The notes under the pieces are model-generated. The model had not been told where the DNA came from. It searched no databases and saw nothing but the letters and a program-made list of their open reading frames with translations. From the NCBI GenBank assembly GCA_016928395.1, contig JAFGKV010000004.1:1-47922 (forward strand): a stretch of 47,922 nucleotides of DNA, given 5' to 3'. This document shows positions 1 through 47,922 of the stretch, one piece after another (positions within the stretch are counted from its first letter, which is position 1; every line of letters starts with the position of its first letter). Position numbers and translations under genes: made by a program. Origin of the DNA: Candidatus Fermentibacterota bacterium (GTDB lineage Bacteria > JAFGKV01).

Positions 1-4
1 CCCC

Positions 5-229
5 ATGACTCAGAACACCCACGACATCGACCCCGGGATTCGATCTGACGCCATCGGTCTCATCGAGCAGAACCGGGAGCGGTGTCTGTGGTTCCTCTCG
101 CCCGGCTATGTGCCTGCGTCTGCCGAAGACATGCTGAGAGTTCTCAAGTACCTGCAGCGATACGGGACCCGTGACGTGTACGTGAAAGCCCGGAATCTCG
201 CAGCCGCCCTCCGCGCGGACACCGGCTAA
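5..229 (+). CDS. Small hypothetical protein, probable partner/antitoxin of the downstream nucleotidyltransferase
   Basis: 74-aa ORF with a 'CLWF' aromatic motif; stop at 229 is 1 nt before the next ATG (231); at the window edge, so the start is uncertain. Confidence 0.55.
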   Translation: MTQNTHDIDPGIRSDAIGLIEQNRERCLWFLSPGYVPASAEDMLRVLKYLQRYGTRDVYVKARNLAAALRADTG

Positions 230-230
230 G

Positions 231-1043
231 ATGGGTATCACTCCGTTTCAGCGCGCCATATGCAGACTGATCGCTGCGAACAGAGCGCAGACCGATCAGG
301 CGTATGTGGCGGGTGGCGTTGCGCTGAATCTGCTTCTTGATGCGCCGCGGATATCCCTGGATATCGACCTCTTTCACGATACCGCTGAATCCCTGGCCAA
401 GACGTGGGACGAGGATCGGCGTCTTCTCACCGAACGCGGCTACGCCGTCGAGATCGTTCGGGAGCGCCCCTCTTTTGTCGAGGCCCTCGTCAGGAAGGGG
501 GGCGAAAGCGTCTTGATGCAGTGGACTCAGGACAGCGCCTATCGGTTCTTTCCCCTCCTCACGCACGACGATCTCGGGCTTACTCTCCATCCCTTCGACC
601 TCGCGACGAACAAGGTTCTTGCCTTGGCCGGCCGTTTGGAGCCCCGCGATTGGATTGACCTCATGGGCTGCCATCATGGCGTGCAGAGGCTTGGCTACCT
701 CGCCTGGGCTGCCTGCGGGAAGGATCCGGGATTCAGCCCTGAGGGAATCCTGAACGAGGCCAAGCGATCATCCCGCTATACCGCGGTGGAGATCGCGGAG
801 CTCTCCTTTGACGGTCCGCCACCCGATGTTGCCGCGCTGTCAGAAGAGTGGAAGTCGATGCTTTCTGAAGCCGAGGAGATCATCGGGCTGCTGCCCGTGG
901 ACACTGTCGGAACATGCGTCCTTGCGGCCGATGGGCAACTGTTTCGGGGCGGAGCCGACGAGGCTGCCCGCGCCCTTGCACGGGGCACGCTGCACTTCCA
1001 TCCAGGCAGCATACGGGGCGCGTTTCCCCGTATCGCGGCCTGA
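231..1043 (+). CDS. AbiEii/DUF1814-like nucleotidyltransferase (type IV TA toxin-like)
   Basis: Pol-beta-type motifs AGGVAL...RISLDIDLF, then 'NKVLAL' and 'RDWIDL'. Confidence 0.7.
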   Translation: MGITPFQRAICRLIAANRAQTDQAYVAGGVALNLLLDAPRISLDIDLFHDTAESLAKTWDEDRRLLTERGYAVEIVRERPSFVEALVRKGGESVLMQWTQDSAYRFFPLLTHDDLGLTLHPFDLATNKVLALAGRLEPRDWIDLMGCHHGVQRLGYLAWAACGKDPGFSPEGILNEAKRSSRYTAVEIAELSFDGPPPDVAALSEEWKSMLSEAEEIIGLLPVDTVGTCVLAADGQLFRGGADEAARALARGTLHFHPGSIRGAFPRIAA

Positions 1044-1127
1044 CCCTGCCGCCTCGCTACGGCGTGCGGCCCCGCGCTTCTTCACCCCTTCACTTCTTCA
1101 CTCCCTCCCCGACACGCCAGAGCCCCG

Positions 1128-1796
1128 CTACTCGTGGATGATGCGCACTCGATCGGCGGCGACGCTGTCTCCGACGCAGCGGGTGAAGAGGTAGCGAGCT
1201 GTGTCTTCCTCGTTGAAAGGGCCTCGGTAGTTCCACCCAAGAGGCGTGGGGTTTCCCATCCGCGCCAGGGGCATTAATCCCTCTCCCCCGCCCCCGGGGG
1301 TCTCCCGCACCGGCGCAAGCCGGGCCGCGATGTCGGCGGCTAGCTCGGCCCGGCGAGCGCCCCGGGCGGCGCCATAGAGCTCGAAGGTCTCCTTTAGGCC
1401 GGCAAGAGGCGCTGCGGACGCCACCATGTGAATCGTCTCAACACCCGTATTGTCATCCAGCCTGAGCCACGGCAGCGATCTCAGGGTTTCGCCCTCTTGC
1501 TCTCCCCGAGACGCATGGAACAGGGAGTAGTCGCCGTTGGCCATCTGGATGATCACGTACACGAAGGTATCCAGCATCCTGTGCAGTATGATCCGGATCT
1601 GATCTCCGGAGTGCATGGCAACCCCGTCCTGCACCGCAAAGAGGCTGTCCTGCCGCGATGCGGTGCGGCCGACAATCCCATACTCAAAGGTAACCGGCCC
1701 GGATGCCATAGCCTGGGGCTGGCCAGCGGCCACGCCACAAGAGAGTGCGACTATCGTCACCAGGCACGCAACCCCCGCGCCGAGACGCGAGGTCAT
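1128..1796 (-). CDS. Secreted DUF4384-like protein
   Basis: N-terminal signal peptide; 'MHSGDQIRI...FVYVI...WLRLDDNTGVETIHMVAS' pattern typical of DUF4384; ATGA overlap with the anti-sigma stop. Confidence 0.65.
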   Translation of the reverse strand: MTSRLGAGVACLVTIVALSCGVAAGQPQAMASGPVTFEYGIVGRTASRQDSLFAVQDGVAMHSGDQIRIILHRMLDTFVYVIIQMANGDYSLFHASRGEQEGETLRSLPWLRLDDNTGVETIHMVASAAPLAGLKETFELYGAARGARRAELAADIAARLAPVRETPGGGGEGLMPLARMGNPTPLGWNYRGPFNEEDTARYLFTRCVGDSVAADRVRIIHE

Positions 1797-2539
1797 GGCG
1801 TCTCTTTCGAGGAAACAACCGGCGCGATACGGAAGAGAAACACGAACCGGTTCATGACCGCGCCGTCGCCTGGGCGCACCTCTTCGACATGGAGCTCATA
1901 GTCTCCCGGGGTGAAGAACGAGCTGTGGCATGCAATGGCGAACGTCCCATAGGGGCCGTGGCCTTGGAGGCCGGCGCCGCTCCACGCCACCGCGCCCCTT
2001 GCGTCGATGATACGCGCGCGGTGGTGTGTTTCCTCGTGCGCGCGGGAGACCACATTGAACTGAAGGAGGAACCGGCCCGCGTCCTTGGGGATGACAACCG
2101 AAGGCTCTTCGCCCCTCGTCCCCTCCTCCGCCACATAGGTCAGGAGTCCGGCGGACGGCATCCGAAGCGCATGAACCTCGTGCCTGAGGGCCGCGACCCG
2201 CACCCACCCCAACGTCGCCGGGATCCCCACGATCACCGCCGCCGCGGCGGCGGCCAGAATGGGCTTCCAGGCAGGAACCGGAAGAAGCCACTGGTGGAAC
2301 CGTTTCGCGGGAACACGGAGTCGCACGACAGACGCGGCCCGTGCGGGAAGGGGCGTGGGGTGCGCCACTTCTCTCTTGACGAAACGTTTGATCTGTGAGG
2401 TCTCCTCCAGCGCCTTGAAGCACTCATCACACTGGAAGTAGTGTGCTTCCCACTCCTGCTCCTCCTCCGGGGTCAGTTCATCCCGGAGGTAGCGTTCGAT
2501 GATCTCCAGGCGCGCGACGTCATCGTGGTCAATCACCAT
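1793..2539 (-). CDS. Membrane-anchored zinc-finger (zf-HC2/ZAS) anti-sigma factor
   Basis: 'IERYLRDEL...EAHYFQCDEC' (HxxxCxxC), one TM helix (ILAAAAAAVIVGIPATLGW), extracytoplasmic beta-rich C-terminal domain; SD AAGGA upstream. Confidence 0.85.
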   Translation of the reverse strand: MVIDHDDVARLEIIERYLRDELTPEEEQEWEAHYFQCDECFKALEETSQIKRFVKREVAHPTPLPARAASVVRLRVPAKRFHQWLLPVPAWKPILAAAAAAVIVGIPATLGWVRVAALRHEVHALRMPSAGLLTYVAEEGTRGEEPSVVIPKDAGRFLLQFNVVSRAHEETHHRARIIDARGAVAWSGAGLQGHGPYGTFAIACHSSFFTPGDYELHVEEVRPGDGAVMNRFVFLFRIAPVVSSKETP

Positions 2540-2730
2540 TGCCTGGTCCTTTCACGCCCCGTCCCCGGCCGGCGTCGCTCGCGGTTCCCCGCTTGCGGTT
2601 CACGATTCTCTCTCCTCCTCATCCATCCGTCTATCGTTCCCGATTCCCAACGGCTCGTCCTTCCAGGCCGCTCCCTCACCTACTATGTTCACGGTCCGCT
2701 TCATTCGTGACATGATGACGGGGAGTGAAC

Positions 2731-3288
2731 TCACCCGGTCTCCGTCAGGCCCTTCCGAAGAGCTGCCACGGCGCGACAGACCCGTTGCCGCACGGCGTCT
2801 TCCTTCAGATTGAGTTCGGCGGCGATCTTCCGGTAGCTCCATTCCTCGCCGAACCTCAAGACCAGGAGCCGTCGCTCCGCGTCTCCCATGGAGGCCATGA
2901 GGCGTCTCAGCCGCTCGTGGGCTTCCTTCTCCAGGTGGATCGCTTCGGGGTCTTCCTCTCTGCTGCGCAATGCCGCGGTGTCGCCCAGGGGAAGAGACCG
3001 CCGCGTGTGCTGCGTCCAGCGAGTGGTGAGATTCGAGCTGATCTTGTACACATACGCCCCCGCATTGCCGGTCTCCGTCAGGCGGCCTTCCCGTACCGCC
3101 AGCAAGAGCGCCACGAATACGTCCTGCTCCAGGTCTTGGGCCGCGGCATCGTCTCCCCGTAACCTGCGCAGGATGAAGAATCGAACTCGTCCCCGGTACC
3201 GCTCCCAGAGAGAGCGCTCCGCAGCCGTGTCGCCGGCCAGTATGCCGCGGATGAGTTCGGCATCGGTCGGTGCGGCCATAGGCGGCAT
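2731..3288 (-). CDS. ECF-type RNA polymerase sigma-70 factor
   Basis: 'DAELIRGILAGDTAA', 'AQDLEQDVF' (region 2), 'LLVLRFGEEWSYRKIAAEL...AVRQRVCRA' (region 4); ATG at 3288 is 1 nt after the CHAT stop (alternative start 3279). Confidence 0.9.
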   Translation of the reverse strand: MPPMAAPTDAELIRGILAGDTAAERSLWERYRGRVRFFILRRLRGDDAAAQDLEQDVFVALLLAVREGRLTETGNAGAYVYKISSNLTTRWTQHTRRSLPLGDTAALRSREEDPEAIHLEKEAHERLRRLMASMGDAERRLLVLRFGEEWSYRKIAAELNLKEDAVRQRVCRAVAALRKGLTETG

Positions 3289-3289
3289 C

Positions 3290-6200
3290 CTAATTCCGCC
3301 CGACCAGCACGAAGGGCGCCCAGTAGTAGGGATGCCGCAGGGCAGGAACCTCGCCATGAAGGAAAGAGAGTTTCGCCTGCCGTGCAGCCTCGGCCCTGGT
3401 GGCGCCGGATGCCAGCCCGCGGTAGAACTCTTTCATCCATTGCGCGGTGGATCGATCATTCACTGGCCAGAGACTGACCAGCACCGCCTGGCTGCCGGCG
3501 TGGAAGAATGCCCGCGCCAGGCTCACCATGCCCTCTCCCGGCACAGGTTCGCCCATGGCGCTCTCGCACGACGACAAAACCATGAAGGCGGGCGATGATG
3601 CCAGTTGGAGGATTTCATCGAGCACCAGCATTCCGTCGTCTCCCGGATCGGGCCCCGGGGTGAGGACGATGCAGGACCTCCGGGGCGCCTGCACGTCGAT
3701 GAGTGAATGCGTCGCGAAGTGCGCGATCCCATGGGGCCGCTGAAGCTCGCTGACCACGCGGCCTTCATTGGCCTCCCCTCCAATGAGCATGGTACAGCGC
3801 CCCGCGTCAAAGGATACGCACACGCTCTCAGCCTCGGCCTCGGCCCAGCGCAGCAGGGGAAGTGAGCGTGACGAAGGAGGAGAGAATCCCGAAACGGCGC
3901 TGGCGCCCCCGGGCCCTGCGGAGGGGGGGCGTGTCTCAGCCACTCCCCGCGAATCCCTGATGCCGACCGCCAGCACCGAGGGCTCGCCTCCACGATCTCC
4001 TTGCCGCCATAGGGCGAGAAGGCTCGTGGCCGATGGTGCGTACGACACCACATGGGTCTCGATCAGCAATGGCCTCGCGGAATCGGGCGCCGCGGGTAAT
4101 GCCTCGAAGGGGATCGCCAGCAGCGGGCCGTCGGGCACGATGCAGATGCGCAGCCCAGGAGAGGCTCCCAGACCGCCGGCAGGAAGAATCGTGGCCGCCA
4201 GCCTTTGCCCCTCCTCGTCACAGCGGGCGCCTAGGCGGGGAGATTGGGCCGTCTCAGCCAGGAGGCGGCCCACCATCTCGGCAACGCGAGCCCGGGAGGG
4301 TAGCCGGCGCATCGCCACGGAGTCGGGAGAGACTTCCCACAGAAACGACTGCCGCTCCCCCACAAAGTACTCCAAGAGCACCGCAACGCCGTGACGTCGC
4401 ATGGCTGCCTGAAAGGATCGACACGGATCAGCGAGTGTGGCCCATTCCGGCGACCCACAAGCCTCACCTCGCGCCCGCAGGCGGTTGAGTTCGTCTTCAC
4501 GGGCGGCCGCTTCGCGACGGAGTGAATCCGCCCGGGGAGAATCCCTGGCCTCGTGCCAGATCAGCCCGCTGAGCCGGCTGATCTCCCGAACCAGCGCGGC
4601 GCGGGACGAATGGCCATGGACCTCCCGCCCTCCTGCGGCGCCCAGAAGATCCAGGAATGAACGGGCCTTGGCCCGCTCCGCGGCGACGAAGGCGCGGTGT
4701 GAGAACCCGGCGGCGGGATCCTGTTCGTGGAGCACGGCCAGAAGCCCGACGAATCGCTCGTAGACCTCCATCTTGCTGGCGAGAAACCCGAAACGCCATT
4801 CCTGTACCGACAGCATCGCACGGGAGTCCTCGATGGCCACGGCCGCCGCGTCGTACATGGCCAGAGCCTTGCGCCAGTCGCCGGCGTCTTCGTGGCAGCG
4901 AGCCAGCCCATAGCGAGTGAACCAGACCAGCTCCGGCGCCTCGCTCATTGTCGCCTGCTGGAGGCTTTCGGCGAAAAGCGTCGCAGCCTCCACCGGTCGG
5001 CCCGCCCGCAGGGTCACTTCCCCCAATGCGGCTGAGGCCAGGGCCTGACCGTGCCGGTCGGCACACTCGGCGGCCACTGCCCGCGCGTTTTGTATGGTCT
5101 GTTCGGCCAGCGGCTGATCGTCGCCTCCCAGGGCCATCCCGGCATTCAGCAGGGCCGCGGCTGTGGATTTTCCGTCGCCCAGCCGCTCGAACAGGATGGC
5201 CGCCGCCAGGAAGTGCTCCCGTGCCTCGGCTCGTCGGGCCCGCCGAAACTCCAACCCGCCAAGCGAACCCCGAGCCGCGGCAACCGTGGCGGTATCGCGC
5301 AGTGTCGTCCCCACAACGAGGGCCCGCTGGACGGCATCCTCGGCCCGTGCATGATCGCCGATGGCCATATAGGCGTTCGCCAACCCGATGGATCCGGTCG
5401 CTATCCCCAGGGAATCTCCCAGTGTCTCGGCAAGGCTTACAGAGCGGTGGAAGAGGCCCAGCGCCCGGCCCGGCTCGCCGTGATCGAGCAGCACAGACCC
5501 CAGATTGGACGCCGTCGCGGCCTCTGCCGATTGGTGGCCGAGGGTCACATGGAGCGTTCGCGCATCCTCGTAGCGCGCGATGGCAAGATCGGGCCGGCCT
5601 CGCCGGGCGGCAATGCCTCCCAACGCGTCAAGACAGGCGGCCGGGCCTTCGGGATCGTGCACGAGGCGTAGCGCACGCATCGCCGTATCCAGTGTAGTTT
5701 CGGCGCCCGACAGATCACCGAGCCGCGCCAGCGCATCGCCTCGCAGCTTCAGCGCCCACCCCTGGGCTCGCCTGTCGCCCGCCCGCGCCGCGACCGTGGC
5801 GGCGATGGCGAGCATCGCCTCCGCGCCGGCCGCATCGCCCTGCAGAAGCCTGAGATACGCCAGTTCGCACCGAACAGGCGCCTCCAGATGGGGCAGGCCA
5901 TAACCGGTGCAGAGCTGTAGAGCCTCCAGGCCTGCCGCGGCGGCGCCGGCGGTATCGCCGAGGAGGCGGCGGACAATGCAGAGGGCATCCAGGCTGCGCA
6001 CGTGCAGCTCCGGATCGCTGGATGCCATGGCCAGGGACACGGCATGCTCGGTGTGGCGCAGGGCTTCCCCATAGCGCCCCATGCCGCGCACGGCGCGAGC
6101 CATCAGCAGGCAAGGCTCTCCCCAGTTGGGCGCCAGCGCCACGGCCTGTTCGGCGCAGGCCAGCGTGGAATCCCACGCGGCGGCTTCTGCCAGAAGGAGA

Positions 6201-6763
6201 CCACGGCCCAGCAGCCGGGTGGCGGCGTACGGTTGGTCACTACCCGCATTACGGGTCTCCGCGGCGATCTCGGGCAGCGCACCCCTCCGCCGGGCGGCTT
6301 CGGCGAGATAAGCCCAGCACAGGGCGTCGCCGGGATATGACGCGGTTACGGCGCGAAGATAGGCCAATGCCGCACTGTCGTCGCCTGACGCCAGCATGAC
6401 CACGCCGATGCCGTAGCGGGCTCTTGGGTGTGAGGGCACGGCGTGCAGGGTGTCCAGCCAGGCCGCCAGAAGCCGGGTTCTCTCCACGCTGTCACCCGCA
6501 GCCACGGCAACCCTGATAACGCGCCACGGCGCAGGATCCGCCACGAGTTCCTGGCGCAGAACTCCAGTGCCCGGCAGCGGGGGGTGCGCGTCGGTGGATA
6601 CCGACCGGCGTGCAGGCTCCGTCCCACAGCCGGTAAGCACGGCGACAATCAGTGCCAACGCCGCGGCCTGATACCCCGACCACGTGACGGCCCCATGCGG
6701 GCGCGCCTCTCTCGGGGGAGGGCAGGCGTCCCAGAGACCGGGTTCAACCAGTTCCATTCTCAT
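3290..6763 (-). CDS. TPR-repeat / CHAT (caspase-HetF-like) cysteine protease
   Basis: Long TPR array, 'AERAKARSFLD', 'IVPDGPLLAIPFEAL', catalytic dyad HFATH(S) (His ~3707-3709) and LSSCES (Cys ~3566-3568), 'SLWPVND', 'HPYYWAPF'; hydrophobic lipobox-like LIVAVLTGC near the N-terminus; start uncertain (6763/6757). Confidence 0.9.
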   Translation of the reverse strand: MRMELVEPGLWDACPPPREARPHGAVTWSGYQAAALALIVAVLTGCGTEPARRSVSTDAHPPLPGTGVLRQELVADPAPWRVIRVAVAAGDSVERTRLLAAWLDTLHAVPSHPRARYGIGVVMLASGDDSAALAYLRAVTASYPGDALCWAYLAEAARRRGALPEIAAETRNAGSDQPYAATRLLGRGLLLAEAAAWDSTLACAEQAVALAPNWGEPCLLMARAVRGMGRYGEALRHTEHAVSLAMASSDPELHVRSLDALCIVRRLLGDTAGAAAAGLEALQLCTGYGLPHLEAPVRCELAYLRLLQGDAAGAEAMLAIAATVAARAGDRRAQGWALKLRGDALARLGDLSGAETTLDTAMRALRLVHDPEGPAACLDALGGIAARRGRPDLAIARYEDARTLHVTLGHQSAEAATASNLGSVLLDHGEPGRALGLFHRSVSLAETLGDSLGIATGSIGLANAYMAIGDHARAEDAVQRALVVGTTLRDTATVAAARGSLGGLEFRRARRAEAREHFLAAAILFERLGDGKSTAAALLNAGMALGGDDQPLAEQTIQNARAVAAECADRHGQALASAALGEVTLRAGRPVEAATLFAESLQQATMSEAPELVWFTRYGLARCHEDAGDWRKALAMYDAAAVAIEDSRAMLSVQEWRFGFLASKMEVYERFVGLLAVLHEQDPAAGFSHRAFVAAERAKARSFLDLLGAAGGREVHGHSSRAALVREISRLSGLIWHEARDSPRADSLRREAAAREDELNRLRARGEACGSPEWATLADPCRSFQAAMRRHGVAVLLEYFVGERQSFLWEVSPDSVAMRRLPSRARVAEMVGRLLAETAQSPRLGARCDEEGQRLAATILPAGGLGASPGLRICIVPDGPLLAIPFEALPAAPDSARPLLIETHVVSYAPSATSLLALWRQGDRGGEPSVLAVGIRDSRGVAETRPPSAGPGGASAVSGFSPPSSRSLPLLRWAEAEAESVCVSFDAGRCTMLIGGEANEGRVVSELQRPHGIAHFATHSLIDVQAPRRSCIVLTPGPDPGDDGMLVLDEILQLASSPAFMVLSSCESAMGEPVPGEGMVSLARAFFHAGSQAVLVSLWPVNDRSTAQWMKEFYRGLASGATRAEAARQAKLSFLHGEVPALRHPYYWAPFVLVGRN

Positions 6764-7071
6764 CACACCCCTGACCTGGGGGCCGGGTGCTCCGGCGGGG
6801 GATGCCAATCGTCCTCTGACACATTGACACACTAGTGCCTCCCTGCGCCTGCGGCAAGAGCCGCCATCAATGCGGAACAACGGAAGGTTGGATCTTCTGA
6901 TGGATGGACGGCGGGAAGGAATGGGGGGCGTGGGGGCTGCTCTGTTGACGGTGAGCGGCGCTCTGCTCGCGAAGTGAGCCTCCTCCCTGGATGAATGGAC
7001 CGCGGCCTGTTATCATGGGCGTCAGTTCATCCTCGCTCTTCTCGACACAGCCTACATCCAGGAGTCTTCCC

Positions 7072-10000
7072 ATGGGCCGCCTCTCTCTGTTCGTCACCCT
7101 CGCCATTCTCGCCCATACCGCCTCTGCCGGCGACTATGCACCCGGCAGACTGGTAGTAAAGCTCGAACCCGCGGCGGCGTCACAGCTGCTTTCGGGTGGT
7201 GCGACCGGAAATGCGGCGCTGGATGACTACTTCGCTGCGCTGCGGCCGCGGCAGGTCCGCCGGCTGGCCGCTGCGCGCCGCGATGGGCGCAACGAGGCGC
7301 TCCGTCGCCGGTTCGGCTCGGATGGAGTACTTGCCTTCTCCTTCACGGGAGATCGCGATCCGGCCGCCGTAGCGGCAAAGCTGGCGGACATGCCCGGTGT
7401 GGTGTACGCCCATCCGGATTACTACGCCCGTATTGCCGCCGAGCCCAACGACCCCCTCTACCCCCACCAGTATGCCATGCCGCGCATGAGCATGCCCGCG
7501 GCCTGGGACATCGCCCGAGGGTCGGCCTCGGTCATCATCGGCATCAGCGATACCGGCACCGACTGGAACCATCCCGACCTGCGCGATATCATCCGGATCA
7601 ACCCGGCCGAGGATGTCAACGGCAATAGCGTATTCGACAACTTCCCGGCCGACTCGGGCGGCGATCTTGATGGCATCGATGCCGATGGCAACGGCTATGT
7701 GGACGACGTCATCGGCTGGGACTTCGTGACCGCCGACAATGTCGCCGAGGGGGAGGACGGCCTGCCACCGGACCCGGATCCCATGGACTTCGACGGCCAC
7801 GGCACGGCCACGGCCGGGATAGCCGGCGCGGCCACGGACAACGGAGTCTTCGTTGCCGGCACCTCGTGGGGCTGCACCATCATGCCGTTGAGAACCTTCT
7901 ATCGTCACCCTTCGGGCTCGGGCACGGCGGTCGCCTCCGACATCATCGAGGCGTTCTACTACGCGGCGGACAATGGGGTTGACGTGCTCTCCATGAGCTT
8001 CCGCAGCGGCGGCTCCGAGGGCCTCGAGGACGCCGCTCTCTATGCCCATGCCGCCGGGGTGTTTCTGGTGGCCTCGGCAGGCAATGAGGGCTCGGAGACT
8101 GCGCCCGCCCCGGCCGGATACCCGCAGGTCTTGGCAGTCGCGGCCACGCAGCAACAGGATCTGAAGGCGTCCTTCTCCAACTACGGAGCCTGGGTCGGCG
8201 TGTCGGCTCCGGGGGTAGACATCTGGACCACGGCCTTTGACGACACCTACATGGCAGACTTCGGCGGCACCTCAGCTTCGTGCCCCTATGTCGCGGGCAT
8301 GGCGGGCCTGCTCCTTTCCCACAATCCTTCGCTGACCAATGTAGACCTGTACTACCGGTTGGTGGGCACCGCCGATGAGATTGACTCCGTCAACCCCGAG
8401 TTTCGCGGCGCGTTGGGCTGCGGACGGCTGAACGGCTTCCGAGCCCTCACCGAATCGCCGCATCCAGCGCTGCGGCTCGTGGCCGTGCAGGTCGACGACA
8501 CCACCGGCGGCAACGGCGATGGGTTGTTGGGACCGGGCGAAACCGCCATCCTGTCCTTTGCCGTGCGCAACTACTGGGAAGACGCCCCAACCGTGGCGGG
8601 GGCGGTGCTCTCGGCGGATCCTCACATTACCGTGGATTCGACGTCTACAGTCATGTTCGGCCCAATTCCCACCGACAGCGTGGTCGCCTCGCCTGAAGGC
8701 ATCTGCGTCACGGTCTCCACCGATGCCGAGATCGGCTATCATGTGCCGTTCACCCTAAGGCTCACTTCGGGCGCCTACACCGAAGACGTGCTCTTCCATA
8801 TACCCATGGCAGCCCAAATGCTGATCGACGCGGCGGCCGACTTCGGGTTGTCCGGTGTGTCGGGCGGTATCACCGCGGTGTTCGCGGATTACGACGGTGA
8901 TGACGATCCCGATCTCTATCGTTCGGCGTGGAGCGGGACTCCTGCGTTGTACCGCAACGACGGTGATACCCTGATCGATGTCACCGCCTCCGCCGGCCTG
9001 CCGGTCTCGGGCCAGGGCCAAGGCGCCGCGTGGGGCGACTATGACAATGACGGCGACCCCGACCTCGCCCGGGGCACCGCCGCCGGATTAGCCCTGTTTC
9101 GCAATGACGATGGCGTCTTCACCGACGTGAGCGCCTCGGCGGGTTTTTCCTCTTCCTCGCCGCGCAACTTCGCACCCGTGTGGGGCGACTTCGATAATGA
9201 CGGCTGGCTGGACTTGTTCGTGACGCATCAGCAGCAGGTCAACCAACTCTTGTGCAACAATGGTGACGGCACCTTCACCGACGTTGCGAGCACGGCCGGA
9301 GTGGCGAGCGATTCGGTCTCGTACGGCGCATCGTGGGCCGATTTCGATCGCGACGGCGATCTGGACCTGTTCGTGGCCAATTACGGGTCTGTGTGGCAAG
9401 GGCAGGTGAACCAGTTCTATGTAAACCAGGGCGACGGCACCTTCCTGGAGTGCGCTGCCTCGCTGGGATTGGCTGATGAGGCCCTCATCTCCACAGGTGG
9501 CCTCTGGGGCGATTACGACGGCGACGGCTGGCTCGACCTGTACGTCACCAACAAGGGTTCGGCAGGCCAACCCAACCGCCTCTACAGGAACATCCAGGGA
9601 GCCGGGTTCGTGCGCCAGCCGCAGGCGGGGCTGGAGGATCCGCGCAGTTCCTCCAGCGCCGCCTGGGTCGATTTCGATGGCGATGGGCGGCTTGATCTCC
9701 TCGTGTCCAATACACAAGGAGGAGCTCTCTACCGGAATTTCGGCAGCACCTTTGGCGATGCCACCGAGAGCGCGCCCCTGGCCTTCAATGGGCTGGTAGC
9801 GGCTGTCGCCGATTTGGATGGTGATGGCGACGACGATATCTACGTGGGCAGTCCCGCCGGAGACCGGATCCTTCTCAACCTGTCCGATCCGGCCTCAGCC
9901 CTGCGAGTATGCCTGGAAGGGGCCCCTGGGCCGTGGGGAAGCCCGCGGGATGCCGCGGGTGCGCGAGTGACATTGGACGGCTGCCGGCGGGTCACCAGGA

Positions 10001-11199
10001 CGGTGCACGAGGGAAGCGCGTGGGGTCAGAGCAGCCCCATTCTCACCATGCCATGGCTGGGCGACGCCGAGAGCGCCATCGTGGAATGGCCGTCGGGGAC
10101 GATCCAGCGGGTGGATCTTGCTGGCCCGGGAATGCTCTCCATTGTCGAGGCCAGGCCCACCGTGGACCTCGCCCTGAGGGCCATGGGCCTTCCCTTGGCC
10201 ATCTCCCACGGCGAGTCGCGCCTCAAGGTCTGTGCTGCCGTGCAGGATAATGGCACCACCCCTTGTACCGGGAACGTCGTGACCCTTGCAGTTGCCGATG
10301 AAGGCGGCATCACCGTGTACACTGACTCGTTGAGCGCCGAAGACGCGCCGGGGCCGATCGCGGGCTTCGACGGGGTACCCGCGCCACCATCGGGTGCGAG
10401 CTACACGTACACCGTGACCGCGGTGGCTCTTGGCGATGAGGCCGCCTGGAACAATGAACAGATACAGATCGTCACCGGTGGCGAACCTCACGAAGACTTC
10501 GAGCTGCCGCCGGTCTACTGGGATCTGCCGTCATCGTGGCGATGGGCTCGCTCAAGTCCCGTTCATCCGGCCTTTGCTGGGGAAGGATTGCTTGTGCTGG
10601 AGGCATCCGAAGATGAGCCGGCCGCGCTCTCCCCGTTCTACCCGGTGACGACGGGCACCGTAGTGGCGGTGCGCTTCATGGGCTCGTGGAGCCTGGGAAG
10701 CGACTCGGTGGTGGTCACCGTCAGGCAGGTCGATCTGGACCTGGGCAGGCTGGTCTTGGGCGGCACGGCTCACTATTGGGGGCATCAAGTCCTGGAGTTC
10801 CAGGTTGCAGAACCCGGTGATATTCAGGTGGAGTGGCGCAGCGTGGCTGCCAACGGCGGCGACCCCGACGCGTTCTTCCGCGTAGATGATGTCGAGGTGG
10901 TTGTCGTGGCGTCCGGCCAGCCCGAGACCATGCCGACGGTGTTGTCGGTCTTTGGGCCCTGGCCGAATCCGACCCGGGGAACCCTGACGTGGAGTCTCAG
11001 TGTTCCCCGCGCCGCAACGGGACGCCTGGAGGCATATGATCTTCTGGGCCGTCGTGCCGTCGTGCATGACCTGGGCTTTCTGCCGTCTGGAACGCAGCGG
11101 GTGGTACTCAACACAGACAGGCTGGCGCCGGGCATCTACGTGGCGAGGTTCACTGTAGAGTCTTCAACGTGTGTCCGGCCTTTCGTACGGCTTCGATAG
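7072..11199 (+). CDS. Secreted S8 (subtilisin-like) serine protease with FG-GAP/ASPIC-like repeats and a T9SS/FlgD-like C-terminal domain
   Basis: SD AGGAG before ATG 7072; signal peptide; triad ISDTG / GHGT / GTSAS plus SAGN oxyanion motif; repeated 'WGDYDNDGxxDL' units; C-terminal 'PNP...YDLLGRR...LAPGIY'. Confidence 0.9.
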   Translation: MGRLSLFVTLAILAHTASAGDYAPGRLVVKLEPAAASQLLSGGATGNAALDDYFAALRPRQVRRLAAARRDGRNEALRRRFGSDGVLAFSFTGDRDPAAVAAKLADMPGVVYAHPDYYARIAAEPNDPLYPHQYAMPRMSMPAAWDIARGSASVIIGISDTGTDWNHPDLRDIIRINPAEDVNGNSVFDNFPADSGGDLDGIDADGNGYVDDVIGWDFVTADNVAEGEDGLPPDPDPMDFDGHGTATAGIAGAATDNGVFVAGTSWGCTIMPLRTFYRHPSGSGTAVASDIIEAFYYAADNGVDVLSMSFRSGGSEGLEDAALYAHAAGVFLVASAGNEGSETAPAPAGYPQVLAVAATQQQDLKASFSNYGAWVGVSAPGVDIWTTAFDDTYMADFGGTSASCPYVAGMAGLLLSHNPSLTNVDLYYRLVGTADEIDSVNPEFRGALGCGRLNGFRALTESPHPALRLVAVQVDDTTGGNGDGLLGPGETAILSFAVRNYWEDAPTVAGAVLSADPHITVDSTSTVMFGPIPTDSVVASPEGICVTVSTDAEIGYHVPFTLRLTSGAYTEDVLFHIPMAAQMLIDAAADFGLSGVSGGITAVFADYDGDDDPDLYRSAWSGTPALYRNDGDTLIDVTASAGLPVSGQGQGAAWGDYDNDGDPDLARGTAAGLALFRNDDGVFTDVSASAGFSSSSPRNFAPVWGDFDNDGWLDLFVTHQQQVNQLLCNNGDGTFTDVASTAGVASDSVSYGASWADFDRDGDLDLFVANYGSVWQGQVNQFYVNQGDGTFLECAASLGLADEALISTGGLWGDYDGDGWLDLYVTNKGSAGQPNRLYRNIQGAGFVRQPQAGLEDPRSSSSAAWVDFDGDGRLDLLVSNTQGGALYRNFGSTFGDATESAPLAFNGLVAAVADLDGDGDDDIYVGSPAGDRILLNLSDPASALRVCLEGAPGPWGSPRDAAGARVTLDGCRRVTRTVHEGSAWGQSSPILTMPWLGDAESAIVEWPSGTIQRVDLAGPGMLSIVEARPTVDLALRAMGLPLAISHGESRLKVCAAVQDNGTTPCTGNVVTLAVADEGGITVYTDSLSAEDAPGPIAGFDGVPAPPSGASYTYTVTAVALGDEAAWNNEQIQIVTGGEPHEDFELPPVYWDLPSSWRWARSSPVHPAFAGEGLLVLEASEDEPAALSPFYPVTTGTVVAVRFMGSWSLGSDSVVVTVRQVDLDLGRLVLGGTAHYWGHQVLEFQVAEPGDIQVEWRSVAANGGDPDAFFRVDDVEVVVVASGQPETMPTVLSVFGPWPNPTRGTLTWSLSVPRAATGRLEAYDLLGRRAVVHDLGFLPSGTQRVVLNTDRLAPGIYVARFTVESSTCVRPFVRLR

Positions 11200-11235
11200 C
11201 GGAATGCACCTCGTGGATTCGGGAAGGAGCACGAC

Positions 11236-12198
11236 ATGACTGAGGAGATCAAGGCAGCCTCGCTGGACACCGCGCGGTTCATCGAAGAACAGGTGGCTGA
11301 GATCAAAACCGCAGTGGGAGACGGCAGGGCGATCAATGCCCTGTCGGGCGGCATTGACTCATCGACGGTCACCATGCTGGGCCATCGGGCCCTGGGAGCC
11401 CGGTTGAAGACCGTATTCATCGACAACGGCCTGATGCGCCAGGACGAGCCCGCGCGGGTGGCGGCACTGTTCACGGCCTTGGGGGTCACGGTTGACGTGA
11501 TTGATGCCAGAACGGAGTTCTTCTCTGCCCTCAAGGGCATCACTGATCCGGAGGAGAAGCGGGAAGCCATCACCCAGGCATTCTACCGAGACGTCTTCGG
11601 CCGCATCGTACGCGACAGCGGCGCCACCTGTCTGCTCCAGGGCACCATCCTTACCGACATCGACGAGACCGTGGCCGGCATAAAACGCCAGCACAATGTG
11701 TTCGCACAACTGGGCATCGACCCCCAGGCCGCGTTTGGGTACCGAATCCTTGAGCCGCTGGTGCGGCTCCGCAAGGATGGGGTCAGGAAGTTGGGCAAGG
11801 CCTTGGGACTCCCGGACGAGCTGTTCCGGCGAATTCCATTCCCTGGTCCTGCCTTGGCGGCCCGGGTGATCGGCGAAGCGACGCCCGAACGTATCGAGAC
11901 CGTGCGCAAGGCCACGGTGGTGGTGGAGCGGCTGCTGAAGGACACGGAGGCATTTCAGTATCTGGCGATCCTGCATGAAGACCGGGTCACCGGGATGCGG
12001 AATGGGAGGCGGGATTTCGGACAGCAGATCGAGGTGCGATGCTGGGACAGTGTGGATGCCCGCACTGCTGCTCCCACCGCGCTATCCTTCGACAGGTTGC
12101 GCGTTCTGGCCGACGAGATCATCCGCGAGGTACCGGGCGTGGTCAGTGTGACCTGCAACATCGCCTCGAAGCCTCCCTCCACCATCGAGGCGGTATAG
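11236..12198 (+). CDS. GMP synthase ATP-pyrophosphatase subunit (subunit B type, no glutaminase domain)
   Basis: PP-loop 'ALSGGIDSS', 'DNGLMR', 'DPEEKR', 'LQGT', 'PFPGPALAAR', C-terminal 'KPPSTIE'; SD AAGGAG. Confidence 0.85.
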   Translation: MTEEIKAASLDTARFIEEQVAEIKTAVGDGRAINALSGGIDSSTVTMLGHRALGARLKTVFIDNGLMRQDEPARVAALFTALGVTVDVIDARTEFFSALKGITDPEEKREAITQAFYRDVFGRIVRDSGATCLLQGTILTDIDETVAGIKRQHNVFAQLGIDPQAAFGYRILEPLVRLRKDGVRKLGKALGLPDELFRRIPFPGPALAARVIGEATPERIETVRKATVVVERLLKDTEAFQYLAILHEDRVTGMRNGRRDFGQQIEVRCWDSVDARTAAPTALSFDRLRVLADEIIREVPGVVSVTCNIASKPPSTIEAV

Positions 12199-12329
12199 GG
12201 TTCTCGGCGGGAAGCGTGGGATCCGCAGCGACACGCCGGATTAGTGAGCCCGGCGGGAGGATTTGCCGTCCCGGCACGAGATCTGCTGAGTTGGTGTCAT
12301 CTGCCTCAGCCTGAACCGTGGAGGATTCC

Positions 12330-14846
12330 GTGCACCTGCGAATCATGAAGACCGGGATGATCGTCATGGCCGTAGTCAGCGTTGTGCTGGCCGGGCTCTA
12401 CCTCGTCCGCGACTTCACCAAAGTCGCCACCATGGTGCGCATGGGTGACATCTGGAGCATGGTGCAGCTCTCTGATGCGCCCTCGTCGGCGTTCATCGAA
12501 GTTGATCGCCGCGACTTCCCCGAACCCCCGTTTCCCGTTGCGGGTGACACCCTGCTCACCATTGATGGCAAAGCCGTCTCAGCCGAAACCTACTTCACGA
12601 TCTTCACCACCCACACTGCGCCGGGCTCCCGCCACGGCCTCACCTTCCTCCACGACGGCCAGGTATTCACCACGGACGCGGTCACCCGTGCCATTCCGTT
12701 GCCCCTGAAGATCCAGGTGGTGGCGCTTCACGTGCTCACCGTCGTGTTCACGCTCGGCCTTCTCGGTATTGGGATATGGGCCTATGCGACGAAGCCTTCG
12801 GCGGCGGCCGTTCGAGTCATGACGCTGCTGTGTCTCACCATGGCGCTCTCCAGTCTCATGTCACGCAGTGGCGTTGCCGGCGCCTACGCGACGTTCCAGC
12901 TCCCCCGGGTCGTGTTCAATCTCATCGGCGTCATCGGCCTCTTCTCCGGCGCCTTCTGGGTTCACCTCCAGTTGGTATTCCCTACCAAGGCATCGTGGTG
13001 TGCGGGTCATCGTGGCCAGGCACTCATCACGCTCTACGGACCCCTCGCGGCGTCATTGCTGCTGCGGTTGGCGCCGCCGCCGGTCCGCGAGCCTGCGATC
13101 CAGACCGTGGTCACCTCGTACTGGCTGCTCGGCTTCTTTCTTCTGAGCCGCAATCACCGCCAGGCCGCCAGTCTTCTCCAGCGCCGCCAGACAAGGCTCG
13201 TACTCTGGGGATCGGCCCCCGCAGTCTTGACGGGCCTGGCTATCGGCTGGAGCGGGGTCCTGGCGGGACCGTGGTTCAGGAGTCTCCCCTATGCCACGAA
13301 GCTCGCCGTGTTGAATGTCAACTCCCTGCTCCTGGTGTTCATTCCTCTCTCCGTGGGTTATGCCTTTGGCAAGTACCGGCTTCTTGAGGTGGAAACGAAG
13401 CTGAAACGCGGCACGAGGTTCCTGTTGACCACCGGGGCGACCGTCGTGCTGCTGCTGGCCGCCTGCGCTGTGCTCTATCTCGGCGCATCGCGTCTCTTCG
13501 CGCAACTGGGAGTAAGGGGTGAGTTCCCGCCCAACGCGGTGGCCGTCGTGCTGGCGCTGGGGTTTCTTCCGGCCCACTTCTCACTCCGCCGCTCCTTGGA
13601 GAACCGCATCTACCCCGAGCGCGCGCGACTGCATGCCATGCTGCAGGGCTTTCTGCAACAGCCGCACACAAGCCGATCCTTCTGGCTGGAGCTGGCACAG
13701 CAGCTCCGTGACGGCATAGGAGCCAGCGCCGTGTACCCGCTCCTGCGACGACGGGATGCGCTACCCTTCGCGGTCGAGTGCTGCGAACTGGCCCCGTTCC
13801 GTGCCGATGATCAGTTCAGTGAAGCCGTGCTCAAGGCTCGCCACCCCTTGCCGATGGATGAGATCGTCGCCAGCGGCCGCGTCCCTCTCACCGGCGATCA
13901 ACGGGAATGGCTTTCCCAGCGTGATGCGGCGTTGATCGTGCCCTTGGCAACCGTCTCAGGCCTCCGCGGCATTCTGGTGGTAAGTGCTCGTCTGGAGGGT
14001 GACGATTATGCTCCCGAGGAGCTGGAAATCCTGCGGGTGATGGCCACGCAGATCGCCTTGGTCGCCGAGACCATCGAGTTACTGGAAGAGCGGGTCGAGC
14101 GCCAACGTCTGCAGGAGGAGATCCGCCTCGCACGGCAGATCCAGGAGGGCCTGCTGCCCGGGAATCTGCCCGTCACGCCCGGGCTGGAGACAGCGGCGCA
14201 CATCCGCTTCAGCACTGACGTGGCTGGCGACTACTATGATGTGATTCCTCTCGATCGCGACAGAACGCTGGTGGCTGTAGGCGATGTGACCGGCAAGGGT
14301 ATGGGGGCTGCGCTCATCATGTCCAACCTGCAGGCTGCGCTGCGGGCCATCGGTGGGGTGGATCTCCCCCTGAGCCAGGCGGTGGGACAGATCAACTCGT
14401 TGATTCATGACAATACGCCCTCCGACCTGTTCATCACCGTGTTCGTGGCCGTCTACGACTCCCGCACGGGAGATCTCACCTACGTGAACGCGGGCCACGA
14501 CCCACCGATCGTGTGTACCGCCGGCGGTGAAATCCGGCGACTGCCCGCCACAGGCCTCCTGATCGGCGTGATCCGGGGCACGGCCTACCACGAACGGAGG
14601 GTTCATCTGAACCCCGGCGATCTCCTCTTCGTGTACACCGATGGGGCCAGCGAGGCTATGAATGACGATGAAGAGGAGTTCGGAGATGCCAGGCTCGCCG
14701 CTTTGGTGGCCGCGCACCGCGAGGCGCCCCTATCGAGGATGCTGGCGACTGTCGAAGAAGAGGTGAGGCGCTTCCACGGGGGCAGGCCCCTTCAGGACGA
14801 CGTGACCCTTCTCGCCGTCCGCCGCCTGCTGGAGACCACGCTGTAA
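12330..14846 (+). CDS. Multi-pass membrane PP2C/SpoIIE (RsbU-like) phosphatase with PDZ-like and GAF domains
   Basis: 'GDTLLTIDG' (PDZ-like), many TM helices, GAF ('LIVPL...GILVV'), PP2C motifs AGDYYD, GDVTGKG, YVNAGH, YTDG, DDVT; GTG 12330 follows GGAGG (alternative starts 12318/12345). Confidence 0.85.
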   Translation: MHLRIMKTGMIVMAVVSVVLAGLYLVRDFTKVATMVRMGDIWSMVQLSDAPSSAFIEVDRRDFPEPPFPVAGDTLLTIDGKAVSAETYFTIFTTHTAPGSRHGLTFLHDGQVFTTDAVTRAIPLPLKIQVVALHVLTVVFTLGLLGIGIWAYATKPSAAAVRVMTLLCLTMALSSLMSRSGVAGAYATFQLPRVVFNLIGVIGLFSGAFWVHLQLVFPTKASWCAGHRGQALITLYGPLAASLLLRLAPPPVREPAIQTVVTSYWLLGFFLLSRNHRQAASLLQRRQTRLVLWGSAPAVLTGLAIGWSGVLAGPWFRSLPYATKLAVLNVNSLLLVFIPLSVGYAFGKYRLLEVETKLKRGTRFLLTTGATVVLLLAACAVLYLGASRLFAQLGVRGEFPPNAVAVVLALGFLPAHFSLRRSLENRIYPERARLHAMLQGFLQQPHTSRSFWLELAQQLRDGIGASAVYPLLRRRDALPFAVECCELAPFRADDQFSEAVLKARHPLPMDEIVASGRVPLTGDQREWLSQRDAALIVPLATVSGLRGILVVSARLEGDDYAPEELEILRVMATQIALVAETIELLEERVERQRLQEEIRLARQIQEGLLPGNLPVTPGLETAAHIRFSTDVAGDYYDVIPLDRDRTLVAVGDVTGKGMGAALIMSNLQAALRAIGGVDLPLSQAVGQINSLIHDNTPSDLFITVFVAVYDSRTGDLTYVNAGHDPPIVCTAGGEIRRLPATGLLIGVIRGTAYHERRVHLNPGDLLFVYTDGASEAMNDDEEEFGDARLAALVAAHREAPLSRMLATVEEEVRRFHGGRPLQDDVTLLAVRRLLETTL

Positions 14847-14899
14847 CGCCGGCGCGGCGCCGCGAACAGCCTCTCAATGAACTTGAAAAAACAAAGTCC

Positions 14900-14940
14900 A
14901 TGCGTGGGCACTCTGACCCATGCCTGTGCGCCCGCATATA
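14900..14940 (-). terminator. Probable intrinsic terminator between convergent genes
   Basis: Imperfect stem atgcgtgggcac...gtgcgcccgcat, followed on the minus strand by a T-rich tract (+ strand aaaaaacaaa). Confidence 0.4.
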
Positions 14941-14954
14941 CCCTCGACGGCGGC

Positions 14955-16319
14955 TCAGAACCGGATGGCCACCTCTACCGCCGGCGCCGGGCGCCGGCTC
15001 GTCGATAGTGTATGCACTGACAGCCGAGGCGTGAGGGATACCGAGGCCGCCCCGCGATCTTCGGAGGAGCCGAGGGAATAGGCCGCCCGTTGTGTCGTGT
15101 CCATCTTCCTCGTTGCTCTGATGCCGGCGTATACCCCCCCGAGACTGCCCGCCGCCGCCAAGGCGATGGCCGGGTCTTCATCGCTCACTTGGGCGATAAG
15201 GGCGATGCCGAATCCGGCGATTCCGCCCAGAACACCCGCCATGTTGCAGACCCGAACTCGAGCCCGACTCACGGGCGAACCCCTGCCGGCCAGCAGGCCG
15301 GCAGACACCGCAATATCGCTGCCGATGAGCATGTCGCGAAGCACCTGGTCACCGTCATGATCTGCCAGCACCCCCGCAACTGCACCGAGCCAGGCCCCCC
15401 AGGGAAGCCCCGAGTTGGCGATCTCCGCGTGCCCGGGCGTCAAGTCGGCAGTGCCTGTCAACACGGTGGCCGCACCGATTCCCACAAGCCCTGCGGCGGT
15501 GCCCGCGGCAACGACCTGGCGGCCAGTCCTATCGCCCGCCCCAGCCCAGCCGATCCCCTGCCAGGTGCCCAGATGCCCGCCTAAGGAGATCATCCCGGCC
15601 CGGCCATCGCTGATCTGGGCATGCTTCGTGGCCTGGCTGGCCAGGAACAGACTCGCCGTGGGAATGACCAGAAGAGGAAGGCCATACTCTGCGGCGGAGT
15701 TGGCGCGGGCGATAATGGGAGTCGCGATGCCCAGCCACAGCCCATAGTACCCGCTGAAGACCAGAAGCTCCGTGCGGCCGGACTGGTCATACAGCGAGCC
15801 AGGCAAAAACAGCCCGCGAGCAGTGGCTAATCCTCGGAACGTATCCCGCAGTTCCACCAGCGCATCGGCCGTAGTGCCCTCATTGATGGCCGCACTCACC
15901 AGACGATGGGCCGCGTCGTACTCCCCGCGGGACGCCAGAAGCAGGCACGCGCGCTCCACGCAGGGAAGCGGCTCGCCGACTTCCTCCAAAGGCGCGCGTC
16001 GGGCCGCCCAGTATCGCTCCACGAGATGCGCGTGAATCCGTGTATGCTCGACCACCGATGGCGCAACCGGGATCGCGCGGGTCCGCAGCCTCGCCGGCTC
16101 GCCGACGGTGTAGTGGAGGCGGAAGTCTCCCTTGGGGGTGCGCGTCAGATGGGCCGAAACGAAACCCTCCACATCGGGGAAGAGGTGGTATCCCTCCTGT
16201 TCGGATGCGTCGATTTCAGACCCTAAGGAATCGGTGAGTGCAAAAGGCTCGCCCGGCGTTGCCGCCTGCACCCAACTCACGACCACCATGAGCACGATAG
16301 AAACCAACGAACTCCGCAT
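14955..16319 (-). CDS. Hypothetical exported/membrane protein rich in glycine-zipper helices
   Basis: GGAGG SD before ATG 16319; signal peptide; repeated GxxxG hydrophobic helices; ends in Phe (VEVAIRF). Confidence 0.6.
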   Translation of the reverse strand: MRSSLVSIVLMVVVSWVQAATPGEPFALTDSLGSEIDASEQEGYHLFPDVEGFVSAHLTRTPKGDFRLHYTVGEPARLRTRAIPVAPSVVEHTRIHAHLVERYWAARRAPLEEVGEPLPCVERACLLLASRGEYDAAHRLVSAAINEGTTADALVELRDTFRGLATARGLFLPGSLYDQSGRTELLVFSGYYGLWLGIATPIIARANSAAEYGLPLLVIPTASLFLASQATKHAQISDGRAGMISLGGHLGTWQGIGWAGAGDRTGRQVVAAGTAAGLVGIGAATVLTGTADLTPGHAEIANSGLPWGAWLGAVAGVLADHDGDQVLRDMLIGSDIAVSAGLLAGRGSPVSRARVRVCNMAGVLGGIAGFGIALIAQVSDEDPAIALAAAGSLGGVYAGIRATRKMDTTQRAAYSLGSSEDRGAASVSLTPRLSVHTLSTSRRPAPAVEVAIRF

Positions 16320-16516
16320 CACAGGGACCTCCCCTCTCGCCGACACGGGGGATCGCCGGGCGATCAGGTCCGACAAGGCTGTGCCAGCACGCCGAGGAAA
16401 CACCATCTCCCGGATCCCGTGAATATGGCGATCCCTTGGGGTCTACGCCACCACATCATGGCATGCGAAGGGGATGGCTGTCCGCCTGCATCCTTGGCGC
16501 CACGATAGTCTGGTAT

Positions 16517-16695
16517 GCGGGTTCTCCGGGTTCTGAGGTCTCCCGCTGAGGGGGCCGGGGTAGAGGGAACGCCCACTATCCCCGCCGAAGGAGAGACCCG
16601 ATGACACAGCCCGGAGCGGGAACGGTTGAGCGGCCAGACGGCCCCAGTCGCAGATTCGGTCATCGCGAGAACCCGCCCGCGAAACGGGGCGGGTT
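16517..16695 (+). ncRNA. Candidate structured RNA of unknown family
   Basis: Perfect 10-bp closing stem 16517-16526/16667-16676, nested internal helices, and a competing 9-bp hairpin 16670-16695; G-U wobbles favour the + strand. Confidence 0.3.
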
Positions 16696-16793
16696 ATCCT
16701 GGAATCGACCTGCAGGCCACATGGGGCCTCCCCAAAAGCAAACGGCCGGCTCCGTGCAAGGGGGCGATGCACGTGAATGAGTCGGCCGTAAGC

Positions 16794-16828
16794 AGAACAA
16801 TGGGCATCGCTTGTCGGGCGCGATGCCC
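16794..16828 (-). terminator. Terminator-like hairpin downstream of tRNA-fMet
   Basis: 9-bp perfect stem gggcatcgc/gcgatgccc followed by attgttct on the minus strand. Confidence 0.55.
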
Positions 16829-16833
16829 GCATC

Positions 16834-16909
<76 letters not shown>

Positions 16910-16927
16910 ATTCGGTAACGATCCATA

Positions 16928-21071
<4,144 letters not shown>

Positions 21072-21095
21072 GCCGTGTCCTTTCAGTGCGTGATG

Positions 21096-23310
<2,215 letters not shown>

Positions 23311-23313
23311 GCT

Positions 23314-24357
23314 TCATCTCCCAATGTCCATAACGGCCAGAGCGTCGGGCCATCCGCTTTCCCGTCGCGCGCTACTGGCGACCACTTGGCCCGCCTCCAT
23401 GAAATGGCGGACCACTTCCCCGCTGCGCCTGGCATCCAGCTCCAATGCCAGGTCATCAACCAGGCAGAGCGGCGGCTCTCGCATGAGCCTGGCTTGCGCG
23501 ATTTTCAGGGCGAAGGCAACGCTACGCTTCTCGCCGCGGGAGGCAAAGGCCTTGGCAGGCATTCCGCCCAGCGTCACCTCAAGCCCCGCCCGATGAGGGC
23601 CCCATAGGGAATGCCCCCGCGCCACCTCCCGTCGCAGCATTCCCCTGAGGCCCTCTATCGAATCGCCACGGATGCCCGGCTGATACGCGAGGCGTACGGC
23701 CGTTCGGCATCCGGACACCTTCTCATAGATCTCCGGCACCAGCGACTCAACGGCCCGAACCAAATGTGTTCGGCGCTCCTCGATCTCCTTCCCCAGATCA
23801 AACAACTGAGCGGTCCACGGCTCCAGGTCATCCCGAACGCCGGTTCCACCATCATCTCGCCACCGGGCCAGCAGGGAATTGCGCTGCCGAAGCACCTGTG
23901 CGTATCGCACCAGCACCGACAGCAAGCCTCGTTCCTTCTGGCAGGCAAACAGATCTAGCCACCGGCGGGCATGAGCGGGGCTACCCTCTACCAAGAGAAT
24001 GTCCTCGCTGGTGGTAGTTACCACCGCCGTAGACTCGACGAGTTCGCCCAGCCTCGTCAGGGCCCGCCCGTCGACCAGCACCCGCTTGCCCGTGTCAGCC
24101 ACGCGGCACTCCACCCGATGAGGCGTGGCATTCCACACCACGTCGCCCACTGCTTCCATCAATGAAGCGCCATGCCTCACGAGTTGCTCATCGGGGACGC
24201 GCCTGAACGAGCGGCCGACCGCCACCACGTGAAGTCCCTCCAGCATCGATGTCTTGCCGACACCATTCGGACCCACGAGGAGGAGATGCCCGGGCAGGGC
24301 CAAATCCACAGCCCTGTGGACCCGGAAGTCCCGCAGCAGGAGGGAAGAAACCCGCAC
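23314..24357 (-). CDS. recF: DNA replication and repair protein RecF
   Basis: Walker A GPNGVGKT, 'GRSFR', 'QRNSLL', 'GPHR', 'ASRGEKR', 'LVDDLALELD'. Confidence 0.92.
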   Translation of the reverse strand: MRVSSLLLRDFRVHRAVDLALPGHLLLVGPNGVGKTSMLEGLHVVAVGRSFRRVPDEQLVRHGASLMEAVGDVVWNATPHRVECRVADTGKRVLVDGRALTRLGELVESTAVVTTTSEDILLVEGSPAHARRWLDLFACQKERGLLSVLVRYAQVLRQRNSLLARWRDDGGTGVRDDLEPWTAQLFDLGKEIEERRTHLVRAVESLVPEIYEKVSGCRTAVRLAYQPGIRGDSIEGLRGMLRREVARGHSLWGPHRAGLEVTLGGMPAKAFASRGEKRSVAFALKIAQARLMREPPLCLVDDLALELDARRSGEVVRHFMEAGQVVASSARRESGWPDALAVMDIGR

Positions 24358-24384
24358 GGGACGCCCGTCGGACTCGGCCCGTGC

Positions 24385-25494
24385 CTATTCGCTGAGCCGC
24401 AAGGGCATCAAAAGGCAGGTGTAGTTCTCGCCCTCCTCCTGGTGTTCCGCCACAACCAGCGCGGCCTTCAGCGGCGCATTCATCTTGAACACCACCTGCT
24501 CACCCGGGACATGGCCCAGGATGTCCAGAAGGTACTTCCCGTTGAACCCAATTTCGAAGGCCTCTCCCTCATAGGACACGTCAAGTTCTTCCGTCGACTC
24601 TCCGACTTCCGGGCACTCCGCGTGCAGCACCATCTTCCCCACGTCGATAACAAGCCGTATCTGGCTCGTGAGCGGCATGGCGAAGATCGTCGCTCGCCGC
24701 AACGCGGCCATGAGCGCCTCCCGGTTCACGAGCATCTCGAGGCGCGTCTCCTTGGGAATCACCGTCGTGTAGACTGGGTATGACACATCCAGCTCGCGCG
24801 TGTAGAGCGCCGCGTTGGGCAACTCAAAGCTCACGAAGCGCTCACCGAGACCGACAGTCACCTCCTCCGACGAAGCTGCCAAACGAACGACCTGATTCAG
24901 CGCCTTCGGCGGGAGGATGAACTTGCGCTCCAGCCGGGTCGGATTCTTCAGCTTGAGCTCCATCAAGGCCAGCCGCCGGCCATCCGTTGCCACCATGAGG
25001 GATGTCTCATCATGCAGTTCCCACAGCACGCTGTTCAACCCGGGCCGCGACTCTTCTCTGCCCGCGCAGAACACCGTGCCATCAACCAGACGGCTCAACG
25101 CCGGCGAGGGAAAGACCACCCGATCGGCGTGCTCCATGCTGGGAAAGACCGGAAAATCATCAGCACTCATGATGGGCATGACGAAGCGACTCCGACCGCA
25201 ACGCACCTCGGCCTTGCTGTCGCCCACGTCCAGCGTCATGTCTTCCCCTGGCAACTGACGGACTATGTCCGCTAATCGCCGGGCAGGCAACGCGGCTTTT
25301 CCCGATTGCAGCACGCTGCCATCCACCCGAAACCTTCCCGAAACATCCAGATCCGTGCTCCAGAACCAGATACCCTGCTCATCCGCAGTTACCAACGCGG
25401 AGCCAAGAATTGGAGAACTCGGATGCGCCGGTATGATGGCAGTGAGATCGCGTAGGCACGAACCCAACAGCGACGGTGAGAGCGTTACTTGCAT
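24385..25494 (-). CDS. dnaN: DNA polymerase III beta sliding clamp
   Basis: 'STDLD', 'ESRPGLN', 'VATDGRRL', 'IGFNGKYLLD', C-terminal 'LLMPLRL'; SD AAGGAG before ATG 25494. Confidence 0.95.
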   Translation of the reverse strand: MQVTLSPSLLGSCLRDLTAIIPAHPSSPILGSALVTADEQGIWFWSTDLDVSGRFRVDGSVLQSGKAALPARRLADIVRQLPGEDMTLDVGDSKAEVRCGRSRFVMPIMSADDFPVFPSMEHADRVVFPSPALSRLVDGTVFCAGREESRPGLNSVLWELHDETSLMVATDGRRLALMELKLKNPTRLERKFILPPKALNQVVRLAASSEEVTVGLGERFVSFELPNAALYTRELDVSYPVYTTVIPKETRLEMLVNREALMAALRRATIFAMPLTSQIRLVIDVGKMVLHAECPEVGESTEELDVSYEGEAFEIGFNGKYLLDILGHVPGEQVVFKMNAPLKAALVVAEHQEEGENYTCLLMPLRLSE

Positions 25495-25739
25495 GGAGCG
25501 GTCTCCTTCATGGCCATGCGAGCCCACAAACGGTTACGAAACCAGCCACCCTGACGCCCGGCCAAGGTCTTACAGTCAAAGGCAGGAATATAGTCTCTGA
25601 CACCCTCCTCTTCAACCTTTCCTGCGTCGATCCCGGCCGTGTCCCACGGTTGCCCGACCCGTCCTGGAGGGCTGGAACATGGAATGAATCAAGAATGGAA
25701 TGACGGAAGGATGGGTATGGAGACGGCGGGGACGGTACA

Positions 25740-25757
25740 CCGTGCACGCGTGCACGG
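25740..25757. repeat. Perfect 18-bp palindrome ccgtgcacgcgtgcacgg
   Basis: Read directly from the sequence; 10 nt past the GT2 stop, in the dnaN upstream region. Confidence 0.6.
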
Positions 25758-25767
25758 GAGAACCTAC

Positions 25768-26679
25768 TCATTGACTCTGATCTGTCCGCCGGCGAGGAAG
25801 GGCCGCAATGCCGCGCACCAGCGCACGAATCAAATGCCATTGACCTCTCACGGCCCATCCTCCCACGTACAATGCCGCGCCCATCCCTGCGCAAAAGGGG
25901 ATAGTGAGCCAGTGATACCATGATGCCCACCGGCGAAAGAATATCCACTGATTCCGGAATCGAAGCGTTACCTTCAGAGGCGTTGTTCCGCCGCCGCTGA
26001 AGGATGACACCCGATGCCACACGGTGGCGGCCGGTTCGTACACCAGCCGGCACCCGGCCCGTCGCGCACGCTGACAGAAATCGGTGTCTTCGAAGTAACT
26101 CGGAAAGTATGCATCGTCGAAGAGACCGATCCTCATCAGCAGGCCCGTGTCGATGAGAACCGCGCACGCGGTGAGATAGTCAACTTCACAGATGTCGTCA
26201 TATTGGCCTCGGTCCTTCTCTCTGATGCCGCGATGGGCAACGTCGCCGCACCACCACCGGATGACTCCGCCGGCAGACCAGAGAAGACTCGGATCGTGAT
26301 AATAAAATATCTTTGGTCCCACCATACCCGCACGATCGCTGACGGCCCTGGCCACTAGGCGTTCCACGCAGCCCTCTGCGGCGATCGCGTCATAGTTGAA
26401 CAAGAAAACGAACTCATCACCTCTCTCCATGGCGATTTTCATGCCAATGTTGTTTCCACCGCCAAAGCCGAGGTTGCGGCCGTTCTCGACAACCTGCACT
26501 CCCGGGAACTGCTCCCTGATCAGGGCAACGCTTTCGTCTGTCGAACCGTTGTCAACAACGATCATGTAGAGGTTCTCGTAGGTCTGGGACTGCAGGGAGC
26601 GGATGGCCTCACCGATGTAATCCTTCCCATTCAGATTAACCACCACCACACATACCCTTGGCTTGTCCGGCAGGCCCAT
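25768..26679 (-). CDS. Family 2 glycosyltransferase
   Basis: 'VVVVNLNG', 'VVDNGSTD', 'NLGFGGGNN', 'LFDDAYFPSYFEDTDFC'. Confidence 0.9.
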   Translation of the reverse strand: MGLPDKPRVCVVVVNLNGKDYIGEAIRSLQSQTYENLYMIVVDNGSTDESVALIREQFPGVQVVENGRNLGFGGGNNIGMKIAMERGDEFVFLFNYDAIAAEGCVERLVARAVSDRAGMVGPKIFYYHDPSLLWSAGGVIRWWCGDVAHRGIREKDRGQYDDICEVDYLTACAVLIDTGLLMRIGLFDDAYFPSYFEDTDFCQRARRAGCRLVYEPAATVWHRVSSFSGGGTTPLKVTLRFRNQWIFFRRWASWYHWLTIPFCAGMGAALYVGGWAVRGQWHLIRALVRGIAALPRRRTDQSQ

Positions 26680-26801
26680 GGCGTGTTCCTTCCGTGTCAT
26701 TCTGTCACTCTCACCACCTTCACACCATCAGGTTAGGGATGAAACACCACTCGTCAAGCGCGCCCACACCTCATGAGTCCAATGCACCCGAGGCGGTGCC
26801 C

Positions 26802-27455
26802 ATGAGCGTCGAGGTCGTGGTGAAAGTTGTTTCCACGATCGCATCACAGGTCGCCGACCTTGACGATCCACTGGCCACGGATGACACCACCAATGGGGAT
26901 CCCTACCGGGTTCTGATCTCCTGTGTCCTGAGCCAGCGAACGAAGGAGGAGGTTACCAGCGTCGCATCCAAACGTCTCTTCGCCCGCGCCTCAACTCCTG
27001 AGGAGATGATCGGGCTCTCGATCGAAGAGATCGGCGCGTTGATCTACCCGGTTGGATTTTGGAGGACCAAGGCCCGTCATGTGCGCGATCTGAGTATACG
27101 AATCAGAACTGACCATAACGGCAGGGTTCCCTCAACCATTGAGGATCTGCTCTCTCTTCCCGGTGTGGGAAGAAAAACCGCCAATCTGGTGCTCTCTTCA
27201 GGTTTCGGCCTTCCTGCCATCTGTGTGGACACCCACGTTCATCGCATCATGAATCGCCTGGGCTTTGTCGAGACTTCGTCACCGAATGAGACCGAATCCG
27301 CCCTGCGCCGGACTCTCCCACGTTCACTCTGGCTCGACATCAACTACCTCCTCGTGCTTTTTGGACGAAACGTATGCACACCCCTGTCACCAAAATGCTC
27401 TCGGTGCGTGGTGAGAGAGTACTGTCATCAGGTTGGAGTACTTCGGTTTCGTTAG
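26802..27455 (+). CDS. nth: Endonuclease III (HhH-GPD DNA glycosylase, 4Fe-4S)
   Basis: 'LSQRT', HhH 'LLSLPGVGRKTAN', 'VDTHVHR', C-x6-C-x2-C-x5-C cluster motif. Confidence 0.93.
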   Translation: MSVEVVVKVVSTIASQVADLDDPLATDDTTNGDPYRVLISCVLSQRTKEEVTSVASKRLFARASTPEEMIGLSIEEIGALIYPVGFWRTKARHVRDLSIRIRTDHNGRVPSTIEDLLSLPGVGRKTANLVLSSGFGLPAICVDTHVHRIMNRLGFVETSSPNETESALRRTLPRSLWLDINYLLVLFGRNVCTPLSPKCSRCVVREYCHQVGVLRFR

Positions 27456-27621
27456 ATTATTAATACTAGTAGTAGGCAGGATGGAACCTGTGAAGAACGC
27501 CTGAGGACTATGAATAGTAGAGAGTACTCTATTTCACAGCCTGTGAACAACATGTGGATAACACCGTTTGGGACGAAGGTAGGGCGGTTATCCACAGGCG
27601 ATCAACAGGGTAGTGTTCATA
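27456..27621. other. Probable chromosomal replication origin (oriC)
   Basis: AT-rich run with trios TAT-TAA-TAC-TAG-TAG-TAG (27458-27475); perfect DnaA boxes TGTGGATAA 27553-27561 and TTATCCACA 27588-27596; near-consensus boxes at 27489-27497 and 27542-27550; near dnaN; most large flanking housekeeping genes point away. Confidence 0.8.
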
Positions 27622-27666
27622 CGTACGCACGAGCGCGCAGTGACACGAACATGAAGCCTCGAACAC

Positions 27667-28491
27667 TTATGAAAGCAGTGCCCGCGCATGCCGTATTCGG
27701 CGCTCGACCAGAGTTTGGGGACGCAGGCTTTTCAATACCTTGATGGCACGCTCGACGCAGTCGCGAGCGTGAGCCGTGTCGCCGGAGGATCTGTGGATCC
27801 GAGCGAGAAGCAGTAAGTCATCCACGATGGCGGGCTTTGCACCCGTGAGACGGTCAACGGCCAGTACGCGTTCACCATAGATACGGGCCTTCGTATGGAG
27901 GCCGCGCACGGAGTTCATCCATGCCAGAAGGAAACGGTGTTCCTGATCCACCTCTGCCCGGGCCGCCCGGGGAATATTCCGCGGACGGCGTAGGTAGTGC
28001 CCGGAAGCGGCAACGTCGCCCGAGACCAAGGCCGCTCGCGCCTCCATGAAACGAAGGCGGCAGCGGAATAGCGTGCTCTTGCACATTCGTCTCAAGGTCT
28101 GAGCAGCGGGGGCGGGTTCGCTGCCAGTGGTCAGCGCGATTCCCCAGAGGAGGATGTGACCATCGGCTTCCAGACAGGCAAAGCCGGCGTCCTTGGCCAC
28201 AGAGGTGCCGTATTCCGCCGCTGCCCGGGCGGAATCGTTGTATGCCAGCCAGCGGTACATCCCCGCGCGGGCCAGAATGGCCTCGATCCTGGTCTCCTGA
28301 TCGTCGAATCCGGTGGCCTCGTGTTCTGCCTGGCGCGCAAGATCCAAGGCCAGCCCTATGTCACCCTTGGCAAATGATGTGTGGGCAGATCCCAAGAGTC
28401 TGCGCGGGCGCGCAGACGGTGATGCGGGTGAAGGCAGTATTGCGGCGCACGAAACAACGAGGCAGAGGCCAAGTATAGCCAGCGCTTTCAC
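27667..28491 (-). CDS. Putative TPR-like helical lipoprotein
   Basis: GTG overlaps the mlaD stop (GTGA); lipobox-like 'LGLCLVVSC'; Ala/Arg-rich helical repeats. Confidence 0.6.
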   Translation of the reverse strand: MKALAILGLCLVVSCAAILPSPASPSARPRRLLGSAHTSFAKGDIGLALDLARQAEHEATGFDDQETRIEAILARAGMYRWLAYNDSARAAAEYGTSVAKDAGFACLEADGHILLWGIALTTGSEPAPAAQTLRRMCKSTLFRCRLRFMEARAALVSGDVAASGHYLRRPRNIPRAARAEVDQEHRFLLAWMNSVRGLHTKARIYGERVLAVDRLTGAKPAIVDDLLLLARIHRSSGDTAHARDCVERAIKVLKSLRPQTLVERRIRHARALLS

Positions 28492-29387
28492 GGATTCATC
28501 CTCCCCAGGCCCGGCGCACCCAGGGGTTGCTCGGCCCTGCCTCCCAGGATCCAACTCGCGCGGGTCTGCTCCAAGGTCAATCGGAGCTCCTGTAGAAGGG
28601 GGACAAGTTCGGGTGTGGTCTCTGCCGCGGAGTTGGCTGCCTGCGCCAAGGACCGGAGTAGGGTATCTGACGTGGCGGCCATCGCATTCAGGCGGCAGAG
28701 GAGCTCCGCGAGTTCCTCCGCGGCCGTCTGTGCCGCGATTAGGGTGGAATCAACATGGATGCGGAGCGGCCCATCGGCGGCCAAAGAGGTAAGCAGACCT
28801 TCCGGTGCAGCCGTCATGTCAAGGAGGGAAGCCGTGGACCGGAGTATCCGGCGGAAGGCGCTGTCAGGATGCGCCAGGGTGGCCGTCAGTGGCACCATTT
28901 CCGCGGCGATGGTATGCAGCAGTGCCGCGATGGAGTCGGCCCTGTCGAGGATAGGTTGCGCCGAGGCCGTCAACCGCGCCAGGCCGCCTCCCGTCACAGC
29001 GGGAATCGTATCGCCGTCGGCGACCCGCTCGCCACTGCCTGAAGGTATGAGCACGATCCTACCGGCGCCGATGAGCAGGGGAGGCTCGGCCCGAGCACAC
29101 GTGCCTCGCTTCAGGTGAGCCAGGGAGCGTCGTTCTACCTTGAGGGCGGCGGCGATACGAAGTTTGTCGGTGAGGACAAACCGATCGATCTCGCCGACCG
29201 TGAGCCCCGCCAGGGTCACCGGATCGCCGACCCGAAGGTGCTCGGCGCTGTCGAGCATGGTCCACAGGGTGGCGCGAGGGATGAGCCAGCCCTGACGCAC
29301 GCCCAGGCCGACGATGGCCGCCACGGCCATAATGCCCGCACCCAAGACGAAAAGCCCCACGACCTTGACAAAAGGCGTTTCTCTCAT
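28488..29387 (-). CDS. MCE/MlaD-family substrate-binding protein
   Basis: 'VGLFVL' TM, 'LRVGDPVTLAGLTVGEI' MCE domain, long helical tail. Confidence 0.85.
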   Translation of the reverse strand: MRETPFVKVVGLFVLGAGIMAVAAIVGLGVRQGWLIPRATLWTMLDSAEHLRVGDPVTLAGLTVGEIDRFVLTDKLRIAAALKVERRSLAHLKRGTCARAEPPLLIGAGRIVLIPSGSGERVADGDTIPAVTGGGLARLTASAQPILDRADSIAALLHTIAAEMVPLTATLAHPDSAFRRILRSTASLLDMTAAPEGLLTSLAADGPLRIHVDSTLIAAQTAAEELAELLCRLNAMAATSDTLLRSLAQAANSAAETTPELVPLLQELRLTLEQTRASWILGGRAEQPLGAPGLGRMNP

Positions 29388-30043
29388 GGCTCCTCCATAC
29401 GGCCTTGGCGCAGCAGTCGAACCGACTCAGCCACGATACCGGCGATGGTCTCCGAGGAAGTCGCACTGACCATGGCCAGGCCGCGGCTACGGAGGTCGCG
29501 CAGAAGGCTCAACACCCGCTGTGAGCACTCAACGTCGACCACTACCACTGGGTTGTCAAAGAGAAGGACGTGTGGCTCCAGGATCAAGGCACGGGCCAAG
29601 GCGACCAACTCGGCCTCACCGGGGGCCAAAGCGGCGGGGCGCGCAAGGGGTTGGGTCACGCCCAAAGCGTCAAGCAGGGCGTATGCCCGCGACCGCGCGT
29701 CGTCCGCGGGAACATGACCGTGATACAGGAGGGGGAGTTGCACATTGTCCAGCACCGTCATGTTGCTCCGCAGGCCAAGATTCTGTGAGATGTAGCCGAT
29801 TCCCGCGGGCCACGGCACGGCCAAGGGCGCATACGACCTCACGGGTTTCCCTCGGAAAAGGACCGTGCCGCTGCTGGGGCGGATCAGGCCCGCCAGCACT
29901 CGTACCAGCGTGCTCTTGCCCGAATTGGATCCGCCCACCACGGCGAGGCTGTCTCCCGGGCGCAGGGTGAGACTTGCCCGGTCCAGCACCATCATGCCGT
30001 CGAATGACACGCGCACATCGCGGGCCGAGAGTATCGGTTCCAT
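29384..30043 (-). CDS. MlaF-like ABC ATP-binding protein with degenerate catalytic motifs
   Basis: Walker A GGSNSGKS and Q-loop present; signature LAPGE, Walker B LLFDN, no H-loop His. Confidence 0.8.
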   Translation of the reverse strand: MEPILSARDVRVSFDGMMVLDRASLTLRPGDSLAVVGGSNSGKSTLVRVLAGLIRPSSGTVLFRGKPVRSYAPLAVPWPAGIGYISQNLGLRSNMTVLDNVQLPLLYHGHVPADDARSRAYALLDALGVTQPLARPAALAPGEAELVALARALILEPHVLLFDNPVVVVDVECSQRVLSLLRDLRSRGLAMVSATSSETIAGIVAESVRLLRQGRMEEP

Positions 30044-30861
30044 CAGAGTCGCAAGGATGTGAACGTGATCAGCAGGTCAGCGACAAGGCACAAGAGGATG
30101 GCGTGCACCACCGTTCTCAGCGCAGCCTTTGGTATCTCGGTCGGTGAAGGCTGCACCGCCAGGCCGAAATGGCAGGCAATGGACGAGATGATGGCGCCAA
30201 AGAGAAATCCCTTGGCCACCGTGGCGGCCAGGTCGACGACTCGAAGGTGGTGCGCTACGGAGCCAAGGAAGAAGGAAGGTGAGATGCGCACGAACATGAA
30301 GCTTACCACATAGCCGCCGAGAATCGCCGCGACATCGAAGTAGATGAGAAGGGCCATGGTTGCTACCGTGATGCCTGCGAGGCGGGGGAACACGACATAG
30401 GCGCGGGGAGGAATGCCCAAAGATCGCAGCACCGCGATCTCGTCGCCGACCACCATGGTCCCAAGCTCCACCGAGGCGGCGGTGGCGGACCTGCCAATGA
30501 CAATGAAGGCAACCAGGAGCGGGCCGACCTCCCGAATGACGATAAGTGCAAGCAGCTTACCCAGAGTATCCGCTGCGCCCACCTGGGGAAGGATAGCCAT
30601 ACTCTGAATGATAACGATGGCACCAGTGATGATGCCTGCGGCAGTCACTATGGTGAGGGCGTGAACGCCTGTGAAGCGCACCTGCTGCACCCAGATGGCA
30701 TGGATGCAGTCAACCGCCGAGGGTGGCGCGGCAAGGGCTTCTCGGAAACTGGACGCAGCGAGGCGGATGGCACCAACCACGTGGCTCCCGGCAGTCACCA
30801 CGGGCATGCCGATATGGCGGACAACGCGGTGTGGAAATGTCTCAGCCACGACGTACCCCAC
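30043..30861 (-). CDS. MlaE-family ABC permease
   Basis: 'IREVGPLLVAFIVIGRS', 'ELGTM...EI', 'YVVFPRL'. Confidence 0.9.
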   Translation of the reverse strand: MGYVVAETFPHRVVRHIGMPVVTAGSHVVGAIRLAASSFREALAAPPSAVDCIHAIWVQQVRFTGVHALTIVTAAGIITGAIVIIQSMAILPQVGAADTLGKLLALIVIREVGPLLVAFIVIGRSATAASVELGTMVVGDEIAVLRSLGIPPRAYVVFPRLAGITVATMALLIYFDVAAILGGYVVSFMFVRISPSFFLGSVAHHLRVVDLAATVAKGFLFGAIISSIACHFGLAVQPSPTEIPKAALRTVVHAILLCLVADLLITFTSLRL

Positions 30862-30989
30862 GGGATAGGGTCAACAGGGTGCAAGAAAGCAGTTGAGGGC
30901 CCTGGCAGAAAGGCCGGCATTGAGGGTGGTTGACAAGTAGGCCGCTGGCCCATGTTCTTGCCGACTCATCCCATCACGGAGGAAGACGC

Positions 30990-32060
30990 GTGGATCCTGT
31001 ACACCTCTTGAAAGAGCTCTCTGAAGCCATCGGTGCACCGGGCGCCGAAGATGAAGTGCGGTCGATACTCCGGAGCCGCCTGGCGGAGCATGCCGACGCG
31101 GTCGAGACCGACGTGATCGGCAATCTCTTTGCCGTTTCAGGAAACCCCGGTGGTCCCACAATCATGGTCGCGGCTCACACGGACGAAGTGGGTCTGCTGG
31201 TGAGCGGGGTGGAACCGGAGGGATTCCTGCGGGTCGCTCCGCTGGGCCGCTCGGATGCCCGGGTACTTCCCGGCCAGGAGGTCGTGGTCCAGAGCGCGTC
31301 CGGCGGGCGGATCTTCGGCATTGTGGGTTCGCCGTCACCCCACATCACCCAGGAATCGCAACGGAGCGTCGTGTCTCCAGTGGAGGCGCAGTTCGTGGAT
31401 ATCGGCGCTCGATCGGCCGATGATGTTGCCTCGCTGGGCATACAAATCGGTGATCCGGCGGTTCTGAACGCGGAATTCCGCGAGCTCCCGGGGCGGATGG
31501 TCATGGGCAAGGCGTTAGACGATCGCGCCGGGTGTGCACTGCTGGTCATGGCCCTGAAGCATCTGGCAACGATTGAGCTGGACGTGCGGCTGGTGGCGGC
31601 ATTCACCTGTCAGGAGGAGGTGGGAGTGCGAGGCGCCACGGTGGCGGGGTACAGAATAAACCCCGACGTGGCCTTTGCCCTGGAAGGCACTGCCGCCGGG
31701 GATTTCCCCGGTATCGAACGGCATCGGGTTCCCGTCGCCATAGGCAAAGGCGTGGCCCTGACAATCGCAGACAATCGGCTGCTGGCCCACCGGGGGCTCT
31801 TCCGCTTCGTGGAGGAGGTAGCCGAGCGGCATGGAATTCCCCACCAGACAAAGAGGCCGCTGTTCGGGGGTACGGACGCGGGCGCGCTCCACATGGCCCG
31901 CGCCGGCGTCATGGCGGGCGTGATGTCCGTGCCATGCCGGTATATCCACACTCCCAGGGCAATGATGAGCCTCGACGACTTCGATGCGGGTGTACGGCTC
32001 CTCGTGGCGGTACTTCGAGAGGTCGGGGGCTGGTTGCGGACCGTTGGCACTTCCCCGTGA
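30990..32060 (+). CDS. M42-family (TET-like) aminopeptidase
   Basis: 'AHTDEVG', 'KALDDRAG', 'QEEVG', 'GGTDAG', 'RYIHTP'; GGAGG SD before GTG 30990. Confidence 0.9.
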   Translation: MDPVHLLKELSEAIGAPGAEDEVRSILRSRLAEHADAVETDVIGNLFAVSGNPGGPTIMVAAHTDEVGLLVSGVEPEGFLRVAPLGRSDARVLPGQEVVVQSASGGRIFGIVGSPSPHITQESQRSVVSPVEAQFVDIGARSADDVASLGIQIGDPAVLNAEFRELPGRMVMGKALDDRAGCALLVMALKHLATIELDVRLVAAFTCQEEVGVRGATVAGYRINPDVAFALEGTAAGDFPGIERHRVPVAIGKGVALTIADNRLLAHRGLFRFVEEVAERHGIPHQTKRPLFGGTDAGALHMARAGVMAGVMSVPCRYIHTPRAMMSLDDFDAGVRLLVAVLREVGGWLRTVGTSP

Positions 32061-32172
32061 GACTTGCGCGCACGGGATGCCGAGCCAAACTGCTGGGGCA
32101 TGAGGGACGCGGAGCCCGACGGGACCCAGCGCTTCCTTCGGGTATGTACACCTACTCACCGAGGATTGACCC

Positions 32173-32877
32173 ATGAGTCTTCACATTGCCGCACCCGAGG
32201 GCGCCGTGGCTGAGAGAGTCCTGCTGCCCGGCGATCCCCTTCGTGCCCGTCATATCGCAGAGCGTTTCCTAAAAGACCCGATCCTGTACAATGAGATCCG
32301 GGGAATGTACGGCTTCACGGGAACCTGCAAGGGCGTTCCGGTCTCGGTGCAGGGCACGGGCATGGGCATGCCGTCGATCTCCATTTACGCGCACGAGCTC
32401 ATCACCGCGTACGGCGTACGACGGCTGATCCGCGTGGGAAGCTGCGGCGCCATGCAGCCTCATCTCAACCTTCGGGACGTAGTGATCGCCATGTCGGCCT
32501 CATCAGACTCCAACCTGAATACCCACTGTCTGAGAGGCTTCTCATACGCCCCCACGGCGGATTTTTCCCTTCTTGTGCGGGCGTACGACGCGGCCCGGGA
32601 AACAGGGTCTGTGGTGCATGTAGGGCCGATTCTCTCCAGCGACCTTTTCTACCATGATGACGATGACTCGTGGAGAATGTGGGCGGAGTACGGCGTTCTG
32701 GCGGTGGAGATGGAGACAGCCGCCCTGTACACAATGGCGGCGAAGCATCGGGCCCAGGCATTGGCGTTGCTCACCGTCAGCGATCAGATCGTACGGGGCG
32801 AGGCCGTGGCGCCCATCGATCGGCAGACCACCTTCGATTCGATGGTGGAAATCGCCCTGAAGGTAATCGTCGGCTAA
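32173..32877 (+). CDS. deoD: Purine nucleoside phosphorylase DeoD
   Basis: 'LLPGDPLRA', 'GTGMGMPS', 'IRVGSCG', 'VEMETAAL'. Confidence 0.95.
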
Positions 32878-33064
32878 GCGTCTTTCGATTCAAGGCCGTG
32901 CGTGGAGCCTCAAACCAGGAATCCGGCACACCACACCCGAGAGACAAAGGGTGCGGTGGCGTGGAAGAGCGGGTGATCTGAGGGATTCGTCGCGGGGGCT
33001 TTGGGTGTGAGGGCCAGGAGCGTGGAACCGTCGACCACACCTCGAGCGGAGCGAGGCGGCGCGG

Positions 33065-33724
33065 TCAGCCGGAGGAGGGGGGCGTCAAAGAGACGGCCGG
33101 CATGGAAATGATGAAACCCTCACCAGCACTGAGCGCGAGCCCATCGCCGGAGAACAGAGCCATCAGATGTCCAGACTCGTCGGGCATGGGCACGGCGCCC
33201 GGGTCTATCCCCGCGGCGGCGATGGAAAGGTGGACCTGCCTATCCCGGACATCGGCGCTGATGCGCAAAGGCGTCGGGTCGCTCACCGCGCCACAGAGGG
33301 CCAAGAGCACCTCGGCGACACAGAGCTTCAGATCCACGGGACGCACCAAGACCGGGGGAGTCGCTGCCGGGAGTGCGTACTCAAGCTCCAGGCCGCGGCG
33401 GGAGAGGTGCCGGCCCAAGAGAAGACCAATCTCTGCCACGTGATCGGAGAGTACGGTCGGTGTAGGATCTCCCGGCTGTGCCGCCTCTCGGGCCAGCGAT
33501 CCGATGGTGTGCACCTTTTCGCTGACGAGCAGGGCGTGCTCGTATATGCCGTCCAGACCCGCGGGGCCCTGGGGCATGCCCCCGGAGCCGCGGGCCTGGT
33601 GGATCTGAATCCGGCCCAAGACCACCGCCAGTGGGTTGCTGATGTCGTGGGATACCGGAATCACCAAGCGCCCCACCGCCGCGAGACGAATGACCGCAGG
33701 GGGAACCGAAGCGTCAGCATGCAC
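33065..33724 (-). CDS. Stand-alone HisKA protein with a degenerate ATPase domain (ChpT-like phosphotransferase candidate)
   Basis: H-box 'VGRL...SHDISNPL'; N and G boxes not recognisable; GAGGAGG SD before GTG 33724; 219 aa. Confidence 0.65.
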   Translation of the reverse strand: MHADASVPPAVIRLAAVGRLVIPVSHDISNPLAVVLGRIQIHQARGSGGMPQGPAGLDGIYEHALLVSEKVHTIGSLAREAAQPGDPTPTVLSDHVAEIGLLLGRHLSRRGLELEYALPAATPPVLVRPVDLKLCVAEVLLALCGAVSDPTPLRISADVRDRQVHLSIAAAGIDPGAVPMPDESGHLMALFSGDGLALSAGEGFIISMPAVSLTPPSSG

Positions 33725-33909
33725 ACAGGCCTCCTCGCAAGATGCCGCCTGCGGAGGTAGAAACACATAGGAGGCCCCAAGAGCAAGGGCCATCGAGCCA
33801 AGCAGTTGCACCTTGGAGCAATCCAGCGTTTATTCGCTCGTCTTTGCGCCGTGCGCAGGGACGGCGTATGCGGCATTGTCACCGCCCGCACCTTACTGTC
33901 GAGGCCAGC

Positions 33910-36900
33910 ATGTTCACGCCCGTATCGTCTACCCTTTCCCTTGTGCCGCTGGAGCACAGGATCCTCAAGTTCTGGGAACAGAACCGCACGTTTGACGCGC
34001 GGCGCGCCCTGAACGCGGGCGGGCCTCCATGGTCGTTTCTCGACGGTCCCATCACCGCCAACAACCCCATGGGCGTCCACCACGCCTGGGGGCGGACGTA
34101 CAAGGATATCTTCCAGCGCTACCGGGCCATGCGGGGCTTCCACCAACGCTACCAGAACGGGTTTGACTGCCAGGGGCTCTGGGTGGAGGTCGAGGTCGAG
34201 AAGGCCCTGGGCTTCACATCCAAACGTGATATTGAATCCTTCGGAGTCGCCCAGTTCGTGCAGCGATGCAAGGAGCGGGTCTTCAAGTATTCCCGGATCC
34301 AGACGAACCAGTCCATTCGCTTAGGCTACTGGATGGATTGGGCCAACTCCTACTACACCATGAGCGACGAGAACAACTACACTATCTGGATGTTTCTCCG
34401 TCGCTGCCACGATCGCGGCTGGATCTACCAGGGGCACGATGTCATGCCCTGGTGCCCCCGGTGCAGTTGCGCCCTGTCCGAGCACGAAATCGCCACCGAA
34501 GGATATCAGGAACTGACCCATGCCTCGGTGTTCCTCCTGTTTCCTCTTATCGACCGTCCCGATGAGCACCTGCTGGTCTGGACCACGACGCCGTGGACCC
34601 TGAGTTCCAATGTCGCCGCTGCCGTGAACCCAGAGCTGACCTACCTCAAGGTTCGACAGGACGGGAAGATCCTCTACCTCTCCTCCGGGGCTGAACAGGT
34701 CTTAGGGCCCGGGTACGAAGTGCTGGGGCGCATCAGCGGCGCAGATATGGCGGGATGGGCCTACCGTGGCCCCTTCGATGAGCTGCCGGCCCAGGCCGGC
34801 GTGGCCCACCGGGTGATACTGTGGGATGCGGTGTCCGACACTGAGGGAACCGGCATCGTGCACATCGCGCCGGGGTGCGGCAAGGAAGACTTCATGCTCT
34901 CCGCCCAGTGGGATCTGCAGGCCATTGCTCCGCTGGACGAGTATGGGGTATTCCAACCCGGATTTGAGCCACTCACCGGCGGTACCGCGGCAGGCGTGGC
35001 GCCGCAGGTGTTCGGGTGGCTCAGGGACCATGGCATTCTCTACCGCATCGAAGAGTATACCCATCGCTACCCCGTGTGCTGGCGCTGCGGGTCGGAGCTG
35101 GTGTTCCGACTGGTTGATGAGTGGTTTATCGCCATGGATGAGCTGCGGCCCCGCATAATGGCCGTGACCCAGCGCATCACCTGGATGCCGTCGTTCGGCC
35201 TCGAGCGCGAGTTGGACTGGCTGCGCAACATGCACGACTGGTGCATTTCAAAGAAGCGGTTCTGGGGCTTGGCCTTGCCCATCTTTGTGTGTCCCGAGGG
35301 CCATTTCCACGTGATCGGTAGCGAAGAGGAGCTGCGGGACAAGGCAGTGGAGGGGTGGGAAGCATTCGTTGGTCACTCGCCTCACCGCCCATGGATCGAC
35401 GCGGTTAGGATTGCCTGCCCGACCTGTGAAGCCCCTGCGGTCCGCATCCCGGATGTGAGCAACCCGTGGCTGGATGCGGGGATTGTGCCGTATTCGACCA
35501 TGGGCTACCGCCGGGGCTCTCACATCTGGGCCACGTGGTTTCCCCCCGCCTTCATCACGGAGTGTTTCCCCGGCCAGTTCCGCAACTGGTTCTACAGCCT
35601 GCTGGCCATGAGCACCGTCATGGAGGATCGGGAACCCTTCAAGGTGGTGCTGGGGCACGGGTCGGTGCGTGACGAGCACGGCGAGGAGATGCATAAGTCC
35701 AAGGGAAATGCCATCTGGTTTGACGATGCCGCCGAGACTGTGGGCGTCGAGACTATGCGGTGGGTATTCGCCCGCCAAAACCCTTATGCAAACCTCAACT
35801 TCGGCTTTTCGCTCGCCGCCGAGGCCGGACGACGCCTGGCGACGCTGTGGAACTCCTACGCATTCTTCGTGACCTATGCGAACCTGGACGGCGTCGATCC
35901 GGCCACACTACCGCCTGCGCCACCTGCGCCCTCGCTGCTGGACCGGTGGATGCAGGCCCGGCTGGCCCAGTTGGCCAGGGACGGTCGCGAGGCGATGGAG
36001 GGGTATGAGCTGGCGGGTTTCATCAAGGCCGCGGAAACCTTTTTGGATGATCTCTCCAACTGGTACATCCGGCGGAGCCGGCGACGCTTCTGGAAGAGCC
36101 AGTCGGATCTGGACAAGCAGTCAGCATACACCACGCTGTACCATACGCTGCTGGGCCTCTGCCGGATCTTGGCCCCAGTCATTCCCTTCCTGACCGAAGA
36201 GATCTACCAGAACCTGGCGCCGGAGGGGTCGCCCTTTTCCCGGGGGAGCGTGCATCTGGAAGACTATCCGATGACCCAGCCCTCGTCCGAGGACGAAGAT
36301 CTGGCCGCTTTGATGGCCGAGGTGCACCAGGTGGTGACTCTGGGCCATGCCGCCCGGAACAAGGCCGGCATCAAGGTGCGGCAGCCCCTGGCGGAGATCG
36401 TGGTGAGGGGCTGGTCTCCAGAGCGCCAGGCCCAGTGGGTTGATGTCGAACCCATGGTGCGCGATGAACTGAATGTCAAGGAGATCCGTCTGGCCGGCCC
36501 CGGCGAGACCCTGGCCGAACCCGTGGTGAAGCTGAACTTCGCCAAGGTGGGCCCGCGCCTTGGCCCCAAGGTCAAGCTTCTGGCGCAGAAGGCCGCCGCC
36601 GAGGCAGCAGCGGCCGCCGGAGCGTTGGGCAAAGGCGTACCGTGGCAGGTTGACCTGGAAGGTGAATCGGTGACCGTGGAACCGGAGGAGGCCGCCATCC
36701 AGTTTGTGTCTCCCCCGGGGTGGGTGTTTGTGGCCGAGGGGGCCTTCGAGGCCCTGTTGAATACCACCGTGACGGAGGCTCTGGCCAGGGAGGGCGCGGC
36801 GCGGGATCTTGTCCGCCACATCCAGAGCCTGCGCAAGGATGCCGGCCTGGAGATCAGCGACCGAATCAAGGTAACCTTGGGCCCACGGGAAGCCGTCGAA

Positions 36901-37053
36901 GGGATCCTGGCAGAACACGGCGACTATATCGCCCAGGAAGTGCTGGCCACGAAGATCGAAGCGGCTGAGCCCTCGGAGGGTGACGCCACCGCGACCTGCC
37001 CGCTGAGCGGCATGACGGTCACCATCGGCCTGCACCGCGCGCCCGGAGCCTGA
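33910..37053 (+). CDS. ileS: Isoleucine--tRNA ligase, type 2 (IleRS2)
   Basis: 'FLDGPITAN', GVHH signature, 'WTTTPWTL', 'GTGIVHIAP', 'DWCIS', EMHKS, 'NWYIRRSRRRFW', C-terminal 'IQSLRKDAGLEISDRI'. Confidence 0.95.
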   Translation: MFTPVSSTLSLVPLEHRILKFWEQNRTFDARRALNAGGPPWSFLDGPITANNPMGVHHAWGRTYKDIFQRYRAMRGFHQRYQNGFDCQGLWVEVEVEKALGFTSKRDIESFGVAQFVQRCKERVFKYSRIQTNQSIRLGYWMDWANSYYTMSDENNYTIWMFLRRCHDRGWIYQGHDVMPWCPRCSCALSEHEIATEGYQELTHASVFLLFPLIDRPDEHLLVWTTTPWTLSSNVAAAVNPELTYLKVRQDGKILYLSSGAEQVLGPGYEVLGRISGADMAGWAYRGPFDELPAQAGVAHRVILWDAVSDTEGTGIVHIAPGCGKEDFMLSAQWDLQAIAPLDEYGVFQPGFEPLTGGTAAGVAPQVFGWLRDHGILYRIEEYTHRYPVCWRCGSELVFRLVDEWFIAMDELRPRIMAVTQRITWMPSFGLERELDWLRNMHDWCISKKRFWGLALPIFVCPEGHFHVIGSEEELRDKAVEGWEAFVGHSPHRPWIDAVRIACPTCEAPAVRIPDVSNPWLDAGIVPYSTMGYRRGSHIWATWFPPAFITECFPGQFRNWFYSLLAMSTVMEDREPFKVVLGHGSVRDEHGEEMHKSKGNAIWFDDAAETVGVETMRWVFARQNPYANLNFGFSLAAEAGRRLATLWNSYAFFVTYANLDGVDPATLPPAPPAPSLLDRWMQARLAQLARDGREAMEGYELAGFIKAAETFLDDLSNWYIRRSRRRFWKSQSDLDKQSAYTTLYHTLLGLCRILAPVIPFLTEEIYQNLAPEGSPFSRGSVHLEDYPMTQPSSEDEDLAALMAEVHQVVTLGHAARNKAGIKVRQPLAEIVVRGWSPERQAQWVDVEPMVRDELNVKEIRLAGPGETLAEPVVKLNFAKVGPRLGPKVKLLAQKAAAEAAAAAGALGKGVPWQVDLEGESVTVEPEEAAIQFVSPPGWVFVAEGAFEALLNTTVTEALAREGAARDLVRHIQSLRKDAGLEISDRIKVTLGPREAVEGILAEHGDYIAQEVLATKIEAAEPSEGDATATCPLSGMTVTIGLHRAPGA

Positions 37054-37084
37054 TCGCCATCATCAGTCTGGCCGGTCGAACGCG

Positions 37085-38521
37085 GTGGTGGTCGTTCGCC
37101 GCCGCACGCACGACCACAATCCTTCGTCAACGAGGCTGACCGTGCGTGCCGCCACGCCGCTGGATCGTATGTACCGTTGGCTGGCCGCGGGCGATGCCGT
37201 CATCGGCATCGTGTCATGGGTCGGGGCCTGGGGGATCCGAAGGGCCATGGATGGCATGCTGGCCCGGCCCGTAAGTCCCTTGGGCAATCACCTGGCCCTG
37301 CTGCCCATCTTGCTGCCGCTGTGGCTGGCAGTCAATGCATCCCGGGGCTTGTACCGAAGGCCCACGGCTTTGGGAAGGCTCAAGGAGTTCCAGCTCCTGC
37401 TGCAGTCTGTGATCGCGGCGCTCGTGGCGTCCATGGTGCTGTCGTTCGTGCTGAAGGAGCTGGAAGTGGCGCGCATGGTCGTGTTCCTCGCCGCCGGCCT
37501 CATGCTGTGTCTTGTGGCGATGGAGCGCTCCATGGTTCGACGGTGGGCCCTGCGCCGCGCTGCACACGAGGGCCCGCTGGTACGCAGCGTGATCGTGGGC
37601 CACGGGGAACTGGCACAGACAGTCGCCCACAGGCTGGGCGGCCGGCCGGGATGGCAGGCCGCGGTGGGGTATCTGGGACCTGAAGGCACTGAGGGCCGCA
37701 TGGGAGCGCTGCCCCGTCTGGGCGACCGGGACGATCTCCCGCGGGTCCTGGACCATCACGGAATCCATGAGGTCTACGTGGCCGTACCTGACATGCCTCA
37801 TCAAGAGTTGCTGGACCTGGTGGCCCGTTGCCATGGGCGCCAGGCGAGTTTTAAGGTCGCCAGCGGCATGTTCGAGGTGGTGGCCCTGCAGGGCTCCATA
37901 GATGAGGCCGCCGGCATCCCGGTGGTGGAGCTGGGTCCCGGCCTGCTGTCGCCCGGAGAATCCCTGGCGAAACGTCTCCTGGATCTGTGGCTGGCGGTCA
38001 CCCTGGGAATTCTGATCCTCCCTCTGGCGCTTCTGGTGGCGGTGGCCATCCGCCTGGATTCGCGGGGTCCCATCCTGTTCTGTCATGCCAGGGTCGGCAA
38101 GGATGGCTGCGAGTTCACCATGTTCAAGTTCAGGACCATGCGTCACGACGCCGATCCCTTCCAACAGGCCCCCCGTGACACGAGAGATCCCCGCATCACC
38201 CGCGTAGGCCGGTGGTTGCGTCGCACCAGCCTCGACGAACTGCCCCAGATCCTCAATGTGCTGCGCGGCGCCATGAGTTTCGTGGGGCCGCGGCCGGAAA
38301 TGCCCTTCATCGTTGCCCGATACCAGGGGTGGCAGAGCCAACGGCTCAGCGTCAAGCCCGGCATGACGGGCCTGTGGCAGATCATGGGGCGCAAGGATCT
38401 TCCCCTGGAGGACAATCTGGAGTACGACTTCTACTATATTCGCAACCAGTCTATCCTGCTGGATATCACCATCCTCCTGCGGACCATACCCACCGTGTTT
38501 CTCGGTAAGGGGGCCTACTGA
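37085..38521 (+). CDS. Polyprenyl-phosphate sugar phosphotransferase (WcaJ/CpsE-like priming glycosyltransferase)
   Basis: 4+1 TM layout, 'KRLLD', 'FKFRTM', 'DPRITRVGRWLRRTSLDELPQ', 'VGPRPE', 'KPGMTG'; start uncertain. Confidence 0.9.
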   Translation: MVVVRRRTHDHNPSSTRLTVRAATPLDRMYRWLAAGDAVIGIVSWVGAWGIRRAMDGMLARPVSPLGNHLALLPILLPLWLAVNASRGLYRRPTALGRLKEFQLLLQSVIAALVASMVLSFVLKELEVARMVVFLAAGLMLCLVAMERSMVRRWALRRAAHEGPLVRSVIVGHGELAQTVAHRLGGRPGWQAAVGYLGPEGTEGRMGALPRLGDRDDLPRVLDHHGIHEVYVAVPDMPHQELLDLVARCHGRQASFKVASGMFEVVALQGSIDEAAGIPVVELGPGLLSPGESLAKRLLDLWLAVTLGILILPLALLVAVAIRLDSRGPILFCHARVGKDGCEFTMFKFRTMRHDADPFQQAPRDTRDPRITRVGRWLRRTSLDELPQILNVLRGAMSFVGPRPEMPFIVARYQGWQSQRLSVKPGMTGLWQIMGRKDLPLEDNLEYDFYYIRNQSILLDITILLRTIPTVFLGKGAY

Positions 38522-39486
38522 TGGACCCGAACATCCATCTCAGCGTGATCATCCCCGTGTTCAATGAGGAGGCGAATATTCCCCCTCTCCACGCGGAGCT
38601 GCACGGCGTCATGGAACGCACGGGCCGCGCCTATGAGATCCTCTTCATCGATGATGGCTCCACGGACGGGTCATTTTCGGTGCTCAAGGAGGTGGCGCAC
38701 GCCAACCCAGCGACCCGAGTGATCAGGTTCCGCCGCCGTTTCGGCCAGACTGCGGCCCTCTCCGCCGGAATCGACCATGCCCGGGGAGAGATCATTATCA
38801 CCATGGATGCCGATCTTCAGAATGACCCTGCGGATATCCCCGCGCTCTTGGCCAAGCTGGAGCAGGGATTTGACATCGTGAGCGGCTGGCGAGTTCGCCG
38901 CAAGGATCCGTTTCTCAACCGGCGCCTCCCGTCCATCCTGGCTAACAGGCTGATCTCAAAGCTCTCAGGCATCCGTCTTCACGACTACGGGTGCACGCTC
39001 AAGGCGTACAAGGCCGGCGTGCTCAAGTCCATCAGGCTGTACGGCGAGATGCATCGCTTCATTCCGGCTTTGGCCTCATGGCTCGGCGTCGAAGTCGCCG
39101 AGGTGCAGGTCAATCACCGGCCGAGGATTCACGGCAAATCCAAGTATGACCTTACCCGGGTCGTCCGGGTCGTCCTGGATCTCATCAATGTGAAGTTCTT
39201 GCTCACCTACAGCACCCGGCCCATACAAGTGTTTGGCTTCTTCGGCGTCGGCGCGTTCGGACTTGCGCTGGTGGGTCTGATCATCACGGCCTTGCTCAGG
39301 CTTCGCGGGGTGGACATCACCGGCAATCCGCTGTTCCTCATCAGCATCATGTTGCTGCTCATGGGTATGCAGTTTGTCACTATGGGGCTTTTGGGCGAGA
39401 TCAGCATCAGGACCTACCATGAGACTCAGGACAAGCGGATCTACGTGATTCGGGAGACGGTGAACTCACCGGGCGGGGAGGCATGA
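38521..39486 (+). CDS. GT2 polyprenol-phosphate glycosyltransferase (ArnC/GtrB/DPM-like)
   Basis: 'IPVFNEE', 'IDDGSTD', 'MDADLQNDP', 'GEMHRFIP', two C-terminal TM helices. Confidence 0.9.
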   Translation: MDPNIHLSVIIPVFNEEANIPPLHAELHGVMERTGRAYEILFIDDGSTDGSFSVLKEVAHANPATRVIRFRRRFGQTAALSAGIDHARGEIIITMDADLQNDPADIPALLAKLEQGFDIVSGWRVRRKDPFLNRRLPSILANRLISKLSGIRLHDYGCTLKAYKAGVLKSIRLYGEMHRFIPALASWLGVEVAEVQVNHRPRIHGKSKYDLTRVVRVVLDLINVKFLLTYSTRPIQVFGFFGVGAFGLALVGLIITALLRLRGVDITGNPLFLISIMLLLMGMQFVTMGLLGEISIRTYHETQDKRIYVIRETVNSPGGEA

Positions 39487-39490
39487 CCCG

Positions 39491-40582
39491 TTGAGAGGCG
39501 CCCGCCGCGCGGCCCAGGGGCTGCAGGCCCTTCTGTTCGCCGCAGGCAGGCGCACCCCCCTCAGGGGGCCGGCCAAGCTGGCCTGGGAGGTCACCGAACG
39601 GTGCAACTCGCGATGCCTTACCTGCAGCAGGAGGGATGCCGCACCCGAGGAGCTGAGCACCGAGGAAGGTATGTCCCTCATACAGGAGGCCGCCTCCTTA
39701 GGAGTGCTCTCCCTCTCGTTCTCTGGAGGCGAACCATTGCTGCGCCGTGACCTACCCGACCTGGTGCGGGAGGCTGCTCGTCTTCGGTTGCACGCCAGCA
39801 TTTCCACCAATGGCCTGCTGCTGAGGGGGGAGACGGCGCGGATGGCCCTGGAAGCGGGACTCTCCACTGCCTATCTGTCGCTGGATGGGTGTGAGGCGAC
39901 CCATGACCGGATTCGCGGCGTGCCCGGGGGATTCCGCAAGGTCACCGAAGGGGCGCGCTGGCTCGTGTCTTCGCATCCCCGCCCACGGGTGTTCTACAAT
40001 ACCACCATCAGCCGTGCCAATCTGGCCGAACTGCCGGCCATCGCGGCCCAGGCCATGGAAGACGGGGTCGACGGCCTGACCGTGCAGCCGGCCCAGATCG
40101 CCCCGGAGGTGGGGCTCTTGCCCGAGCCCGACCTGGTCCTTACTGCGGAGGATGCCGCCGACCTTGCGCGAACTTTGGGCTCGGTGGTGCGGCGATACCC
40201 CCGGCTCATCCCGCTGCCGCCGCGTTACCTCTCGGACATGCCGGCCTTTCTACGCCGCCCTGCCATGTCCCAGGAAACACCGTGCGTGGCGGGCATACTC
40301 CACGCGGTGGTGGGCAGCACGGGCGAGGTGTTTCCCTGCCCCGTGCAGTTCGCGTCATTGGGCTCGCTACGGGAAGGCTCGCTTGGCCAGGTATGGCGGA
40401 GTCCGGCGGCCCGTGACCTTCGGCGGCGCATCGCCCGGGGCGACCACCCGCCCTGCTGGTTTAACTGCGTGGTGCCGGCCTCCCTGGCCCTTTCCGGGCT
40501 GCTGCCGCTGGGGTGGTTGAGCCTGGTTCGTTCTCCCGCTGTCCGGCACCTGCTGCGGCGCACCGCCTGCACGGGGCAATGA
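39491..40582 (+). CDS. Radical SAM protein with SPASM/twitch-like Cys-rich tail
   Basis: CNSRCLTC, 'SGGEPLL', 'STNG', tail C...FPC...CWFNC; TTG start. Confidence 0.88.
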   Translation: MRGARRAAQGLQALLFAAGRRTPLRGPAKLAWEVTERCNSRCLTCSRRDAAPEELSTEEGMSLIQEAASLGVLSLSFSGGEPLLRRDLPDLVREAARLRLHASISTNGLLLRGETARMALEAGLSTAYLSLDGCEATHDRIRGVPGGFRKVTEGARWLVSSHPRPRVFYNTTISRANLAELPAIAAQAMEDGVDGLTVQPAQIAPEVGLLPEPDLVLTAEDAADLARTLGSVVRRYPRLIPLPPRYLSDMPAFLRRPAMSQETPCVAGILHAVVGSTGEVFPCPVQFASLGSLREGSLGQVWRSPAARDLRRRIARGDHPPCWFNCVVPASLALSGLLPLGWLSLVRSPAVRHLLRRTACTGQ

Positions 40583-40598
40583 CCGCCATGGAGCCGTC

Positions 40599-41630
40599 GT
40601 GAACGTTCTCCACCACTGGGCGACGATGGCGCGCGCGTATGTGGCGTACCGGCGCGGACGGGAGCCGGGGTATGGGCCGTTTCGGATCTGGGTCGAACCC
40701 TCCAGCATGTGCCAACTGCGCTGCGTCATGTGCCCCAACCGGGATTTGCCCCGAGAGATGCTCGCCCACATGCCCCTGGAGATGTTCCACGCCGTCATAG
40801 ACGAGTGCCAAAGCTTTGCCTATGATGTGAACCTGACGCATCGCGGCGAGCCCCTGCTCAATCCTGAGATCGTGGACATGGTGGCCTACGGCGCCCGGGC
40901 AGGCCCCAAGATCAGGTTGCACACCAATGCAATGAACCTGACCCGTGAACTATCCCGGGATCTCATCGGGGCAGGCCTGCAGCTCATGTCGTTCTCCGTG
41001 GATGGGTTCACACAGGAGAGCTATGAGCAGATCCGCATCGGCGGCTCATGGGAGCTGGTCATGGGCAATATCCGGGGATTCCTGGAAGAAAAGGCCGCGG
41101 TGGGTGCGCGGCGGCCGTATACCATCGTGCAGATCATCGATGTGCCGGGATTCGACGCGGGGCCAGAGGAGAGGCAGCGGTTCATCCGAGAGTTCCATGG
41201 CCTGCCGGTGGACGAGATCTACGTCAAGAAGCCCAGCAACTGGGCCGGCTCCTACGGGGTGGAGCAGTACGGGGCTGTTCCCCGTGCCCCCTGCACCTTT
41301 CCCTGGTATGCGCTGGTGGTGTGCAGCGACGGGACCATTGTGCCCTGCCCCCAGGACTTTTTCTGCCGCATGCCTCTAGGCGCCGTCGGGCAGGGGGGGC
41401 TGATGGGCGCGTGGCGATCTGAGCCAATGCGCGCTCTGCGGGCGGCCATGGCTTCACGACGGTTTGACGGCCTGGATCCCTGCAGAGACTGCGATCGCCT
41501 TCGACGCCCCCGGACCGCCGGGCTGCCAGCCACCAATGTGGCGGTCTTCCTCGTCGAGAACCTTTTGGGTTACACCCGCTGGAAGACCCGCCTGTTCGCC
41601 AAAGACGACGGCACCGTGAGCACGAAGTAG
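40599..41630 (+). CDS. Radical SAM/SPASM protein
   Basis: CQLRCVMC, 'GEPLL', 'HTNA', 'CTFPW...DGTIVPCPQD...CRDC'. Confidence 0.88.
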   Translation: MNVLHHWATMARAYVAYRRGREPGYGPFRIWVEPSSMCQLRCVMCPNRDLPREMLAHMPLEMFHAVIDECQSFAYDVNLTHRGEPLLNPEIVDMVAYGARAGPKIRLHTNAMNLTRELSRDLIGAGLQLMSFSVDGFTQESYEQIRIGGSWELVMGNIRGFLEEKAAVGARRPYTIVQIIDVPGFDAGPEERQRFIREFHGLPVDEIYVKKPSNWAGSYGVEQYGAVPRAPCTFPWYALVVCSDGTIVPCPQDFFCRMPLGAVGQGGLMGAWRSEPMRALRAAMASRRFDGLDPCRDCDRLRRPRTAGLPATNVAVFLVENLLGYTRWKTRLFAKDDGTVSTK

Positions 41631-41744
41631 TGTTCTGTCCGGGAGATGCCGTGACATCCGTGGCCCCAGGGGTGCACACCTCCCCCCTGGAGGGAGGAGC
41701 GCACGATGGCATAGAGATCCTCCGATGGTCGCAGAAGGCATGAG

Positions 41745-43508
41745 ATGAGCGCGGGGCACCGGCTGCGATGGCTGATGGCGTGTGCCGGGTGCTGGGCGCT
41801 CGCATCTGCTGCGGAGCTGGTCGGCCAGTGGCGGCTGCTGTCGCCACCGTTCTCCTCGTTTTTCGGCCAGCCCGTCGTCATCCTGGTCGTGAGCCTCTAC
41901 ATCGGTTGCGGGCTTGCGCTGGCGATGTTCATGCTGATCGTGCCGCGGTCCGATGCACGATGGATCCTGCTGCTGTCGCCGCCGGCCTTTCTGGGCACGG
42001 CCGGCCTGCTCTTTCCGCAGGGGGGGCTAATGGGCCCATGGGGCGCCCTGCTCGGTACGGGAATACTGCTGGCGACCGTGTTCACGGGGCGCGCCGTGCG
42101 ACACCGCGTTCCTTCGCTGCTTCTTGGACTTCCGATGGTCTTGCTTCTTGTCCCTGCGGCGCTGTCGTCATGGATGCGGCCGGCTGCCCAGGAGTCCCGC
42201 ATGGGGGACCACGCCGCCACAAATGTTATTGTGGTGACGCTGGATACCCTTCGCCCGGATCATCTGGGCCTGGCAGGCTATGGGCGGCCCACCTCGCCGG
42301 GACTTGATTCGCTGGCGGTCGCCGGCATGGTGTTCTCCACGGCATACGCGCCCACGCCCAGCACATCCCCTTCCCATGCCAGCATCTTCACCGGGCTTTC
42401 TCCGGACGATCACGGGGTCTGCCGCAATGGGTGGCCCCTGCCCGACGGTATTCCCACCCTGGCGGAAGCGCTCCGTACCGCCGGGTACGAAACTGGCGCG
42501 GTCGTGAGCGTGGCCCATCTGGCAGGGTGCTTTGGATGGAGTCGGGGATTCTCGTCGTTTTACGATCAGGGCCGGTTGGATCGGCTCTTTCCCTACTCCG
42601 GCGTCAGGCTCCTTCGCCTGATTCTCCGCGTGGCGCCGCTCTCCTTCTCGTGCCGTGCCCACGCCTCGATGGATCGGGCCATCGCCTGGCTGGGCGGGGC
42701 ACGGGAGCCATTCTTCCTGTGGCTGCACCTCTGGGATCCCCACGATCCGTATGCGCCTCCCCCGCCGTACGATACGATGTTCACGGGGCCGGTTTCCGCC
42801 CCGCCGGGATCGGGCTACGATGACGGCCAGGTAGCCACTTGGGTGAACGGATATGACGGGGAGATCCGTTACGTCGATGATCAGCTCAGCCGGCTGTGGC
42901 AGCATCTTCGTGACCGGGGAATCGACTCCCGGACCCTTGTCGTGGTGGCTTCCGACCATGGCGAGTCGCTGGGCGAGCGCTCGTACGTGGGCCACTCAGT
43001 CTTGCTCTATGAGGAACAGGTGAGGGCGCTCTTCCTGATCGCGGGGCCGGGCATCAGTCCGGGAGAGAATACCACGCCGGTCAGTCTTGTGGACATCATG
43101 CCGACGGTCATGGCATCGTTGGCAGTCCCCGCCGCAGGCCCTATGGAAGGCCGGGCTCTCCTGTCCGGTTCGCCTCAAAAGGCTCGTGCCATTCGGTTCG
43201 AGGCTGACATGTGGGGCTTTGCGGGTCGCGGCCTGCGAATGGGTCGGTGGAAGCTGGCGTTCTACGACCGCGTGAATCCCTCCCACAGGGGTTTTGCGCC
43301 CTCGTGCGGGCCGCAGGCATTCCTGGCGGGTCTAAAGTTGTACGATGTGGCTGCCGATCCTGGGGAAACCGTCAATCTGGCTTGGGAGGTTCCAGAGCAG
43401 GTGGCACTGCTCACCGGGCTCCTGGGTGAGGGGAAACCTGAAAGCAGATCCGGCGCTCTGTCGCCGGGGGTGGAGCGGGCCCTGCGCAGCCTGGGCTATC
43501 TGGAGTGA
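41745..43508 (+). CDS. Membrane-anchored alkaline-phosphatase-superfamily (sulfatase-like) enzyme
   Basis: About 5 N-terminal TM helices; 'TLDTLRPD', 'TSPSHASIFTG', 'DPHDPY', 'SDHGE', C-terminal 'LRSLGY'. Confidence 0.85.
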   Translation: MSAGHRLRWLMACAGCWALASAAELVGQWRLLSPPFSSFFGQPVVILVVSLYIGCGLALAMFMLIVPRSDARWILLLSPPAFLGTAGLLFPQGGLMGPWGALLGTGILLATVFTGRAVRHRVPSLLLGLPMVLLLVPAALSSWMRPAAQESRMGDHAATNVIVVTLDTLRPDHLGLAGYGRPTSPGLDSLAVAGMVFSTAYAPTPSTSPSHASIFTGLSPDDHGVCRNGWPLPDGIPTLAEALRTAGYETGAVVSVAHLAGCFGWSRGFSSFYDQGRLDRLFPYSGVRLLRLILRVAPLSFSCRAHASMDRAIAWLGGAREPFFLWLHLWDPHDPYAPPPPYDTMFTGPVSAPPGSGYDDGQVATWVNGYDGEIRYVDDQLSRLWQHLRDRGIDSRTLVVVASDHGESLGERSYVGHSVLLYEEQVRALFLIAGPGISPGENTTPVSLVDIMPTVMASLAVPAAGPMEGRALLSGSPQKARAIRFEADMWGFAGRGLRMGRWKLAFYDRVNPSHRGFAPSCGPQAFLAGLKLYDVAADPGETVNLAWEVPEQVALLTGLLGEGKPESRSGALSPGVERALRSLGYLE

Positions 43509-43939
43509 GACCGCGCGGACGCGGAGGTCCAGAGTGTGCGGGGATGGAATGGAGAAACGGGGGGATCGCGGAACCGCTGATGGGCAGATGAGGTTGCACA
43601 GGTAGCTGTGTGTTTCGCGTCCCGGAACCTGGCGGGCGCGAAACGGTTACCATATTGATTGGGAACGTGGCGGCCAAAGGACTACGACCTGCGGGCCGGG
43701 CTTCGGGAGCGATCCCAGGCGGGCACCCCCCACCGCCGGCCCGGCCCGCGCCTCTTCTGCAAAGACTCACGTCTCCAACTATCCCATGAGAATAGGTTCC
43801 CGCTCTTGCCCCTCAGACGCCCGTGCGCACCAGTAGGGCGTCACGCTCGTGTGCCGACGGCCAAGGCGGGCGAGGACCCATACCTCGGTGCCCGTGTCCT
43901 GTCACGAATCACTGTCACGATTCACGCGAACCTCTGCCC

Positions 43940-43975
43940 AAAGAGAACGGCCCAGAGGGATGGGCCCCTGGGCCG
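43940..43975 (-). terminator. Intrinsic terminator of the serine operon
   Basis: Stem cggcccag/ctgggccg followed by ttctcttt on the minus strand, 20 nt past the serC stop. Confidence 0.65.
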
Positions 43976-43995
43976 GGATGCTTCAGGTCTCTGGG

Positions 43996-45075
43996 CTAGC
44001 TGCGCTTGCGGAAGTCCTGCATGAAGTCAACGAGGCTCTGCACCGCCTCGTGGGGCAGCGCATTGTACAGGGACGCGCGGATGCCGCCGACGGACCGGTG
44101 GCCCTTGAGCCCGACCATGCCCAGTTTCTTCGCCTCGGTGATGAAGGCTGCTTCCAGATCCTCGGTGGGCAGGCGGAACACGACGTTCATGTAGGAGCGG
44201 CTGTCCTTGCGCACCGGCGCGCGGAAGAAATCGGGATCCGAATCCAAGGCTGCGTAGAGCATGTCGCCCTTTCGCCGGTTGTGCTTCTCCATGGCCGGTA
44301 GGCCACCCTGGTCCTTCACCCAGGCCAGTACATTGCGCACCATGTAGATCGAGAACACCGGGCAGGTGTTATGGAGGGATTCTTTCGTTACGTGGGTGCC
44401 GTAGCTCAGCATGGTGGGCAGACCAGGCCTGCATTTCTGCAGCACGTCATCACGGATGATGACCAGCGTCACGCCCGCCGGCCCCATGTTCTTCTGGGCG
44501 CCGGCGTAGATGAGTCCAAAGGGCTTCACGTCGAATTGACGCCACATGATGTCTGAGGACATGTCTGCGACGATGGGTACGGACCCTGTATTCGGGAAAC
44601 CGTGGTACTGGGTCCCGCCGATGGTGTTGTTTGACGTGATGTGGACATACGCCGCATCGGGATCAAAGGTGAACTCGGTGGGGATGTAGGTAAAGCTGTC
44701 CTGCTCGCTGCTGGCGGCGACCTTCGGCGCGCCCAGGATCTTGGCCTCCTTGAGCGCCAGCTTCGACCAGCTTCCGGTGATGACATAGTCGGCGCTCATG
44801 CCCGCGCCCAACAGGTTCATGGGCACCATGGCGAACTGGAGGCTGGCGCCGCCCTGGAGGAAGAGTACATGGTAGTCAGCCGGCAGCCCCAGGAGTTCTT
44901 TGACCAGCGCCATGGCTTCGTGGTGCACCGCGTCGTACTCTTTCGAACGGTGGCTGGACTCCAGCACCGACATACCGGAACCGGAGAAATCCATGAATTC
45001 GTCCCGCGCCCGCTCCAATGCGGGAACAGGCAGGACCGCGGGGCCGGGGTTGAAGTTGAACACGCGCTTGCTCAT
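43996..45075 (-). CDS. serC: Phosphoserine aminotransferase
   Basis: 'FNFNPGP', 'SHRS', 'LQGGASLQF', 'DMSS', 'GAQKN', 'GHRSVGGIRASLYNA'. Confidence 0.96.
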   Translation of the reverse strand: MSKRVFNFNPGPAVLPVPALERARDEFMDFSGSGMSVLESSHRSKEYDAVHHEAMALVKELLGLPADYHVLFLQGGASLQFAMVPMNLLGAGMSADYVITGSWSKLALKEAKILGAPKVAASSEQDSFTYIPTEFTFDPDAAYVHITSNNTIGGTQYHGFPNTGSVPIVADMSSDIMWRQFDVKPFGLIYAGAQKNMGPAGVTLVIIRDDVLQKCRPGLPTMLSYGTHVTKESLHNTCPVFSIYMVRNVLAWVKDQGGLPAMEKHNRRKGDMLYAALDSDPDFFRAPVRKDSRSYMNVVFRLPTEDLEAAFITEAKKLGMVGLKGHRSVGGIRASLYNALPHEAVQSLVDFMQDFRKRS

Positions 45076-45088
45076 GGGATTCTCTCCT

Positions 45089-45967
45089 TCATGCCGAGGC
45101 GGCGAACGACTCGATGATCTTCTCGACCTCCGCGCCGATGCGCAGGAGGTTCTCCTTCGTCTCCGCGCCGATGTGCGGGGTCATGAACACATTGGGTGCG
45201 GTGAGCAGTGGGCAATCCGCCGGAGGGGGATCGCTGAACCACACATCCGTCCCGAAGGCACGTACCTTACCATCGCGCAGGGCTGCGGCCAGATCGGGCT
45301 CGTTGATGCACTTGCCGCGGCCGGAATTGATGATGACGACCCCGTCTTTCATCTTGGCGATGGCGTCGGCATTAATCATGCCCTTGGTTTCATCGGTCAG
45401 CGGGGTGTGGAGCGAGACATAGTCGGCGCTCGCCAGTAGCTCGTCCATGGGCACCAGCCGCGCATAGTCCGACTCCTTGAGATACGGGTCATAGGCGATG
45501 ACGTTCATGCCGAAGGCCTTGGCGCGCTTCGCAACCTCGGATGCGATGCGCCCGGCGCCGATGAGCCCCAGGGTCTTGCCGTAGAGCTCGGTACGCTTGA
45601 GCTCTTTCTTGGCCCACTGGCCGTTGGCCATGGTCATGTGGCCCTCGATGACGCGGGCAGAAATGGCGGACATGAGCGCCATGGCCAGCTCCGCCACGGC
45701 GATACTCGATGCCGCGGGCGTGTTTTTCACGATGATGCCCTTGGTCTTGGCATACTCGCGATCCACGTTGTCCAGCCCCACGCCTCCGCGGATGATGAGC
45801 TTCAGCTGTGGCGCGCCGTCCATATACTCCTTGGTGCACTTGGTCTTGCTCCGAACGAGCACGACGGTAGCCTCGGGCAGCCGGGCCTTGTCGTCGGTTA
45901 CCTCGCCGAACCGTGCCAGTGTGGCCGGCAGGCCCTTGTCAAAGGCGTCACTGATCAGAATGAGCAT
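45089..45967 (-). CDS. serA: D-3-phosphoglycerate dehydrogenase, short form without ACT domain
   Basis: 'RGGVGLDNVD', 'GAGRIA', 'HTPLT', 'NSGRG', 'TPHIGA'; in an operon with serC. Confidence 0.8.
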   Translation of the reverse strand: MLILISDAFDKGLPATLARFGEVTDDKARLPEATVVLVRSKTKCTKEYMDGAPQLKLIIRGGVGLDNVDREYAKTKGIIVKNTPAASSIAVAELAMALMSAISARVIEGHMTMANGQWAKKELKRTELYGKTLGLIGAGRIASEVAKRAKAFGMNVIAYDPYLKESDYARLVPMDELLASADYVSLHTPLTDETKGMINADAIAKMKDGVVIINSGRGKCINEPDLAAALRDGKVRAFGTDVWFSDPPPADCPLLTAPNVFMTPHIGAETKENLLRIGAEVEKIIESFAASA

Positions 45968-45988
45968 GGTTCACCTCCTGCCGCGGGG

Positions 45989-47227
45989 CTAGTCGCTCAG
46001 CGGCCGTACGACCAAACCAGACCTTAGTTTTGGTTCAAACCACGTCGACTTGGGCGGCATCATCATGCCGCTATCGGCGACCGACATCAGCTGTTCGATG
46101 GTGGTCGGATGAAGGGCGAAGGCGACCGCCATGCCCTGGTGTACGCGCTTCTCCAGTTCGTCAAGACCCCGGATCCCACCGACGAAGTCGATCCGCTTGT
46201 CCGTCCGTGGGTCATGAATTCCCAGGATCGGCGCCAGCAGGTTGTCCTGGAGGATAGACACATCCAGGCTCTTCACAGGGTCACCGGAAGGGAACGACTC
46301 TGGTTTCGCCGTGAGACGGTACCATGCTCCTCCCAGGTACATGCCGAAGTCGTGCACCACCGCCGGCTCTCGCTTCCGTCCCGGTTCGACAACGAAGCGA
46401 GTGGAGACCTCGTGCAGGAACTGCTCCGGAGAGCGGCCCAGAAGGTCGTGCACCACCCGGTTGTACGCCATGATCTTCATCTGATCATGGGGGAAGATGA
46501 CTGCCAGGAAATGATTGTACGCTTCGTCTCCCGTATGGCCGGGGTTTGCCGCGCGGCGCACCGAACACACTCTGGTTGCCGCGGCGCTACGGTGGTGGCC
46601 ATCGGCAACGTAGAGGCGGTCTATGGCGCCGAACGCCCGGCGAATGGCGGCCACATCGGCGGGGGAGTCGACAACCCAGACGGTGTGGCCGATGCCGTCG
46701 GGGGCCGCGAAGCTGTAGGTCGGCGACGAGGCCTTGAGCCTCCCGATCAGGCTGTCTATCTCGGGCCGGGCATGATAGGTGAGAAACACAGGGCCAGCCT
46801 GGGTGTTCAGCGCCTCGATGTGGCGGGTACGGTCATCCTCCTTGTCGCGCCGGGTCAGCTCGTGCTTTCGGATCAGATCGCGCTCGTACTCCACGACGCT
46901 GGCGCCGGCCACAAGCCCGATCTGTACGTGCTGATTCATCTGCTGCTGGTACAGATAGAAAGCTGGCCTATCCTCGCGAAAGAGCACTCCTTCGGCCACG
47001 AAGCGGTCGAAGTTCTCTCTCGCCTTGGCATACACCTCGTCACTGTACAGCTCGGTGCCTGCCGGCATGTCGATCTCCGGCTTGGACACGTGCAAGAAGG
47101 CGTACGGGTTGCCATCGGCCATGACCCGTGCCTCTTCGCTGCTCAAGACATCATAGGGAGGGCTTGCAACCTTGGCCGCCAAATCGGCGCGGGGCCGCAA
47201 CGCCCGAAACGGTCGCACATCTGCCAT
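45989..47227 (-). CDS. DUF1015-family protein
   Basis: 'PFRALRP', 'PPYDV', 'KHELTR', 'ADGHHR', 'MPPKSTWFEPKLRSGL'; GGAGG SD before ATG 47227. Confidence 0.9.
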   Translation of the reverse strand: MADVRPFRALRPRADLAAKVASPPYDVLSSEEARVMADGNPYAFLHVSKPEIDMPAGTELYSDEVYAKARENFDRFVAEGVLFREDRPAFYLYQQQMNQHVQIGLVAGASVVEYERDLIRKHELTRRDKEDDRTRHIEALNTQAGPVFLTYHARPEIDSLIGRLKASSPTYSFAAPDGIGHTVWVVDSPADVAAIRRAFGAIDRLYVADGHHRSAAATRVCSVRRAANPGHTGDEAYNHFLAVIFPHDQMKIMAYNRVVHDLLGRSPEQFLHEVSTRFVVEPGRKREPAVVHDFGMYLGGAWYRLTAKPESFPSGDPVKSLDVSILQDNLLAPILGIHDPRTDKRIDFVGGIRGLDELEKRVHQGMAVAFALHPTTIEQLMSVADSGMMMPPKSTWFEPKLRSGLVVRPLSD

Positions 47228-47272
47228 CAAGTCCTCCGGAACGCGAATGCCGTCACCATGGTGGTTTCTTCT

Positions 47273-47301
47273 ATCTTGCCCATGAATGTGTTGCGTGTCA
47301 A
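47273..47301 (-). promoter_or_regulatory. Putative sigma-70 promoter of the DUF1015-serA-serC operon
   Basis: TTGACA-17 nt-CAAGAT, about 45 nt upstream of the start codon. Confidence 0.5.
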
Positions 47302-47580
47302 GGATAGGCGGAGCCCGCGGCATGCTGCCCGGGAAAACCGAAGCACAAGAGGACGAAATCCGAGAGTAAGCGTCGCGATTCACACCGGTTACCCCTACGC
47401 CGCCGGATGCACGGCTCTAATCCTGAGAATGCGGTGCACTCGCCCGGTTGGAGCGTCGTAAGGCGCGACAGGCAGGTTGAACTCGGGGGGTGATTCGAAA
47501 TCCCTCCCAACCTTCCTCGGTAAGAGAGAGAGAGAAACACTGACGCTCTCGTCAGTCAGAAGTCGCCAGTCGGTAGCCCG

Positions 47581-47912
47581 ACTACGCTGTAACTTCACAG
47601 GGGAGCAGAGGTTCCCACGCGGAGCATGAGATCGAGCCGGAGGAATGAGGAGCACGGAAGTCATCACCCGGCTTGACCGGGTGATCCAGAAGTCGGTCCA
47701 AATGCTCCTGCCTGGATTGCCCGAACGAGTCGGGCAATGACGGGGAGAGGCGTGGAAGTTTGACCAGGTATCGTCCGGGCGCCCCGAAGCCCCCACTACG
47801 CTGTAACTTCACAGGGGAGCAGAGGTTCCCACGCAGAGCATGAGATCGAGCCGGAGGAATGAGGAGCACGGAAGTCATCACCCGGCTTGACCGGGTGATC
47901 CAGAAGTCGGTC
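47581..47912. repeat. 118-bp direct repeat (47581-47698 and 47795-47912), period 214 bp
   Basis: The two copies differ at one position (cacgcGgagc vs cacgcAgagc); the array may continue past the window. Confidence 0.92.
47660..47741. repeat. REPIN-like inverted pair of GTCAT...ATCCAG REP palindromes
   Basis: gtcatcacccggcttgaccgggtgatccag (47660-47689) and inverted ctggattgcccgaacgagtcgggcaatgac (47712-47741); a third REP at 47874-47903. Confidence 0.75.
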
Positions 47913-47922
47913 GATATGCGTC

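What the first reader, a model, noticed from the sequence alone, without database searches (positions are those of the whole stretch)
1128..11199. Candidate CRISPR-independent caspase-like signalling module: TPR-CHAT protease, zf-HC2 anti-sigma, ECF sigma, DUF4384 partner and a divergent S8 protease
Seen: four co-oriented genes (CHAT, then sigma after a 1-nt gap; anti-sigma and DUF4384-like gene overlapping ATGA), an intact His/Cys dyad in the CHAT domain, and a head-to-head secreted S8/FG-GAP protease. Known: in type III-E CRISPR (Craspase) the TPR-CHAT protease Csx29 cleaves Csx30, which sequesters an ECF sigma. Inference: here a TPR-gated CHAT protease, not a classical site-1 protease, may trigger destruction of a membrane anti-sigma, with the S8 protease as regulon output or upstream activator. 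No cas genes or CRISPR array are present in the window.
Basis: partly seen in the sequence, partly recalled or inferred. Interest (0 to 1): 0.8.

Follow-up and report, generated by a model that had tools for sequence, protein, structure and literature searches.

The report
Exported CHAT protease–anti-sigma signalling module
Four neighbouring genes pair an exported caspase-like (CHAT) protease with a membrane anti-sigma factor, its sigma factor and a small secreted protein; the same pairing is kept in many bacterial phyla, which suggests a caspase-type trigger for a gene-expression switch.

Summary
The genes are there as described. On the minus strand lie a TPR-CHAT protein with an intact His/Cys dyad, an ECF sigma factor, a zinc-type membrane anti-sigma factor and a 222-aa secreted DUF4384-like protein. 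A secreted S8/FG-GAP protease is transcribed divergently.

The CHAT/sigma/anti-sigma link is conserved. Of the 80 nearest CHAT loci in public genomes, 37 have a sigma-like ORF within 2 kb; Pfam supports 32 of them. Thirty-two have a full-length homologue of this anti-sigma within 1 kb. Four gene orders occur.

The CHAT protein is exported, not cytoplasmic. Profiles of the CHAT domain and of the anti-sigma family each find the same best solved protein: DdvA of Myxococcus, an anti-sigma fused to a periplasmic TPR-CHAT. This locus is therefore a split DdvA-like system rather than a Craspase analogue.

A complex prediction places the anti-sigma ectodomain on the CHAT domain (score 0.66, controls 0.00).

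A sister clade of these CHAT genes sits beside Ser/Thr kinases carrying DUF4384. The S8 protease is linked only within the genus. Cleavage of the anti-sigma is inferred, not shown.

The parts
3290..6763 (-). TPR-CHAT protein, 1157 aa, exported or membrane-anchored. N-terminal region, then about 600 aa of TPR, then a C-terminal caspase-fold CHAT domain (about residues 830-1157).
   Evidence: Pfam CHAT 2.1e-54 plus TPR families. 49% identical orthologue in G001. 368 homologues at E<=1e-3. The profile's best PDB match is DdvA.
6626..6673 (-). Hydrophobic signal or anchor segment (residues 31-46) ending in a lipobox-like L-T-G-C with Cys46.
   Evidence: Sequence. The Cys and the hydrophobic stretch are kept in the G001 orthologue. 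45 of 58 homologues have an N-terminal hydrophobic segment. The lipobox consensus is recalled, and no signal-peptide predictor was run.
3707..3709 (-). Codon of catalytic His1019.
   Evidence: Invariant in alignments A1 and A2. Residue checked. It aligns with the catalytic His region of DdvA.
3566..3568 (-). Codon of catalytic Cys1066.
   Evidence: Invariant in alignments A1 and A2. Residue checked. It aligns with the catalytic Cys region of DdvA.
2731..3288 (-). ECF sigma factor, 185 aa. It starts 1 nt after the CHAT stop codon.
   Evidence: Sigma70_r2, r4_2 and r4 above Pfam cut-offs. TIGR02937 at 2.6e-22. Junction sequence. 60% identical orthologue in G001.
1793..2539 (-). Zinc-type (H33/C37/C40) single-pass anti-sigma factor, 248 aa. 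Three-helix cytoplasmic domain, membrane helix 93-124, periplasmic beta-sandwich 131-239.
   Evidence: AlphaFold2 model with mean pLDDT 80.4 and ectodomain above 90. Full-length family beside CHAT genes. The profile's best PDB match is DdvA residues 7-149.
1128..1796 (-). Small secreted DUF4384-like protein, 222 aa. Signal peptide, beta-sandwich 35-127, helical hairpin, disordered loop 167-191, then two C-terminal strands. Overlaps the anti-sigma stop codon (ATGA).
   Evidence: AlphaFold2 model with pLDDT 81.8 and pTM 0.75.
6991..11199 (+). Secreted subtilase (S8) with FG-GAP repeats and a weak T9SS-type tail, transcribed divergently from the CHAT gene. Membership of the module is doubtful.
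   Evidence: 74% identical orthologue in G001, about 10 kb from that genome's module. Paralogue on C178. An S8 catalytic domain lies in 1 of 80 related loci.

Best explanation
This is a split version of the DdvA-type sensor: an extracytoplasmic caspase-like switch for an ECF sigma factor.

The TPR-CHAT protein is exported or anchored on the outer face of the inner membrane. There its CHAT domain docks on the small beta-sandwich ectodomain of the single-pass zinc anti-sigma factor. Inside the cell the anti-sigma holds the sigma factor.

A signal sensed by the long TPR array would switch on the His1019/Cys1066 dyad. The protease would then cut the anti-sigma ectodomain or its juxtamembrane part (site-1 cleavage). 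An RseP-type intramembrane protease, which the genome encodes, would finish the job and free the sigma factor.

The small secreted DUF4384-like protein is an accessory of the protease: a substrate, decoy, inhibitor or adaptor.

Shown here: the gene order, the domains, the intact dyad, conservation of the CHAT/sigma/anti-sigma trio across phyla, and the sequence link of both halves to DdvA.

Predicted: export, and the docking of the two proteins.

Inferred: activation by a signal, cleavage, and the RseP step.
For: (1) Conservation.
- The same four genes in the same order occur in the sister genome G001, at 49-60% protein identity.
- Among the 80 best of at least 586 CHAT relatives in genome contigs, 37 have a sigma-like ORF within 2 kb. 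25 of these have Pfam sigma-70 domains at E<=1e-5, 7 more at E<=1.1e-3, and 5 have none.
- 32 of the 80 have an anti-sigma homologue within 1 kb. 21 of 36 such ORFs hit zf-HC2.
- Four gene orders occur, by my count: 9 sigma>anti-sigma>CHAT, 10 CHAT>sigma>anti-sigma, 15 convergent and 3 divergent.
- Sigma density is 9-fold higher near the CHAT gene than further out in the same loci.
- Sigma-linked CHATs are spread over the whole family tree.

(2) The anti-sigma family matches along its whole length, ectodomain included (model positions about 5-258 of 263).

(3) Fusion evidence. The CHAT-domain profile's best PDB hit is DdvA 834-976 (E 1.1e-7). The anti-sigma profile's best PDB hit is DdvA 7-149 (E 1.4e-8) and then the DdvA N-terminal NMR structure. 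8ROT is DdvA-DdvS.

(4) Topology. The CHAT protein has an N-terminal hydrophobic segment. The anti-sigma model has a membrane helix and an outer beta-sandwich.

(5) Catalytic His and Cys are invariant in 28 of 28 sequences.

(6) Complex prediction.
- CHAT residues 300-1157 with anti-sigma 125-248 score 0.66, 0.66 and 0.67. The best of 3 controls scores 0.00.
- That mark was reached by 116 of 157 solved complexes and by 2 of 215 mismatched pairs.
- The runs share at least 79% of contacts, and the partner's pLDDT is at least 78.
- The contacts lie on CHAT 840-846, 969-972, 1102-1108 and 1138-1147.
- By my reading of caspase-fold topology (recalled, not computed), the last two are the loops that flank the substrate groove.

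(7) An M50/RseP-type protease is present in the genome (187.7 bits).
Against: - No cleavage is shown, here or for DdvA. In the DdvA paper the H862A and C907A variants behaved like wild type, and no autoproteolysis was seen on phage infection (passages).
- The complex score is a model's confidence, obtained with my own unpaired alignments. The contacts do not include the catalytic residues themselves.
- 5 of the 37 sigma-like ORFs have no Pfam support.
- 28 of 80 related loci show neither context, by my subtraction. Some may be cut by contig ends.
- No fused anti-sigma-CHAT relative of this anti-sigma family was found among longer proteins, although the tool calls that weak evidence.
- The module is absent from G002, a 98% complete genome of the same family, so it is accessory.
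- No promoter or regulon could be defined.
- The G001 orthologue lacks a canonical lipobox.
Confidence: 0.5

Rival explanations
1. Co-sensor or shield without cleavage of the anti-sigma. The TPR-CHAT protein binds the anti-sigma ectodomain, as RseB binds RseA, and blocks another site-1 protease. Its own proteolytic activity is aimed at something else, such as the DUF4384-like protein or incoming foreign proteins. Signal-induced release of the CHAT protein, not cutting by it, starts the cascade.
For: - The predicted docking is a stable domain-domain interface that does not include the catalytic residues.
- DdvA dyad mutants show no phenotype at rest.
- DUF4384 proteins travel with CHAT genes even where no anti-sigma is present (14 of 80 loci; locus L088).
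Against: - The fused precedent, DdvA, has no separate protease to shield against.
- Invariance of the dyad in all 28 sigma-linked CHATs shows that catalysis matters in this very context.
- The contact loops border the presumed substrate groove (inference).
Confidence: 0.2
2. Output rather than input. The sigma/anti-sigma pair responds to some other envelope signal and simply drives expression of the co-located CHAT protease (and perhaps the S8 protease and the DUF4384-like protein). These would be effectors of an envelope-stress, defence or cell-death response.
For: - ECF sigma factors commonly autoregulate their own operon and neighbouring genes (established knowledge).
- In 9 of 37 loci the CHAT gene follows sigma and anti-sigma in one transcription direction (my count).
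Against: - In 15 of 37 loci the CHAT gene is convergent to the sigma/anti-sigma pair, and in 3 it is divergent (my count), so co-transcription is not what is conserved.
- The anti-sigma ectodomain family co-varies with the presence of CHAT and is predicted to dock on it.
- Both halves match one fused protein, DdvA.
Confidence: 0.15
3. A cytoplasmic TPR-CHAT cuts the cytoplasmic part of the anti-sigma, as Csx29 cuts Csx30, and so releases the sigma factor.
For: - Csx29 chains are the next-best PDB hits of the CHAT profile after DdvA (3.2e-7 to 3.6e-5).
- One group of Csx30 C-terminal domains is DUF4384 (passage of the preprint 10.1101/2022.08.17.504292).
Against: - The window protein and its G001 orthologue have an N-terminal hydrophobic anchor or signal, as do 45 of 58 homologues.
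- There is no cas gene or array in the window.
- DdvA, with a periplasmic CHAT, is the better match.
- The docking partner predicted with high confidence is the periplasmic ectodomain.
Confidence: 0.05
4. The S8/FG-GAP protease is part of the pathway, as an upstream activator or as a regulon output. This can be true alongside any of the other readings.
For: - It lies head-to-head with the CHAT gene in this genome, and its orthologue is on the same contig in G001.
- In Actinobacteria the ECF54 group has subtilases and TPR-CHAT proteins in its conserved context (supplement of PMC7826278; PMC8999054).
- One related locus, L032, has an S8 gene next to the sigma gene.
Against: - An S8 catalytic domain lies in 1 of 80 related loci. 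The two other first-pass hits were FG-GAP repeats only.
- About 10 kb holding a kinase/sigma-54 activator and another ECF sigma lie between the S8 gene and the module in G001.
- A 53%-identical full-length paralogue lies elsewhere without a CHAT gene.
- No shared promoter motif was found.
Confidence: 0.12

Closest known systems
DdvA-DdvS of Myxococcus xanthus (PDB 8ROT, 8RW5, 8RLZ; PMC11506125: abstract, passages and Table S7 seen)
   Same: ECF sigma factor, zinc-type N-terminal anti-sigma domain, a single membrane helix, and a periplasmic TPR-CHAT with the His-Cys dyad. It is the best solved-structure match by sequence for both the CHAT-domain profile (1.1e-7) and the anti-sigma profile (1.4e-8). 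Its authors proposed, without proof, that the CHAT acts as site-1 protease ahead of RseP.
   Different: - In DdvA everything is one 991-aa chain that dimerises. Here the protease and the anti-sigma are separate genes.
- Here the anti-sigma has its own beta-sandwich ectodomain, and a DUF4384-like secreted protein is added.
- DdvA controls a CBASS/CRISPR island. No defence genes other than an AbiEii-like gene lie nearby here.
- The authors found fused forms only in Myxococcota and one Comamonas. The split form occurs in Acidobacteriota, Ignavibacteriota, Bacteroidota and other phyla.
Type III-E CRISPR Craspase (Cas7-11/gRAMP, Csx29 TPR-CHAT, Csx30, Csx31, RpoE)
   Same: A TPR-CHAT protease functionally tied to an ECF sigma factor through a protein that holds the sigma. 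Some Csx30 proteins have a DUF4384 C-terminal domain. Csx29 is a significant PDB match of the CHAT profile.
   Different: Craspase is cytoplasmic, activated by RNA through Cas7-11, and encoded with a CRISPR array. The protein here is exported, and there is no cas gene or array in the window. No Csx30 or Csx31 comparison was possible.
ECF54 group of Actinobacteria (Huang et al. 2015, as cited; Casas-Pastor et al. 2021 supplement, PMC7826278, part 14 read)
   Same: An ECF sigma factor whose conserved neighbourhood holds a TPR-CHAT protein and a subtilase, with proteolytic control proposed.
   Different: ECF54 has no anti-sigma factor and has a carboxypeptidase-regulatory-like protein at +1. It is restricted to Actinobacteria. 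Here a classical zinc anti-sigma is present, and the subtilase link does not hold outside the genus. The sigma was not scored against ECF-group models because none was available.
Classical regulated intramembrane proteolysis of anti-sigma factors (RseA/DegS/RseP, RsiV, autoproteolytic RsgI)
   Same: A single-pass anti-sigma with a periplasmic domain whose removal licenses an M50 site-2 protease. An M50 protease is present in this genome.
   Different: The proposed site-1 enzyme is a caspase-fold cysteine protease with a TPR sensor, not a serine protease, signal peptidase or self-cleaving domain.

Membership tests
CHAT domain (PF12770), caspase-fold cysteine proteases | Match to the family model above its cut-off | tested here: met
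   185.4 bits against a cut-off of 24, covering profile positions 6-289 of 289.
CHAT domain (PF12770), caspase-fold cysteine proteases | Catalytic His and Cys present | tested here: met
   His1019 and Cys1066 are invariant in 28 of 28 sequences in A1 and in 28 of 28 in A2. They align with the DdvA dyad region.
DdvA-type TPR-CHAT anti-sigma factor | N-terminal zinc-binding anti-sigma domain (H/C-x3-C-x2-C) | tested here: met
   H33, C37 and C40. zf-HC2 scores 18.8 bits, below its cut-off. The A6 profile hits DdvA 7-149 and the DdvA N-terminal structure 8RLZ. The model shows a three-helix bundle.
DdvA-type TPR-CHAT anti-sigma factor | Periplasmic TPR-CHAT in the same polypeptide as the anti-sigma domain | tested here: not met
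   There are two separate genes with the sigma gene between them. No fused relative of this anti-sigma family was found among longer proteins (weak evidence).
DdvA-type TPR-CHAT anti-sigma factor | Cognate ECF sigma factor encoded next to it | tested here: met
   Sigma at 2731-3288, between the CHAT and anti-sigma genes.
DdvA-type TPR-CHAT anti-sigma factor | Control of an adjacent antiphage island (CBASS/CRISPR) | tested here: not met
   PADLOC finds only an AbiEii-like gene and generic TPR and subtilase models. The rest of the window is housekeeping. Per Table S7, only a subset of DdvA-like pairs have such neighbours.
Type III-E Craspase | Cas7-11/gRAMP effector and CRISPR array at the locus | tested here: not met
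   No cas family among the ORFs and no array. The rest of the genome was not searched for Cas7-11.
Type III-E Craspase | Cytoplasmic TPR-CHAT | tested here: not met
   An N-terminal hydrophobic anchor or signal is present. This is a prediction from sequence only.
DUF4384 (PF14326), for the 222-aa protein | Match to the family model | tested here: inconclusive
   No Pfam hit even at E<=10. However, 31 of 60 members of its family hit PF14326, best 2.9e-14. A profile of Pfam-validated DUF4384 ORFs lying next to CHAT genes scores it at 6.5e-10.
ECF54 | No anti-sigma factor; carboxypeptidase-regulatory-like protein at +1; Actinobacteria | tested here: not met
   A zinc anti-sigma is at +1. The genome belongs to a GTDB phylum with only 3 held genomes. 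The sigma was not scored against an ECF54 model.
Peptidase S8 (subtilase) | Match to the family model above its cut-off | tested here: met
   150 bits against a cut-off of 21.8. The catalytic triad was not checked residue by residue.

The most novel reading that the evidence does not exclude
Exported TPR-CHAT proteases are a widespread, so far undescribed class of extracytoplasmic partners, probably site-1 proteases, for single-pass membrane signal transducers of several kinds. These include ECF anti-sigma factors (37 of 80 loci), Ser/Thr kinases with an outer DUF4384 domain (13-14 of 80 loci, one clade) and a CHASE2 adenylate/guanylate cyclase (locus L088).

In this reading, small beta-sandwich modules such as DUF4384 serve as the recognition or substrate element of caspase-fold proteases. 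The same logic would then reappear in Csx30 of type III-E CRISPR. The fused DdvA would be one derived form of this older split system.
Probability: 0.3. Interest if true: 0.8.

Novelty: new variant of a known kind. Interest (0 to 1): 0.65.

Why it matters
How membrane anti-sigma factors are first cut is known for only a few families. A caspase-fold enzyme has been proposed for only one fused protein, DdvA, and the cut has not yet been seen there.

A split system makes the question directly testable. The protease and its presumed substrate are separate, soluble-domain proteins that can be mixed in a tube.

The survey also shows that the pairing is not a myxobacterial curiosity. It is common in Acidobacteriota and several other phyla. 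The same protease family also sits beside Ser/Thr kinases and a cyclase. That would widen the role of bacterial caspase relatives from cell death and CRISPR defence to ordinary transmembrane signalling.

Tried and rejected
- Single-sequence PDB searches with the whole CHAT protein gave TPR hits only, and the CHAT part alone gave nothing. A full-length profile was swamped by TPR proteins. A CHAT-only profile then worked.
- My first local tblastn used an out-of-frame CHAT query, so the CHAT rows are void. They were redone.
- Aligning the regions upstream of the CHAT and S8 genes between G000 and G001 showed no conserved promoter-like block. No regulon can be named.
- No gene is conserved after the anti-sigma in the 8 same-order loci examined. 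The DUF4384-like fourth gene is therefore lineage-specific in that position.
- Foldseek of the two models against the PDB gave only generic Ig-like or cupredoxin-like sandwiches. For the anti-sigma the best E is 3.4e-5 (phage baseplate, CopC, PmoD). For the 222-aa protein nothing falls below 1e-3.
- Profile-profile comparison of the anti-sigma family with the DUF4384-like family was negative (probability 0.2%). The anti-sigma ectodomain is not a detectable DUF4384.
- A search for fused forms among longer proteins found none.
- The sigma factor's best PDB hits are generic ECF sigmas.
- An R-G/S motif occurs in the first ectodomain loop in 21 of 29 family members, against 28% of same-length windows elsewhere in those proteins. 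I keep it only as a weak lead for a cleavage site (R142/G143).
- Chance adjacency is rejected.

Full report
**1. What is in the sequence**

Four genes lie head to tail on the minus strand of window 1128-6763.

The first is a 1157-aa TPR-CHAT protein at 3290-6763. Pfam CHAT scores 2.1e-54, and there are eight TPR_12 stretches.

One base after its TAG stop codon an ECF sigma factor begins at 2731-3288. Its Sigma70_r2 and r4 domains are above the Pfam cut-offs, and TIGR02937 scores 2.6e-22.

After a 191-nt gap comes a 248-aa anti-sigma factor at 1793-2539. It carries H33-x3-C37-x2-C40. Its zf-HC2 score is 18.8 bits, below the Pfam cut-off, and NCBIfam 'anti-sigma factor' scores 6.9e-8, also below cut-off.

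Its stop codon overlaps, as ATGA, the start of a 222-aa gene at 1128-1796. That protein has a signal peptide and no Pfam hit even at E<=10.

A 1402-aa secreted S8 subtilase with FG-GAP repeats and a weak T9SS-type tail is transcribed in the opposite direction from 6991.

The window holds no cas gene and no repeat array. The rest of it is housekeeping DNA around dnaN, recF, gyrB and gyrA. The one caveat is that 'DUF4384' cannot be read directly from this copy.

**2. The protease is outside the cytoplasm**

Residues 31-46 of the CHAT protein form a hydrophobic stretch that ends in L-T-G-C. The stretch and the Cys are kept in the orthologue of the sister genome. Of 58 homologous proteins, 45 have a hydrophobic segment in their first 80 residues. 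This measure is crude, and no signal-peptide predictor was run.

An AlphaFold2 model of the anti-sigma, built on a 29-row family alignment, has a mean pLDDT of 80.4. It shows a three-helix cytoplasmic domain (7-59), one long membrane helix (93-124) and a beta-sandwich ectodomain (131-239, pLDDT mostly above 90).

So the CHAT domain and the anti-sigma ectodomain would meet in the periplasm.

**3. Is the cluster conserved?**

The genome is a 343-contig MAG in a GTDB phylum of which only three genomes are held.

The sister species G001 has the same four genes in the same order. Identities are 49% for CHAT, 60% for sigma, 59% for the anti-sigma and 55% for the fourth gene, which is cut by the contig end. 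The third genome, G002, is 98% complete and has neither the anti-sigma nor any CHAT gene. The module is therefore accessory.

I then looked outside the phylum. I aligned 28 full-length homologues and fetched the 80 best of at least 586 related places in genome contigs. I searched the six-frame ORFs of these loci with profiles iterated from the window's own proteins.
- 37 of 80 loci have a sigma-like ORF within 2 kb of the CHAT ORF.
- 32 of 80 have an anti-sigma-like ORF within 1 kb.
- 38 of 80 have one or the other.

Pfam checks of these ORFs gave the following.
- 25 of the 37 sigma-like ORFs have sigma-70 region 2 or region 4 at E<=1e-5.
- 7 more have them at 1.3e-5 to 1.1e-3, and 5 have none.
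- 21 of 36 anti-sigma-like ORFs hit zf-HC2 at E<=0.01.

Within the same loci, sigma-like ORFs occur at 12.9 per 100 kb inside the 2-kb flanks and at 1.4 per 100 kb outside them.

By my count, four layouts occur among the 37 loci:
- 9 are sigma>anti-sigma>CHAT.
- 10 are CHAT>sigma>anti-sigma, as in this window.
- 15 have CHAT convergent with anti-sigma and sigma.
- 3 are divergent.

Adjacency that survives such rearrangement points to a functional link rather than a shared transcript.

The anti-sigma hits cover the whole model, about positions 5-258 of 263. The ectodomain is thus part of the conserved family, although no Pfam family describes it.

The record titles name Acidobacteriota most often. 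Ignavibacteriota, Bacteroidota, Zixibacteria, a Woeseiaceae bin and others also appear. Some bin labels (Eubacteriales, Heliobacteriaceae, Bathyarchaeia) look unreliable to me.

**4. What it resembles**

A literature search for CHAT, ECF and anti-sigma found four papers. The key one describes DdvA-DdvS of Myxococcus xanthus (PMC11506125; abstract, passages and Table S7 seen).

DdvA is a zinc-type anti-sigma with one membrane helix and a periplasmic TPR-CHAT, all in one 991-aa chain. Its authors propose that the CHAT acts as site-1 protease ahead of RseP. They report, however, that the H862A and C907A variants behave like wild type at rest, and that no autoproteolysis was seen on infection. They found fused forms only in Myxococcota and one Comamonas.

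Two profile searches tie this locus to DdvA.
- A profile of 28 CHAT domains from sigma-linked loci has DdvA residues 834-976 (8ROT/8RW5) as its best PDB match, at E 1.1e-7. The next matches are the type III-E Csx29 chains (3.2e-7 to 3.6e-5) and separase (about 1e-3).
- Independently, the anti-sigma family profile has DdvA residues 7-149 as its best PDB match (E 1.4e-8). The DdvA N-terminal NMR structure 8RLZ comes next (2.5e-6).

Two separate genes here therefore correspond to the two ends of one solved protein. I file the locus as a split DdvA-like system. It works like DdvA, but it fails the defining 'one polypeptide' test for that family.

A second precedent is the actinobacterial group ECF54. 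Its conserved context holds a TPR-CHAT protein and a subtilase, but no anti-sigma. My searches found no paper that describes a separate exported CHAT protein paired with a sigma/anti-sigma pair. The held copy of the Casas-Pastor supplement was truncated, so this absence is not certain.

**5. Do the two proteins touch?**

One complex job was run with CHAT residues 300-1157 and anti-sigma residues 125-248, each with its family alignment.
- The three runs scored 0.66, 0.66 and 0.67. The best of three controls scored 0.00.
- That mark was reached by 116 of 157 solved complexes and by 2 of 215 mismatched pairs. Those counts hold only roughly here, because my own alignments were used.
- The runs share at least 79% of their contacts, and the partner's pLDDT is at least 78.
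- The model supports binding. It does not show it.
- No similar complex is solved. The DdvA region next to its CHAT is helical, not a beta-sandwich, so recall of a known structure seems unlikely to me.

The contacts on the CHAT side are 840-846, 969-972, 1102-1108 and 1138-1147. The third stretch includes the invariant Asp1103, and the fourth is the loop before the last strand.

By caspase-fold topology, which I recall and did not compute, the last two are the loops that border the substrate groove. The catalytic residues themselves are not among the named contacts.

On the anti-sigma side the contacts include the first ectodomain loop, 134-147. An Arg followed by Gly or Ser recurs there in 21 of 29 family members, against 28% of equal-length windows elsewhere in the same proteins. 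I treat R142/G143 only as a weak lead for a cleavage site.

The genome encodes an RseP-type M50 protease (187.7 bits), as most bacteria do.

**6. The fourth gene and a second context**

The word-index search found a single homologue of the 222-aa protein. The exhaustive HMMER search found 158 at E<=1e-3, mostly 200-240 aa long. Of the 60 members I aligned, 31 hit Pfam DUF4384, best 2.9e-14. The window's copy does not.

Its model has pLDDT 81.8 and pTM 0.75. It shows a beta-sandwich, a helical hairpin and a disordered loop (167-191). No specific solved relative was found.

Among the 80 CHAT loci, 14 have a secreted protein of about 300 aa directly beside the CHAT gene, upstream in most. Four of these were scanned with Pfam and all hit DUF4384. 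In 13 of these loci a 600-710-aa protein precedes it.

Eight of those large ORFs were scanned. All 8 have a protein-kinase domain, and 6 of the 8 have DUF4384 at E<=1e-3. The one read in full has a hydrophobic stretch between the two domains. None of these 14 loci has a sigma gene.

On a tree of 78 CHAT domains, built with a quick search and SH-aLRT support only, these kinase-linked genes fall in one clade of 17 rows with support 100. That clade is nested among sigma-linked ones, and the sigma-linked genes are spread over the whole tree.

The metagenome scan with the five closest relatives of the 222-aa protein gave two loci.
- In L088 a relative of the 222-aa protein is followed by a CHASE2 adenylate/guanylate cyclase and then a 1347-aa TPR-CHAT protein.
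- In L089 a zinc anti-sigma carries a DUF4384 ectodomain: zf-HC2 3.3e-6 and DUF4384 4.8e-12.

A passage of the preprint 10.1101/2022.08.17.504292 states that one group of Csx30 C-terminal domains is DUF4384, and that this domain is often fused to proteases.

The anti-sigma ectodomain of this window is not itself a detectable DUF4384 (hhalign probability 0.2%). No gene is conserved after the anti-sigma in the 8 loci that share this window's gene order.

The window thus combines the common sigma/anti-sigma context with a DUF4384 accessory that otherwise travels with the kinase-linked and cyclase-linked CHAT genes. I think its role is substrate, decoy, inhibitor or adaptor of the protease. That is inference.

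**7. The S8 protease**

It is adjacent only here.
- In G001 its 74%-identical orthologue is on the same contig. About 10 kb lie between it and the module. That stretch encodes a kinase/TPR/GAF/sigma-54 activator and another ECF sigma.
- A 53%-identical full-length paralogue lies on another contig of this genome, with no CHAT gene beside it.
- Among the 80 loci an S8 catalytic domain occurs once, in L032. Two other first-pass hits matched only the FG-GAP repeats.
- The ECF54 precedent keeps the idea alive, but the evidence here is weak.

**8. Verdict**

The most likely mechanism is a periplasmic, DdvA-like, caspase-fold trigger acting on a separate anti-sigma factor. My confidence differs by step:
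- about 0.9 that the three genes work together;
- about 0.6 that the two proteins bind;
- about 0.4-0.5 that the CHAT enzyme is the site-1 protease.

It is a new variant of a known kind. The principle was proposed in 2024 for the fused protein. The split form, its breadth across phyla and its sister contexts with kinases and a cyclase are not, as far as my searches show, in print.

Noticed in passing
window 27455-27667 (DnaA boxes at 27553-27561 and 27588-27596): Probable chromosomal replication origin. Two perfect 9-mer DnaA-box consensus matches lie 27 nt apart, in opposite orientation, in an intergenic gap. The gap coincides with the lowest G+C of the window (0.565) and with the minimum of cumulative GC skew, about 2 kb from dnaN-recF-gyrB-gyrA. 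No dnaA gene is seen next to dnaN. The total number of boxes with up to 1 mismatch is not above chance.
   Followed up: partly
window 2674-2692 (-); L005 16776-16796 (+): A block of about 45 nt in the sigma/anti-sigma intergenic gap is nearly identical between G000 and G001, although the flanking genes are only about 60% identical at protein level. Its distance to the anti-sigma start differs between the two genomes (135 against 59 nt). It may be an internal promoter or an RNA element. It was not found in the other 85 loci.
   Followed up: partly
window 231-1043 (+): An AbiEii-like nucleotidyltransferase (type IV toxin-antitoxin family) lies just beyond the module. Only the N-terminal 60-70 residues match (Pfam 2.2e-9; PADLOC 1.7e-5). 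No partner antitoxin was looked for.
   Followed up: no
L030, L038, L041, L043, L046, L050, L060, L063, L065, L069, L073, L080, L085 (and L044): Operons in Pyrinomonadaceae and Blastocatellia of the form Ser/Thr kinase-TM-DUF4384 > secreted DUF4384 protein > exported TPR-CHAT. Their CHAT genes fall in one clade of 17 rows with support 100. L041 carries a second kinase plus DUF4384 pair on the other strand.
   Followed up: partly
L088 735-7505: A metagenome contig with a small DUF4384-like protein, then a CHASE2 adenylate/guanylate cyclase, then a 1347-aa TPR-CHAT. This is a third kind of membrane transducer beside this protease family. No paper holds both 'CHASE2' and 'CHAT domain'.
   Followed up: partly
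L034, L035, L036, L040, L047, L048, L061, L076: A well-supported Bacteroidota clade of eight CHAT genes (SH-aLRT 98) has neither the sigma nor the kinase context within the flanks. Its neighbours were not examined.
   Followed up: no
L005 2973-8063 (-) in G001: A 1696-aa protein that joins a Ser/Thr kinase, TPR repeats, a GAF domain, a sigma-54 activator AAA+ domain and an HTH_8 domain lies between the S8 orthologue and the module in the sister genome. A further ECF sigma is at 10705-11475.
   Followed up: no
window 39491-41630 (+): Two adjacent radical-SAM/SPASM genes sit among sugar transferase, glycosyltransferase and sulfatase genes. This may be a peptide- or polysaccharide-modification cluster.
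   Followed up: no
window 12318-14846 (+) and 11236-12198 (+): An 842-aa protein has a long hydrophobic N-terminal part (read from the sequence), weak GAF hits and a SpoIIE/PP2C phosphatase domain. A stand-alone 320-aa protein has a PP-loop N-terminus and a GMP-synthase C-terminal domain but no glutamine amidotransferase part.
   Followed up: no
G000 C333 472-3465 (+) and G001 C3: Each of the two genomes of the genus has a second exported CHAT protein of about 1000 aa. No sigma gene is visible beside it on these short contigs.
   Followed up: partly
L037 10674-11831 (-): One CHAT-linked anti-sigma has a weak DUF928 hit (E 0.003) in its ectodomain. From memory, DUF928 genes lie near CHAT and CHASE2 genes in cyanobacteria. 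That recollection was not tested.
   Followed up: no
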